A stretch of DNA of 64,000 bases. Origin: Obrimoposthia wandeli. Its lineage: Eukaryota. Made by a program: the position numbers and the translations under genes. A model generated the notes under the pieces. The model saw only the letters and a program-made list of their open reading frames with translations. It made no database searches and was not told the origin of the DNA. This document shows, one piece after another, positions 1 to 64,000 of this stretch. Numbering within the stretch: the first letter of the stretch is position 1; each line of letters begins with the position of its first letter. The stretch covers positions 1 through 64,000 of the forward strand of contig CDROCS010004528.1 in the NCBI GenBank assembly GCA_977020255.1. Reading direction: 5' to 3'.

Positions 1-264
1 CTACAAATTACTATCCAGATAAATTGCTTCAGCCATTCTAGAGCGATAACGATCAACTGTATTAGAAGATCTCACTTCAACAATTAAGCTTTGCTCACAC
101 AACTCTTCAAAAATATCTTCCCAATCAGATGATGATTGCAATTTTATGAGTTCTATAATTTCACTTTTATTAAAATAGAAGCTTGTATCACCCCACGTTA
201 ATAACTTAACTTCTTTCTCTTCAATAAGGTCAAGACACGACAAAAGGAGACTTTGTTCGATCAT
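1..264 (-). CDS. dpdJ: DpdJ-like helicase, N-terminal 87 aa only (runs off the window)
   Basis: N-terminus LDLIEEKEVKLLTWG...YRSRMAEA resembles DpdJ, and the gene lies directly after dpdI in the dpdEFGHIJ order. Confidence 0.65.
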   Translation of the reverse strand: MIEQSLLLSCLDLIEEKEVKLLTWGDTSFYFNKSEIIELIKLQSSSDWEDIFEELCEQSLIVEVRSSNTVDRYRSRMAEAIYLDSNL

Positions 265-291
265 AATTTCCTGTAAACCTCTAATTCTTTT

Positions 292-1086
292 CTAACGAGA
301 AATTTTTAATTTCGAAAGTAGACCTTGTTTGGTTAACCATTCAAAAACAGTAGGAGTCAAAAGCTCTAATGTTGGAGTAGACCAGGGGGCATCTAGTTCT
401 TTTAAAAATTTGGCAACACCTTCAGGTAGGTCTGAGGTATCCATTTCCCCTCGTAATGTAACCAACTGTTTTTTTAAAGAATTTAGAGAGGAAACTAAAT
501 CAGAGTTAACATCTTTTGAGACTTTCTTGGCATCAAAACTGGCTATCAGGCTGTTATATTTTTGATAAGTCGCTTTTTTACCAAGACTGCTTTGCTGCTC
601 TAAAACGACTTCTTCTACAACAAAGTCATTCTCTAAATGATTTAACCACTGGTCCCAATACTTATCATTTAAATCGTTAATTGCTTTTGTAAGATTTCTC
701 AATGCAACAATTGAATTATTTAACGAATCATCCTGTTGTGCTTTATATTGTAATTCTCTCCATTTTTCAATAAAAATAGAAGTAGACTCTTTAGCACTTT
801 CTAATAAAATTTTAACATCATCACCTAGAGTTAATCCTGATGACTCACCAATTAAAAACCCGTCACTTTTATCTTTTCCTATGCGCGGAATTAACTGCGC
901 ATCTAGTTCACTAATAAGAGGCATAACATTGAATTTCTTCTTATTCCTGGAAAGCTCTGCTAAAGATTTATTTAAACGATTTAATATATCAGAGCTTGCC
1001 TTTATGATCGTTTCATTTTCATGAACATTAGAAGATGATTTTATTTGGCTTTGAAATTGCTTAACCTGAGTTTTTAATGTGCTCAT
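292..1086 (-). CDS. dpdI: DpdI-like protein, 264 aa, intact
   Basis: Size and position between dpdH and dpdJ; ATGA start/stop overlap with dpdH at 1083-1086. Assigned mainly by synteny. Confidence 0.6.
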   Translation of the reverse strand: MSTLKTQVKQFQSQIKSSSNVHENETIIKASSDILNRLNKSLAELSRNKKKFNVMPLISELDAQLIPRIGKDKSDGFLIGESSGLTLGDDVKILLESAKESTSIFIEKWRELQYKAQQDDSLNNSIVALRNLTKAINDLNDKYWDQWLNHLENDFVVEEVVLEQQSSLGKKATYQKYNSLIASFDAKKVSKDVNSDLVSSLNSLKKQLVTLRGEMDTSDLPEGVAKFLKELDAPWSTPTLELLTPTVFEWLTKQGLLSKLKISR

Positions 1087-4000
1087 AAAACCACCTCGGT
1101 TACGTGCTCACTGAACTCATCTAGGGCCACTTCGATAGAAATTAAAGAACCATCTATTTCATTATTAATTTTATCTACTTGTTGCATGCTGGCTGTATCA
1201 TTAACCTTCATTATTTTTGGAAGTACACTAATATTAAATTGTTGCCAATTTTTTAATACTTTACACACGCCTTTGATAACTTCTCCATCCAATAATGAAA
1301 GGATTTCTAGTTGAGCTAACTCATCCTTTGCTGTTAATAGTTTGATACTATTTTTAATATCTCTCCATTTGCAATTATCTACAACTACTTTGATATCTTT
1401 ACTTAAAGTAGGCCTTGCAACAAAGTCTTTAGGATAGAGTCCCATGTCAAAAATAGATTTATAAATATACTTAACACCCTCTAACATATTGATAAGATCT
1501 TCTTTATTGTCACAATCACTAAGGTGACTATTCATCAACTCAATGTCAGGTTTTAATTCTTGAACAGCTTCGTTTTTTAGGCGTTTTTCATCCTTTGACA
1601 ACACTTCTTGAGTCAACTTCTTAGATTTGTTAATTGCTATTTTGAAGTTGTCATTATCAATACCTGCGGGGCATCCATCCATCTGTTTTTTAAAGGATAT
1701 AATTTTCATCCATATTTTCTGGTTAAAATCCCATTGGCTTAATAACTCTTCTCTAAATTGTTTGTATTTATCATTTATTGATGGAGGCAGTCGATTAACA
1801 ATCTGGGAGGACTTTTTAATTAAAGTTTTTTGAAGGTTTCCATCAATCTTTAAACCTAAACCTTTCATTAATAGTATTTGCTTGGCAACTGATTCAACTA
1901 AGTATTCTTTTTGAATTTTCTTAACTGCTCCTTTTATTACTTTTGGAACCCAAATTTCCGAAAATTTTGTATAAAAAATAAAATCCTCATATCCATCCTT
2001 GTAATTCCAATTTTTAGTACCTTCATTTTTATTGTTATTAAAATATCTTAAGATGGCTACCGCTGAGCGCTGAAAGAAAATTTTTGTTTTATCATCTATC
2101 AAATCTTCTTCTTTGCAAAAGTACTCCTGACAACCTGATGGGTTATGCAAAGAATGTGGCAACTCAATCAAATACCTTTGCCCTTGCCTTAAGTGATACC
2201 TCAAAAAGCACAAATTACCTTTTATTTCAAAACCTTCGAATTAGGGAACCAAACTAATCTCTGATGGTCTATAATTCAAGACCATATCGAATAACTGTTT
2301 TCTTAAATTATTTCCTGAACTTTGAGATATTGGCTCGACTCCATTAAACCAATTGGTGATTTCTTTAATCACTTGATCTTCTTTATGACTAGGTAGCTTA
2401 GAATTTATAGGTGACTCAAAAGAGGGGGAGTCTGGTTGCTCATTTACATTAACTTCTATATCAGATGAAAGTTGTTGTGCAAAATCATTTAACGAAAAAG
2501 CTAAAGCCAACTGACTATTTAGTGTCTGCTGAACTGCTTTTAAATCAATGCCATCTGACCAAACAGTTGATAAAACTCTTGCTTGTTGAGGTGACTCTAA
2601 TCTAACTGTATTAATATCCGAATCTAAAGAAATTCTATTTTCTTTTATACTTAAATTTACTGGAAACTTACCAAGTGCGAAATCATCCCTATGGTCCCTA
2701 AGTAAATTTAATAATATTTCGTTGATCACATCTCTTGGATTAAATACAACTTCTTTATCGTCATTAGAACAGTACCACTTCGCCAACTTTTTGATTGCTG
2801 ATTGATTGTAAGGAAACAACGGAATCCCTAAGGATGACTCGCCAAAAGCATTTAATTTTTCAGAGTCCTGTTCAGATAGTTCGCCTTTCCATACAGGTAA
2901 ACTTTCATTTTTTTGATCTAATTTAATCTCAACACTTAGTTGAGACTTCCCAAACCTAGATGCATTCAAGTATCGGCTACAAAAATCAACAATTCTTTTT
3001 TCAATATTTTTTGAATTGTCATTACTTTCTTCAATTTTCCACTCTATTCTAGCCCTGGATAAGATGGTGTCCTTTCTTCTTTTCGTAGCCTGCATAGCCT
3101 CTTGTTACCGCGATAACAGATCTCAACACGCAAAGCTCTTCTTGGCGTTCTTCCAAAAGGCAATCAATTAAGACTTTCTCAATGGCAGAGATAGCAGCCA
3201 TATCTTCAACTAAAATAACGAGTGTTCTACCTAACTGCTTAAGGTGTTTTCGAATTTCTTTAAATAAATCTTGAAAATTTCCACTATTAAATTGAAAAAG
3301 CCTTTGAAAAGCAGTTTGAGTCGCTGCTCCAATAGACCTTTGGCTAATCATATTAACGGCTTTTTGTCTTTGTATATGATTTCCTAACCCTAAAGCATTG
3401 ATCGCATTCCTAGCAGGAAGGGACAAGTCATCTAGTTCGATTTTTTCAAGCATCGATTCAAAATCATCTAGACTAAGTTCGTAAACGGTATCATATAATT
3501 TTTTATCACTAACTCCCCTTATCCACCTAGTAGCAATATTGTAAATACAGCCTTTTTCATTCAATAATTCCAATTGAAACTGAACATCATTAAGTAAATT
3601 GGGCAGATTCTTCGCGAAACTAACTCTCTCGCATAATGCTATATATGTATCCTTATCCGGTCTTTGAGAATAGCTCTTTAACTCACTCTCTAATGATAGC
3701 TATGTCCAACCCTTAAGGACATAAACGTTACAAAAAAGATCGGCATATTTTCTTTTCAATGAGTCGCCTACTTCATCTACCTTTAGCCTGGCTTGCTCAA
3801 AAACATCACCATTTAAATCTTCTAATATGAGGTGTAAAGTCTGTCTTAAGCTAGAGTTTTTGGGTAAGCGGACAATTTTCCATTTATCTTTAATGACGAC
3901 ATTTTGTATTTTTAACTTGGCATGTAACCACCTAATCAAATGTGACTTACCTACACCTGCCTCACCAACAATCGGTATTGGTCTTTCAACTTCCATTAAG

Positions 4001-4171
4001 TGATTTAATATCTCAGTTTCAGATGCTTTACTCGGCTCATCATTTTGAGGAGATTTGCTATGCATAGGATCATGAACTGCAAGCAAAGCATGATCCGACA
4101 ACTCTTCTGCTTCAGTTTTAATACCACAATCTAAGATTATTTCGGTTGGGGCTGCAACTTGATGAACTCAT
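1083..4171 (-). pseudogene. dpdH: DpdH-like P-loop ATPase (~1030 aa), frameshifted into at least 5 pieces
   Basis: Reconstructed N-terminus ...IKTEAEELSDHALLAVHDPM, Walker A GEAGVGKSHLIRWL, Walker B-like LVILVEDM. ATG at 4171 overlaps the dpdG stop (ATGA). ORF pieces are 3700-4101, 3049-3573, 2241-3095 and 1083-2213. Confidence 0.75.
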
Positions 4172-5131
4172 TTTTTACCTCCAACCAATTCTATATGACT
4201 GATTTCTTCTGTTTTATTATTAGCTAATTGAATTGTGACTGAATCTAAAGAATCCGACCGCTTATCAAGAAATATTTCTCCTCTAATTTTAGACGGTATA
4301 GAGCATGGCTAAGACTTTTAGATACAAGGTAATCTGGAGAAGGTTCCCAATCATTTTTTTTAGTTTGCATCAATTCTTCAACTTTTACCCTATATTCTCC
4401 TCCATCAAATATAGGGATTTTTTTATTCAAATTAACAATAAAATTTTAATACTATTACCTCTGAAGGATCCTCCAAATTACCTTTCTTTTCAAAAACAAA
4501 TCACTAAACATGACTTAATTAATCTTGTCGGATCTACAAGGTATCGATCGTTACTGATTTTTTCTATGTAGCCAAGTAACAGGCCAAATTCTAGAAAATT
4601 AGAGGCGTCAGAGGAGTTTATTGACAATCTTGTTTGATCATCAGTTTGATGGGGCATATATCTATCATTCGACAATGCAAGTTCAGTAGAAGATAAGTAT
4701 TCTCCTCCAAATGAGTGTTTATCTAAAGCTAAAAACGTGCACATCGCTCTGATAAGTGGTTCAATATCATTTCCTGTTAAAATATCATATTTTCGGTTAA
4801 ATATTGTGCGCACTATTCGTTCGGCAAGGTTTGAATCATTAGATAATACTGATATTGCTTTTATCCCATCAACAGACTCCTCCCATAACCCAACCTTAGA
4901 CCAAAACTTTATAGTTCCAGGCAATTTGCTTTGAGGGTTAACATGAAATTCCAATACACCTTCATCATTGTCTGTATCTTTTTCAAATAAATTATCAGGT
5001 GCATTTTCTTCTAAAATTGACTCTACAGAATAGAAACTATCATCTTTTTTAATTCTTCTGTTCAACAATTTATCAACAAATATTAATGATGGGATATGTC
5101 CCTGGTGACTTGCACTATTTATTACAGACAC
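4168..5131 (-). pseudogene. dpdG: DpdG-like protein (~320 aa), frameshifted
   Basis: GTG start at 5131 (MSVINSAS); pieces 4490-5131 and 4245-4430 plus a final frame ...LDKRSDSLDSVTIQ...SHIELVGGKK ending at TGA 4168. Synteny between dpdF and dpdH. Confidence 0.65.
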
Positions 5132-7645
5132 GTATTTTTCTCCACGATTTTATTGAAATTAACTAGTGGAATCGATTTGTTATTTTCTTGCCACCACAGA
5201 CGGTAATCATTTAATTTATTTTTTTTATTGCGCTCAGCTATAAAAAAAGTTACTTGCTCTTCTAACGATGGAATGACCACTCTTGAATCACCAAGAGAAG
5301 CTATATTTAGAGACGGCCAATTATTTAACTTTTCAGATAAATCTTGAGAGATCCAAAATGAACTAAATCCTCTAGGGAGTTTTTTTTGAATTTTTCTTAA
5401 AAAATTTAAATCACCTTTAACTGAATATATATATTTATTTTCCAACATTTTTTTTACTAGTTTGGCCCACTGTAATTCATAAACAAGTTCTTTAGTTCCA
5501 TCGTAATAAACACTACAAACGTTATCAAAAGAAATATATTCACTTAATGATGATGGTAATAAATGACCTGAACTATAATTATCAACAGAAACACCATCAC
5601 CTAATGAAGGTAAAAACTGTCACATATCATACAACCTCCGCATGCTCTTTGAGGGCTATACCCATTTACTATGTAGTACTTCACTAACTCTTTGCAAATA
5701 GGTTTTTCAAGAGACGTTATATTTTCAGATAAAGTTAAAAAACCATGCTCCTGAGTCTTAATTTCATTTTTTCGATGTTCCTGAATATTAGTTTCCCAAT
5801 ACAAATTAGATAGTGATTGTTCATTAATAATTTGAACGAGAACTTTGTTGTTATATCCTTCCAATATTCTTTTCGTGTTTAGTATTTTTTTCAAAATCAA
5901 TAAATCCATTCTCATCTTCAATTTTTGGCACATCATAAAAAATTCTAATTGAACCAGCCCGTTGCATGAGCAGAAGTGTTAGCCAATTCCAATTTTTATT
6001 TCGATCACTTTTCTTATGAAGACCATCATGATAGAACGAAGTATCCAGTTGGTATAGATCACCTCGTAGTGTTGGATGGGAAGATATATTAACCTTTCTA
6101 TCCCACATTCCTTTCCATTTTTTATAGCCTAACTCTGTAGAAATTAAAATTTCATTGTTTATCTTTCTTGCACTATTTAATTGACTGTTATGATAAACCA
6201 CTTCTGAGGTAGCAGCCTTTCCGTCTCTTCCTGCTCGGCCAATCTCTTGATAATAGCGATCGATATTATCTGGAATACAAGCGTGAATAACACTTTTCAC
6301 ATTCGGCTTATCCATCCCTACGCCAAAGGCCGAGGTGGCAATAATTATATCTAAATCATCTTTTTGCCAATTCTCAATTATCTTCTTTCTAGAACGTATA
6401 TCAGTTTTACCGTTAAACAGGGCAATCCGATTTATTCCTATAGCTTTCAGACTACAACTTAAGTCAACAGAATCCTGAACTAATGTTGTATATAATATCA
6501 GTGGTTTGGGTAAAGCTATCACTCGTTCTACAACTGATTGAAGATAACTATTCTCATCTTCATTTTTATACGATGAACTAACCTCTGGTCGTAAAAAATT
6601 TCCATTAACAACAATTGGGTCACTATTGGGCTCACAGTACAAAGTAGTCAACGAATTTATATTACTTTGAGTGAAAGTTGCCGACATAGTTGTTTTTAAA
6701 AGGTGAGTTGCTTACTTGCCTTAAAGACGCAACCAAAGCGCCAAAACGTTGAAATTCTGAGCGAAAATTACTCCCCCATGTGTCAATTAAATGTGCTTCA
6801 TCGATTATGATATTCGCAATAGAGTTTCGCTTAGCTAATCTAAATAATAAAGGTAGTAGACTTCCAGTAACTGATTCAGGAGAAGTAAAAATTATTTTTT
6901 GCTTACCATTGTCAATATTATCCCTAATTTCAGACTTTTCACCATCAGACAACTGTCCATGCCAAGCATAGTTTAGAACAGAATCACTATCCGCTTTTTC
7001 AAGTAATTCTTTTGCTCTGTTACCTTGCTCTATAGCCAAACCGACAGTAGGAACAATAACTATTGTAAGCGCTTTACTTTTACTAAATAACATACAGGCA
7101 TGAGCAACTAATGTTTTACCACAGCCAGTAGGTAGGTTAATAAAAAGGGTAGAATCTTGAGGACATGTTAAAGCTACTCTCACTGCCATTCTTTGGCCAA
7201 CACTGGAATAGTGGCTATAGCTTGGGTCTGATAACCTTGAAATTAAGGCTAAATCCATTTCAACCTTTTTCACTTTACGTTTTTGTTTCTGTTCGTACAC
7301 GTCAATTAGTTTTTGACTTACTACTGGAAATAAAAGGGTAAGGAGGTTTGAGCCAACTTGATAATTTAACATTGCTTTAGAACAGAGTATTTCCTCTTCA
7401 CTAGATAAACGTCTAGGTATTGGAAAGTTATTGTGCTGTATATCCAGGTCTTTTTGAGATGAGTATAAATAATCTTTAATTGATAAAAGCAAGTCTAATA
7501 AACTGGTTTTATCACCATAAACTACTTTTTTTAATCTCTGTGCAAAATGGTTATCTGGATAGTGGCTAATAATATTATCAACCGTCTGATGTAATTCAAC
7601 TATCTCAGCTCCTGAAAACAATGAGGAAATAATTAAATTATTCAT
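5122..7645 (-). pseudogene. dpdF: DpdF-like RecQ-family helicase (~840 aa), frameshifted
   Basis: LPTGCGKT (motif I), IIDEAHLIDTWGSNFRSEF (RecQ motif II), ATSAFGVGMDKPNV, YYQEIGRAGRDG (motif VI), C-terminal CGGCMIC Zn motif. Pieces are 6662-7645, 5851-6687, 5601-5936 and 5122-5448. Confidence 0.8.
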
Positions 7646-10600
7646 TACGATTTGCCTACCAATGTAACAGACCTCATAGTAGATAAATTGATTCCAAACT
7701 CCTCAAGTGAAGATAAACCATATTGCTCACTAAGTTTATCTCTAGCTTTTTCTTTACTATTTGATGCTACGCTCAACACTAAATCTCGCCATTCATCTTT
7801 ACTTAAAAAATGAACAATCCGTATCCCACATTATCTTTTTTCTGCACCAGGGTTTATATTATAGTCCTGATATAAATTCTTATTAGCTGTTAAGGATTTA
7901 CCATATGGCAAAGCCAAAATATTCAAAAAAACTTTATCTTGAATTTCATTACCTAACTCATCTACCCAAACTTCTAACATCATAGGCTGAAGTTTTCTAT
8001 CATTATTCCGTTGACTAACTCTTGTGGGAAAATCATTTTCTAGTGTGCAAATCCAACTTAACTTAAATAAAGTTTTAGGCTCATCAAAAGTAATATTTAA
8101 CTTTGTCATTAATGCGGAAGTAAGAGGTCTACTTAACTCCCTTATAATGGCATTAGATATGCCTAACGTGCTTTGTTGTGAAAATGAATAAACAGTATCA
8201 ACAAAAGGTTGCCCATATCTAAATGGATATGAACCAGTTTTCGCACTTTGGTCTCTAGAAGCACTCATAGGTTTAGTAGAAGGGTTCCTTAGGCCACTAT
8301 CAAAGTCCATTCCTAAGATGCAATGACTTATGAAGTCATCTACATTTAATCGAGTTCGCCCTAATTTGTATTGAAAAACAAAGTTGCCATCCTCTGTCTT
8401 CCTAGAGTTAAATCTAAGACTATCGTTAATCCACCCTTGCATCTCTTTACTTACATCATCTGCATTTTCATCAACAATCCTTAACCTTTCTGAAAATGTT
8501 TTTATTTCAGAAAGATCAACTTGCATTCCATTCCATACTTCCTGATCTGCAACTTTCTTTCTTTCTTTTGTAACTAAACCGGATTCTCCTGCTATATCTT
8601 CTGATAGTTTGTTTAATTGTGTATACCCCTGACGAATAATACTTTCACAATAAGATTCTATCTTCTCATCCAATACCAATTGAATACTTGAGCAGTTTTG
8701 GTTAAAAACACCTATATCTGTTTTTAGTAACTGAGCCCAAAAACTATAAAACCCCTCACGACAAGGAGTAAGCACTAAGTTCTCAACAGGCAGAACCCCT
8801 GTGCTACTTGCACTGTATCTATTTAAACGACCGATTCTTTGTTCAATTCTCATCACCGTTCTAGGTGTAAACTATAATGAACAGCTAGACGACATTTCCC
8901 TTTGTAGGTTTAGACCATCCTCTCCGATTGATCACATATGAACATTAAATTTTGAGGTAATAGTGAAAGCTAAACCTTTTCCATCTGGTGTGCCTTTCAA
9001 CTGAAGGCAAGTGGTGTTCTAAAAACTTATAGACATTATCAGCTACAGCTTTATCCCCACAAAAAACGACAATTTTACCGTCCTTGTTTTTCCTTTCAGC
9101 CATGCTGTAATCTCTTCCAGTAACAATTCATCTTTATTTGATTGCTCAACATGACCCATTTCAATCATAGTGGTCAGAATCAGCTTTTCTTCATCTGTAA
9201 TGTTATTATCAGATGCCAAGACAGTCTGTGCTTTAACTACAAGTGAAGAGGGGGATATAAGTAAAGCATCTAACCATTGGAAATAATTTTCATATGTAAC
9301 CCCTAAAAAGTCATGTTCCCATGCATTAAGCTATTGGTGGTAATCGTCTAATTGCTCATCTAATGAAACAAACTATTACCTATCTTCTTCCAAGTTGCTA
9401 TCCTACAATCAATTACTCTTAATCCTGGAAATATTTGCTCGATATAGCTATTTTTACTTCCTCTTCTGTTTCTGATAAAGCGCTGGAATAGTCTATACTT
9501 ATCCCCAAAGTAATCTTGTAATGCCTTTATCGCTAACTTACGCTGGTTTTCATCTTTTTCTTCGGAGAAGTAATCAATGTGAGGTTTGAGGATAGTGATT
9601 AGCAAATCTAATTCATCATCATTGAAATCAAAACTTTCTATTTGCTCTACTGTCCCCTCCAGCGTGAAATCATCACTTTCTGGCATTAGTGCACCATATA
9701 TTCCTGAGTATTTTTCTCTTTCTTCAATCTTGTTATTAAATGATGCTATTCCATCATCATTTAATTTATAAGAATCAGGATTCAAGCAATGCAGCATAGC
9801 CAAGAAGTTTTGGTATTCCCTGTTATGGGCGTACCTGAAAGAACAATGATTGTCGATATTGAGTGATGACAAGCAGATGCTATTTGTTCAAATATAATTT
9901 TATCTTCTTTTCCCCAAGCAAATTCTCCCAACTGATGACCTTCATCTATAACAACCATTGTAGGTTTTTTAGTAATGAATTTTGTTGTCAAAACATCTTG
10001 GAAACTTCCTATAAAGACTTTTTGATCTTCTTCATCAAGATCCCCATCCATTACATCTTCCAAATGAAATTTTTGACTCATTTCATCCAGCCATTGCTGA
10101 ACAAGAGAAGGAGGGGTTAAAATGAGAACACAAGCCTTGTCTGTATATTCTAATATATGTTCACGAACTAGAAATCCAGCTTCAATAGTTTTACCTAACC
10201 CGACTTCATCACCAAGAAGGTACTTTTGTACATTATCATTCAATACTTGCAGAACTACGGATAGTTGATGTATTTCTAAATTAACGGCACTACTGGGGAT
10301 GGAGGATATTGAAGCACAAGATGCTCGCTGATTTATGTAAGATTTAAAAAATGCCCCTCGATCATTGATGTATGAAGGAGCAGTAGTTGCTCTTCCGGCG
10401 AGATAACTTGCAGGGCAAAATTGATATTCATTATTCAAGTTGGGGACAAATATTTCATTCATTGTTACAACATCAGAATCCTCATAATTGTACTTAATAA
10501 GATGTTCATCATTTGGCCTCTGCCCATCATAAAACCCCGCTCTCCAATTTTGAGACCTCCCTACCCTGCAATAAACTAAAGTTTGTTCATATAATTTTTC

Positions 10601-10771
10601 TTTTCCTATTAGCTCGGTGCCAGAAACTTCAATTTGATTGGAAAGCGGAGATAGTGGAGAAGTAAAGAATCCAATTAGAGCAGTCTTTTTTTCACTCGAA
10701 ACGGAAACAATCTTACCTATGCCCTTAAATGCAGTTTTACTTTCTACTAGAGAACCTTGAACTAACCTCAT
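7645..10771 (-). pseudogene. dpdE: DpdE-like SNF2-family helicase (~1040 aa), frameshifted with one in-frame TAG
   Basis: LGDEVGLGKTIEAG (motif I), VVIDEGHQ (II), LSGTP (III), EQRIGRLNR (VI). The last frame ends ...TMRSVTLVGKS with a TAATG overlap onto the dpdF start at 7645. Confidence 0.8.
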
Positions 10772-11219
10772 TATCTACACCACTGAACCTGAAAGAATAA
10801 TATTATTAAGATGTCTTACGGAAAATGAGTTTTATAAATCAAGAGAATATTAAGCAATATTTAAAGTAATAATTTGCACACAGTATTCTTCCATGGCCTT
10901 TAAAAAGTCTTCCATAACAATGAACTATACATCCTCACAGACTATATTATATTTATTTTCTGAACAAGTTTACCTAGAGCATTGGAGCATGATTTCCAAT
11001 TAATTACCGCGCCATAAACATTGCGCTCAATATTTTGTTGGCTTGTAGTCACAAGCTTTTTTATCCATTCAGTTTAAATAAACTCCTGAAATAAGTGCTT
11101 TGTACGGACATTTCCTGACACATTTACCTAATCAGAAGAGAAAAAATCAAGCTTGTAAAATTGAAATATTATTATATGCTGTAAGTAGAAGTTACTAAAT
11201 CAAGGTGGAAGTGAATACT

Positions 11220-11413
11220 ATGACTAAAGCATTTTATCAGTTAACTTAGAAAAATGATCTAATTGATCACGCTAAAAAAGATCCTGCAAGATAAATCAGT
11301 CACCTAGCGAGCAAATTGAACTGTGGGCTGTTATAGGCCGAACAGAATATAGAAAATCTATTACGCAAGAAGATTTTCAACAATACGAATATACGCAGGA
11401 ACAGCTAAACTAA
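11220..11413 (+). pseudogene. Decayed ParD-like antitoxin (RHH-type) remnant
   Basis: ATG at 11220 after an AAGGTGG RBS-like sequence. Reconstructed ...DLIDHAKK...SPSEQIELWAVIGR resembles the RSxxxQIEHWAKIGR motif of ParD-like antitoxins. Two in-frame stops and a frameshift; no toxin gene adjacent. Confidence 0.5.
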
Positions 11414-11754
11414 AAACTGAGTCTATTTCAAATCAAGATACACCACTACATCTACCATAAGCTTTCTACAGAATACTGTGTCAATATAAGTACGCTCTAA
11501 AAAATTACCTGCTTCGCAGAAACAAGCCATCCCATCTGGTTTTATTCACCGCAGGTGGCAATGCCAAATATAATCTATACTCATACACTGGTATTTCGCT
11601 GAACATATAACTCATTGTACTATTCAAACATACATAATCGATATTAAAGTAATAATTAACACACAATCCTTGAATACGTCACCTATTACAAAACCCACCT
11701 GAATTGTTCGACGAAGGAGGCGATGATAAATTCAAATGATCTTAAACATGTTGA

Positions 11755-13220
11755 TTATGACCCGTCTTTGTAATTTCTAACTAGATAACCGTGATAATTA
11801 GGCTTTAAGTAAAGCTCAATTATTTTTGGGGGCTCAATGTTAGGAAAAACAGGCAGTCTTCCATGTTTCTTCGAAACCAGCTTTTTCTTGCTTTTTTCGC
11901 AAAGAACCTTTTTGATAGTTCTAAACGCTCTCTCAGACATTAAATTCGTTGCTTCTTTGGTAGTAGGCAGAACTCCTCCGTAGACACTTGTTAGCCAATC
12001 TATAGATTGCAGAGCTATTTTCTTCACACTCCAGATACTCGCATACACGTATTTTGATTCTCTAGATGGCAAAAGTTGAAACTCATTCATAAGTTTTATT
12101 ATAGATCTGGTTTTCATTGCATTATACGCCGAGCCTGCTTCTTCCTCTGATCCTAGGTAACATTCCAACTCTCCTTTGGTAGGCATAAAACCTAATTTCC
12201 CTGCTTCTATGCAAATTTTCTTAAGCATAGATTTGTTATATGTACCTCGTGGCTTTCTATAAAATTCTGTATATGGTGACTTTTCAAATTCGCATCTTGT
12301 GAGATACTTTCTTAATTTTCTTTGTATAAGTTTTTTGCCAGCTTTGTAAATGTCATTCGCATATAAAATCAACACTCTCTTACCATCATTCTTGGCAGCT
12401 GTTTCTTTCTCATGAAGATTTTTTTTATACTTTCTTTCTTTGCTATCTTGGCACACACGATCCCTATTCATATACCCGGCGACTTCAATAATAAATCTAT
12501 CAGATACAGTAAAATCAACAGTATGTCGTCCGGGCCAACTTTTAACGATATCATTTAAATACACTTGCTTTCTAACCGATTTTTGGTACTTATCTAGTCC
12601 TAATACTTCTTTCAAATGAGTATCAACTATATACTCAAGTTCACTATCATAACGCTCTCCACTTGGTGCAAGATACCCAACATCGATTTCAATCTTGAGC
12701 GAGTCGAAAAATTTAGCGGATCCCCCGAATTTACGGTTGATTGAATCATATAATCCTGCATCACCCCTCTAAGCTTACTCAATGATAGTGGAGAACTACC
12801 TATGGAAGTTGATTGATTACCAAGTTTTTTATCATTAACTTCCAACCTTGATATGTACTCCAGTAATTCTGTGCAATAAATACTAATTTGTTTAATTTTA
12901 TTCTTCATGCTTAAATTTTGATACCTTGTATCGCTTCCGGTATCTCTAACAGTGAGGTCCCCTCTTGCCCTTTCACTTCCAGAATATTGCAGGCCTAGCC
13001 TTAATGCTAATTGCCTCATACTATCAATGCCAAGCTTCCGTAAATGGTTAATATAAGTTTCCCCGCAAGGACACCCCTTAGAAGCACTCATCTTCCATAC
13101 CTCATCATGACTGGGTACTGTAATATCATCTGAAACATAGCCTAGCGCCGGACGGATTTTGTCTACTAATAAGTTACCCATATCAAGAACTGAGTGACTA
13201 GATATCATGTAACCTGTCAT
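11755..13220 (-). pseudogene. Single ~490-aa PD-(D/E)XK-like nuclease with helical repeats, split by a 1-bp frameshift
   Basis: The frame of ORF 11755-12615 extends upstream without a stop (DAGLYDSINRKFGG...GYLAPSGERYDSELEY) to a CCCC run at 12764-12767, where adding one base joins it to ORF 12627-13220. Catalytic-like motif VDFTVSDRFIIEVAGY. Confidence 0.6.
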
Positions 13221-13257
13221 ATAAGATCTCCACGGAGTTTTTAAACCAATGAATTAA

Positions 13258-13494
13258 TTAAGTATTTTCCATTCCTACAGTAAAATATAGTAAAACATAG
13301 CTTTTTTGCCAAATATTTTTAAAGATATAACTGACTACCGTTTTATTTTCTGAATCAAATATGCAACGATTCAGTAACTCATCGTATTGTAAGATTTCGA
13401 CTACAACCCTTGCTTTCGTGTGGTCTAGACCTATAGGTAGCCCTAGGTACACATAACCTTTCGCATGTTCGATTTCTACGAAAAAGTGAAGCAC
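13258..13494 (-). CDS. Small hypothetical protein or remnant (78 aa)
   Basis: ORF track only; same strand as its neighbours; an in-frame TAG lies just upstream; no recognised motif. Confidence 0.25.
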   Translation of the reverse strand: MLHFFVEIEHAKGYVYLGLPIGLDHTKARVVVEILQYDELLNRCIFDSENKTVVSYIFKNIWQKSYVLLYFTVGMENT

Positions 13495-13694
13495 TTCGTT
13501 GAATGTAAAGAGCTAGGGAAAGTGACAACTATCGAGACGAGTATGAATTGCTTCAAAAGAATGACATAGAACTTAGGAACTCTTAAACACCATATCAAGC
13601 TAAGCCCACATCAACTCTTTCAGTATAGATTACCCGCTGATGCACGACCTTACAGTTTCCCACTAATTACAGTAGCTGTAAGTTAAGGTTTGAG

Positions 13695-15593
13695 TTAGAG
13701 CATTGTTTCAATATGTAAGGCCTTCCAGCCCCACTGAGATCGTTTTTTATTGTAGTTAAGAATCGCTTTCCCTGACACCCAATCTCCATTCTGGAGACTA
13801 TGAGCTTTCACTATAGGTGGAGGAATAAAGACTCCGTCATCAGTAAATCCCATACCGTTATCTTCTCTTACGTTGCCTTCAAATGCCTTTAATATTGATT
13901 CAGGTACCGGTTGGTTTGTCTTTTGGGCAGTTAACGTTCGGTAACCAGTTCCTTGTTTGCTTGTGTATTTTGAAACGCGAACTGTAATGGCGTCGCCTTC
14001 AATGAATTTATCTTGTAAATCTGTAAATCTAACGACTCCATCTATGTCACGACTAATGATGAAATGGATAAGGTTCTTTTGCGAATTAATATGATCTACA
14101 ACGCCGATATGTTCATCGAATATGTCCCACTCGGTCGAACCATCTCTTTTATCCATGGTATAAACTTGGAAGCGACTTTCACTATCGTACTCCCCTTTTA
14201 TCTTTACCCCTATTCCTGGCTCCGCACCCGAAATTGAAACCTTAGATTCAGGAATGGAAACTTCAAAAGGGACAGGTGAAGAGTGAATATAAAGCTTCCG
14301 TCTTGGTTTATTTGGCTTAGTATCTATCGTGAAGCATTCGCCAAGAACCCCATCTGTCCAAGGAATATTACAGTATAAAAGTTCTTCAGCGACAGAAGCA
14401 TGACTTCTATAAAATTTTATATTGGATGTTGTAGATGAAGTTTCTTCATACCAAGCTTGGCTCTTCAGCGATTCGACTGAGTCAGGAATTTTCTGATTGT
14501 TATCAACTCGATATTTAATTATTTCATTAATTTCAAACTTTGCTCGAGCTAAGTCTTGAGTTTTGATTAATAACTCAGCAAGTTTAATTTTTACTTTACT
14601 AACGAAATTGATATCTTTTGAACAAAGCAGGGCTTTACAATAACAAGACAAGGTGGCGTTTAGGGTAATTGATACGTGTATATCCCCCAATAACTCCCAC
14701 GCCCAATAGTCATTGGCTTTGCTCTTGACCACTTCTAACCCAAACGAAAGGGCTTCTTCATTTCGTCCAGTTGTCATCAGAATCCTGGCCTTACTAAGTT
14801 TCAGCCAGATATTGTCTGGGAATTTGCTAATGCATTCGTTGATGAAAGGTAAAATATAGTCCAGGTCTTCTTGGGCGTTTCGTAAGAATGCGTCTTTACT
14901 TGCGTGATTAACCACTTTTTCAGCAAGTGAAGGGTAGGTATCACCATCGCTAGTTCTAAAGGGTTCATAATCTTCGGGACGAAGGTTTTCGAGCCCCCAG
15001 ATTCTCGCGAAAGCTCCCATATTGAGCTTGCCTTCTTTTGCCAGTTTATCAGCAACTTGAAGAAAGCAGGTGTGTAATAGGGATGGCTTTTCTACTTGAA
15101 GTTTAAAATAGTCATTTAAATATCTTTTAGCTCCATTAAAATTTGGGGGTTCCTGATCAGCCATTGATTTAGCAAGGCGATATAACTCCCAAGCTAAACC
15201 TGTTTGAACATCTTCAGAATAATCACCGCTATTTAGCATTGCCTTAAAAAGGTTAGCCGATTCTTGATGTCGACCTTCCTTGCTTAAAGTTTTAGCCTTG
15301 AGAATATTCTGACCGTTCAGGTTACATAATTTAAGTGTAGACTGGCGTTGATCACATAATATATTGTCTGATGGATCGATTTTTAAATGTTCAAGCTGTT
15401 GAGAATAGTGCGGTAGATTTTGTTGCTCTCCTGATTTAGCCTCGCGCTTGATCAGGTCGATAATACACCAAGCAAACGCTTTGATATCCCAGTCGTCTCC
15501 TTGTGAATTTTTAATTAACTCAACAGCCATTTGATAGGCTTCATCTAAGGAGCCTTCCTTCCTTTTTGCAAAAACGTCTTTGTTAGTAATCAC
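13695..15593 (-). CDS. TPR-like helical repeat protein with C-terminal S1/cold-shock-like OB folds (632 aa)
   Basis: Likely start is GTG at 15593 (ITNKDVFAKRKEG), overlapping the helicase TGA (GTGA) with a GAGGGG RBS. TPR-like segments (AWELYRLAK, YWAWELLGDI, YCKALLC). OB-like ends include GVVDHINSQKNLIHF and GFTDDGVFIPPPIV...WGWKA. Confidence 0.85.
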   Translation of the reverse strand: MITNKDVFAKRKEGSLDEAYQMAVELIKNSQGDDWDIKAFAWCIIDLIKREAKSGEQQNLPHYSQQLEHLKIDPSDNILCDQRQSTLKLCNLNGQNILKAKTLSKEGRHQESANLFKAMLNSGDYSEDVQTGLAWELYRLAKSMADQEPPNFNGAKRYLNDYFKLQVEKPSLLHTCFLQVADKLAKEGKLNMGAFARIWGLENLRPEDYEPFRTSDGDTYPSLAEKVVNHASKDAFLRNAQEDLDYILPFINECISKFPDNIWLKLSKARILMTTGRNEEALSFGLEVVKSKANDYWAWELLGDIHVSITLNATLSCYCKALLCSKDINFVSKVKIKLAELLIKTQDLARAKFEINEIIKYRVDNNQKIPDSVESLKSQAWYEETSSTTSNIKFYRSHASVAEELLYCNIPWTDGVLGECFTIDTKPNKPRRKLYIHSSPVPFEVSIPESKVSISGAEPGIGVKIKGEYDSESRFQVYTMDKRDGSTEWDIFDEHIGVVDHINSQKNLIHFIISRDIDGVVRFTDLQDKFIEGDAITVRVSKYTSKQGTGYRTLTAQKTNQPVPESILKAFEGNVREDNGMGFTDDGVFIPPPIVKAHSLQNGDWVSGKAILNYNKKRSQWGWKALHIETML

Positions 15594-18436
15594 GAGCTTA
15601 GCCCCTCTGTTACCAAAGCTTGTACATTTTCCGATAGGGTGTTTGAAGTACATGCATTGGGAACTCGTGTGCATTTAGTGAATTGATTTTTTCCGTTATA
15701 AAAAACATCAAAAACAGCACTTTCGAAAGATTGTACGAAAGTATAACGCTGAGTCCAATTCATTGATTCTACGTTGTTTATAATAATACCTTGTTGCTCA
15801 GCCAAGGTAGAAAGCCTTTTATGGAAATCATTCAAGAACTCCTCTTCAAACTCAAAGTTAATGGATGAGCTCGGTATAACTGGCACAATAATAAAGCCGC
15901 TTAGTGGGGAGAGCAGATTGAGAATTTCCCCACTAAACTCTGTTTGCTCCGGAGTAGAAATTCTTGATATTTTTCTTTTGCCGTTATAACCAATAGTGAT
16001 TCGAGATGCTTCACTTTCTTTCTGAAAGAAATAGACTTCCTGATATTGACCCTGGCTAACATCTTTGATGTTTATGCCAGATTTTTCAGTAAGTTTCCTG
16101 ACACGCTTTAAAATATCCAAAGAAAAATAAGCGTTCGATGGAATTCCAAACGATTCATTGCGATTATTTATCTCCGCATATCCATCAGTTTGCTTTGAAG
16201 TATATCCATTGCTAGGAGTCGTCGGCGTATGATTATGATTGGATGAAATAAAATCACTATTACTTACGATGCCAGGCGATGCAACCATCTTTATACCTGA
16301 GCCAAGCTTAATGGCAGGGGGGTCTAATAGGTAAAGCTTGTCTGAAGTACGTGTTATTGCCGTATAGAACCATCTGAAATAATCAGCAGATAGCTGGCTC
16401 TGGTGTGTTTTGCATTTAACAAAGACATGATTCCATTCACTACCTTGAGCTTTATGACAAGTTATTGCATAACCAAATTTCAAGCGAAGTGCATTAAAGT
16501 AAGGATCTGACCTCAAGGTATCTTTGAACTCTAGGCTCCCTGATTTTAAATGAGAATGACGAATACAAAAGTCTAAGTATAGGGCTTTAGTTTCATCAGA
16601 GGTGAGGCCTGGGTGTCCGCTATATAATAGACCTTCCAGAATTTTCGTTTGAAAAAAATGAGACTGACCTTTCAGGTCTTTGAATCCAACAATTAGCTCC
16701 CTAAACGCCAACGTAATTGGTGTTTCTTCAATCTCTTTTGTTTCAGGGTTTTTTCTACGCAGTGTTATATTTCGGCGCTCAGTATTACCTAATACTTCTT
16801 TGACGAGGCCAAAATCTCCGTTTGAAATAAAGAAACCATAGATATAGCTATTACTGACAGCCATTACCTTGTCGCCTCTAGTAACTTCTTCGATGTTAGG
16901 AAAGAAATGTTCTCTTATGAGCCGATTGTAGGCTGCCACATCAGAATTGGAATGTGCCAGAACTATTGATTCACCATTAATTTTTCCACTACAAGAGTTA
17001 AGGTAACTAGTCAAAAGGGCTTGATGAGACACTTCCTCTAAATCAGTATAATTCAAATCTATAACCAGTTGATTGAATATGCCGTTATTCAAAAGATTTT
17101 CTGAGGTTTATAAATTATGCATTACACCACTATCGACCCTTTGGCGTACGACTTCTTTTAGTTCACAGCTAACGCTTTTAACTAAATGCGTTCTCTCTGT
17201 AAAGGTATTTATCGTCAAGTGCAGGAAGAAACTCATACCAACAGGTGGTAGTTGAGCGTCATCGCCAATGAAAATAATTTTTTTCCTATGGTCATTATGA
17301 TCAAGATTGACGTACTTGAAAAAGTCACGTAGCAAATACCCAGAACCAAAACGAAAGAACTCTTCTTCATGATAAATATCTGCAATCATTGATGCTTCAT
17401 CGACAATAAACACCGTATCTGCTGACATTTCATTAACTGCCAACTGAGCATAAAACTTGTAAGTTTCTGAACCATCTAGATTGTCATCACGATACTCTGC
17501 AATATCTTTGAAAGAATAGATCGTTTTGTGAATGGTGTAAGCCGAAGATTGAGTTTTTTTAGCAATAACTTTTGAAGCTTTTCCAGTAGGCGCAGCTAGT
17601 ACATAATTACGCCCAATTGCTCTAAAATATTCAGTTAGGCCTTTAGTTATAAATGTCTTACCAGTACCCGCATAACCTTTTAATAAGAATACTTGGTCAA
17701 CTTTACTATCTAAAAAGTCACCCAGATTATTTACTAATTCTGCCTGCCCGTTAGTGAGGCTGTATTCAGAAAAAGCGTCGTGTAATTTGATGAGCTCGCG
17801 AGTGCTTTCAGGAGCTAAATCAAACGAAGAGGCGGCATTTGATGATGCATCCCTAAATCTTTGAAGTTTCGATTCATCTAATGATTTTTTTAATTCATCA
17901 GCCTGGTTTTGTACGATTCTCTCTGATTCCTCGAGCTTTGCTAACTCCTCTTTGACGTTCAGTAACTGAACTTCCAGCAGTTTATTTTCTTCGTTTAACG
18001 CATGAGGAGAAACATCTTGATACTCAGGTTCTATATAAGCTGGATACTCAGAAAATATGGCTCCACTGTAGGTTTTAAAAAGCCACTGACCTATTAAATA
18101 GGCGTCACGTAGTAATGCTGATGCATCTTTTGAATCGATGTTCCGTCCATGGGCTGCTTTATTACCCAGCATGCGAATTGCGTGAAGCTTTTCTAGGATG
18201 TTCTCATCGATTATTTCGATAAAGTCATTTGATTTAAGTTTTTCAAAGAACCCATCATTCTTCTCGCTTGGTAAATTAAGTTCTCGAAATAAAATTCCAA
18301 CTAGCAGTTCAGCAAAACAGCGCAACTTTATTATTGATGTATGTGCGTCTGTACACACGTATTGTTCAGCAAAATTGGCATGTTCATATAATTGTGGCCA
18401 ACGTTCCTGCAAAGGTTGAAAATTAGTTGATCCCAT
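15590..18436 (-). pseudogene. DUF4145/HEPN-like domain + SF1B (RecD-like) helicase + two TBP-like repeats (~945 aa), frameshifted near 17100-17230
   Basis: LHAIRMLGNKAAHG (RxxxNxxxH), LKGYAGTGKT, FIVDEASMI, IGDDAQLPPVG, FGYAITCHKAQGSEW, YTAITR. C-terminal duplicated unit with YNGK. The pieces 17108-18436 and 15590-17092 rejoin as ...VMHNSINLRKSLNNGIFNQL. Confidence 0.85.
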
Positions 18437-18511
18437 TTGAGCGTCTCTTGTAAGTTAAGCGATACGTCTTTAATTTCTTTGTATGTGTTAAAAAATTTGC
18501 CGTTTATTAAT

Positions 18512-18929
18512 TTATTGTAGTGTCGATATTTGTAATGTTAGGGGAATTTGCATCCAAACCGCACTCAGTATTATTAGATCAAGACTAACTTCAAGTTTAG
18601 TTGTACTGTTCAAGGAGGGTAAATAGTCATCTAACCATTTTTACGTTCAGATTTTTAGTAGCTGTACGGCCAATACTTGCCAGCTCTTTGGCTGGTTCAA
18701 CGGCAAAAACTTTAATATTGTTTTTATCTGAATGTGTTTTGGCTGCTAATTTTGCTAAATATCTAGTATCTCGGCCAGACCCAGAGCCTAAATCCTGAAT
18801 ACGGGTATTTGTTTTTTTTAGAATTGAAGGCAATAATTTAGACCAGCCTTGGTAAACCTCTTCAATTGATTTTGAAAGGTATTTCCGGGCTAGCTCTTTT
18901 GCATTTTCATTATAAAATTGAAGAGTCAC
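18512..18929 (-). pseudogene. Class I SAM-dependent methyltransferase, frameshifted and C-terminally truncated
   Basis: QDLGSGSGRD motif I and AVEPA. Removing one A near 18640 restores WLDDYLPSL...DLIILSAVWMQIP. The reading then ends at TAA 18512, well short of a full domain. Confidence 0.7.
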
Positions 18930-19583
18930 TTACATCATCCTAAATGTACTTACTTCTACGAGCAGGTTCGTCCATGTGAATTAGGCCACAGTGCCAAATC
19001 TAATGGACATTGTCAAAAGGAAAACAATGATAACTTGCCTCATATCAAAGGATTAATTGTAGAATAATAACCAGTTCAGGCTATGAAGCTATTGATCACT
19101 TAGAAAAGCCCTCAATGCCGACACTAATCAGCAGTTCCAACACAGATTCGATTATTTGGTTAAGACGGGCCTGATGGAGCCGCTATTGCACAAAAGGCTT
19201 CAAACTATTATTGCCAAACCTAACACAAGAGGGAGACTATTCATTAAGGCTGCTACCACCTCTCCAAATAACCTTTTCCACCTCTTTTTCGCATTCTATT
19301 TTCTGGGTCTCAATAAGCTCTATTTCGATCCTTAGTTGCTTATTAAAATATAGCCTCTGATTTTTAATCTATATTCAAAAACAATACTTCAGATGTACTT
19401 AATTATGGTAAGATCAGTGTTAGCATAGTGAATAACTTGATATCTATCTCTGAAATCAGTTGATGAATAAAGTGGTAACTGAAACGGTGAGTAAAGTTCA
19501 AAAGACAAAAATTAACATGTTGTTTTAAAACAACTAATTGAACAGATGAGGGAGCAGATTCAGAATATTGAATAACCAACACC

Positions 19584-20168
19584 CTACTTAAACACCGGCG
19601 CTTCCTTCTTTTGCGCTATATCCGCTGGTAATTTAGCAGCAATATGATCATCAAGTTCCAAGCCCCATGTATTAATCATGCAACCTAAAATGATGTACAT
19701 ACCGTGGATAGCCATAATATCCATTATTTGCTGGGTGCTGAAATATTCTGCTAATTGCGCTAATAATGGGGCTGATATCTGATGATTTTCTATTAATTCG
19801 TCAACTGCGAGTAATAGCAAAGCCTCATCAGCTGCCCATTGAGCGCTGGGTTTTTTATGGGTGACAGCCTCTAGTTCCTGCAAGGTTAAGCCACAAGCTA
19901 AACTGCGCTCTACATGCGAGCCCCACTCGTACCAAGCTTGCATATGAATTGCCACCCTTAGAATAACCAATTCACCTTTACGCTGCCCAAGCTCTCCCCC
20001 TTTTACGGAGTAATTACGAAAATCCCACCAAGCTTTTAAAAATTCAGGATGATTGGCTAGTAACTTATGAACATTAATAGGGTTGCCGGACATATCTTGA
20101 ACAATAAAACCGAGCTCTGGTGGCCATTTTTCAGTCGCTAGAGGCAACACTCTTGTTGTGTTTGGCAT
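19584..20168 (-). CDS. Carboxymuconolactone decarboxylase/AhpD-like family protein
   Basis: ELVILRVA...YEWGSHVERSLACGLT motif, 194 aa. Confidence 0.85.
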   Translation of the reverse strand: MPNTTRVLPLATEKWPPELGFIVQDMSGNPINVHKLLANHPEFLKAWWDFRNYSVKGGELGQRKGELVILRVAIHMQAWYEWGSHVERSLACGLTLQELEAVTHKKPSAQWAADEALLLLAVDELIENHQISAPLLAQLAEYFSTQQIMDIMAIHGMYIILGCMINTWGLELDDHIAAKLPADIAQKKEAPVFK

Positions 20169-20223
20169 AATTATCTCGTTGAGTACTCGTTAATGTCTAG
20201 GAACCTGTCGAACTTACCGCTAC

Positions 20224-20280
20224 TCCACAACGTAAAATCAACCAGTTAGAGAGCAACAAAAACTAAGCAGGGCAGCAATA
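20224..20280. mobile_element. Solo terminal-repeat fragment of the MITE family seen at 29150
   Basis: 49/57 ungapped identity to the reverse complement of 29150-29206. Confidence 0.6.
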
Positions 20281-20386
20281 ATATGAGCTTAACTAAAAAA
20301 AACAGATAAATATAATTTAGTTTTTCTTTAATCTTATTTATAAATTTTATATTGATACCAAAACATCTTTCAAAGCGGCTTAGCTC

Positions 20387-20540
20387 AATAAAGATCCTCG
20401 AGGCAAGACCTCTAACTACGCTCTACTTCACTATCTAATGCGGGGTATTTCTAGTGAAATTTTGTGCTAATAAGTTCACGCCTCAAGGAAGAGAGGGGAA
20501 TTTACCCTGAAAATTTAGGCATAGCTTAATTAATCTCTAT
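20387..20540. repeat. Dispersed ~150-bp intergenic repeat, copy 1
   Basis: AATAAAGAT...ATCTCTAT termini. Shares GTATTTCTAGTGA and a 24-bp exact TTTTGTGCTAATAAGTTCACGCCT with the copy at 54078. Confidence 0.8.
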
Positions 20541-21301
20541 CCAATTGGGCTTATCTTATAGCAACAACGACTATCACCTTCTAGTATGTGTTTAGTGCGT
20601 TCAACTTGTGCTATCTCACAAAAACATGCTTTAAAATTCTCTAGCTCTCGTTTACAAAATCCTTGGCACGCTGTCGCCGCCGCACATATAGGACAATGAC
20701 TTTCAATCAAAATAAAATAGTCGGACTCTTGTACAACACTTGCCATATACCCCTCTTGCGAGCGTATTTGTGCTAAGCGTTGCACTCTTTGTGCTAGCTC
20801 CAAACCCGATAACTGCTCTAAGTAGATAGCCAAACTTTGATCAGAACGCGCTTTAATGATGGTGTCTAGACCATGTTGCCCAAAACTTTCTTCCACTAAG
20901 TTAATTAAATCGATAGTTAGATTAGCGTGCCTGTCAGTGTATTGAGCATGCCCTTGCCCTGTTAAACTCCATAGTGATACAGGCCTACCTCGCTCTTGCT
21001 TTTGTTGGCTGTTTTTTACATGACCTTTAGTTAGCAGTTTATTTAAATGCTGCCCAGCCCCCATTGTCGTCATTTGTAATTGCTGCGCTAGATCTTTAAC
21101 ACTCATGGCCCCTTGTGTTTTTATCAAGCTCATTATGCGCTCAGCACTGTCTTCTATTTTCAATTTACTTTCTCGGTTATTTAAATGGTAAGTCTCACAA
21201 CTAGCTCCATGCATCTTGGCGCTGCTTTGTAACACGCTCTGATAACTTTTTACCGGTATAGCCACCTGTGAAGCTTGTTCATCAGTATAAAGTTTACCCA
21301 T
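20537..21301 (-). CDS. HTH transcriptional regulator with a C-terminal Cys cluster (SufR-like/ArsR-type); true start probably nearer 21163
   Basis: N-terminal wHTH (LAQQLQMTTMGAGQHL, RGRP) and C-terminal HCPICAAATACQGFC...C. Confidence 0.85.
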   Translation of the reverse strand: MGKLYTDEQASQVAIPVKSYQSVLQSSAKMHGASCETYHLNNRESKLKIEDSAERIMSLIKTQGAMSVKDLAQQLQMTTMGAGQHLNKLLTKGHVKNSQQKQERGRPVSLWSLTGQGHAQYTDRHANLTIDLINLVEESFGQHGLDTIIKARSDQSLAIYLEQLSGLELAQRVQRLAQIRSQEGYMASVVQESDYFILIESHCPICAAATACQGFCKRELENFKACFCEIAQVERTKHILEGDSRCCYKISPIG

Positions 21302-21302
21302 A

Positions 21303-21328
21303 TTTAATAAAGTTAAAACTTTACTAAA
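21303..21328. promoter_or_regulatory. Palindromic operator 1, TTTARTAAAG-N6-CTTTAYTAAA
   Basis: tttaataaag ttaaaa ctttactaaa, in the divergent region between the regulator and the VOC gene. Confidence 0.65.
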
Positions 21329-21349
21329 AGAATAATTGGCTGTATGTTA

Positions 21350-21375
21350 TTTAGTAAAGCAAACACTTTATTAAA
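21350..21375. promoter_or_regulatory. Palindromic operator 2, same consensus
   Basis: tttagtaaag caaaca ctttattaaa, 47 bp from operator 1. Confidence 0.65.
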
Positions 21376-21403
21376 TAACATAATTTTCCAGCAGGAGCAT
21401 ACT

Positions 21404-21808
21404 ATGTATTTTGAACACGCCAACATAACCGTTACAAGCATAGATAAAGCCATCAAGTTTCTCGGCATTGCATTTCCAGATTTTATTGTACGCGGCCAAG
21501 GCGAAACAGACAGTCGCCAGTGGCTACACTTTGGAAATCAACAAACCTATATTGCGCTGCAACAAAATCATAAACTAACCCCTTCAAATGACACTCAATA
21601 CCTTAGCAACGGTATTAACCATTTAGGCTTTGTGGTTGAGGATCTTCATACGATTACTAGCGCTTTAATCAAAAACGGATTTCAACAAGCAGAAGCTTCT
21701 ACCGTGGAATCATTTCGTGAACGCGCTTATTTTTACGATGAAAACCAAGTTGAATGGGAATTTATTCAATATTTCAGCGATGAAGACCAAGAGCGAAATC
21801 AGTACTAA
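21404..21808 (+). CDS. VOC/glyoxalase family protein
   Basis: MYFEHANITV...GINHLGFVV...YFYDENQVEWEF. CAGGAG RBS supports a start at 21404. Confidence 0.9.
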   Translation: MYFEHANITVTSIDKAIKFLGIAFPDFIVRGQGETDSRQWLHFGNQQTYIALQQNHKLTPSNDTQYLSNGINHLGFVVEDLHTITSALIKNGFQQAEASTVESFRERAYFYDENQVEWEFIQYFSDEDQERNQY

Positions 21809-21947
21809 TTATTTATAGCCAATTGCGTATAAGTTTTAGATTATCAAGTATTCGCTTAATCTAGATAAAGTTATTCAGTGTTAGGTACATCGTTGATATT
21901 AGCGCAATACTCACCCCAGATAGATTAAATAAATTAAGGAGACTGGT

Positions 21948-22955
21948 ATGCAACAACAAGAATGGGCACCAGAGTTTGCTAAGGGTTTGAGTAACCATTT
22001 ACCTATGGCTGTACACGCTTTGCAATCAATGAATGGGACTCAAGCTCAAGTAAAAAGGCTTACCGCTCACTTAATCGTTAATTTAGAGCCCATAACACCA
22101 GCAAATGAAGTACTACTTAGTTGGGAGCAAGTGATATCACTTAAAGGAAAACGGTGTAATTATGAGGCTTTACGTAGCTACTTTTTAGAACATCTTAACA
22201 CTCAAACCACGCCTTTAAAATCTGCTAATATCCAGCTTTTTTTAGCTGAGCTATTACCCGGTTTAAGCTGTGGTGCATTTCACCCGCTAATCCGTTTGGC
22301 CCACGCTTTAAGTTGTAATAATACGCGCGAAATCGCTAGCGCATTGGCTTATTGGGTGTATGCATACCAAGAGTTAGCATGGCCTACGAGTACTGTGCGC
22401 TGCCAATCCTCCTTAGCCATCACTATTGACACACTACTTAGCCACCACCAATGGCCGACACATAGGTTGGGGAAAAATTTGGTGAGTGATGACATAGATT
22501 GTGTCCGAGAACAAAATGCTTTTAATTATTTAATATTCAAACCCGAATACGATCAAATAAAGCTTGTCGAAATGGAAGAGGCCATACTTAATTTATATTT
22601 AGACACTAACGATTTCACAATTTTACACGGCGTCACCGCCACTTATGCTGTTAGAGTCATTAGCGAAGCGTATGAGCTTGAAAATGTTTTAGTCTATTTG
22701 TGGCAAGGCTTAATTACCGCTTTTTTATCAAAGGGCATTGATGAAAAGAAAATAAGCAACACCAAAAAAGAATTGCTCTGGGTTAAACGTTTATCTATTG
22801 ATGAAATAATGGCACGTGCGTGTCACTCATTAGATGCTCATACTATAAAACTGGTTGCTGTATGCTTAAAAATGCATCAGTTAACCAACAATAGTCATTA
22901 CTTATTAGCAGCAAGTCGTAAAATTCAGCAAGATAGCTCTACTGTTATTTTATAA
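21948..22955 (+). CDS. Questin oxidase-like (DUF4243) family protein
   Basis: GLSNHLPMA, GAFHPLIRLAHA, FTILHGVTA, DAHTIKL motifs. Confidence 0.8.
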   Translation: MQQQEWAPEFAKGLSNHLPMAVHALQSMNGTQAQVKRLTAHLIVNLEPITPANEVLLSWEQVISLKGKRCNYEALRSYFLEHLNTQTTPLKSANIQLFLAELLPGLSCGAFHPLIRLAHALSCNNTREIASALAYWVYAYQELAWPTSTVRCQSSLAITIDTLLSHHQWPTHRLGKNLVSDDIDCVREQNAFNYLIFKPEYDQIKLVEMEEAILNLYLDTNDFTILHGVTATYAVRVISEAYELENVLVYLWQGLITAFLSKGIDEKKISNTKKELLWVKRLSIDEIMARACHSLDAHTIKLVAVCLKMHQLTNNSHYLLAASRKIQQDSSTVIL

Positions 22956-23206
22956 CATATTTCATTTAAACTAGCCCTTTAAGCCAGATTTACTCTGGTT
23001 CAGCCCTCTCATCCATGGCACTTTTGTCACTCTTTCCTAGCGTGCCTTTACTTACTTTCCATATCAGTGCTTAGGTAAGTTTGAGCTCACTTTAGGCTCA
23101 AGCTACAACTTGATTTTTATTCCGCTAAGTTTACCCACACGTAAGCAAGCAGCTTTTTTGAGAGACGATATTCTGAAGCGGTTTATGCATAACATTGTTT
23201 TACTTA

Positions 23207-23234
23207 TTGACATGAACTTTTTTTAATTTAGTAT
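23207..23234 (+). promoter_or_regulatory. Candidate sigma70 promoter of the GcvT-family gene
   Basis: TTGACA-16 bp-TAGTAT. Confidence 0.55.
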
Positions 23235-23239
23235 AGGTT

Positions 23240-23268
23240 AAATGAAATTATTAGTAATTATTTCATTT
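23240..23268. promoter_or_regulatory. 29-bp palindromic operator just downstream of the -10 element
   Basis: aaatgaaat t atta g taat t atttcattt. Confidence 0.55.
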
Positions 23269-23344
23269 ATTCATTTTATGCGTTAGCATTTTGAATAAAT
23301 GTCTACTGTTTTAAAGCTGCACTTTGCAGTTTAGGAGAGCTCCA

Positions 23345-25792
23345 ATGGAAAAAAAGTTACCTAGTTCGGCACAAGTTGTCATCGTCGGTGGTGGTGTTAT
23401 TGGTTGTAGTGTTGCATATCATTTAACAAAATTAGGTTTTACGGATGTCGTTTTGTTAGAAAGACGCACCTTAACCTGCGGCACAACATGGCATGCGGCG
23501 GGATTAGTTCCTACTTTAAGAGCCTCTTACAACATGTCAATGTTGGCAAAGTACAGCGCAGATTTATACCAACAGCTAGAAGCAGAAACAGGACAAGCAA
23601 CAGGCTTTGTACGTAACGGGTCTTTAACCGTAGCGACTAACAAAGAGCGCCTAGCAGAGATTAAACGCGGTGCATCTATGGCTAAAGTAGCAGGTTTCCC
23701 TTGCGATTTTATTAGCCCTGAACAAGCAAGTGAAATGTGGCCACTACTCAATGTTGATGATGTTATTGGTGCCATCCACCTTCCTATGGATGGCATGACA
23801 AGCCCGGTAGATGTCACTCAAGCACTTGCTAAGGGCGCACGCTTAGGTGGTGCACAAATTTTTGAGAACACTAAAGTACTTGATCTGAAAATGAGCGGCG
23901 GCAAAGCCACTGGAGTCATTACAGAGCACGGTGATATCGACTGTGAATATGTGGTTAACTGCGCGGGCATGTGGGCACGTGAATTTGGCAAAAAGGCAGG
24001 CGTTAACGTCCCATTACATGCCGCTGAGCACTTTTATGTGGTCACCGAGAATATCCCTGAGTTACAACGTGGACTACCAACCTTACGTGATATGGATGGT
24101 TACTGTTATTACAAAGAAGATGCCGGCAAATTACTTGTGGGTATGTTCGAGCCAAACGCAAAACCTTGGGGCATGAAAGGTATCCCTGAAGATTTCCATT
24201 TTGATCAACTTCCTGAAGATTTTGATCACCTAGAGCCATATTTAATGGCCGCCATGCACCGTGTACCTATCTTAGAAAAAACCGGATTACAGTTGTTCTT
24301 TAACGGACCTGAATCATTTACCCCAGATGATCGCTATCACTTAGGGGAAGCACCTGAGCTAAAGAACTACTTTGTCGCTGCAGGTTTTAATTCTGTGGGT
24401 ATTCAATCTGCAGGTGGCGCTGGTAAAATGTTAGCGCAATGGATAGTAAAAGGACATGCTCCTGAGGATCTTTGGGATGTCGATATCCGCCGTAACATGC
24501 CATTTCAAAACACCCAAAACTACTTATATGAGAGAACAACTGAATCGCTAGGCTTGCTCTACGAAACTCACTATCCTTTTAAGCAATTTAAAACAGCACG
24601 TGGTGTACGCCGTTCAGTACTGCATTCGCAATTAGAAGCGCAAGGTGCGGTATTTGGTGTAGAAAACGGTTGGGAAAGGGTCAACTGGTTTGCTGAAGAA
24701 GGCCAAAAAGCAGAATACGAATATTCATTTGGTAGACAAAACTGGTTCGATAACAATGCGCGTGAACACCACAGCGTACGTAACGATGTAGGGGTTATTG
24801 ACCAGAGCTCTTTCTCTAAATACCAAGTTGAAGGCCCGGATGCCGCTGTGTTTTTAAACCGACTTTGCACAAATAACGTTGATGTGGTTGTCGGTCGAAT
24901 CATTTATACACAGTGGTTGAACGAGAGAGGCGGAATAGAAGCAGATGTTACGATTACTCGCCTTGAAACAGACAAGTATTTGATTGTCTCTGGCGTTTCT
25001 TGCCAAACTCGTGACATGGCATGGCTAAAGCATAATAAAGCACAGCATCAAGTAGTCATCACCGATATGACCTCTGCTTACGCTGTTATTACTGTGATGG
25101 GACCAAAATCGAGAGCAACGCTTAGTAAATTAAGCGAGGCAGATTTTAGCCATAAAGCATTCCCATTCGGCCGCTCTAAAGAAGTTGATATGCATTACGC
25201 CATTGTGCGTGCATCGCGTATCACTTACGTAGGCGAGCTAGGCTGGGAGCTATATGTGCCTACTGAATATGCACCAAGTGTTTACGAAGCCGTAATGCAA
25301 GCAGGCGCTGAGTTTAATATTCGCCCTTATGGTTACCACACCATGAACTCACTGCGTATTGAAAAGTGCTATCGCCATTGGGGTCACGATATAACTGATC
25401 AGGACACTCCTATTGAATCTGGTTTAGCCTTTACTTGTAACTTCAAAAAAGAAGGTGGCTTTATTGGTAAAGAAGCACTATTAGCTCAAAAAGAGACCGG
25501 TGTTTTGCACAAGCGCTTAGTTAACTTCTTATTTGAAGATCCACTACCGCTTTGCTACCACGAAGAGCCTATCTACGCTAATGGTGAAATTGTTGGACGA
25601 ACCACGGGTGCTATGTTTGGACATACGGTAGGTGCTACGGTAGCAATCGGCTATATCAATTCAGATCAAGACATTACTGCTCAGTACTTAGAAGAGGGTG
25701 TGTTTGAAATTGAAGTTGAATGCCAACGCTATAAAGTACGTGCTTCTCTCGATTCATTCTTCGATACGAATATGGATAAAATCAGGTGTTAA
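23345..25792 (+). CDS. GcvT-family FAD-dependent dehydrogenase (sarcosine/dimethylglycine dehydrogenase-like), 815 aa
   Basis: GGGVIG FAD motif, TTWHAAG, FFNGPESFTPD, C-terminal GcvT folate-binding domain (ITYVGELGWELY, LRIEK). AGGAGAG RBS before ATG 23345. Confidence 0.92.
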   Translation: MEKKLPSSAQVVIVGGGVIGCSVAYHLTKLGFTDVVLLERRTLTCGTTWHAAGLVPTLRASYNMSMLAKYSADLYQQLEAETGQATGFVRNGSLTVATNKERLAEIKRGASMAKVAGFPCDFISPEQASEMWPLLNVDDVIGAIHLPMDGMTSPVDVTQALAKGARLGGAQIFENTKVLDLKMSGGKATGVITEHGDIDCEYVVNCAGMWAREFGKKAGVNVPLHAAEHFYVVTENIPELQRGLPTLRDMDGYCYYKEDAGKLLVGMFEPNAKPWGMKGIPEDFHFDQLPEDFDHLEPYLMAAMHRVPILEKTGLQLFFNGPESFTPDDRYHLGEAPELKNYFVAAGFNSVGIQSAGGAGKMLAQWIVKGHAPEDLWDVDIRRNMPFQNTQNYLYERTTESLGLLYETHYPFKQFKTARGVRRSVLHSQLEAQGAVFGVENGWERVNWFAEEGQKAEYEYSFGRQNWFDNNAREHHSVRNDVGVIDQSSFSKYQVEGPDAAVFLNRLCTNNVDVVVGRIIYTQWLNERGGIEADVTITRLETDKYLIVSGVSCQTRDMAWLKHNKAQHQVVITDMTSAYAVITVMGPKSRATLSKLSEADFSHKAFPFGRSKEVDMHYAIVRASRITYVGELGWELYVPTEYAPSVYEAVMQAGAEFNIRPYGYHTMNSLRIEKCYRHWGHDITDQDTPIESGLAFTCNFKKEGGFIGKEALLAQKETGVLHKRLVNFLFEDPLPLCYHEEPIYANGEIVGRTTGAMFGHTVGATVAIGYINSDQDITAQYLEEGVFEIEVECQRYKVRASLDSFFDTNMDKIRC

Positions 25793-25803
25793 TATAGCCA
25801 AAA

Positions 25804-25843
25804 TGATGACACAGCAGCTAGCGTGATAGCTACTGTGTCATCA
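25804..25843. terminator. Stem-loop after the GcvT-family gene
   Basis: 11-bp perfect stem tgatgacacag/ctgtgtcatca plus a 5-bp inner stem; no clear U tract. Confidence 0.5.
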
Positions 25844-26211
25844 CCTATAAATATTGGAGTTCTCGATAGCTTTTGTGAATGGCCTACTAGTTTTAACGTA
25901 ATTCGTAATCTTTAACTCGTAATTTTTAATTCTTACCCCCTAACTTTTACCCCACTACTAATATTTGTCACACCTAATTGCTACACCTTATTTGCTACAC
26001 CAAGGTTAATTACATTTAGCTGTATCAACAGCCAAAAATAATTAACTATCCAGATTACCGCTCTGTTAATTCATCTTTTAATATAATTTGTTATGATGCT
26101 TGCTTATAAAATATTCTAGGCCACATCTTTTGTTTAAATTTGATTTTATCTGTTCAAACAAAGATTAGCTTAATCATTATCTGCACATCCTAAATTACAT
26201 ATACGAGCAAT

Positions 26212-26805
26212 ATGCCACAGGCTAACGACAAAACAATAGATACTGATAATTTACGTATTGGTAGACAAATTAGAGACTTGCGCAAAGCAAAAGGCGTTAC
26301 GTTAACCACAATGTCACAACGTATAAACCGCTCTTTAGGCTACTTAAGCCAAGTCGAGCGCGGTGTATCTGCGCTCCCTATTCCAGTACTAAAAGCTATT
26401 AGTAATGTGTTGGAAGTTAATATCAGCTGGTTCTTCCACTGCGACACTCAAACTCCGTTAGAGGAGCTAAAATATATAGTGCGCAGCGCTAACCGACGCC
26501 GCCTAAACTACACGGGAACCGGTATAACAGAAGAGCTACTCACGCCCCATTTGAGTAGTCAGATTCAAATGATTCTCACCACGTTATCACCTGGTGCTAA
26601 AAATACCGAGCCTCGCGTACGCGCAGGCGAAGAGGCAGGTATTGTCCAATCTGGCGTGTTAGAGTTAACCATAGGCGATCAATTATTTGTACTGCAAGCA
26701 GGGGACAGTTTTTCATTAAACGATGAATCAGCACATCAAGTGCATAACCCTAGTGATACGACAGATACAGTGATTGTATGGACACTAACGGGAGCGAGCT
26801 ATTAG
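26212..26805 (+). CDS. XRE-family HTH + cupin transcriptional regulator
   Basis: IRDLRKAKG...YLSQVERG and a cupin segment GEEAGIVQSGVLEL...GDSF. Confidence 0.92.
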   Translation: MPQANDKTIDTDNLRIGRQIRDLRKAKGVTLTTMSQRINRSLGYLSQVERGVSALPIPVLKAISNVLEVNISWFFHCDTQTPLEELKYIVRSANRRRLNYTGTGITEELLTPHLSSQIQMILTTLSPGAKNTEPRVRAGEEAGIVQSGVLELTIGDQLFVLQAGDSFSLNDESAHQVHNPSDTTDTVIVWTLTGASY

Positions 26806-26901
26806 CAGGTAGTTTTGCGCTGCGAAAATATCAGCAAAGTTCTTATTAGAGCATCCTTCTCGCCTGCGTATAATAAACAATTTATAGGTTTGTATAAGGT
26901 T

Positions 26902-27702
26902 ATGATGTTTTATCTCAGCAAAGTCACCCTCGTCTTTTTTTTACTATTTTTAGTCCCCAGCGCCTATTCCCAAACTGCCGCTCAGACCAACACTCAAACT
27001 GATTGCAAGCTGTCACTGGGTTGGGAACACTGGCCTCCTTATCAATTTAAAAATGATGATCAGCAAATCACAGGCCTTGATATTGATTTAATACGAGCGA
27101 TCAGTCAGGAAATAAACTGCGAACTAACCCTAATAGAAATGCCGTGGGAACGATTATTAAGAAGCAACAAACTCGGTAATGTTAAAATGACAGCCTCGAC
27201 CACAAAAACGGCTAAGCGAGAGCAATCGGGGTATTTTTCACTTCCTTATCGCAAAGAGCAAATGGTACTTTTTACCTTGAGAAAAAATCATTTTAATATC
27301 CTGTCAATTAAGCGTTTAACAACAGAACCTTTTAAACTCGGATTAAGAAAAGCTGTTTCTTTTGGCGAAAAATTTGATCGGTTGTTAACAGATGAGCAAT
27401 TCAAACAAAATGTTCAGTATGTTACCAGCACCAAGCAAAACGTAAAAAAGTTACAGCGCGGTAGGCTAGATGGTTTTATTGACGATTTCGTTTCGACCAC
27501 TGCACTTATTAAACAACTAGGTATCTCTGATTTAATTGAGGTACAACCAATCAATATTTTTTCTACCAACTTGCACGTAATGTTCAGTAAACGCTCAGTT
27601 GATAGGCCATTAGTTGATAAATTTAATCGTGGCATACAAGCGTTACAGGACAGTGGCGAATATCAAAAAGTGATGCTTAAATATTTACTTAACGAAGAAT
27701 AA
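26902..27702 (+). CDS. Amino-acid ABC-type periplasmic substrate-binding protein (family 3)
   Basis: Signal peptide, WPPY, GLDIDL, MPWERL, GRLDGF. Confidence 0.85.
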   Translation: MMFYLSKVTLVFFLLFLVPSAYSQTAAQTNTQTDCKLSLGWEHWPPYQFKNDDQQITGLDIDLIRAISQEINCELTLIEMPWERLLRSNKLGNVKMTASTTKTAKREQSGYFSLPYRKEQMVLFTLRKNHFNILSIKRLTTEPFKLGLRKAVSFGEKFDRLLTDEQFKQNVQYVTSTKQNVKKLQRGRLDGFIDDFVSTTALIKQLGISDLIEVQPINIFSTNLHVMFSKRSVDRPLVDKFNRGIQALQDSGEYQKVMLKYLLNEE

Positions 27703-27719
27703 AAGATGCATAGAACTGC

Positions 27720-28163
27720 TTATATCTGAGTATAATTTGTATGAAGTAACTTAATATCTTGGCTAATACTTCCTGTTACTACATCTGCTAAACTATGGCT
27801 GTCTAGCTCGCGCATAAATTGCTGCATGGCTCTTGAGAAAATTGATTGAGCCCCGCAGTTTGTAACGAAAGCACAAGGGCCTAAATCACACGCAACTAAT
27901 TGTAAACTCTCCTCTAATTCTCGTACTATTTCCCCTACGCTAAGCACTTTTGGATCGATAGCCAAACGTACGCCTCCATAGCGGCCTCGACTGGTGTGCA
28001 CCCAGTCTAATTTTGCCATCTTATTCACTACTTTAATTAAATGATTACGCGGAATATTAAACTGTTTCGCCATTTCTATGATTTTTACCGGATGCTCACG
28101 TTCCTCATATGTGAGGTACATCAAAACCCTTAGGCCTAAATCAGTAAACTGGGTCAGTTTCAT
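27720..28163 (-). CDS. nsrR: Rrf2-family NO-responsive regulator
   Basis: MKLTQFTDLGLRVLMYL, RNHLIKVV, RGRYGG, three C-terminal Cys (C...C...C). Confidence 0.85.
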   Translation of the reverse strand: MKLTQFTDLGLRVLMYLTYEEREHPVKIIEMAKQFNIPRNHLIKVVNKMAKLDWVHTSRGRYGGVRLAIDPKVLSVGEIVRELEESLQLVACDLGPCAFVTNCGAQSIFSRAMQQFMRELDSHSLADVVTGSISQDIKLLHTNYTQI

Positions 28164-28205
28164 TGTAGCTGTAGACTCGTTGTAAGAGGTTTAAAAGCGA
28201 TAGCA

Positions 28206-28238
28206 TTATTATGTTGCATTTAATATGCAACATAATAA
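28206..28238. promoter_or_regulatory. NsrR-box-like palindrome upstream of nsrR
   Basis: Perfect 14-bp inverted repeat ttattatgttgcat-ttaat-atgcaacataataa. The core GTTGCAT-N5-ATGCAAC resembles the gATGyAT-N5-ATrCATc NsrR motif. Confidence 0.6.
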
Positions 28239-28303
28239 GTTTTACCTATACAAATGACAACTAGCTAACGCAGATAATCTCATCTGCCCAGCTATCATCA
28301 TGC

Positions 28304-29083
28304 TTAAAAATCTGCTTTACGCTTTTCCAAAAAGGCACTCATACCTTCGCTTTGCTCATCTGTTGCAAAGCACAGACCAAATAAATCACTTTCCATAGCG
28401 CAAGCGTTTTCAAGATCTAAATCTTGGCCGCGTTGCACTAACTCTTTGGTGAACTTCACTGATACAGGCCCATTTCTACATATTTTCGCCGCCAACTTTA
28501 ATCCGGCATCAAGTAATTCATCTTGGGCATAAACGTGATTTACTAAGCCGCGCTGTAACGCTTCATTGGCATCTAACATACGGCCAGTAACCAGTATCTC
28601 CATGGCCATTGCACGCCCTACTAAACGCGGTAATCGCTGTGATCCGCCAAATCCTGGGGTTACACCTAAGCTCACTTCAGGTTGGCCAAATTTCGCATTA
28701 CTTGATGCTAAAATAAAATCACAGCTCATCGCCAGCTCGCAACCACCGCCCAGTGCAAAGCCGTTAACTAATGCAATAACAGGAATATCTAATGTTTCAA
28801 ATCGTCTAAAGGTTTTTAATGCTTGCTCGCCAAACGCCTTTGCTTGTAAAGCGGTTAAAGACTGCATCTGTGCGATATCAGCACCAGCAACGAATGACTT
28901 TTCTCCAGCACCTGTTACTAACAAGACTCTCGCCTTTGAGTCTTGCGCCACCACCTCTAAAGCGAGAGCCATTTCTGCTAACGTCTCTTTGTTTAACGCA
29001 TTTAATACTTTTGGTCGGTTAACTGTTAAGCGATATACATTGCCTTCTAACTGGTCTAATAAAATATTCTCATAACTACTCAT
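28304..29083 (-). CDS. crt: Enoyl-CoA hydratase (crotonase)
   Basis: NRPKVLNALN, FVAGADI, ALGGGCELA, FGQPEV, PGFGGSQRL. Start at MSSYE (29083); the longer ORF start lies inside the MITE. Confidence 0.9.
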   Translation of the reverse strand: MSSYENILLDQLEGNVYRLTVNRPKVLNALNKETLAEMALALEVVAQDSKARVLLVTGAGEKSFVAGADIAQMQSLTALQAKAFGEQALKTFRRFETLDIPVIALVNGFALGGGCELAMSCDFILASSNAKFGQPEVSLGVTPGFGGSQRLPRLVGRAMAMEILVTGRMLDANEALQRGLVNHVYAQDELLDAGLKLAAKICRNGPVSVKFTKELVQRGQDLDLENACAMESDLFGLCFATDEQSEGMSAFLEKRKADF

Positions 29084-29149
29084 ATTCAAATTTCCTTTTT
29101 CTGTACTGTCGGTATAACACCCACAAGACTTTATCTGTTTAATAGGGAT

Positions 29150-29302
29150 CATTGCTGTCCGGTTTAGTGTTTGTTGCTCTCTAACGGATTGATTTTACGT
29201 TGTAGACAAAGGAGATTTTGCTACCAAGTCACCTTTTAGCTATAACAACTAACTATAAATCAATAAGTTAGAAGGCTAACACTGCTTAACCGGACAGCAA
29301 TG
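29150..29302. mobile_element. 153-bp MITE-like element with 15-bp perfect TIR and 9-bp target duplication
   Basis: CATTGCTGTCCGGTT...AACCGGACAGCAATG; imperfect inverted similarity extends ~45-55 bp. Flanks are aatagggat (29141-29149) and aataggggt (29303-29311). Confidence 0.75.
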
Positions 29303-29390
29303 AATAGGGGTTTAAACGTAGTGCTTTATTCAAGTACACCATTTACCGCAAAGCAAGAGTGTGTTTTGCTCAAAGCACATTTTAAAAAAT

Positions 29391-30239
29391 TTAGTCGTAT
29401 TGGAAAAAACCACGGCCACTTTTTCTACCTAGATATCCCGCATCAACCATTTGCTTTAATAGTGGACAGGGACGGTACTTACTGTCGCTAAAGCCTTCAT
29501 GTAAGACTTGCATAATACTAAGACAAGTGTCCAAACCGATTAAATCAGCAAGTGCTAATGGCCCCATTGGGTGAGCAGCACCTAATTTCATCGCCTCATC
29601 AATTTCAACTGCATTTGCTACCCCCTCGTATAAAGTGAATACGGCTTCATTGATCATCGGCATCAATATACGATTCACTATAAAGCCGGGGCGATCTTGC
29701 GAGGTTACCGAGGTCTTATTGAGTCTATCTGCCACCTCCAGCATGCTGGTATAGGTTTCTTCACTTGTTTGCAGCCCTTTAATGACTTCTACTAATTTCA
29801 TTAAAGGTACAGGATTCATAAAATGTAAACCTATCACTTTTTCTGGTCTACTGGTAACCGCTGCTAAACGCGTGATGGAGATAGAAGAGGTATTACTGGC
29901 AAGAATTGTCGAGTCAGAACATATTTTGTCTAACTGTGAAAATATTTTATGCTTGAGCTCTTCGTTTTCTGTGGCAGCTTCTACAACCAAACCAGCGGCT
30001 GCTAGCACACTAAAATCTGTACTGCCACAAATCCGCTCACTGATAACCTCAGGGCTTTCTGTAAGCAGGCCTTTCTCTGCAAGCTTGGTTAGCGAACGCC
30101 CTAATGTAGCAATACCTTTTTCAATCGCTAGTTTATCTATGTCGTTTAAAATAACGCGATAGCCTGCACTTGCAAATACTTGTGCTATCCCCTGCCCCAT
30201 TTGCCCGGCACCAATTACTGCTACTGTATTAAAACTCAT
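29391..30239 (-). CDS. hbd: 3-hydroxybutyryl-CoA dehydrogenase
   Basis: GAGQMGQG, VEAATEN, SNTSSI, GLHFMNP, PGFIVNR, HPMGPL, GRKSGRGF. Confidence 0.92.
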   Translation of the reverse strand: MSFNTVAVIGAGQMGQGIAQVFASAGYRVILNDIDKLAIEKGIATLGRSLTKLAEKGLLTESPEVISERICGSTDFSVLAAAGLVVEAATENEELKHKIFSQLDKICSDSTILASNTSSISITRLAAVTSRPEKVIGLHFMNPVPLMKLVEVIKGLQTSEETYTSMLEVADRLNKTSVTSQDRPGFIVNRILMPMINEAVFTLYEGVANAVEIDEAMKLGAAHPMGPLALADLIGLDTCLSIMQVLHEGFSDSKYRPCPLLKQMVDAGYLGRKSGRGFFQYD

Positions 30240-30637
30240 AGTCTTTCCTTTCTAATTATAGAACATATGCCTAAGAGCCAATCAAGAATCGACTGTAGAA
30301 AACTAAATAGTTTCTATCGGCAAAAAAATCGCAAACTATTTTATACATAAACCACTTGCTATACGCAATCATACTTTAGTGCTTTTTTTAGCCATTTAAC
30401 AAAGGTTCTAAGTAACTATTGTTTTACAAAACTTTACTTAACAGATAAATTAGCTACAAGTGCTGCCAAGTACTTACAATTATTAACCTCGCAGCTAACT
30501 GCAAATAATTTATCCTTGGTGTTTTAAGCTATGCTTATCTCATCTCTATTAAAGCATCCAGTCCCCTCAGCTTCACTGAACTTGATCTGGTATCGCCCAA
30601 TATAGTGTGTTTATAAATATCAAATCAGGTACAAAAA

Positions 30638-31732
30638 ATGTCGACTCGAAAATTCAGTTCAACCATGCTAGAGACTAACAGTGCATACTTAGCTGCTAAT
30701 AGAGAAAAAGATGATGAGCCTATAAAACAATTACATATTGGTTTTATCCTTTTAGAGCATTTTTCGATGATGTCTTTTACCGCTGCGGTCGATGTTTTGG
30801 TCACAGCTAATTTAGTACAAACAGATACATTATTTAAAGTCACTAGTTATGCTTTAAAAGGGGTTAGTGTCACGAGTGATTTAGGGATTGAAATTACCAC
30901 CTCTGGGAAACTGTCAGAAATAAAGCAATCTGCTAATAAAAGTTTAACCGAACAATTAAACACTGATGATTTATCGTTGGACACGCCACTTGATATTTTA
31001 ATTGTATGCGGCGGTTTACGCTGCACTCTTGCTACTAACCCAAAACTTAATCAAGTACTTAAGAGCGCGAGTAGCCAGCACATTGTTTTAGGCAGCATTT
31101 GGAATGGTGTGATTGCTTTGGCACAAGCAGGTGTTATAGAAAAACAAACCTGTTCATTACATATGGATAACCACCCGTTAATCTATGAGCACTACCCAAA
31201 TATAAACTTGAGCGAGAAAAGCTTTGTAAACAATAGTGCCCTTATCAGCTGTGCCGATGCATTGGGGGCTTTAGATATGATGCTGGACTTAGTAGAGAGT
31301 TTAAATGGGCCCAGTGTATCAAGAGCTGTGAAGGAAATATTAAGCTGTAACCGCTCTCGTGAGGGCAGTTCTGATCGTCTCATTCAATTTGGGGATCACG
31401 ATCAACTACCACTCATATTACGCAACGCTATCCAGTTGATGAACAGTAATATTGAAGAGCCTATCAGTATTGATGATTTAGCAAAATATTTGGACGCTAA
31501 CCGCCGTCAGTTAGAGAGGTTATTTAAGCAGCACTTAAGCACTTCACCTTCAAGGCATTATCTAGAGATCCGCCTAACCTATGCTCGTAGATTGTTAATT
31601 CAAAGTAGTGACTCAATTACAAATATAGCCATTGCCTGCGGCTTTGTTAGTAGTAACCACTTTAGTAACTGTTTTAGTCAGTACTTTAAAATGCCCCCTA
31701 GTGCATGTCGCAAAAGAAAGGGGGATGTTTAA
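30638..31732 (+). CDS. GlxA-family (DJ-1-like + AraC HTH) transcriptional regulator
   Basis: FSMMSFTAAVDVL, RQLERLFKQ, IAIACGF..SNHFS. Confidence 0.9.
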   Translation: MSTRKFSSTMLETNSAYLAANREKDDEPIKQLHIGFILLEHFSMMSFTAAVDVLVTANLVQTDTLFKVTSYALKGVSVTSDLGIEITTSGKLSEIKQSANKSLTEQLNTDDLSLDTPLDILIVCGGLRCTLATNPKLNQVLKSASSQHIVLGSIWNGVIALAQAGVIEKQTCSLHMDNHPLIYEHYPNINLSEKSFVNNSALISCADALGALDMMLDLVESLNGPSVSRAVKEILSCNRSREGSSDRLIQFGDHDQLPLILRNAIQLMNSNIEEPISIDDLAKYLDANRRQLERLFKQHLSTSPSRHYLEIRLTYARRLLIQSSDSITNIAIACGFVSSNHFSNCFSQYFKMPPSACRKRKGDV

Positions 31733-31738
31733 ACGCTT

Positions 31739-32338
31739 TTAGATCCACAAAAATAGCGCACAAGAGGCGGTAAGGGTACCTGTGCCGCGAGTAAAAACTT
31801 TCCATCGTAAATCGGTAGACAAAAAGCGTCTAATCGCTCGCCCTGCCAATACCCAAGGTAGAATTGATGCAAAGCTTAGTGGTGGAATAATCAATATTAT
31901 CAACCAAAGTAAATCTTCATTTGCCTCAATTGCGACTAAAATCAAGCTCACTAATGCTAACGTTGCTGTAATTGCCTTTGGATTTGCGAACTGAAACGCA
32001 GCAGCGCTCAAAAAACGCATGGGTTTTGACTGCTCTCTATCCGCTTGTGTATTACTGGCATTGCCCATTTTCCAGCCAATAAGCACCAACCAAATTGATC
32101 CTGTAATTTTAAGTAGTAGCATCAACTCAGGCCATTGATCGATTAGCGGTTTTAAGCCTAGAACGGCTAGCATATTCAATAGACACGTACCAAAAATAAT
32201 ACCTAGCAGATGCGGTAATGTTTTTTTAAAGCCAAAATTAGCGCCAGAATAAACGAGCATCATATTGTTTGGGCCAGGTGTTGCCCACATGGTATAAGCC
32301 ACTACAACAAAAGGGCTTAATAATTCTATATTAGACAT
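31739..32338 (-). CDS. LysE-family exporter
   Basis: TPGPNN, FQFANPK, hydrophobic segments. Confidence 0.9.
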   Translation of the reverse strand: MSNIELLSPFVVVAYTMWATPGPNNMMLVYSGANFGFKKTLPHLLGIIFGTCLLNMLAVLGLKPLIDQWPELMLLLKITGSIWLVLIGWKMGNASNTQADREQSKPMRFLSAAAFQFANPKAITATLALVSLILVAIEANEDLLWLIILIIPPLSFASILPWVLAGRAIRRFLSTDLRWKVFTRGTGTLTASCALFLWI

Positions 32339-32474
32339 GTCTTTCCTTCATAAATAAGCTAAATGTTATTTAGCGAGACTCTCGCTATCGCCTCTTTTAA
32401 CTGCAAGCGCTTTACTGCTAAAGAGTATAGGCATATTATTAGAAATAACACAGACACAATAACTGGAATTTCAG

Positions 32475-33926
32475 ATGGGTACAGATAACAATTTAGTCAC
32501 ACTCAAACAACCCAATTATCTGTTGATAGCTCAAAAAATAGAGCGTAGCATTTTACAAGGCGAGCTAACTCAAGGGCAAAAACTGGGCTCTATTCGCCAC
32601 TTGGCAAAAAATGAAGGTGTCAGTATCAACACCATTCGCTCGGCCTTGGATACCCTTATACAAAGTAATCTAATTGGTAGCATACCAAGGGTAGGCTTTG
32701 TCGTTAACTACCGCAGTACCGCCCTTGATAACTCCCCTTTCGAGCAGTTCACACCAGATAGCCGCCTTGCTGAACCCTCCCAGCGTTGGCTAAACACGAT
32801 GGTTTTAGGCAATAGAAGTAGCCATCCGTTTTTTCATATGGCGGTTCCCACTGATACTAAGATTTTTAAAAGCTTTCAGCGTCAATACAGACAGGCTGTT
32901 TTAAAAAACTTGAACAGAGAAACAGATAGCGCCAAGGGCTTATCAAGCTTAAGAGGCAGTATTAGTGAGCACTTAGCACAACGAGACTGCCATATAAACG
33001 CTGCAGATATCCAGATAACCAATGGCTGCCAACACGCGCTTGAGCACGCTTTAAGAGTGTTGTGTAAGCCTGGCGATACCGTGGCTATTCCTGTCCCTGC
33101 GTTTCCTGGCTATTTTGCTTTACTGGGAGTGCTGGGACTAAAAGCACTCGAGATACCAATGTCTCCTTTAGGGCCTGATGAAAATATTTTACAAAAAGCG
33201 ATGGCCAGTAAAAAAATGAGTGCTGTTTTAATGCAGCCCAATTGCCACAACCCAACAGGCATCACTTTAACAGATGATTATAAACAGCGTATTGCGCAGT
33301 GGGCAGCGCAATACGAAACACCTGTGATTGAAGATGATATCAGTGCACAGCTAAATTTTATTGGTGAGCCCGCTTCACTCATTGCCAGCTATGACACTAA
33401 AGGCTGGTGCTTAGTTGTCAGCTCTATTTCAAAAGTTATTGGAGACAGTGAACGTATAGGTTGGTGCTGCCCTGCCCGTTTTAAAACCCAATATATGACT
33501 CAGTTTGCTGTCAGCCAAATCAGCAGCTCTTATTTTTTACAAATTGCATTGAACCGCTACTACCAAGGATCACTCTATCAAAGTCAACTACGCAACTGGC
33601 GCCTAGATATAAAGGTAGCTACTACGGCAGTGTCTTTACGCTTAAAAGCCGAATTAGCAGATGATATTCAGATAACCCCATCTACAGGCGGGTACTCTCT
33701 CTGGTTGAAGTTGCCGCAAATAATAAGCGCGCAACAGCTCCATCAACGCATTGATTCGCAAAAAGTAGATTTTTTAAGTGGCGAATTATTCAGTTTAGAA
33801 ATGCGTTTTAAACAGTTTATTCGCTTGATAATCATGCCGCCTTTAAATAAGAAAACCTTGTTAGGTATCGATCATTTAATCGAGACAATTAAAACCGCAT
33901 TAACGATACCGTTTATCAAAGAGTAG
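32475..33926 (+). CDS. MocR/GntR regulator with PLP aminotransferase-like domain
   Basis: N-terminal GntR HTH, ITNGCQHAL, HNPTG, IEDD, SISK. Confidence 0.92.
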   Translation: MGTDNNLVTLKQPNYLLIAQKIERSILQGELTQGQKLGSIRHLAKNEGVSINTIRSALDTLIQSNLIGSIPRVGFVVNYRSTALDNSPFEQFTPDSRLAEPSQRWLNTMVLGNRSSHPFFHMAVPTDTKIFKSFQRQYRQAVLKNLNRETDSAKGLSSLRGSISEHLAQRDCHINAADIQITNGCQHALEHALRVLCKPGDTVAIPVPAFPGYFALLGVLGLKALEIPMSPLGPDENILQKAMASKKMSAVLMQPNCHNPTGITLTDDYKQRIAQWAAQYETPVIEDDISAQLNFIGEPASLIASYDTKGWCLVVSSISKVIGDSERIGWCCPARFKTQYMTQFAVSQISSSYFLQIALNRYYQGSLYQSQLRNWRLDIKVATTAVSLRLKAELADDIQITPSTGGYSLWLKLPQIISAQQLHQRIDSQKVDFLSGELFSLEMRFKQFIRLIIMPPLNKKTLLGIDHLIETIKTALTIPFIKE

Positions 33927-33982
33927 CCGCTCTTTGGTGTTTATTTTTAAAAAAACTGAAAACTGAAAGGAAATATCACGCT

Positions 33983-34351
33983 ATGAATGTGCTGCAATTA
34001 AAAGAGTTTTGCGCCAGCTTTGCACATGCAAATAGCATAGAGGTTGGTAATGGCCGCAACCTATTATCCTATCAAATTGATAACAAAAAATTTGCTTACT
34101 TCAAAACAAGTGAGCCCGAACAATGGCGATTTAGCATTCGGGTATCACCTGAGCGGTTTCTGGAACTCACCGATCAACGCGGTATAAATCCAGCACGCTA
34201 TATGCATCGTTTTCATTGGATTAGTATTGTAAATGTCGATCATATTGACGAAGATTATCTAAAGGAGCTGGTTGAAAACTCCTACCAAAAGGCTATTTCA
34301 AGCTTAAGTAAAAAACGTCAACGCGAGTTACACAGCTCACTTGATGATTAG
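33983..34351 (+). CDS. MmcQ/YjbR-family protein
   Basis: KKFAY, PARYMHRFHWISI, LVENSY. Confidence 0.85.
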   Translation: MNVLQLKEFCASFAHANSIEVGNGRNLLSYQIDNKKFAYFKTSEPEQWRFSIRVSPERFLELTDQRGINPARYMHRFHWISIVNVDHIDEDYLKELVENSYQKAISSLSKKRQRELHSSLDD

Positions 34352-34460
34352 AAAAAACTTTTCTACTAATGATAAACAAGGAAAAATCAAGCGAACTAGT
34401 GAGTGGTTACCCAGAAACAGAACGCTGTAGGCAACTGTTTTTGGAAGGGCGCTAGTTATG

Positions 34461-35324
34461 CTAGAGTTGCGCTTTAAGCCAGTCTATAAATTTTTGCTGG
34501 CTACTGTCCAATTTAGAACCTCTGTGCAGTATATGATATTGACCTGTAGCAATAGGGCTATCTTTAAAAGGGGTTACTAAAGCGCCTGAATACAATAACT
34601 CTGCCAAAAACACCTGCGGTATTAACGCAAGCCCCAGTCCTTCTACAGCCGCCTGAATAGCAAATATTGTATTTTCAAAGCTGATATCTGTCATTTTATG
34701 CGCCACACTATGCCCTTTTATATCGAACCATTTCTTCCATAATTCAGGTCGTGTTTTGTAGTGAATCACTGGTGCTTTATGTAGCAACTGCTGCATATCA
34801 CTTATCCCTGACAACAGCTTTTTTGCACACACTAAATGACAGTACTCAACCATAAATGGGTGATGATTTAATCCAGAAAACTGAGCAGGATCACGCCTAA
34901 TGTATAGATCAAAGGTATTGTGAGGATCTATAGGTAGCGAGGAAGTAGATATTTCAATTGGTATTTGGGGGTACTGCTGTTTAAAGCTTGCAAGCTTAGG
35001 TATTAACCAATGTAAAGCAAAGGTAGGTGACGTTTCAATTTTAAAAGTGGGTTGCTTAGATTTTTCAATGAAGTACTGGTTTGCATTATCTATCTGCGCT
35101 AACGCAGGCTCCACCAGCTGCAAGTAATATACGCCTGCTTCTGTCAGTACTACCTCTCTATATTGACGTATAAATAGCAAAACGCCTAAGCGCTGTTCCA
35201 GTGTTCTTATTTGGCGGCTAACCGCTCCCGGTGTAACGTATAATTGTGCTGCTGTCTTTTTAAAACTTAAATTTTGTGCAGCCAACACAAATACTTTAAT
35301 ACTATTGAGTGATAAATTATCCAT
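34461..35324 (-). CDS. LysR-family regulator (GcvA-like); start may be 35324 or 35369
   Basis: SFKKTAAQLYVTPGAVSRQIRTLE, QAAVEGLGLAL. Confidence 0.92.
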   Translation of the reverse strand: MDNLSLNSIKVFVLAAQNLSFKKTAAQLYVTPGAVSRQIRTLEQRLGVLLFIRQYREVVLTEAGVYYLQLVEPALAQIDNANQYFIEKSKQPTFKIETSPTFALHWLIPKLASFKQQYPQIPIEISTSSLPIDPHNTFDLYIRRDPAQFSGLNHHPFMVEYCHLVCAKKLLSGISDMQQLLHKAPVIHYKTRPELWKKWFDIKGHSVAHKMTDISFENTIFAIQAAVEGLGLALIPQVFLAELLYSGALVTPFKDSPIATGQYHILHRGSKLDSSQQKFIDWLKAQL

Positions 35325-35467
35325 TTGCAGCACCTTTATATATACATGAGTTGATAAAAACTCAACCAACTTAACAAAACAATCGTTTTACCTACCGTTT
35401 TTTAACCAAGATAATAACCGCTTGAACACCAATATAAACACCTAACCAACAACATAATGGCGCTCCC

Positions 35468-36334
35468 TTGGATACAATCGTTATTTTCAGCATGCTTATT
35501 TCGGCATTCTTACATGCCTTTTGGAACTACTTACTCAAACGCTCGCGTGAACCCAGCCTTTTTATTGCGCTAAGCAAAGTATTGGAAGCAATCATATTCT
35601 TTGCTCCCTTTTTGTATTTCCAACAGCACTACCCCTTAAGCGTGCAACAAATCGGGGTAGTTAGCATTGCAGCTTTGCTGGTTTTAGCCAGCTATTTTTT
35701 TCTGGCGCTTGCTTATCGTTTTTTAGATATGAGTATCGCATATCCTGTGTCTCGCTCTAGTACGTTATTCTTACCTTTTCTAGCTTGGTTTTTTTTAGAT
35801 GAGGGCATCAGCACAATCGGCTTAATTGCCATTGCATTAATCACTATCGGCGTAATTTTGCTTAGTTTGGGTGGCATGAAAGCTGCTACTAATAATACTT
35901 CGACACTACCAATTAAAGGCATTTTACTGGCTCTAGCGGTAGCGTTTATTTCAGGTTTACAAACAATCTGGTCTAAACTAGCCATTATGGAAATCCACCC
36001 TTTTGTGTTTTTTTACAGTTACACTTTCTTAGTGGGTGTAGGCTATTGCATATATTTACTTATCAGGTATCCAAAAAAAGCTATTCGCAGTCAATTAACA
36101 ATGCATTGGCCTGCAATATCTTACGTAGCTATCCTTAATACCTGCAGTTATGGATTGTTTTTATATGCTCTATCTAGAGCAAGCGCAGCTTATGTGGGCT
36201 CTATTAGGCAATTGAGTTTAGTGATCGCTTTAATGCTCGGATACTGGTTATTAAAAGAGACATTAAGCAAGCAAAAGCTACTCGGTACCGCCATCGTCAT
36301 TGCAGGTACTTTACTCATCACTTTTGTAGGCTAA
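35468..36334 (+). CDS. EamA/DMT-family transporter
   Basis: SAFLHAFWN, AYPVSRS, two EamA repeats. Confidence 0.88.
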   Translation: MDTIVIFSMLISAFLHAFWNYLLKRSREPSLFIALSKVLEAIIFFAPFLYFQQHYPLSVQQIGVVSIAALLVLASYFFLALAYRFLDMSIAYPVSRSSTLFLPFLAWFFLDEGISTIGLIAIALITIGVILLSLGGMKAATNNTSTLPIKGILLALAVAFISGLQTIWSKLAIMEIHPFVFFYSYTFLVGVGYCIYLLIRYPKKAIRSQLTMHWPAISYVAILNTCSYGLFLYALSRASAAYVGSIRQLSLVIALMLGYWLLKETLSKQKLLGTAIVIAGTLLITFVG

Positions 36335-36500
36335 GCACCTACCTTTAAAGATGGCTTTCAATAAAATGCATTCTCTTCCTAAGAGGTAAGCCAGCACTTG
36401 TGGTTTTAGCTGTACCTGACTCGTCTATAGTGAATCCAAAAACAACATAGGTACGTATAAATAATAACCAATACAAGTTAAAGGTACGGCTGAGGCTAAC

Positions 36501-36911
36501 ATGCTAAATATTTCAGGTACACTACTCTCCTATGTAGATAGGGGGCTTTCAACCACACAAACTAACCTTAAAAGTAGCTCTCAAGCTGAGTATCCAATAG
36601 ATAACTCCACGATAAGTACCGTCGATAATGTAGTTAACATTAGCGAGCAAGCACGTACTGCTTTGCTCAAAAGTTCTGCCGCTTCTGAACAACAGTTTTT
36701 AGATAATCAACTGGCTGCAAGTAACGAGCGAAGCGCGCAGCAAAAAGTACAAGCGCAAGATAATTTGTCTCTATTTATTGCCAATGCTCAACGTTATTCC
36801 CAACTCGATACTACAGCGATAGCAATAGAGAATAGACAAGCAATCAACACCTACTCGCTGATAGAAAATAAAGTGATAGCGACCACAAATAGCAATGCGC
36901 TTGAGTCCTAA
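36501..36911 (+). CDS. Hypothetical protein, 136 aa
   Basis: ORF with a GAGG RBS, low complexity, VVNISEQAR segment; no family recognised. Confidence 0.55.
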   Translation: MLNISGTLLSYVDRGLSTTQTNLKSSSQAEYPIDNSTISTVDNVVNISEQARTALLKSSAASEQQFLDNQLAASNERSAQQKVQAQDNLSLFIANAQRYSQLDTTAIAIENRQAINTYSLIENKVIATTNSNALES

Positions 36912-36925
36912 GCAATTGCTTTCTT

Positions 36926-37060
36926 AATAAAGATCCTCGGGGCTAGCCCTATCGCCACACGCGGTTTTACTTCGTGAAGCGAGGGTTTCTAGTGGTTTTT
37001 GGCGCTCATAGGCTAAAAATCTACCCTTGATGATCTAACTACATCCAATTTTTAGCTATT
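36926..37060. repeat. Dispersed intergenic repeat, copy 2 (diverged)
   Basis: aataaagatcctcgggg...cttcgtgaagc...tttctagtg...tacccttgatgat. Confidence 0.75.
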
Positions 37061-37099
37061 TAATGAAACAGCCAAACCCTAGCCCTCGCGATAAAAAAA

Positions 37100-38299
37100 T
37101 TAAGTTTCATTTGCAATGCTCGCTTTTGTGCGCCACTGCACTTCGACTCCTGGCTTTGGATTAAAAGGCACTAACAGCGCTAAAATCAATGACACGCCTG
37201 CCATTGCAGCGCCTGTAAAGAACACTAATGCAGGCGAGCTAATCCAAAGAATCCCATACAGCGCCGGCAACACTATTGCCGCTCCATGATTAATACTAAA
37301 GGCTACTCCCGCTGTTTGTGCCATATCTTTAGGATCAGCAATTTTTTGGAAATAAGTTTTTTGAGCGATAGCCATAGAGAAAAGTAAGTGATCTACTATA
37401 TAGAGCATGACTGCTATCATAGGATTAGATACCACAGCATAAGCACTAAAGATGACAATTAAGCCTACATATTCTATAATTAAAGTCCTTCTCTCACCTA
37501 TCTTATTGATTAACTTACCTATTAACGGCGCAAAAATCATATTCAAAACGCCGTTTGCCAAAAACATCAACGTGATATCTGATACCGAGAAACCAAATTT
37601 TTCGACCATAAGGAAGCCAGAAAAAACTACAAATATCTGCCGTCTCGCACCACCCATAAACGTCAGTGCATAGTATAACCAATACCTTTTATGCAGCTTA
37701 ATTTTTTTATGCTGCTCGACTTTCCCTTCAAATTTTGGAAAAAACATCCAGCAGAAAACGGCAATACACATAGTTGTCACCCCACCGATAACATATACCT
37801 GTTTCATCTCTAATTGTAGTGTTTCAATAAACACCCAAACTAATGAAAACGCCAGCAAACCAGCTCCTGAGCCAATCGCTACCATCTTTCCCATTTTATA
37901 AGGCGCCTCTTCTCGACTAAACACTTGTAAAGACAGCGATTGGTTAACCGTTTCATAATAATGAAAACCAAGAGACATCAGCACTGTTGTACAATATAAA
38001 CCGATTTCGCTAGGAAAATAGCCTGTTAAAGCCGTCCCTAACCCCATCACAAGCAATGATACTATTGCTAAGGTCTGCTCCTTGAGCACTAACAGTAAAA
38101 ACACCACCGAGAAAGCGATAAAACCTGGCACTTCACGTAAAGATTGTAAAATACCTATTTCTACTCCAGTAAAGTTCGCTGACTCAATTGTGAAGTTATT
38201 TAAAAGCGCCTGCCATACACCAAAAGCAATGGGTACTGCTGCGGCCATTAAATACAATAAGATGTCGGGTTGTTTATATTTGTGCATGTACTTCTCCAA
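37100..38299 (-). CDS. MFS transporter
   Basis: GILQSLREVPG, multiple TM segments. Confidence 0.88.
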   Translation of the reverse strand: MEKYMHKYKQPDILLYLMAAAVPIAFGVWQALLNNFTIESANFTGVEIGILQSLREVPGFIAFSVVFLLLVLKEQTLAIVSLLVMGLGTALTGYFPSEIGLYCTTVLMSLGFHYYETVNQSLSLQVFSREEAPYKMGKMVAIGSGAGLLAFSLVWVFIETLQLEMKQVYVIGGVTTMCIAVFCWMFFPKFEGKVEQHKKIKLHKRYWLYYALTFMGGARRQIFVVFSGFLMVEKFGFSVSDITLMFLANGVLNMIFAPLIGKLINKIGERRTLIIEYVGLIVIFSAYAVVSNPMIAVMLYIVDHLLFSMAIAQKTYFQKIADPKDMAQTAGVAFSINHGAAIVLPALYGILWISSPALVFFTGAAMAGVSLILALLVPFNPKPGVEVQWRTKASIANET

Positions 38300-38369
38300 G
38301 GTGGAACTATCTTGTATTAATCATAAGAAGTACTTTAATTTATAACGACATTGGCGTATATACACTAAT

Positions 38370-39218
38370 ATGCCAATAAATAACGCAAAGCAGACAGCCA
38401 AGAAAACAATAGGAGCCCATTGGGACAGCGTAGAGGGAAAACCTCTTCAACCTTCATTGGATATTCCAAGGCGTGTCTATATTTTAAGCTCCGCCATGCT
38501 CAGTGGCGACATTATCCCCACTCACTCGCACGCCAGAGGTCAGCTACTTTTTTTGACTGAAGGTTTGGCTGAAGCAAGGATCATTGACCCTAATTCAGGT
38601 AAAAGCGGCATTTGGACTGTACCACCACATCGAGCAGTGTGGATTCCACCTTACATAAAGCACGAAATACGAGTTATTCATTCTGTTAAAATGAATAATG
38701 TATATATTTCAACTGAGGCGGCCAGTGCTTTGCCTGAGTCATGCCAAGTGACGAGCGTCTCTAATTTACTCAGAGAACTCATCATTGCAATCTCAGCATT
38801 TGAGCCTCTCTATGATGAAAATGGAGCACAGGGCACAATAGTGAACGTATTTCTGGATCAGCTGAATTTATCAGAACAAGCTCCTCTGCACTTGCCCATG
38901 CCTAATAGCCGAGCCTTATTACACATTACACAAACGTTACTAGCGCAACCAGAACACCACTACAGTATGCAACATTGGGAAAAAGTATTAGGTATCAGCA
39001 GCAGGACCATTGCACGTCGCTTTTTAGAAGAAACTAATATGACGTACAGCCAATGGCGACAACAAGCTATTTTATTGAGGGCGTTACAGAGAATTGCGCA
39101 CAAAGATGCTATTGCAAATATAGCCTTAGAACTAGGATACCAAAGCCAGAGTGCTTTTATCAGCATGTTTAAAAAAGCACTGGGAAAAACACCCGCTAAG
39201 TACTTTTTAGATCAATAA
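38370..39218 (+). CDS. AraC-family regulator with cupin sensor
   Basis: HSHARGQL, VPPHRAVWIPP, ALELGY.SQSAF. Confidence 0.92.
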   Translation: MPINNAKQTAKKTIGAHWDSVEGKPLQPSLDIPRRVYILSSAMLSGDIIPTHSHARGQLLFLTEGLAEARIIDPNSGKSGIWTVPPHRAVWIPPYIKHEIRVIHSVKMNNVYISTEAASALPESCQVTSVSNLLRELIIAISAFEPLYDENGAQGTIVNVFLDQLNLSEQAPLHLPMPNSRALLHITQTLLAQPEHHYSMQHWEKVLGISSRTIARRFLEETNMTYSQWRQQAILLRALQRIAHKDAIANIALELGYQSQSAFISMFKKALGKTPAKYFLDQ

Positions 39219-39248
39219 ACTAGCGGCAGAAAACTTACCCTTGTTGAT

Positions 39249-39668
39249 TTAAGTTTGTGTGCTTAAAAACCTTATCCAAGCCTTAATCAACTGTTGAAAA
39301 TCTTCTAAACCACAACTCGCAACAAAACCTATACTCGTATCACCCAATCCTTGCTCATCAAGATATTCATCTTGATCTTCGAAGTCTTCTTCATCTTGCT
39401 GGACATACTCATCATTTTGCTGCAACAGTGCGTTAGCGCTCACTGACGCTTGTTGTCTATTCAATTCTAAATGAAATTCTCGTCCCGCGAATTCAAACTG
39501 CCATAGATGCGCAGTTAACAACTGATCAACAGCCGTTTCAATTTTTGCTAAATCAACAAAATTAGCTCCGCTCATTTCTATATTTAACCAATGAGCGAAT
39601 GCTTCAGCTTCCATATTCATTTCAGCAACGGGTTGGCCTATGTCATTGCGACTAAAGCTATATTCCAT
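39249..39668 (-). CDS. yacL: YacL-family protein
   Basis: MEYSFSRN, EAFAHWLNIE, CGLEDF. Confidence 0.8.
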   Translation of the reverse strand: MEYSFSRNDIGQPVAEMNMEAEAFAHWLNIEMSGANFVDLAKIETAVDQLLTAHLWQFEFAGREFHLELNRQQASVSANALLQQNDEYVQQDEEDFEDQDEYLDEQGLGDTSIGFVASCGLEDFQQLIKAWIRFLSTQT

Positions 39669-39681
39669 AAATCAACGTTCC

Positions 39682-40164
39682 TTAAACTTCGAAGCGCGTA
39701 TATTTAACAAAAACGTCTACGATTTCAGATAAGTATTGTTGATCAATTTCATCAAATCTAGCAATCAAAGGGCTATCTATATCGAGCAACGCTATCACTT
39801 TTTGATTACTCATAATCGGTAATACTATTTCAGAATTTGAAGCAGCATCACAAGCAATATGTCCATCAAATTGATGTACATCCGCAATACATTGCACTTG
39901 AGCTGTCGCCGCTGCAGTACCGCAAACCCCTTTGCCTATAGGGATACGTACACAAGCAACTTGCCCCTGAAATGGACCTAAAACTAGTTCATCATTTTTT
40001 ACAAAATAAAAGCCAGCCCAATTAAGTCCATCTAAATTGTTAAATAATAATGCACTGATATTGGCAGCATTTGCCACACAGTCACTTTCATCTTGTAAGA
40101 GTGCTTTTGCTTGCTTTACTAATAACTGGTAAGTTTTTTGCTTTTCTACTCGCGAGTCGTTCAC
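39682..40164 (-). CDS. msrC: GAF-domain free methionine-R-sulfoxide reductase
   Basis: NWAGFY, LGPFQG..AC, GVCG, HIACDAASNSEIV, LDIDSP. Confidence 0.9.
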   Translation of the reverse strand: MNDSRVEKQKTYQLLVKQAKALLQDESDCVANAANISALLFNNLDGLNWAGFYFVKNDELVLGPFQGQVACVRIPIGKGVCGTAAATAQVQCIADVHQFDGHIACDAASNSEIVLPIMSNQKVIALLDIDSPLIARFDEIDQQYLSEIVDVFVKYTRFEV

Positions 40165-40176
40165 TAAACTATTTCT

Positions 40177-40614
40177 CTATAAATTATTAATGTCATTGTT
40201 TGTCTGATACTTTTTTGATGTAACATACGCTTCCATTGAGCCTACTTGCTTATCTAAACGGCGCAGTCTATCACGTATTTCTTTTAACCGACTAGAAACA
40301 CCCTGGTGATAATTAAATACCTTTTTGCGAGTGTCTGAGTCGTTACGTGAGGTTGAATAACCAGTGCGCTTTGCTATGACAAAAATAGCGACCACATACG
40401 CGATGAGTGCCAATTGGAAAGTAAATATTACTAAACTTATAAAGACCAATCTTGCAACCCATACCGGTATATCAAAGTAATCTGCAAACCCTGCACATAC
40501 TCCTGCAATTTTTCCATTGTCAGTATTTCGGTATAAATTACGTTGATAGCCATTTTCTTTATTAGGCCTGCCTTCTTCTTTATCGCAGCTGCCCCTCTTA
40601 TAATTACATCCCAT
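40177..40614 (-). CDS. pspC: Phage shock protein C
   Basis: LYRN..GKIAGVCAGFADYF; follows pspB. Confidence 0.9.
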   Translation of the reverse strand: MGCNYKRGSCDKEEGRPNKENGYQRNLYRNTDNGKIAGVCAGFADYFDIPVWVARLVFISLVIFTFQLALIAYVVAIFVIAKRTGYSTSRNDSDTRKKVFNYHQGVSSRLKEIRDRLRRLDKQVGSMEAYVTSKKYQTNNDINNL

Positions 40615-40693
40615 TGTTTCTCTCCATCCTCTTACTAAAATGTATCCACTTAACAGTGGTCTAGGTTTGGGCTTTGCCTAATGCGCTTACAGA

Positions 40694-40927
40694 TTACGTT
40701 TGGTTACGCCAACCCTTATGCTGCTCATCTAGAATTGCCTCTAAGGTATTAATGCGCTCTGACAAGCTCTCTATACTTTGTGCAACCTCATCGACTACTA
40801 CTTGATCTTGGTTTGAAAAACCTTCACTTTCTTTTTTCTTACTCCAGTAATGCAACATTAACCACAGCGGCGCAACAATCACCAAAAACACGACCGTTGG
40901 TACAAATACAAACACCATCCCAGACAT
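40694..40927 (-). CDS. pspB: Phage shock protein B
   Basis: VAPLWL.LHY, ERINTLEAILD. Confidence 0.92.
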   Translation of the reverse strand: MSGMVFVFVPTVVFLVIVAPLWLMLHYWSKKKESEGFSNQDQVVVDEVAQSIESLSERINTLEAILDEQHKGWRNQT

Positions 40928-40956
40928 AAAACCTCCTTAATTTCACTTACCAAAGC

Positions 40957-40985
40957 GCCTCTTTAAAATCATTTCTAAAAGAGGC
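40957..40985. terminator. Intercistronic stem-loop between pspA and pspB
   Basis: 8-bp inverted repeat gcctcttt/aaagaggc. Confidence 0.4.
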
Positions 40986-41007
40986 CTAAACAGAAATATC
41001 CTTCATG

Positions 41008-41673
41008 TTACTTTTGCTTAATTTTAGATTTTAGCTCTGCCAATTCTTGATCTATTTCGTCATCCACTGCTAAATCTGCAATTTCCTCAGATAGCGAATG
41101 GTTACCTTTACCTAAATCAAACGATTCTACTTCTGCTTCAAGCTCTTCTAAGCGCTGCTCATATTGCTCAAATTTATCAAATGCTTTATTCAATGTTTCA
41201 CGATTAGTACGCTTGCGTACCTCAAGGCGAGAACGACCAGTATTCTCTCTTACGAGTAACTCTTTTTGTTTAGCGCGCGCTGAGTCTAATTTTGACTGTA
41301 ATTGTGCTATTTCATTACTTAATAACTCTATTTGTTCTTCAATAAAAATTAGCTCTTCACTACCTGCCTGTACGGCTTCTTGAGCTCGGCGCTTTTCTAT
41401 TAATGCACCTTTTGCTAAATCTTCACGCCCCTTACTTATAGCAAGTTCTGTTTTCTCTAGCCAATTATTCGCCTCTAATTGCAATGTTTTAACCCTTCTT
41501 TGCAGCTCTTTTTTATCTGCTAAGATCTTGGCAGAAGTCGTTCTTACTTCAACAAGCGTGTCTTCCATTTCTTGAATCATTAAACGAATCATTTTCTTTG
41601 GATCTTCTGCACGATCTAAAATAGAAGTAAGGTTTGAATTAACAATATCCTGAAACCGTGAAAATATACCCAT
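41008..41673 (-). CDS. pspA: Phage shock protein A
   Basis: MGIFSRFQDIVNSN...AEDPKKMIRLMIQEMEDTLVEVR. Confidence 0.96.
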   Translation of the reverse strand: MGIFSRFQDIVNSNLTSILDRAEDPKKMIRLMIQEMEDTLVEVRTTSAKILADKKELQRRVKTLQLEANNWLEKTELAISKGREDLAKGALIEKRRAQEAVQAGSEELIFIEEQIELLSNEIAQLQSKLDSARAKQKELLVRENTGRSRLEVRKRTNRETLNKAFDKFEQYEQRLEELEAEVESFDLGKGNHSLSEEIADLAVDDEIDQELAELKSKIKQK

Positions 41674-41741
41674 AACTTAAACTCCTTTATCCTATTTTAA
41701 GAGCATTCGCTTTAATCAATGCCACTGTTTAAGTATGTAAT

Positions 41742-41757
41742 AGCGAAAAGTGTGCCA
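41742..41757 (-). promoter_or_regulatory. sigma54 -24/-12 promoter of pspA
   Basis: Minus strand TGGCACACTTTTCGCT (GG-N10-GC). Confidence 0.8.
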
Positions 41758-41773
41758 ATAAAAGTAATTTTTG

Positions 41774-41786
41774 TAACACATTGATA
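41774..41786 (-). promoter_or_regulatory. IHF site
   Basis: TATCAATGTGTTA matches WATCAANNNNTTR and lies between the promoter and the UAS. Confidence 0.7.
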
Positions 41787-41836
41787 TTTTTAATCTTTAA
41801 TATAAACAAAAAGCTGGCCGCAGGACATGCATATAG

Positions 41837-41877
41837 AAAAAACCATTATCTGGTTTTTTAAACCATAATATGGCTTA
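41837..41877. promoter_or_regulatory. Two tandem palindromes, candidate PspF upstream activating sequences
   Basis: aaaaaacca-ttatc-tggtttttt and taaacca-taata-tggctta, just before pspF. Confidence 0.6.
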
Positions 41878-41885
41878 ATAAGCAG

Positions 41886-42923
41886 ATGATAAAACAAAAA
41901 ATTCTCGGTGAATCTTATTTATTAACTCAGGCACTAGAGCAACTCAGTATTGTTGCGCCTTTAAACAAATCAGTGCTGATCATTGGAGAGCGCGGCACAG
42001 GGAAAGAGTTAGTGGCTGAACGCTTACACTACTTGTCTACCCGCTGGGATAAGCCTTATTTAAAAGTAAATTGCGCAGCACTTAGCGAAAACTTACTAGA
42101 ATCTACACTTTTTGGCCACGAGGTAGGCGCATTCACTGGCGCAACAAAGGCTAGCAAAGGCCTGTTTGAGCGCGCCGATGAAGGCACTTTATTTTTAGAT
42201 GAGCTAGGCTGCGTATCAACTCGAGTTCAAGAAAAACTATTACGAGTAATCGAATATGGAGAATTCGAGCGTTTAGGTGCTCAGCAGCCAATTCAAATCA
42301 ACACTCGCCTAATAGGCGCGAGTAATGAAGATTTGCCGCAAATGGTTAATAAAGGACTCTTTAGGGCTGATTTATTAGACCGACTAGCTTTTGATGTTAT
42401 TAATTTACCTCCACTGCGCTTACGCCCTGAAGACATCCTTATTCTAGCGGAGCATTTCGCTGTCACTATGTGCATAGAACTAGGCAGAGAAGTTTTTATG
42501 GGGTTTAGTCATGCTGCTACTCAAACACTACAAACACATACTTGGCCTGGTAATATTCGAGAGTTAAAAAACGCAGTCCAGAGAAGCGTCTATCGACAAC
42601 AAGAGCCGCAATTGAGTGTTGAGCATATTGTATTAAACCCTTTCAAAGCCGCTTGGAATAGTGACGATTCCTCGATAGCGGTACCAACATCAGCTACCCC
42701 AGTGAATAATCACAGCGGTGAAGACGCTAGCAACTCTTACGCAAGCCTTAAAAAACAAGTAAGTGAGTTTGAAATACAACTAATAAAAGCGAGCTTAATC
42801 CAACATTTTTTCCACCAAAAAAATACTGCTCAAGCACTAGGACTCACTTATGATCAACTACGTGCTTATCTAAGAAAATATCCACAACTACTAATAAAGA
42901 ATTCGCCTGATTCACAACCCTAA
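41886..42923 (+). CDS. pspF: sigma54 enhancer-binding activator PspF
   Basis: [29 protein letters not shown]; divergent from pspA. Confidence 0.95.
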
Positions 42924-43218
42924 TCGGCAACAATTGATCATTTACTCTTTGCCGCTCAAGGGGTTACTCTTTGCCTCTTATAAAACCAATCTTAAGTCAC
43001 AGATTAGTTTTATATATTTTTAGGCAATAACAACGCTATTCTGACAACTGCAATTCACACAAAGACGCTCAACATTCCATATAACTTACTAATATAAAAC
43101 AATATATTACAACCTCCTGCAGCATCCTTATCTTGAATACAACTACCTTTGTGAAATTTACAAAAATGGCCTGCTAATTGCTTGAACTAGATATATTACA
43201 ATTTAGAGCAGGTTACCA

Positions 43219-44457
43219 ATGAATCTTTCACTACCCATTGATTTGACAATAAAAAGCCAGCATTCTAGTCTTTTAATCGGCCTAGAAAAGCTAATGACGA
43301 AAGCTTTTCGTGCGGAAGACTTGAGCGAAATAGCAAAAGATTTACTTATCAGATCCCAACAAGATGACGGGAACGCCCTCTTAGACTTTTCTGTTTTATT
43401 GCAATTACAAGGCAACAAAAGCGCCGGATTAGCCGTGCAAAAAGAAGCCTTATCTGTACAGCAAGTTTTTACTTTAAACCCGACTTTTGACAACGCTAAA
43501 AATCAAAAAGTAAAATTATTAGCCATATACACCGATGGCGATTTAATGACTAATACTCCTCTTGAGTTTCTTGCACAAGGCGCTGATTTTACATTACATA
43601 TTCTCTATATCAGCCCCTATTTGCCACTACCCTCGGTCATTCCAGAGCACGACATTGCCATGGTAGCGATTAGCGAGTTAGATAGAAACTTGGACCGCCT
43701 ACCACTGGCACAAAATTTAATAGACCAGCTAAGCTCTAATGTTCTCAACAAGCCTGCAAACATTGCTAAACTATCAAGAGATACTATTAGCGAAAGATTA
43801 CAAAACCTAACTGGCGTTGATATTCCCTTAACAATTCGCGCTACAAAATCGCAGCTCCTGAATCAATCAATGGAGCAATTGTGCGAATCCAGTCATAAAT
43901 CCGTCCAATACCCTATTATCATTCGCCCTATCGATTCTCATGCCGGCAATCAATTAGCGAAAGTCGATTGCGAAACTGATTTGACTGCTTATTTAAGCCA
44001 GAGCATGAAAGAAGAGTTTTTTATTGCCTCTTTTGTTGATTATAAAAGTGAGGATGGGCTCTATAAGAAATACCGAATCATGGTCATAGACGGTAAGCCC
44101 TTTATTGCTCACATGGCAGTGTCAGATCACTGGATGATCCACTACTTAAATGCGGGTATGATAGAAAATGCACACAAACGCTTTGCAGAAGCACAGGCAA
44201 TGGGCCGCTTTGAGCAAGGCTTTGCTAAAAAGCACCAACATGCATTTGAACTATTAACACAAAATATCGGGCTAGATTATTATGGCTTAGATTGCGCCGA
44301 GACGATAAATGGCGAGTTATTAATTTTTGAAGCCTGCGCTTCTCTCAATGTACACTCGATGGATTGCGAAAAAACCTTTCCTTACAAGAAAGTCCAAATG
44401 CAAAAAATATATGATGCGTTTCATCAAATGCTTATCGACAAAAGCGCAGCCAATTAG
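43219..44457 (+). CDS. ATP-grasp (RimK-like) protein of unknown substrate
   Basis: IIRPIDSHAG, FVDYKSEDGLYKKYR, LDYYGLDC, IFEA. Confidence 0.75.
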   Translation: MNLSLPIDLTIKSQHSSLLIGLEKLMTKAFRAEDLSEIAKDLLIRSQQDDGNALLDFSVLLQLQGNKSAGLAVQKEALSVQQVFTLNPTFDNAKNQKVKLLAIYTDGDLMTNTPLEFLAQGADFTLHILYISPYLPLPSVIPEHDIAMVAISELDRNLDRLPLAQNLIDQLSSNVLNKPANIAKLSRDTISERLQNLTGVDIPLTIRATKSQLLNQSMEQLCESSHKSVQYPIIIRPIDSHAGNQLAKVDCETDLTAYLSQSMKEEFFIASFVDYKSEDGLYKKYRIMVIDGKPFIAHMAVSDHWMIHYLNAGMIENAHKRFAEAQAMGRFEQGFAKKHQHAFELLTQNIGLDYYGLDCAETINGELLIFEACASLNVHSMDCEKTFPYKKVQMQKIYDAFHQMLIDKSAAN

Positions 44458-44503
44458 ACAGTATCAGTCCAGATCAATAATACCCGAAAACCTTGGGGAT
44501 AAT

Positions 44504-45157
44504 CTAAGGTTTTAATACCTGCTTCTTATTTTTTCTATTGGGGTAACAAGTAGAACAAATTTCGCAATCCAAACCAAAGCAGCTTCTTGCCTGACAGTGC
44601 TCTCTAGCGTAATAAATGATTTGCAGGTGTATATCATTCCATCGCGACCTAGGAAATAGCTTTTTTAGATCAAGCTCCGTTTGCTGCACATTCTTTCCAT
44701 TTGTTAACCCCCAGCGCTGCGCTAATCTATGGATATGAGTATCTACTGCAAAAGCTGGATGCCCGAAAGCCTGGCTCATCACTACAGAAGCGGTCTTATG
44801 GCCTACACCTGGCAGTTTTTCAAGATCGGTGAAATTATCAGGCACTTCTGCATTATGATCTTCAACTAGCATCTTAGATAACACACTAATTGCTTTAGAT
44901 TTTTGAGGAGATAACCCACAAGGCCGTATGATCTCCTTGATACGTTCAACCGGAACATTCATCATTTTGTAAGGCGTATCAGCCATCTGAAATAAGGCAG
45001 GGGTAACCGTATTAACTCTTGCATCAGTGCACTGTGCAGACAACAGCACTGCAACTAATAAGGAATACGAATCCGTATGATCTAAAGGTATGGGAGGGTT
45101 GGGGTACAGCTCTTGTAAGCGGTTATCTATAAAAGCCGCGCGTTCCTTTTTAAGCAT
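44504..45157 (-). CDS. nth: Endonuclease III
   Basis: LLSAQCTD, HhH LPGVGHKTA, AVDTHIHR, C-terminal Cys cluster. Confidence 0.93.
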   Translation of the reverse strand: MLKKERAAFIDNRLQELYPNPPIPLDHTDSYSLLVAVLLSAQCTDARVNTVTPALFQMADTPYKMMNVPVERIKEIIRPCGLSPQKSKAISVLSKMLVEDHNAEVPDNFTDLEKLPGVGHKTASVVMSQAFGHPAFAVDTHIHRLAQRWGLTNGKNVQQTELDLKKLFPRSRWNDIHLQIIYYAREHCQARSCFGLDCEICSTCYPNRKNKKQVLKP

Positions 45158-45414
45158 AAATAATATTATAGACCTTGATCAAAACAGTAATAAAGAACAT
45201 ACAATTGTACACTCAAGAGATGAAACTGTATTAAGTTGCTGCTAAGAGAGTTGATAATAAGATAAGGTCATAGTCTACGATATAACAAAGTCAATGTACC
45301 CTATTTATCGATTTGATCGTAATAAGAGTATATTACGTTGGTTTTAATAGTGTATTTTCGAGCCTAGTACTTTTACAACACCTCCTTTTACGGCGAATTA
45401 TAACTGATGTCTAC

Positions 45415-46674
45415 CTATGCTGGGCACATTGGTGCTAAATATTCTTTGTTGTACATAACGACCTTATCTCGCCCTGAATTTTTAGCTTGATATAACGCTT
45501 TATCCGCATTGTTAATTAACTTTTTAAGTTCTGAATATTCATCACTCATTATCATCCCAATGCTCACTGTATATTTTACCTCATAGTGTTCACCAATAAG
45601 GCACTGCTTGGCTAAGAGTTTACGCAGTTTATTAGCAAATTCTTGAGCATCCCTGGCAGTTACGTTATTGAGTATCAGCACAAACTCTTCACCGCCAACA
45701 CGAGAAAAAATATCTTCTTTGCGAATCCTGTTCAACGTGGTTCGACTAAACGCCTTTAATACTTCATCACCGACATCATGACCATAATAGTCGTTTACCA
45801 ATTTAAAATTATCGATATCCAACATAAGCACTGCAACTTGAGTATGTTCACGCCTATTCAAGGATAGCAACATAGGGCCTGTTTCCATTAAGTACTTCCT
45901 GTTATGCACCCCTGTTAAAAAATCTTTTAAGGTCAAGCCTTCTAAGTCAGCATGGTATTTTTCCATACGTTTGCTAATAAACAAAAACGAGATAAGAATC
46001 AGAAATAAATTTATTATTAAAATCAATGGTATTAGGTAGATTAAGCTTTCTCTGCGAGCTTCCATTTCCCCAACTATTTTCTGAAATCTACGATCTACTG
46101 ACGAGAGGACACTATTTATCGATGCTATATTATCAAGCCCTAAACGAAGATACTCCTCTGATTGTAAACCTGTATCGAATAACCCGCCTTTGATTACTGC
46201 GTAGCTCATTTGTTCTATCACTTGGTCAAAAGCGCGTTTTTCTAGCTCTCTCAATCTATAATTTGCTATATCTACTTTATATAAGGTTTCACTCTCAATT
46301 GCGGTAAAGATACGATAATTACTATTTTTTTGGTCAAAATTGGCAGCCACCCCAAGGCTTTTTACACCTCTCTTGTCTAATTTATCTATCGTGTTTATTA
46401 AATAGTTTCTCTTATTTAATAAACGATCGTATTTCGCAAGATTTACAGGGTCTAAGTTGAGTAAGTATTGTTTGGCATGAAAGGATAAGTTTTCAGTTTG
46501 CAAACGGTATTGATTTAATTTTGAGACGATCCAAAAGCGTTGATTTTCAATTAATTGCGACCGAAAATTCATTTGATAGAATTGATACCCCAAATATGTA
46601 CTAAAGAAAATAATAGCAACAAGTACCCATTGGAATATTTTGAAAGATAACTTAAAAGAAATAGGTTTAGTCAT
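45415..46674 (-). CDS. Membrane-bound GGDEF diguanylate cyclase
   Basis: Two TM segments, DFLTG..NR, LDIDNFK..ND..GH, RVGGEEF, ADKALYQAK..GR. Confidence 0.92.
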   Translation of the reverse strand: MTKPISFKLSFKIFQWVLVAIIFFSTYLGYQFYQMNFRSQLIENQRFWIVSKLNQYRLQTENLSFHAKQYLLNLDPVNLAKYDRLLNKRNYLINTIDKLDKRGVKSLGVAANFDQKNSNYRIFTAIESETLYKVDIANYRLRELEKRAFDQVIEQMSYAVIKGGLFDTGLQSEEYLRLGLDNIASINSVLSSVDRRFQKIVGEMEARRESLIYLIPLILIINLFLILISFLFISKRMEKYHADLEGLTLKDFLTGVHNRKYLMETGPMLLSLNRREHTQVAVLMLDIDNFKLVNDYYGHDVGDEVLKAFSRTTLNRIRKEDIFSRVGGEEFVLILNNVTARDAQEFANKLRKLLAKQCLIGEHYEVKYTVSIGMIMSDEYSELKKLINNADKALYQAKNSGRDKVVMYNKEYLAPMCPA

Positions 46675-46914
46675 ACTTAATGATCCATTTAAAAATAATC
46701 ACTTAGTAGCCTCAAACATCTATGATGCATACAACTGTCAGCTTCTATACGGAGATAGCTTTATAAAACCTTAATATAATACATTTTTAACAACATTTTA
46801 TCTATATATTTATTTTTTGTTAATTTTAAAAACATACTGAAACAGCTAATAATATTTCCAAACTCTACCAAGCTAACTGCTACTTAGTTTAAGAATACCA
46901 CTTACACAATAGCG

Positions 46915-49194
46915 CTACTCCACCACAAAACTGACGACATCGATATTTCCTTGATCGTCAACAACTGACAATTGGTACTGCCCGGTATTATTAATAGCTA
47001 AATCCAAAGAGCTAACAGTTTGGTTGCTTCCTAAAAAATCACCATTCAAATACCATGAATTTTCGCCGCTACCACCTTGCACCTTAAGCTGTAAATTTAG
47101 CTGCCCTCCTCTAAACTGATAATGGCTGTTCTCAGGAATAGATGTGATCTTAATATTCTTTTGCTCGGTTAATAGTTGCCGACAACTTGGATGACGATTC
47201 TTTAAAAGAAAATTACTACGTTTGCTCTTATTTAACCAAGGCTCAAGCGCTTGCGGCCATAAAGCTATCTTCAGTTGGGTTGCTTTACCATTATCGCAAC
47301 TGGGGTCTACGCGCTTATCATCTTCATCACGCCAAATCGTTTTAAGTAACGGCCTTTGGGCAATAGTAGGCGGTATTGTATTATCAAGTATCCAAGCTAT
47401 TTTCTTTTGCTGGCAATTATTCTTTGAGTTCTCTATCGCTGAAGATAAAGTACCTAATGGCCAGCAGATCTCCTGCTCTGTAACAGATTCAGGTTTGGCT
47501 AACATCTCATCTTTCGCTATCGCTCGGTAAACTTTAAATAGCAATGGAGCCGCTGATTTTCTTCCTGAAATCCCCACTGAGGCACTTGCATCTGGCCTAC
47601 CTACCCACACTCCAATACTCCATTTCTTACTCACTCCCATAGCCCAAGCTTCGCGATGCCCATAACTGGTTCCGGTTTTCCAAGCGAGCGTCCAATTATT
47701 ACTAAATCGTTTGCTGCGGGTCATTCTATTAGGCTTTACTGCCAGCATTTTCCAAGTAACCCATGCAGCGCCTGGACTTAATAAGTAACGCTCTATTGGC
47801 ACCTCCTCTTTAGTAAATCTTGGTTTAATAGTAATTCCCGACCTAGCTAGCGCTGAGTAAGTCCCTAATAGAGACTCTAATGTTGTGCCCACACCACCGA
47901 GTATCATAGATACATTTGGCTTTTTCGCTCCTTCCCCTGACAGTGCTAACCCTGAAAACTGCAGCTTGTCAGCAAACAATTCAGGTTCCAATTTTTCTAG
48001 CACTTGTACGGCAGGTATATTGAGTGAGCGCTGCAACGCTTGTGTCACACTAATAGGTCCATTAAAGCCGCCACTAAAATTTTTTGGCTGATATGCCCGC
48101 TTAAACCGAGGAGTATCTTGCAACAAAGATTGAGAGTGTATTAAACCTTTATCAATGCTCAATCCATACAGAAACGGCTTCAAGGTAGATCCTGGAGATC
48201 GTGTTGCTTTCACCATATCTACATGTCCAAAACGCTTTTCATTTAAGAATCCTGATGAGCCTATATAGCTGCGTACCGCTCCGTTTTGATTATCCATTAC
48301 CAGCACAGCCGCTGATAATCCCGGCGCTAAGCGCTCAGAGTAGTCCGCCACCAGCGCCTCTAACTGGCTTTGCATATTGGCATCTATTAACGTCTCTATT
48401 TTTTCACAACTAAAACAGCGCTTTTTGAGCCGCCTAGCAAGTAATGGAGCGCGAAGCGGTGCATCTTGGCGCAATGAATATATTGGTTCAGCCATCGCAT
48501 CCAACACTCTTTGAGCAGGCCATATTTGTAGCGCTAACATACGCTTTAAGACTTTATCGCGCGCATCTTTAGCCGCCTTAGGATACCTGTCAGGGCGCCA
48601 TCTACTCGGCGCTTGCGGAAGCACGGCAAGCAGTGCTGCCTCTGCATCACTTAATTGATCCAACGGCTTGTCAAAATAGCTAATACTCGCCGCTTGGACG
48701 CCGATGAGTGTGCCTCCAAATGGGGCTAAATTTAAATATAAATTGAGTATTTGCGATTTACTTAAATGCCATTCAAGCTGTAAAGCCCGCAATACTTGCT
48801 GCATTTTACCGCTAAGGCTTTTTTCATGGGGATGCAAAAGTCTCGCGACTTGCATGGTAAGAGTGGAGCCACCAGATACGATACGATTTGCAGCTAAATT
48901 TTGCCAAGCAGCGCGTAAAATTGCTAGCGGGTTTATACCAAAATGCTGATAAAACCAGCGATCTTCATATCCTAATAGCAGCGTTTTATAATGCAGCGGG
49001 ACTTGGTCTGTCTCTATCGGGTAGCGCCACTGCTGATGTGCATTACTAAACGCTCTTAATACTTCTCCATTACTAGCAAGCACTACTGTACTGAAAGATT
49101 TTTGCTCACTTCTTGGATAACAAAAATCCAACAATAATAGGCAAAATGCCCCGAGTAACACTACAAGGCAGAGTGATGAAAACGCCTTTAACAC
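46915..49194 (-). CDS. pbpC: Penicillin-binding protein 1C
   Basis: EDRWF, GGSTLTMQVARL, SPGSTLKPF, KTGTS, C-terminal BiPBP domain; follows the A2M gene. Confidence 0.95.
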   Translation of the reverse strand: MLKAFSSLCLVVLLGAFCLLLLDFCYPRSEQKSFSTVVLASNGEVLRAFSNAHQQWRYPIETDQVPLHYKTLLLGYEDRWFYQHFGINPLAILRAAWQNLAANRIVSGGSTLTMQVARLLHPHEKSLSGKMQQVLRALQLEWHLSKSQILNLYLNLAPFGGTLIGVQAASISYFDKPLDQLSDAEAALLAVLPQAPSRWRPDRYPKAAKDARDKVLKRMLALQIWPAQRVLDAMAEPIYSLRQDAPLRAPLLARRLKKRCFSCEKIETLIDANMQSQLEALVADYSERLAPGLSAAVLVMDNQNGAVRSYIGSSGFLNEKRFGHVDMVKATRSPGSTLKPFLYGLSIDKGLIHSQSLLQDTPRFKRAYQPKNFSGGFNGPISVTQALQRSLNIPAVQVLEKLEPELFADKLQFSGLALSGEGAKKPNVSMILGGVGTTLESLLGTYSALARSGITIKPRFTKEEVPIERYLLSPGAAWVTWKMLAVKPNRMTRSKRFSNNWTLAWKTGTSYGHREAWAMGVSKKWSIGVWVGRPDASASVGISGRKSAAPLLFKVYRAIAKDEMLAKPESVTEQEICWPLGTLSSAIENSKNNCQQKKIAWILDNTIPPTIAQRPLLKTIWRDEDDKRVDPSCDNGKATQLKIALWPQALEPWLNKSKRSNFLLKNRHPSCRQLLTEQKNIKITSIPENSHYQFRGGQLNLQLKVQGGSGENSWYLNGDFLGSNQTVSSLDLAINNTGQYQLSVVDDQGNIDVVSFVVE

Positions 49195-49200
49195 ACGCCG

Positions 49201-52200
49201 TTACCTAGCTAATACTGTAATCTTGCCAGCACTTGCTCCTTGATGACGAATTTCTGGACGATACATATCCTCAGCAAAAGTTGGCGGCACATTATATGTA
49301 CCCGGTGATACAGCCCTGACTAAATAGTAGACTCGCACTAGGCGCTTTCTTGGCAGATCAATAGCCATTACAAATCTATCATCCCGGTACTCCTGATGGG
49401 CTATTGATAAATCGTACATAATGTCAGAGATCGAATTACCTTGTACTTTAAGATCTGTTTGATCATAACTATCAGCTAAATTTTGGTTCTCTATTTCCAA
49501 GCCTGCTGGTAACAGGTCAACCAACATTGCATGGCGTAACCTTTGCTCTGACTTTACAGCCAGTTCAACAATCAACTTCTCACCACTGCGAATTTTATCT
49601 GCAATAAACCGATTACCGTCAAGGTCGTAATAAGTCCGTTCGACTTGAAGTTTATTATTAAGCGCTTTAGGGGCATATTGTGTATAACCTGATGCACGCA
49701 AATTCAAATAAGCATTTTGCTCACTGTTATTCCTCACCTGTATTGCTTGTGAGAGTTCACTGTTCGACAGTGTAACTTCGAGCCTTTGTAGCGTCTGCTC
49801 TACCTTTTCTCCCGCCAGTTCCCAGGCCAAATTAAGCGTTGAGCCTTTCAAAGATTTCAATTCTTTTGCGAGTAGAAACAACGCATTTCGCTCTTGAGTA
49901 CTTAACCAACGTCTGCTCTCTAACGCTTGTACTAACGCAATTAATAAAGGCTGCCAAGTCTGTGTCGCAGCATTTTTCTCTAACAACCAAAAGTTCGACA
50001 ATGCAAGATCCCTCACCACACTAGAATAGTAGATGTCATCTTTACCGTAATCATCTACGCGTAAACTGGCGGTGTGCAATGCTTGTTCAGCACGCTTTTT
50101 ATCTCCTGCTTGTTGTAGTGCTAAGCCTAATTGTAACAATGCCATTGGAGTCGCGTTATCGCGCTTGCGATCATACATTGTTCGTAATATAGACAGCGGG
50201 GCTTGGTTAATTCTTGCCAATACTTGCGCGGCATAGGCACGTACCGCAAACTTTGTCTGGCTATTAATATCTTCATAGTAACTACTTATCTTATTTGGGC
50301 TACGTAGATAAGTAGCTAAAGTGCGCAATGCCTTCTTTAAATTAGCACCAGGGACTTGATATCCCGCCTCTTTAGCACGCAGTAAGAAATCAACAACATA
50401 CACACTTAACCAATGCTCTTCCGGGCTTTGGCTTGACCAAAGGCCAAAACCTCCACTGGAGCGCTGCATTGTTTGCAATCTTTGAATAGCTTTATTCACA
50501 GCCGCTCTTCTAGCTTGAGCTGTGCTGCCTTTAATACCTAATTGTGCTAACAACTGATCATTGATATACAGCTGTGGAAAAACACCGCTCGTCGTTTGTT
50601 CTAAACAACCATAAGGATAAGCTTTCAGTGCACTTAAATGATTAGCAATATCAAGTGGTGGTTGGTTTGAAACGTTTAGCGAACCACTTAAACTGCTGTT
50701 TAGCATTGCCTCTAGCTCACTCGCAGCCAGATTAAAACTTTGCCCTGAAGACAAGACTTTCTGCCATTGCCTGTCCGTTTTTGCCCACGCTGGGCTAATT
50801 GATAATTGCCAATGCCTATTTAATGCTAAGATTTGCTGCGAGCCTTCTAGTACAACATTATTTAGCGTGAGGTCAATTTCTACTGAGCGATAGTCGGCAC
50901 TGGCAACAATAGGGAAATATAATGTTTTTTTCTCACCTTTTGCCAAAGTCACTGTTAATTTTTGTGACTCTTCAGCTTTTGATTGCTCATCACCTGTAAT
51001 GAATCGTAAACCTTTACCCAGTGATAAGTTTAACGCCAATTGCTGTGCGCTACCGGATAAATTGTTTAAATCTAACGCCAGTTGAGATTCATCACCTGCG
51101 CGCATTAGCCTAGGCTTAGTTAATTGTGCAACCACAGGCGCCGCTACCTCAATATCTTTTTCACTGGCTCCATAACTTTGCTCTGCAAAAGCAACCGCCA
51201 TTAATCGTAAACGCCCATTAAAATTTGGGATAGATAAGGTAACAGTGGCTTCGCCGTTCGCATTAACATCGACCACTCCAGAAAAAAGAGACACTATCTG
51301 TACATCTGGGTCCGCTTCGCCGCCTTGTGCAACATCACTATCACCACCAAACTTAAGCTGTGCTATCACCCCTTTTTCTGCATTGATTAGGTCACTATAA
51401 CTGTCTCTGGCACTGACACCATATGCACGCTGCTCGAAAAAACCTTTAAATGGATCAGGTGTTTCAAACCGTGAAATATTAAGGATTCCAACATCTACAG
51501 CTGCCAATGTTACTTGTACTGGCCCTTTCGCTGGAACTTCTCCTTTATTTTCTAACACTTGTATAGGAACAATTAACTGTGTATCAGGTAGTATTTTATC
51601 AGGAGTATCTATCCTTACTTGTAAATTGCGCGCTTCGCGATCTAATCTTAACGGTGCTATACCCATCATTCTTCTGGGCAGCTTTTCTTCTCGATTTGCA
51701 CCGGGTTGTATCAATAGTACAGAGACGTATAAATCATGCGAACTCCAACCTTCTTGTACCTTGAATGAAACGGTTTTGCCTTGTTCGGGAATCTCAACCA
51801 ATTGGCGATACAGCGCTTTATCTGATTCAACTAAGAGGTAGCCGCGTCCCGCTGCAGGGGCTTTAATTTGAACCTCTACGGTATCACCCACTTTATAATG
51901 CTGCTGGTTTAGAGCGAGACCGATACGATCAGGACGTCCAGCCATCACTGTTTCATCCGCATCCCAACCTGCTCTAAACTTATAACCTGTCACTATATTA
52001 GTTTGTGGATTAGTGACTTCTAAACGGTAATAACCCCAATCGACAGGGAGCGAAACACTCGTTAATTCGCCCGCCTTGATCTGAATATCTTTTCTCATTA
52101 CCGTGTAATGACGTTCTGTATAATCCGAGGTCCATCCTTGTGAGTCTGTATATAACCAATGATAATTACGGCGTTCGCGAATCAGCTTTACCTGTAAATT

Positions 52201-54054
52201 ATCGGTCGCTAGCTTGTTTTTTCCATCGCTCAACACAATTTCAAAGTTAGCATTAGAGTCATAAGGCGCTGTATTGTCTTCAAATAACGGTCTAATACCC
52301 ACCATCTTGTCATTTGGAATAACAAAACTATTTGCAACCCGACTCACCGGTCGCCCGCCACTATCTAACAAGCTTGTATACATCTTTAACTGTAATGGGG
52401 TTTTGGCTTTTTTCCAAAAGTGATCGGGAGTTATCGTTAACTCTCCCTTACTGTTAAGCTTGCTATCTGATAATGAGAAGCGACGGTTATAATTTGTAAT
52501 TTGTGGATTAGAAAAATAAAATTTTTCAAACCGTTTAAATGGATGAGCAGCTAAACTTGAAACCAGCTCACTTTGTAATGTGTTATCAGCAGCAGGTGCG
52601 CCATATAAATACTTACCTGTCACACTCACTTTATAAGCATCCGCTACTTGCAGGTACTCAGGAGACTCTAGTAACAGCTCCATGCGCTCAGGCAAAAAAT
52701 CTTCTACTTGAATACCAAAACGGGTATCTGCTTGGCCAGGTATTTGAGCACTAATACTCCACCCTCCAGTAGCAGCGTCCTTTGGCAGCTGCCATTGACT
52801 TGCATAATAGCCAAGTACATTTGGCCTTAAACGTTGCTCACTGGCTAAACGTCCATCAGGTTGTATTAATTTAAAGGTGACAACTTGCGCAGGCATTAAC
52901 TTACCATCACTATCACGCAATAAAGCACTAACAGTTACCGCTTCGCCTGGACGATACAGGTCTCGTTGTCCATAGAAAAATAAGTGCTGCGCTTTGTTAG
53001 TAACCCCTGATACTGGAAACTCTGATAGATCTAATTCTGGGCCGAACAATCTAACAATGGATGTGTCCCCATCGCGCATTGCTATTAATAAGCTAGATTT
53101 TTCTATCTTATCTTGAGCAAAACTTGCTGTCCCATCCGCAAGGCTTAATTGCTGGGCGATGACTTTACCATTCGCATTTAATAAACTTAGCTCAACTCCT
53201 TCTTTAGGTTTGGCTGTTGCTAAGCTGCTGACACTGACATCTGCTTGATCTTTATACAAACGCATGTGTACACCTATATCGCTAATCGCAAACCAAGTAG
53301 CGGGATGTGAATATTTGTATTCTCCAGCTTTGCGCATAATAGCGACATAAACGCCTTGTTGCTTTAGGGGAGTTATATCTTTGACAGGTAAATAGCTAGT
53401 TGCCGTTTGATTAGGCAACAATTTCAAATCAAAACGAGCGGTGTATACTAAATCCAACTTCTTTATGAAAGACTCTATTTCCCAAAATTCTTGCTGTCCC
53501 CGACGGGTATTTTGAGATAAAAAAGAAACCAGTAATGGCTGAGGCACCCGATAAAAATCTACATCCACATTACCCACATTCACCGAAATAACAGGCAACC
53601 CGTCTGTTAATGAACTCGCCAACAAGTTCCCGTTACCGGCAAAACCAAGCATAGGAGAAATAGGATCTATTTTTAAAGTAGCTTGTTTACTGGCGGATAA
53701 TAAGCCCCAGTTAGCAAAAGGTAACCCTTTTTCTACAGACACAACATAAGAATTATCAGGCTCAATATTAGTAAAGTACAAGACCTTCCCTTTATCATCT
53801 AATATCCAACTACCGGTTACTTTTTCACCTGCTTTTGTCTCTATATCAAGCCACTGATCGAGATCGACATCCCCTTTTATTGGAGCAGAAAAAGTGATAG
53901 CTGCGCTAATTCGGCCTTGCATGCTTTGCACGCTAATATCTAATACTGTATTTTGCTCAGTATTTTCACCGCTATTTGCCGCATAAACAGTTACGCCAGT
54001 AACTCCACCAAACAAAAGTGAGACACAAAGAGTAAAGGTTGATAGTAATTTCAT
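49201..54054 (-). CDS. yfhM: Bacterial alpha-2-macroglobulin, 1617 aa
   Basis: RDLYRPGE, YPYGCLEQ thioester motif, MG domains; paired with pbpC. Confidence 0.95.
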   Translation of the reverse strand: MKLLSTFTLCVSLLFGGVTGVTVYAANSGENTEQNTVLDISVQSMQGRISAAITFSAPIKGDVDLDQWLDIETKAGEKVTGSWILDDKGKVLYFTNIEPDNSYVVSVEKGLPFANWGLLSASKQATLKIDPISPMLGFAGNGNLLASSLTDGLPVISVNVGNVDVDFYRVPQPLLVSFLSQNTRRGQQEFWEIESFIKKLDLVYTARFDLKLLPNQTATSYLPVKDITPLKQQGVYVAIMRKAGEYKYSHPATWFAISDIGVHMRLYKDQADVSVSSLATAKPKEGVELSLLNANGKVIAQQLSLADGTASFAQDKIEKSSLLIAMRDGDTSIVRLFGPELDLSEFPVSGVTNKAQHLFFYGQRDLYRPGEAVTVSALLRDSDGKLMPAQVVTFKLIQPDGRLASEQRLRPNVLGYYASQWQLPKDAATGGWSISAQIPGQADTRFGIQVEDFLPERMELLLESPEYLQVADAYKVSVTGKYLYGAPAADNTLQSELVSSLAAHPFKRFEKFYFSNPQITNYNRRFSLSDSKLNSKGELTITPDHFWKKAKTPLQLKMYTSLLDSGGRPVSRVANSFVIPNDKMVGIRPLFEDNTAPYDSNANFEIVLSDGKNKLATDNLQVKLIRERRNYHWLYTDSQGWTSDYTERHYTVMRKDIQIKAGELTSVSLPVDWGYYRLEVTNPQTNIVTGYKFRAGWDADETVMAGRPDRIGLALNQQHYKVGDTVEVQIKAPAAGRGYLLVESDKALYRQLVEIPEQGKTVSFKVQEGWSSHDLYVSVLLIQPGANREEKLPRRMMGIAPLRLDREARNLQVRIDTPDKILPDTQLIVPIQVLENKGEVPAKGPVQVTLAAVDVGILNISRFETPDPFKGFFEQRAYGVSARDSYSDLINAEKGVIAQLKFGGDSDVAQGGEADPDVQIVSLFSGVVDVNANGEATVTLSIPNFNGRLRLMAVAFAEQSYGASEKDIEVAAPVVAQLTKPRLMRAGDESQLALDLNNLSGSAQQLALNLSLGKGLRFITGDEQSKAEESQKLTVTLAKGEKKTLYFPIVASADYRSVEIDLTLNNVVLEGSQQILALNRHWQLSISPAWAKTDRQWQKVLSSGQSFNLAASELEAMLNSSLSGSLNVSNQPPLDIANHLSALKAYPYGCLEQTTSGVFPQLYINDQLLAQLGIKGSTAQARRAAVNKAIQRLQTMQRSSGGFGLWSSQSPEEHWLSVYVVDFLLRAKEAGYQVPGANLKKALRTLATYLRSPNKISSYYEDINSQTKFAVRAYAAQVLARINQAPLSILRTMYDRKRDNATPMALLQLGLALQQAGDKKRAEQALHTASLRVDDYGKDDIYYSSVVRDLALSNFWLLEKNAATQTWQPLLIALVQALESRRWLSTQERNALFLLAKELKSLKGSTLNLAWELAGEKVEQTLQRLEVTLSNSELSQAIQVRNNSEQNAYLNLRASGYTQYAPKALNNKLQVERTYYDLDGNRFIADKIRSGEKLIVELAVKSEQRLRHAMLVDLLPAGLEIENQNLADSYDQTDLKVQGNSISDIMYDLSIAHQEYRDDRFVMAIDLPRKRLVRVYYLVRAVSPGTYNVPPTFAEDMYRPEIRHQGASAGKITVLAR

Positions 54055-54077
54055 ATGTCGTCTATCCTTTTCAACAA

Positions 54078-54230
54078 AATAAAGATTTCCGGGCCAAGCC
54101 CTCTCGCTACATTCGACTTCACTTCGTGAAGCGGAGTATTTCTAGTGACTTTTTGTGCTAATAAGTTCACGCCTTCAGATGCGGGTAATTTACCCTTGAT
54201 GATTTAGGCTACACCTAATTCATCTCTATT
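54078..54230. repeat. Dispersed intergenic repeat, copy 3 (best preserved)
   Basis: aataaagat...atctctatt near-inverted termini; internal hairpins cttcac-ttc-gtgaag, gggtaa-t-ttaccc and ttagg-ctaca-cctaa. Confidence 0.8.
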
Positions 54231-54319
54231 AACCGTGTTTATTTTCATGCTAATAAATAATTTATATTACTTGATCCACAGCATCATAATGCTACAAAAA
54301 ACGCATTTTTATGTATCTA

Positions 54320-55528
54320 TTATTCAACAGGTTCTCCCTCTACAGGCTCTTGAACCATCACCTGAAAAAAGAACACTGAGAGTATCGCGCAAACTACCAT
54401 GCATATGACCATCGGCATAACCGAACCATTATGGAAAAAGCCCACCACAAAGGTTGCCACTGCCGCTAGTGATAGTTGTATAAATCCCGCTAGCCCAGAA
54501 GCCGTTCCTGCCAATTTAGGCTCGACGCTTAATGCTCCTGCCATACCATTAGGTATAGCAATTCCGTTAGAACATGCGATTAAAGCCATCGGTGCAAATA
54601 AGTATATAGGTTTATCTATGCCTGTGTAGCTAAAATAGATCAATAAGCAGGTACCAAGCATCAACACAGCACAGCCTGTTTTTAAAATAATACTGCTTGA
54701 AACTCTCGTCGCAAAACGCCCTGATATAAAATTACCGAGCATATAGCCACAAGAAACCATTATAAAATAAAAACCGTACTCACTCGGTAGTAAGTTTAAA
54801 ATCTTAGTCGAAAAAAATGGAGCTCCGGCTATAAACGCAAAAAAAACTGCCGAGCCAAAAGAAGTGCCTAAAACATAACCCAGATACTGCCGCCTAATGA
54901 TTAATATTTTATATTTTGAGAAGATATTATTTAACTTCATATCACTCACTAAAGAATGATTGGTCTCATGTAATTTAACGCCACTAAAGACAAGTAAAAT
55001 AAAACCAAGTAATGACACTAAATAAAAGCTTGCTCTCCAGCTGTACCATTGATCTAAATACCCACCAACAATTGGCGATAGCATAGGAGCTACAGCCATA
55101 ATCATGGTCATATACCCCAAGATGCTCGTGCCTTTTTGTTGATCGTAAAGATCTCGCACAATTGCTCTGGTAATGACAATGCCGGCACAACCACCAGCCG
55201 CTTGCATAATTCGGCCAAATATTAGCTGCTCTATATTAAATGCAAAGGCGCAACCCAAACTGGCTAAAACATAAACACTTACACCAATTAAAATCACTGG
55301 TCTGCGCCCGTATTTATCGGATAATGGACCTAATATCAGCTGTGAAAATGCAGTCGCTACCAAGTAAAGAGTCAAGGTTAATTGGGCGATATCATGACTG
55401 GTATTTAACGACTCTGTAAGGTTGGGCATAGAGGGCAAAAAGATATTTAATGCCACAGGACCAATAGCGGACAATACAATAAGTATTGCAATATGCGGCT
55501 TTAATACAGCCTGAGTAGGAGCGTTCAT
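54320..55528 (-). CDS. Bcr/CflA-family MFS drug efflux transporter
   Basis: GPLSDKYGRRPV, GRIMQAAGG, PIVGG. Confidence 0.92.
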   Translation of the reverse strand: MNAPTQAVLKPHIAILIVLSAIGPVALNIFLPSMPNLTESLNTSHDIAQLTLTLYLVATAFSQLILGPLSDKYGRRPVILIGVSVYVLASLGCAFAFNIEQLIFGRIMQAAGGCAGIVITRAIVRDLYDQQKGTSILGYMTMIMAVAPMLSPIVGGYLDQWYSWRASFYLVSLLGFILLVFSGVKLHETNHSLVSDMKLNNIFSKYKILIIRRQYLGYVLGTSFGSAVFFAFIAGAPFFSTKILNLLPSEYGFYFIMVSCGYMLGNFISGRFATRVSSSIILKTGCAVLMLGTCLLIYFSYTGIDKPIYLFAPMALIACSNGIAIPNGMAGALSVEPKLAGTASGLAGFIQLSLAAVATFVVGFFHNGSVMPMVICMVVCAILSVFFFQVMVQEPVEGEPVE

Positions 55529-55826
55529 TATTTCTCAATTTATTAACGATATTTAGCTGCGCTCTAAATATCTAAGAGTAAAACCCCATATTTATTGGTA
55601 AGTAGGTGCACCAAAGGAGTTATTTATACTTAACAGTATGTAAATTTAATACACAAAGGATAGTGGCTTTCGTCAATCCATGAACTGCCAAATTAATCTG
55701 ATTTAAAAATTTTAAATTGTTATCAGCGACACAAGCTAATAATTATTGGAGGGAATTAATATCACATACTCAGTAACAATAAGCAATTAATTTAAACTTA
55801 AAGAAAAGCTCGCATAAGAATCTTAG

Positions 55827-56570
55827 CTATTCGCTTTCAGGGGCCATACTTCTAACGTGATCTAGCGCTTTTTGTAACCTATCAATAATCTTCTGTTCTG
55901 TTTTTAAACTGAAGGCATAATAAAGCTCCGATTCGCTTAAAGTATAAACAGATTCATAATCTTCAACATTCATATTATTACGCTTAAAAAACAAGCGTGC
56001 GGAGTTCTCTTCATAAGCCCAAAGGTCGATACGGTTACGCTCTAACATTTTAGCCAGAGATTTTGCATAAGGCGTCGTCAATACATTTGCATCAAATTCA
56101 ACTAGCTGCCTAACCATCTGTATTCCAATATCATCGAGTATACCTCCGATAAAATATTGGCTTAATTGCTTTGCATCTGTAATGCGAATGTTACTGCTTT
56201 TTTTAGCAATTAATACAATTTTTGTCGCAGTAATGGGCCCGACCCATTTAAACAAATTTTCGCGCTGTGGTGTACGAGTCATTGAAAACAGTAAAATATT
56301 ACTGCCCTTTTGCACTTGCCTATAAGAGCGTGGCCAAGGCTGCACTCTTATACTTGCTGGGTTTAGCTCAATACCCGCTTGAGCATACGCTTTGATTAAC
56401 AGATCTACAGACGTTCCTTGTATTACACCATTGTCCCCTACATAGTTGTAAGGAGGATATTCTTCTGTAAGTATTAATATATTTTCAAGGGATTTTTGTG
56501 CAGCGCTAACCGAGGAGACTAAACTAAAAGTAGTAAGCAGTAATACAAAATAGACCGACAGTCTTTTCAT
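55827..56570 (-). CDS. ABC-type periplasmic substrate-binding protein (family 3)
   Basis: TEEYPPYN, PWPRSY, RENLFKWVGP, RIDLWAY. Confidence 0.88.
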   Translation of the reverse strand: MKRLSVYFVLLLTTFSLVSSVSAAQKSLENILILTEEYPPYNYVGDNGVIQGTSVDLLIKAYAQAGIELNPASIRVQPWPRSYRQVQKGSNILLFSMTRTPQRENLFKWVGPITATKIVLIAKKSSNIRITDAKQLSQYFIGGILDDIGIQMVRQLVEFDANVLTTPYAKSLAKMLERNRIDLWAYEENSARLFFKRNNMNVEDYESVYTLSESELYYAFSLKTEQKIIDRLQKALDHVRSMAPESE

Positions 56571-56654
56571 AATATATTTACCCGTCCAAGTGTTTCAATA
56601 CATTTTTACAAATGACCTTCTACTTAAGCTTAGCAGAACATTTTTGATTTGTTG

Positions 56655-58214
56655 CTAGTCTTTTGACCTAACTCTCACACCTTTGTCAGTCAAAACTCGC
56701 TGCATTTTCCTTGAAACCTGATCGAGTATTACATTTAATGCCGCTGTTAATATGAGTAAAGCGAATGCTCGATCAAAACGTAAGTCCTCAAAGGCTGAGT
56801 CAATATAAAAACCTAACGTTGTAATTCCTAGCATGCCTAAGATAGCACTCTCGCGCAAAATAATTTCAGATCGGTACATTAACAGTGATATGAAGTTCAT
56901 ATATATTGAAGGTAAATACTGATACAAAAATTCACTAAAACTAATCGACAATTTGATATTTTTACCCGCTTTATTAACCAACATTGTAGATCTCAATTGG
57001 CGCTCCAGCAGGAACCCAATCAAACCACTATTGTGTATAGCTAAGGCTATGACGGCGGGCAGCATTGATGGGCCAAATATTAGTAACAATATAAATGCGA
57101 GCACATACTCAGGCGTAGAGCGCATAACTAAAAGAAAACACCCTCCAAGCTTATCAGTGCTCCAATAACGCTGCATCGCAACTAAGATAGGCAATAAAAG
57201 AACACAAAAAACAGCAGTACAGGCAACAGCCATGACAGTTAACAACACAGTATTTAACATGCCCTCAATTGCCTGTTTTTCTAACAACTCAGCTAGCCAG
57301 CTTAAATAATTTTGCATCTTCTCAAAAAAAACAAGGCTCTCTTCACGTACCACACGCGGCCAGATATCTTCTGTGAAAAACCTGATTATATTGTCACTAT
57401 TATTAACAAAGTCAGTGGTAGGCACAAAATAACCTGCTAGTAGCAAATAAACAGGTAATAAATAGAGCTTCATCCAATATTTCATACTCGCTATTAACAA
57501 GTAAAACCCTAATAACAAGGCCCCAGCATAACTGTAATCACCCTGTTTAAATGCGATCTCTAAATGAAAGCCTATCGTAGGCAAACCAACAAAACCAAGT
57601 ACAGCACTACTTCTCACACCGCATTCGAAGCGATACCTCAGATAACTACTCATCTGCGTCCAAACTTGAGGAAATAACACATAAATAAAGTAGCTAAATC
57701 TGGCAGCATTGAGTTTGTCTATATACTGTAAACTTATTGGAGCCTGCTGATAAATATCATCAAAGACGCGTGCAAAGGTACAAGCGTAGGGTATGGCTAT
57801 AGCTAAAATGGCACTGGTGGCTGAAAGCCCGAACAATTGGATGAATATGAGCGCCCAAAACAGTTCATGAATTGCCCTAAATGCCGCGCACAATACTCGA
57901 ACAATTGGTAAGTGATAAAGTAGAGATAAAAACAAACCGAATACTACCGAGACACTTACCCCTAAAAGAGCAAAGCATACGGTATACACAAGATTGTAAT
58001 AAAACGTTGAGTAATCAGTAATTTCAGGCTGTATCAGCCCGACCAGCATCTCATATAACTGCTGCCAGGGGTTTGAGGCGGATATCCCTATATCGGAAAT
58101 CATTGCGCCAATGATCCCTAATACAATAATAATAAAACTAAAATTGCGCAGCTTAATGCCGTCGCTTTTACCTAACAGTGACGACCTTGGTATTTTATGC
58201 TCAAATGACCTCAC
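56655..58214 (-). CDS. PhnE/PtxC-like ABC permease (two fused TM domains)
   Basis: RAIHEL.WAL, YRFECGVRSSAVLGFVG repeated as YRSEIILRESAILG. Confidence 0.88.
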   Translation of the reverse strand: MRSFEHKIPRSSLLGKSDGIKLRNFSFIIIVLGIIGAMISDIGISASNPWQQLYEMLVGLIQPEITDYSTFYYNLVYTVCFALLGVSVSVVFGLFLSLLYHLPIVRVLCAAFRAIHELFWALIFIQLFGLSATSAILAIAIPYACTFARVFDDIYQQAPISLQYIDKLNAARFSYFIYVLFPQVWTQMSSYLRYRFECGVRSSAVLGFVGLPTIGFHLEIAFKQGDYSYAGALLLGFYLLIASMKYWMKLYLLPVYLLLAGYFVPTTDFVNNSDNIIRFFTEDIWPRVVREESLVFFEKMQNYLSWLAELLEKQAIEGMLNTVLLTVMAVACTAVFCVLLLPILVAMQRYWSTDKLGGCFLLVMRSTPEYVLAFILLLIFGPSMLPAVIALAIHNSGLIGFLLERQLRSTMLVNKAGKNIKLSISFSEFLYQYLPSIYMNFISLLMYRSEIILRESAILGMLGITTLGFYIDSAFEDLRFDRAFALLILTAALNVILDQVSRKMQRVLTDKGVRVRSKD

Positions 58215-58903
58215 AAATACAATGGCTCAAGATCAGCCAAGCTAACATCTTTTGACTGAGCATCTATCATCACACACCCTTGTTTTAAACCAATAATGCG
58301 ATCAAAGCAATCTAACGCTAATCCTCTATCATGCAATGCCACTATATTAGTGGAGTGACGTTGTAAAATTTCCTCTAATACGTGTTTAGCAATCACAGGA
58401 TCAAGGCTAGAAACCGGCTCATCTCCTAAAAAAACATCGCGCTTTTGATAGAGAGCTCTAGCGACAGCTATTCTTTGTTGCTGCCCTCCAGATGTTTTAT
58501 TTACAGATAGGGGTAAAAACTCAGCCACTTGTAAGGAAGCCGCTATCGCGCTGATTTCTTTGAACGAGCTTTTGTTGGGCGTTATTAAATTTATTACATT
58601 ACGCCAAACACTGTACTCAGCAAGTCTCGCTAAATAAATATTGTTATAACAGCTAAGTCCTTTAATTAACTGCTTATCTTGAGTGCAATAAGCTGTTTGA
58701 GTAGGTTGCTGCTCATATAAAACATTCAACAATGAGGATTTACCTACGCCGCTTTTTCCTATTAAAGCGACGTTCTCTCCTTTTTCAATGCTAATATTCA
58801 CTCGTTTAAGTACTAATTTTCCTGCAGGGGCTATCCCTTTAGCAAAGCCTTTTTTAGTACTGACATCATATGACAGTGAAAAATCTTTTAATTCAAACAG
58901 CAT
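58211..58903 (-). CDS. ABC ATP-binding protein (PhnC-like)
   Basis: GKSGVGKS, SGGQQQR, DEPVSSLDP. Confidence 0.92.
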   Translation of the reverse strand: MLFELKDFSLSYDVSTKKGFAKGIAPAGKLVLKRVNISIEKGENVALIGKSGVGKSSLLNVLYEQQPTQTAYCTQDKQLIKGLSCYNNIYLARLAEYSVWRNVINLITPNKSSFKEISAIAASLQVAEFLPLSVNKTSGGQQQRIAVARALYQKRDVFLGDEPVSSLDPVIAKHVLEEILQRHSTNIVALHDRGLALDCFDRIIGLKQGCVMIDAQSKDVSLADLEPLYL

Positions 58904-58934
58904 CTATAGCGAGCCTTTAAACTGGTATGTATCG

Positions 58935-59819
58935 TTAAGGCTGCATCAAATCTAGCAGTACAGCGGTTTCTTTAATCGCTTTATAATCCTCATTACTGGC
59001 TTTAATAAAACTGGATCGCGGAAACTGGCTAAGCAGATTAGGATCTTTCATGTCTATCAAGGCTTGCTGTACTTTTTTAGAAAAGCCATCGCCATATGTC
59101 TGATCAACATTGGCACGAATCGTCCATTGATAATCAGTGTATTGCGGTGTTTTCCAAATCACGCTTACCTTTTCTAAGTCTATTTTCCCAGCACTTAGCA
59201 TACTATCCCATACTTTATAATTCACAGCGCCTACTTGAAAAGCACCCGCTTGAACTTGTGTGACAGTTAAGTTGTGATCTCCACTAAATCCAACTGCTTT
59301 AAAAATAGACCTTGGATCCTTTTTTAAATGCTCTCGAATATAGTATTCAGGCATCAATCTACCCGAAGTAGAGCCTTTGCTTCCAAAGGTAAACGTTTTA
59401 CCACTAATCTCCAGTGGGAATGTGTTAGAAGCTTTTAGCCCTGTACTGTAATGCGCAATAAAATAGCTGCTAAACTGACGATCTTCTGCTCCTTGAGCGA
59501 TTGCCTGCGAGCCAGGTACCATTTGCCTTGCTCTCGCACCGGATAGCCCTCCGAACCAAGCAAGCTGTACTTCGTTGTTACGAAACGCACTAATAGCAGC
59601 AGCATATGATTTTACCGGGATATACTTAACATCTACATTGAGTGTCTGTGCTAGGTAATCAGCCACTCTTTGAAAACGCAATTTTAATTTACTTTGATCT
59701 TGATCGGGAATCGCTGTAAATGTAAGTACTTTTCGCTCATTTGCCGTTGCTACGCTTACTTGCATCGCCAACGCACAAATAACGACTAAAATTACTGTGT
59801 GGATAGACTTAAAGATCAT
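58935..59819 (-). CDS. PhnD-like substrate-binding protein (family often annotated putative selenate ABC SBP)
   Basis: FTAIPDQ, AWFGGLSG, FTFGSKGSTSGRLMP, FSGDH, DYQWT. Confidence 0.88.
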   Translation of the reverse strand: MIFKSIHTVILVVICALAMQVSVATANERKVLTFTAIPDQDQSKLKLRFQRVADYLAQTLNVDVKYIPVKSYAAAISAFRNNEVQLAWFGGLSGARARQMVPGSQAIAQGAEDRQFSSYFIAHYSTGLKASNTFPLEISGKTFTFGSKGSTSGRLMPEYYIREHLKKDPRSIFKAVGFSGDHNLTVTQVQAGAFQVGAVNYKVWDSMLSAGKIDLEKVSVIWKTPQYTDYQWTIRANVDQTYGDGFSKKVQQALIDMKDPNLLSQFPRSSFIKASNEDYKAIKETAVLLDLMQP

Positions 59820-60217
59820 AATAAATGCTCAATAGAATAAAAAGCGCACACTATAGCAGATAATTTAAAATGACTAACATTGTTACACCAAGATTTTTAA
59901 CGGGTGTTCGTCCCGAAACGAGCCCGTTGCGAGATTGGCTCAATGGTTCTGGATGGACACTAACTATTCGAGCTCTATCATATAGCGTAGTTTTTATACA
60001 ATAAGAAAATATCGATCATGATTGACCTTTATCAATTCCCATAAATTTAATTATCACAACTAGCTATTTTGATAAATTTCACTTATCGAATGATAGATCC
60101 TTTTGAGTTGTCTACTTACTATTGATTTCCCATAATAAAGGTCACTATAAAAACTATACTCAATGCTGATACCGTCAGCAGCAAAACTGCTAATTGCAGT
60201 GACGAGGGCTTATCCTA

Positions 60218-61945
60218 ATGACAATAAACACCATACTTAACGAAGAACTTCGTGGTGAAAACGCTCTGCCTATGCGACCTATTGAGCAGGTAATGAACTT
60301 AGAGCGACTCGGCGCTGCGCACCAAAGTAGATTGAGTTTTATGCGTACTTTAATTAGACGTATCATGCGAGAACGCTGGCAGATTAATGCGTCGTTACAA
60401 CAGCTAGATGCTAACGGCTACGGCACTGTTATCTATTCAATCACCACCGCTAAACGTCGCTATAGTTTTGTGATTTTTTCCAACTACCTCTCTGATGAAG
60501 AACGTAATGATCGGGTAATTGCCAGTAAGTGGGATCTAACAATGGCGCTAGTTGATGGAGATGTAGATGATGCATACCTGTCCATGCTACGTGAAAATGT
60601 CCCAAAACAAGAAGCAGGAAGAGTTGACTCGCGAGTATTTGTACTTTCACGAGCCAATAGAAGCGCTCGTAATTTTGAATATGTCATTGATAAATTAAGC
60701 AAAGGCGAGCAACCTGCAACCGCCAAAATTGCCCAAGTCGGTTATTTATATCGCACTACTGCTGTCTATGGCAGTGGTAAACTAGGTATGGCTGATTGGG
60801 AAAAAGTAGCCAGTCGCTACCATGATTTCGCCAGCCCGTTTTGTGCTGAGATGTTTGTTTGCCTAATGCTACGTAATTTCAGCTTTGCTCAAGTGGAGCA
60901 TATCGCTAAACATCGCGATCCAGAGCGTTATCAGGCTATGCAGCTGGATATCAAGCGCTTTTTTGGTATTGGTAATTCAACTGGGCTGGGCATGGCGCCT
61001 TATTTGATCAACCACCCGCAACTCATTAACCGCTTAATAGAAATGCGTGAGCTGGCCTTTGCCCGTGTTAGGGTGCTAGCTGATATCACACCTTACGCTG
61101 CACAGCGCTTTTTACAATTAATAGAACGCTGTCATGTACACACCTTGCAGACCGTCACAGAAGATGAGTGGCAAACCCAAAACAACAAACTGTTAATTGA
61201 AGATTTAGCCCATTTAGCCGAACAGTTTAATCAAGGGATAGATGACTGGAATCAGCTGATTAATATCAGTGAGCTGCATTGCTCTTTGCAAGGGCAAGAA
61301 ATCCTTGTCTCTATTTTATTAGAGCTGTACCCAGAGTTAGTAGATGAGCTAGAAAACCATTTAACTGTAGATGAATCATTAGATTTAGACCCGCTAATGA
61401 GCACCACCAATTTAAAACGCTTAATTGAGCAGCGCTATGCATGGGCACTGGCGTATGACTTTAGCCAACCCGAAGCCAAAGGTACATTCTGGTATCGCTC
61501 CCAAGAGAAAATGGAGCCGCGCTTAGGCCAAGCGGGTGCTGAGCCTGGCAAAGAGAAAGAAATGCCGCTGGGCATCGCATATGCCGTACGTAAATGCTAT
61601 GACGCATTGTCAGTTTACAATGAGAGTAACCCGACCAGTCAAGTATCAAACTTTATGATCGATCAGCCAAAATATCGCAGCATCGTGCGTCGTATTCAAA
61701 GTATGAGCAAATGCTTCTATGGTGATATACAAGCGAACTTATTAGGCAACGATATTCTACCTATGCACATGCTACGCAGTAAACTGGCTTTCTTTGGTGT
61801 CGGCAAGTTTGACCCGCGCTCGAAGCTATGGGTACGCAACACCATGTTCCAAGGTGCTCCTTTGTTAGAAGATATTGGAAAGAGCTTTAATGACGATTGG
61901 TTCATGCCACTTGCCCCAAGCAGCAATGAGACAGGAGAAATATAA
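60218..61945 (+). CDS. Conserved hypothetical protein, 575 aa
   Basis: Long intact ORF (HQSRLSFMR, RANRSAR, GIGNSTGLGMAP, EEPR-like MEPRLG); TAATG-coupled to the next gene; no function recognised. Confidence 0.85.
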   Translation: MTINTILNEELRGENALPMRPIEQVMNLERLGAAHQSRLSFMRTLIRRIMRERWQINASLQQLDANGYGTVIYSITTAKRRYSFVIFSNYLSDEERNDRVIASKWDLTMALVDGDVDDAYLSMLRENVPKQEAGRVDSRVFVLSRANRSARNFEYVIDKLSKGEQPATAKIAQVGYLYRTTAVYGSGKLGMADWEKVASRYHDFASPFCAEMFVCLMLRNFSFAQVEHIAKHRDPERYQAMQLDIKRFFGIGNSTGLGMAPYLINHPQLINRLIEMRELAFARVRVLADITPYAAQRFLQLIERCHVHTLQTVTEDEWQTQNNKLLIEDLAHLAEQFNQGIDDWNQLINISELHCSLQGQEILVSILLELYPELVDELENHLTVDESLDLDPLMSTTNLKRLIEQRYAWALAYDFSQPEAKGTFWYRSQEKMEPRLGQAGAEPGKEKEMPLGIAYAVRKCYDALSVYNESNPTSQVSNFMIDQPKYRSIVRRIQSMSKCFYGDIQANLLGNDILPMHMLRSKLAFFGVGKFDPRSKLWVRNTMFQGAPLLEDIGKSFNDDWFMPLAPSSNETGEI

Positions 61946-62688
61946 TGCAAGTATCAATGATTGAACTAAAAGCCGCTTTAAAGCGCTGTTTCGAAGCAGC
62001 TGGTTACTTTGTCGGTAACTATGAAGATGCAGCCAACATGATCGTCTGGTTAGAAAAACATGGTTTACAGGGGCTCGCTGAATTAGAGCGCACATTACCT
62101 TACATCAAAGGGGATAGTAACAAAGAGCTCAGCACACTTATTTACCAAGACAGCAGTGCAGCTATTTTAGATTGCCACAATCGAAGCTCGCTCAACAATA
62201 TACCAGCGGCTGTTGATTTAGCTTACGCAAAATCACTTGTTTCGGGAATAGCGACCGTGACGGTACACAACTGTCACAACCGTATGTTTGTCCTCAAAGC
62301 CATTACCGATTGCGGCAGACGTGGAATTAGCGCCGTAGCGTATTGGAAAAACGGTACCATAAAGTCACGAGAGCATACTGTTTCAATAGGCGCAGGTCAT
62401 CGCTATCCGAGTTATCAAGAAGCATTAACTGATCTTCGCACCAGCGATTCGGACCGCCAAAGTTTAGTCATTATATGTAGTGCTCAAGTAGATTTACATA
62501 CCTCTTTACAACAGTCGGCTAAGCACCGAGAAATAAAAAACATTACTTGCTCTCAAATAGAAACCAACAAAGAGCAAAGTATCGATTTTGGAATTACAAT
62601 CAGTGCTGATCTATGGCAAAAAATTAACAGTATTGGTGATGGGGTGTTAGTTGAAAGCACTGAGCTCTCTCGACAAGGAGCCGGTTAA
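61945..62688 (+). CDS. DUF3726-like protein (possible Ldh_2/malate-lactate dehydrogenase-like fold)
   Basis: VSMIELKAALKRCF..G...G..EDAA..IVWLE.HG.G N-terminus. Confidence 0.65.
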   Translation: MQVSMIELKAALKRCFEAAGYFVGNYEDAANMIVWLEKHGLQGLAELERTLPYIKGDSNKELSTLIYQDSSAAILDCHNRSSLNNIPAAVDLAYAKSLVSGIATVTVHNCHNRMFVLKAITDCGRRGISAVAYWKNGTIKSREHTVSIGAGHRYPSYQEALTDLRTSDSDRQSLVIICSAQVDLHTSLQQSAKHREIKNITCSQIETNKEQSIDFGITISADLWQKINSIGDGVLVESTELSRQGAG

Positions 62689-62929
62689 TCATACTTTTTG
62701 CTCTTACGACTGCTCAGGATCCAAGCCGTAGTGTATTACCCTATATCTTAACCTATGCCTTAACCGAAAGCGGCTAGCTGCCAGTTTTAGGTTAACTATC
62801 ATATCCTTAAGATTGCTTTAAGAATTCACCTTGATACTAAGGTTGAAATGTCTGCAAACCTATATGTGCTTTGCCCAATTTAGGGCAAAGATAAATAGCA
62901 GTCATTTAGCCAATAATATGAGGTGATTT

Positions 62930-63469
62930 ATGAATTGGAAAAAAGTAAATAGGCAAATCCACTACTGGGGATCAGCCATTATTATCATACCGGTAGTCAT
63001 TGTGATTGGTTCAGGGCTGTTGTTACAAGTCAAAAAACAATTTCCCTGGGTACAACCTAAAACTGAAAAGACACAAGCAAGGGATTTAACTTTAAGCTTT
63101 GACCGGATTTTATTAACAGCTAAAACAGTGAAAGAGGCTAATATATCCTCTTGGAAAGATGTCGATCGATTAGATGTAAGACCGGGCAAAGGCGTCACTA
63201 AAATAAGAGCCAAGAACAGTTGGGAAATACAGATTCACAACGACACGGCCAAAGTATTAGCAGTTAATTATCGACGCTCGGATCTGATTGAGGCGATTCA
63301 CGACGGTTCTTGGTTTCATGATGACGCAAAATTATGGCTGTTTTTACCCGCCGCTGTGATTTTGTTGGTCCTTTCTTTAACGGGCCTCTATATGTTTTTA
63401 ATCGTGTTTCCATCTAAAATAAGAAGCAGCCGACGAAAAAGGCAGCAATTAAAACAAACGGCTATTTAG
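62930..63469 (+). CDS. PepSY-associated TM domain protein
   Basis: RQIHYW, GSGLLLQVKK, RSDLIEAIHDGSWF, LTGLYMF. Confidence 0.85.
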   Translation: MNWKKVNRQIHYWGSAIIIIPVVIVIGSGLLLQVKKQFPWVQPKTEKTQARDLTLSFDRILLTAKTVKEANISSWKDVDRLDVRPGKGVTKIRAKNSWEIQIHNDTAKVLAVNYRRSDLIEAIHDGSWFHDDAKLWLFLPAAVILLVLSLTGLYMFLIVFPSKIRSSRRKRQQLKQTAI

Positions 63470-63615
63470 CGACTCCCCTAAATTAAAAGTTTAAGATAAT
63501 CTAACTGTTTACTTTTGGAGCATTAATGGATGCTCCAAAAGTTTTTAATTAGTATTAAAAATTACTTATTGTCTTACATAACGTCAAAAGTCTAAAACAA
63601 CTCTGAAACAAAGCC

Positions 63616-63696
63616 AATAAAATATCCACGGGGCAAGTCCCAAGGAAGCAGAAATTTACCCTTGATGATTTAGGCTGCGCCTAATTCCTCTTTACT
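63616..63696. repeat. Dispersed intergenic repeat, copy 4 (internally deleted, ~80 bp)
   Basis: aataaaatatccacggggcaag followed directly by caaggaag...aatttacccttgatgatttaggctgcgcctaatt. Confidence 0.7.
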
Positions 63697-63833
63697 AAAT
63701 TAACTGCACCTTCATTTATTTTACCCCGCAAACATTTTACCTGATAACTATTTTTAACCTGATAAACATTGATACCTTAAGTTTTCTTTAAGAAATACTA
63801 GGCAAAGTAAAGGCTCTAATATTGGAGGTTACT

Positions 63834-64000
63834 ATGCGTCTTTCTCAAGAAAAAACATTGCTACTTAAATGCACACAAATTATCAAGGACACAGCGGATG
63901 TAAAAACATTTAGATTTATTAACCAGCAAAAAGCTCAATTCTCTTTCAAAGCAGGTCAATTTATCACTTTAAAGTTGAACATTAATAATCAAGCATATCA
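63834..64000 (+). CDS. FAD-binding ferredoxin-reductase-type oxidoreductase (Hcr/GbcB-like), 5' end only
   Basis: GGAGG RBS; MRLSQEKTLLLKCTQIIKDTADVKTFRF...FSFKAGQFITL; runs off the window and is absent from the ORF track. Confidence 0.8.
   Translation, partial: MRLSQEKTLLLKCTQIIKDTADVKTFRFINQQKAQFSFKAGQFITLKLNINNQAY

What the first reader, a model, noticed from the sequence alone, without database searches (positions are those of the whole stretch)
13695..18436. Candidate two-gene anti-phage system: HEPN-like/SF1B helicase/TBP-like protein coupled to a TPR-OB protein
Seen: two minus-strand genes joined by a GTGA stop/start overlap (15590-15593) inside a defence island. Gene 1, once rejoined across small indels, has an N-terminal RxxxNxxxH motif, all the core SF1B helicase motifs and a duplicated C-terminal domain. 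Gene 2 has TPR-like repeats and about three OB-like folds. Established: DUF4145 is HEPN-related, HEPN domains are often RNases in abortive-infection systems, and S1/CSD OB folds bind single-stranded nucleic acid. Inference: the TPR-OB protein senses phage nucleic acid or protein and licenses the helicase-RNase effector. From memory the architecture matches computationally defined TOTE (TPR, OB, TBP, Effector) conflict systems; I cannot confirm that match here and know of no experimental characterisation.
Basis: partly seen in the sequence, partly recalled or inferred. Interest (0 to 1): 0.85.

Follow-up and report, generated by a model that had tools for sequence, protein, structure and literature searches.

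The report
Broken TOTE (PDC-M16) candidate phage-defence pair
The two genes are a typical member of the TOTE / PADLOC PDC-M16 family, which has been predicted by computer to defend bacteria against phages but never tested, and in this assembly the effector gene is interrupted, so it is a correct but not novel find.

Summary
Two minus-strand genes at 13695-18436 share a GTGA stop/start overlap.

- **Gene 1 (about 947 aa):** DUF4145/HEPN domain with invariant R88-N92-H96, a coiled coil, a RecD2/Pif1-like SF1B helicase, and two TBP-TOTE domains.
- **Gene 2 (632 aa):** a TPR/DUF7017 solenoid followed by three small beta-barrels. Two are clear S1/cold-shock folds.

Pfam's TOTE-specific models and PADLOC's PDC-M16A/B models all hit far above threshold. 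I found no experimental paper.

The pair is conserved:
- Gene 1 lies directly upstream of gene 2 in all 34 genome loci that have upstream DNA.
- The 4-bp overlap is present in 26 of 32 loci.
- The two genes co-diverge (rho about 0.9).
- Neighbours in other genomes are defence genes, and here the neighbour is a fragmented Dpd system.

As assembled, gene 1 is broken. Four small indels within 140 bp form two frame-restoring pairs. They scramble invariant helicase residues and create an in-frame TAA at 17108-17110. No public read data cover that patch, so I cannot separate a recent real inactivation from a local assembly error.

The contig comes from an Oceanospirillaceae-like bacterium within a 1.35-Gb multi-organism assembly. 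The mechanism (nucleic-acid sensing coupled to a helicase and HEPN RNase) remains inference.

The parts
15590..18436 (-). Gene 1 (TOTE effector / PDC-M16A), about 947 codons in one frame, interrupted by an in-frame TAA
   Evidence: tblastn with intact 947-949 aa orthologues gives one HSP, 77% identity, same frame throughout. PADLOC PDLC04472 covers profile positions 1-433 and 442-928 of 930.
18110..18370 (-). DUF4145 / HEPN domain (residues 23-109); the R88-N92-H96 motif lies at 18149-18175
   Evidence: Pfam PF13643, 33.6 bits against a cut-off of 23.1. R88, N92 and H96 are invariant in 20 orthologues. N-terminal 189 aa resemble the N-terminus of the HsdR model PRK11448, E 1e-28, well below that model's curated cut-off.
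17654..17677 (-). Walker A (G254-T261) of the SF1B helicase
   Evidence: AAA_30 81 bits, AAA_19 and PIF1. RecD2 TIGR01448, E 2e-24, well below that model's curated cut-off. Invariant GYAGTGKT.
17183..17227 (-). Out-of-frame patch 1: a 1-bp deletion then a 4-bp insertion relative to five orthologues. It replaces the invariant S404-P405-A406 and Y412-L413.
   Evidence: Three-frame translation and DNA alignment; conservation table.
17091..17113 (-). Out-of-frame patch 2: a 1-bp deletion then a 1-bp insertion in a T run. It contains the in-frame TAA at 17108-17110 and replaces the invariant R446.
   Evidence: No short-read contig covers 17044-17371, and no run was listed for 17050-17270.
16325..16474 (-). 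UvrD_C_2 / RecD-type helicase C-terminal motifs
   Evidence: Pfam PF13538, 65 bits. Weak PDB match to RecD2 3e1s.
15614..16126 (-). Two tandem TBP-TOTE (TATA-binding-protein-like) domains
   Evidence: PF22721, 137 bits, two stretches. Six-frame hits at 15902-16126 and 15614-15844.
15590..15593 (-). GTGA overlap: stop of gene 1 and start of gene 2
   Evidence: Sequence. The same 4-bp overlap is present in 26 of 32 loci.
13695..15593 (-). Gene 2 (TOTE TPR-OB protein / PDC-M16B), 632 aa, intact
   Evidence: PADLOC PDLC04488, E 1e-275, profile positions 1-630 of 634. 76% identical to the best homologue and keeps all 76 invariant columns of the 23-sequence alignment.
14373..15593 (-). TPR-like alpha-solenoid (residues 1-407), including DUF7017 at 14388-14810
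   Evidence: DUF7017 153 bits, TPR_19 31.7 bits. The AF2 model is all helical hairpins. Foldseek matches are TPR/PPR proteins such as Ski3, OGT and IFIT1.
14148..14357 (-). First five-stranded beta-barrel (residues 413-482), OB-like, with no Pfam model
   Evidence: AF2 model. Weak single-domain match, Z 6.2. Triple cold-shock-domain arrays (Unr CSD456/789) align over the whole 225 aa at Foldseek E about 2e-5.
13938..14129 (-). S1CSD-TOTE-1 OB fold (residues 489-552)
   Evidence: PF22708, 76 bits. Cold-shock domain matches at Z 8.1-8.2, rmsd 2.0-3.0.
13710..13889 (-). S1CSD-TOTE-2 OB fold (residues 569-628)
   Evidence: PF22707, 84 bits. Rho RNA-binding domain 1a62, Z 9.3, rmsd 2.0, 62 residues aligned.

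Best explanation
The locus is a two-gene TOTE (TPR, OB, TBP, Effector) conflict system, the same thing as PADLOC candidate system PDC-M16. It sits in a decaying defence island of an Oceanospirillaceae-like bacterium.

**Shown**
- Gene 1 fuses a DUF4145-type HEPN domain, a coiled coil, a RecD2/Pif1-like SF1B helicase and two TBP-like domains.
- Gene 2 is a TPR solenoid followed by three small beta-barrels, two of them S1/cold-shock folds.
- The two genes are translationally coupled, always adjacent, co-diverging, horizontally mobile, and found next to other defence genes.
- As assembled, gene 1 is interrupted by two frame-restoring indel pairs and a TAA. This copy is therefore probably inactive; I put the odds at about 55:45 that the lesion is real and recent rather than a local assembly error.

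**Inferred mechanism for intact members**
1. The TPR-OB protein and the TBP-like saddle together recognise an invader-derived nucleic acid or nucleoprotein. The OB folds would bind single strands and the TBP-like domains duplex or hybrid.
2. The SF1B motor loads and translocates 5'-3'.
3. The HEPN domains, brought together through the coiled coil, cleave RNA. This stops phage growth and possibly host growth too, as in abortive infection.

Distant relatives lack the HEPN domain but keep helicase-TBP plus TPR-OB. The helicase-TBP/TPR-OB pair is therefore the core, and HEPN is an added effector.
For: **Family assignment**
- PF22721 TBP-TOTE 137 bits, PF22708 76 bits, PF22707 84 bits and DUF7017 153 bits (cut-offs of these four 27-27.5); DUF4145 33.6 bits against 23.1.
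- PADLOC PDC-M16A E 1e-189/1e-195 and PDC-M16B E 1e-275.
- TOTE is defined in the literature as TPR, OB, TBP, Effector.

**Intact orthologue pairs**
- 947-949 aa plus 633-638 aa, with the same overlap.

**Conservation**
- Gene 1 lies directly upstream in 34 of 34 genome loci that have upstream DNA.
- The overlap is kept in 26 of 32 loci.
- Identity of gene 2 tracks that of both halves of gene 1, Spearman 0.88 and 0.92, n = 25.
- Hosts span Gamma-, Alpha-, Beta- and Deltaproteobacteria, Actinomycetota, Chloroflexota, Bacteroidota and large plasmids.

**Defence context**
- Here: a fragmented Dpd system.
- Elsewhere: PDC-S37, ZacC, Hhe, ZorD, MkoA, DrmD, BrxH and AriA; type III-A CRISPR and R-M systems.

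**Structure**
- AF2 model pLDDT 91.6; OB matches at Z 8.2-9.3.

**Effector role of gene 1**
- It is also disrupted in 3 of 31 other genomes while gene 2 stays intact.
- The HEPN domain is absent in a distant member.

**Lesion**
-.
Against: - No experiment on any TOTE/PDC-M16 member was found, so the defence role rests on guilt by association.
- No evidence here that the two proteins bind each other; the one complex prediction gave no verdict.
- HEPN catalysis is unproven. The R-to-H spacing (R-x7-H, with N in between) is wider than the canonical Rx4-6H, and I did not fold the domain.
- Whether the lesion is real is undecided. 221 of 228 near-invariant gene 1 positions are kept, and six of the seven changes lie inside the two patches. 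That fits a very recent event or an artefact equally well. The patch also coincides with the only large gap in short-read contig cover.
- The family is essentially absent from phage collections, which neither supports nor contradicts a defence role.
Confidence: 0.78

Rival explanations
1. The system is intact and active in the organism. On this reading the four indels are a local consensus error in a low-coverage patch of a long-read multi-organism assembly.
For: - All four indels lie within 140 bp, alternate in sign and restore the frame. The remaining 4.6 kb of the pair has no lesion.
- Outside the patches, only one of 222 near-invariant positions differs, and that change is conservative (K433R).
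- The lesion lies inside the one long stretch (17044-17371) with no short-read contig support. Everywhere that is covered, the contigs agree with the window.
- No run holding the lesion-bearing words was listed.
- Short-read depth for this organism is only about 3x.
Against: - One change is a 4-bp insertion, and only one of the four sites is a homopolymer run.
- The 44-kb housekeeping part of the same contig is about 85% coding with ORFs up to 1617 aa. A generally error-prone consensus is therefore excluded.
- The adjacent Dpd genes carry many stops and frameshifts, so the island is decaying.
- Gene 1 is independently broken in three other genomes, one of them a complete genome.
Confidence: 0.4
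2. The pair is not an anti-phage system. It would instead be a selfish addiction (toxin-antitoxin-like) module or a nucleic-acid-processing module of mobile elements, found in islands only because it is mobile.
For: - Patchy, horizontally transferred distribution, including large conjugative or mobilizable plasmids.
- The putative toxic gene is recurrently inactivated while its partner survives.
- No experimental proof of defence was found.
Against: - Neighbours in unrelated genomes are repeatedly bona fide defence genes: Zorya ZorD, Mokosh MkoA, Hhe, DISARM/BREX helicases, PARIS AriA, CRISPR type III and R-M systems.
- Independent curators (Pfam/Aravind and PADLOC) both classed it as conflict/defence.
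- At 947 and 632 aa with multiple sensor-type domains, it is unlike a simple TA pair.
Confidence: 0.1
3. This is a previously unrecognised kind of defence system that matches no described family. This is the high-novelty reading implied by the first reader's score.
For: None once the databases were searched. The only point in its favour is that no experimental study exists.
Against: - Family-specific Pfam models named for TOTE, and PADLOC PDC-M16A/B models of matching length (930 and 634 positions), hit end to end.
- Hundreds of homologues with the same architecture exist: 575 at E<=1e-5 in the word-indexed search, and 444 50%-identity clusters at E<=1e-30.
Confidence: 0.02

Closest known systems
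[quoted passage not shown]
   Same: All four defining modules are present and hit the TOTE-specific Pfam models. The layout is two genes, with the TBP domain fused to the effector protein and TPR+OB in the partner.
   Different: Nothing architectural. This copy has an interrupted effector gene. I could not read the original paper, so its detailed predictions are not compared.
PADLOC phage defence candidate PDC-M16 (models PDLC04472 = M16A, PDLC04488 = M16B)
   Same: End-to-end matches to both component models, with the genes adjacent and in the same order.
   Different: PDC-M16A matches in two pieces because of the in-frame stop. PDC systems are candidates, not validated systems.
[quoted passage not shown]
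   Same: Shares the TPR-cold-shock-domain protein and TBP-like protein modules.
   Different: TALON has a YprA-family SF2 helicase with an inactivated RNase H domain and a NERD nuclease. Here the helicase is SF1B (RecD2/Pif1-like) and the added effector is HEPN. No YprA or NERD is present.
DUF4145-type HEPN domains at the N-terminus of type I restriction HsdR-like proteins (PRK11448) and in Abi systems (PMC3710099)
   Same: The N-terminal 189 aa align to the PRK11448 N-terminus (E 1e-28, well below that model's curated cut-off). DUF4145 is a HEPN family with a mostly conserved R...H motif, often fused to helicases and nucleases in defence contexts.
   Different: Here it is fused to an SF1B helicase and TBP-like domains rather than to an SF2 HsdR motor. 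RNase activity of this subfamily is untested.
SF1 helicase-based defence proteins (AbiO/Nhi; RecD-like type IV accessory helicases)
   Same: Weak PADLOC similarity in the helicase core: AbiO and Nhi E about 1e-6, typeIV_RecD E 3e-18.
   Different: There is no TBP or TPR-OB partner in those systems. The similarity is limited to the generic helicase core.

Membership tests
TOTE conflict system | TPR-repeat module | tested here: met
   TPR_19 31.7 bits (cut-off 25) and DUF7017 153 bits. The AF2 solenoid matches TPR proteins.
TOTE conflict system | OB (S1/cold-shock-like) domains fused to the TPR protein | tested here: met
   PF22708 76 bits and PF22707 84 bits, cut-off 27. Structural matches to CSD and the Rho OB fold, Z 8.2-9.3.
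TOTE conflict system | TBP-like (TATA-binding-protein fold) domain | tested here: met
   PF22721 137 bits, two tandem copies. The fold itself was not modelled here.
TOTE conflict system | Effector domain linked to the TBP module | tested here: met
   DUF4145/HEPN plus SF1B helicase in the same polypeptide. Enzymatic activity is not testable here.
TOTE conflict system | Conserved operonic linkage of the two components | tested here: met
   34 of 34 loci with upstream DNA; 4-bp overlap in 26 of 32; co-divergence rho 0.88-0.92.
PADLOC PDC-M16 | Adjacent genes matching the PDC-M16A and PDC-M16B models | tested here: met
   PDLC04472 E 1e-189 and 1e-195 (two pieces); PDLC04488 E 1e-275. PADLOC's own system-level rules were not run.
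HEPN superfamily (DUF4145 family) | Conserved R...H catalytic motif in the C-terminal helix of a four-helix domain | tested here: inconclusive
   R88, N92 and H96 are invariant, and the Pfam DUF4145 hit is above its cut-off. The spacing is R-x7-H, the domain was not folded, and the only PDB sequence match is a non-significant hit to AbiV (E 0.015).
SF1B (RecD2/Pif1-like) helicase | Walker A, motif II DExx, motif III GDxxQLPP, motifs IV-VI | tested here: met
   AAA_30, AAA_19, PIF1 and UvrD_C_2; the top NCBIfam helicase model is RecD2, E 2e-24, well below its curated cut-off; invariant motifs retained. In this copy the segment between motifs III and IV is scrambled.
TALON | YprA-family helicase and NERD nuclease | tested here: not met
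   No YprA, DEAD, DUF1998 or NERD hit in either gene.
Experimentally validated anti-phage system | Demonstrated protection against phage | not testable with these tools
   No paper on TOTE, PDC-M16, DUF7017 or TBP-TOTE function was found in the searchable library.

The most novel reading that the evidence does not exclude
The four clustered indels are an assembly artefact, and the bacterium carries a working TOTE system. Members of this family would then be a mechanistically new kind of anti-phage immunity. A TBP-like saddle and a triple OB array would jointly read an invader nucleic-acid structure, and a 5'-3' SF1B motor would deliver or activate a HEPN RNase. The effector would be costly enough to be knocked out repeatedly in nature, as seen in 4 of 32 genomes here.
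Probability: 0.25. Interest if true: 0.6.

Novelty: new member of a known kind. Interest (0 to 1): 0.35.

Why it matters
TOTE/PDC-M16 is a widespread family: 444 protein clusters at 50% identity with E<=1e-30, spread over many phyla and large plasmids. It is a candidate immune system that nobody appears to have tested.

Three observations from this work may help whoever tests it:
- The helicase-TBP plus TPR-OB pair is the conserved core, and HEPN is an add-on.
- The partner protein carries three beta-barrels, one more than the two Pfam models describe.
- The effector gene is recurrently inactivated while the partner stays intact, which suggests the effector is toxic or costly.

This particular locus adds little. 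It is an ordinary and probably dead copy, and intact orthologues from cultured strains are better material for experiments.

Tried and rejected
- **Complex prediction** of gene 2 with the TBP-like region of gene 1 gave no verdict (score 0.01). It is evidence neither for nor against binding.
- **Read support for the lesion.** Short-read contigs of the only holder run match the window exactly where they lie, but leave 17044-17371 uncovered. A second run search on 17050-17270 listed none.
- **Second copy in the assembly.** A DNA search of the whole assembly for a second or strain-variant copy found only the window's own.
- **The genome search 'relatives'** is not available for this assembly.
- **Rfam and tRNA scans** of the window found nothing.
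- **Promoter and terminator consensus scans** gave no more sites than shuffled sequence. One sigma-70-like site, at 18541-18514, lies upstream of gene 1.
- **Viral collections.** The viral contig scan found no relatives. The phage collection gave one weak partial hit.
- **PDB sequence searches.** They found no solved relative of gene 2. For the helicase there was only a weak RecD2 match. For the HEPN profile there was a non-significant AbiV hit.
- **The original TOTE paper** (PubMed 35609893) is not held.
- **Programmed frameshifting or readthrough** at the lesion was rejected. All 28 intact orthologues encode a single uninterrupted ORF, and the shifted patches destroy invariant residues.
- **A eukaryotic (horizontally transferred) origin** was rejected. 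The 80-kb contig is densely bacterial, and the assembly holds many Mb-size bacterial-looking contigs.

Full report
**What is in the sequence**

On the minus strand, one reading frame runs from the ATG at 18436 to the TGA at 15590-15592. It is cut into ORFs of 442 and 500 codons by a TAA at 17108-17110.

A second gene starts at the GTG at 15593 and ends at 13695 (632 codons). Base composition here (37-38% GC) is close to the rest of the contig. The first 12 kb are lower, at 32-35%.

**Domain content**

Gene 1 (Pfam):
- DUF4145 at residues 23-109 (33.6 bits; cut-off 23.1).
- AAA_30, AAA_19 and PIF1.
- UvrD_C_2.
- Two TBP-TOTE domains (137 bits).

NCBIfam places the helicase with RecD2, an SF1B helicase; that hit is well below the model's curated cut-off. 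It also shows that the first 189 residues resemble the N-terminus of an HsdR-type model (E 1e-28, also well below cut-off).

Gene 2:
- TPR_19.
- DUF7017 (153 bits).
- S1CSD-TOTE-1 (76 bits).
- S1CSD-TOTE-2 (84 bits).

PADLOC gives end-to-end hits to the candidate system PDC-M16. PDC-M16A scores E 1e-189 and 1e-195 for the two pieces, joining at profile positions 433 and 442 of 930. PDC-M16B scores E 1e-275.

TOTE stands for TPR, OB, TBP, Effector. It was defined computationally by Aravind, Iyer and Burroughs (2022). I could confirm this only through its citation in PMC12458937, because the paper itself is not held. DUF4145 is a recognised HEPN family whose R...H motif is 'mostly conserved' (PMC3710099).

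**Structure of gene 2**

An AF2 model built on a 23-sequence alignment is confident (pLDDT 91.6). Residues 1-407 are helical hairpins that match TPR/PPR proteins. They are followed by three five-stranded beta units.

Modelled alone (pLDDT 92.5), the C-terminal 225 residues behave as follows:
- The last unit matches the Rho RNA-binding domain (Z 9.3, rmsd 2.0, 62 residues).
- The middle unit matches cold-shock and S1 domains (Z 8.1-8.2).
- The first unit has only a weak single-domain match (Z 6.2).
- The whole array aligns to triple cold-shock arrays of Unr (Foldseek E about 2e-5).

Two are secure and one is probable.

**The breaks in gene 1**

Intact orthologues of 947-949 aa align to the window in one HSP at 77% identity without a change of frame. 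Three-frame translation and a DNA alignment with five orthologues show two short patches where the conserved peptide sits in another frame.

- **Patch 1 (about 17183-17227).** It begins with a 1-bp deletion and ends with a 4-bp insertion. The main frame reads FFLHLTINTFTERTHL where orthologues have SPALDDKYLYREHN.
- **Patch 2 (about 17091-17113).** It begins with a 1-bp deletion and ends with one extra T in a T run. The main frame reads L-stop-TSENLLNN where orthologues have SINLRKSLKK.

Of 228 positions that are at least 96% conserved in 28 orthologues, the window differs at seven. Six of these lie in the two patches: S404, P405, A406, Y412, L413 and R446. The HEPN motif, Walker A and all other motifs are kept.

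**Is the lesion real?**

I could not decide.

Points favouring an artefact:
- The four changes are clustered and restore the frame, and the rest of the pair is flawless.
- They fall in the one long stretch (17044-17371) without short-read contig cover. Covered parts agree exactly with the window, at about 3x depth.
- No run was listed for the patch itself.

Points favouring a real lesion:
- One change is 4 bp, and only one of the four sites is a homopolymer run.
- The 44-kb housekeeping part of the contig is about 85% coding, with intact ORFs up to 1617 aa.
- The neighbouring Dpd genes are riddled with stops and frameshifts. DpdE has six in-frame stops in 1.7 kb, and DpdH and DpdF are in pieces.
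- Gene 1 is independently disrupted in three other genomes while gene 2 stays intact. These are an N-terminal loss in Aliiglaciecola lipolytica and frameshifts in Endozoicomonas atrinae and a complete Rhodobacteraceae genome.

I put the odds at about 55:45 for a real, recent inactivation.

**Source organism**

The window is the first 64 kb of a 79.9-kb contig in an assembly of 1.35 Gb and 6912 contigs. That assembly also holds many Mb-size contigs with intact bacterial-type helicase genes, so it is a multi-organism (holobiont or metagenome-like) assembly.

The contig's PBP1C is 59-74% identical to proteins of Oceanospirillaceae, an Osedax symbiont and Aliamphritea.

**Conservation and context**

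Gene 2 family size:
- 575 homologues at E<=1e-5 in the word-indexed search, the top 120 at 43-76% identity.
- 444 50%-identity clusters at E<=1e-30 in the exhaustive search.

In 39 genome loci from many phyla:
- Every locus with upstream DNA (34 of 34) has a TBP-TOTE-bearing helicase gene directly upstream.
- The HEPN N-terminus is detected in 29 loci.
- The 4-bp overlap is kept in 26 of 32 loci.
- Identities of the two genes to the window co-vary (rho 0.88 and 0.92, n = 25). Shared ancestry inflates such correlations.

Neighbours of the pair in 21 other genomes include strong PADLOC hits to PDC-S37, ZacC, Hhe, ZorD, MkoA, DrmD/DrmA, BrxH and AriA.

Three distant members add to the picture:
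- One lies beside a type III-A CRISPR-Cas locus, and its 731-aa gene 1 lacks HEPN.
- Two lie beside R-M genes.

Homologues occur on large plasmids, for example the roughly 330-kb Acinetobacter plasmids. They are essentially absent from phage collections.

In the window, the pair is flanked by the Dpd remnant at 1-10.8 kb, by two unassigned ORFs at 11755-13220, and by a methyltransferase fragment at 18627-18929.

**Mechanism (inference)**

Modular logic points to a sensor-motor-effector machine:
- OB folds would bind single-stranded nucleic acid.
- A TBP-like pseudo-dimer would bind duplex or hybrid.
- TPR repeats would provide protein contacts.
- An SF1B 5'-3' motor would translocate.
- In this subfamily, a HEPN RNase would act as effector. 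It probably needs dimerisation, for which the coiled coil at residues about 150-215 is a candidate.

Recurrent loss of gene 1 alone fits a costly effector. None of this has been tested. The single complex prediction returned no verdict, and I found no experimental paper.

**Verdict**

The system is not novel as a kind, because Pfam and PADLOC already model exactly this architecture. This copy is probably inactive. Interest is moderate and attaches to the family rather than to this locus.

Noticed in passing
window 292-10771 (minus strand): A Dpd (7-deazaguanine DNA modification/restriction) gene set: DpdI, DpdH, DpdG, DpdF and DpdE. All are fragmented. DpdH is in at least 4 pieces, DpdF in at least 4, and DpdE in at least 3 with six in-frame stops in 7648-9372. 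The contig ends at window base 1, so dpdA-D, if present, would lie off the contig.
   Followed up: partly
window 11755-13220 (minus strand): Two consecutive ORFs (286 and 197 aa) separated by 11 bp, with no Pfam, PADLOC or NCBIfam match. Another first-stage note (s1-198779) reads them as one hidden PD-(D/E)XK-like nuclease gene. I did not test that.
   Followed up: partly
window 18627-18929 (minus strand): A 100-aa fragment of a SAM-dependent methyltransferase (weak TehB-like and PADLOC mad2 hits) lies between the TOTE pair and the housekeeping genes. It is probably another remnant of the island.
   Followed up: no
whole assembly G000 (e.g. contigs C506, C253, C361): The 1.35-Gb, 6912-contig assembly contains many contigs of 1-4 Mb with intact bacterial RecQ/DpdF-like ORFs. 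It therefore looks like a multi-organism (holobiont or metagenome) assembly rather than a single eukaryote genome with one contaminant.
   Followed up: no
L009:5938-8004, L014:5181-7998, L017:5184-7998: The TOTE effector gene is also disrupted in Aliiglaciecola lipolytica E3 (N-terminal 250 aa missing, plus an in-frame stop), in Rhodobacteraceae bacterium nBUS_22 (frameshift near 6952-6974) and in Endozoicomonas atrinae WP70 (frameshift near 6700-6713). The TPR-OB gene is intact in all three.
   Followed up: partly
L050:2802-11902: A distant TOTE pair (gene 2 30% identical) has a 731-aa helicase-TBP gene with no HEPN domain. It sits immediately upstream of a type III-A CRISPR-Cas effector operon (Cas6, Cas10, Csm2-4) and downstream of a WYL-domain gene.
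   Followed up: no
window 46915-54054 (minus strand): An intact PBP1C (759 aa) and bacterial alpha-2-macroglobulin (1617 aa) gene pair. I used it here as evidence that the non-island part of the contig is well assembled.
   Followed up: partly
window 17376-17418: Short-read contigs 90-95% similar to the window end here with unrelated flanks (loose ends). They probably belong to other organisms' Pif1/RecD-like helicase genes in the same sample.
   Followed up: no
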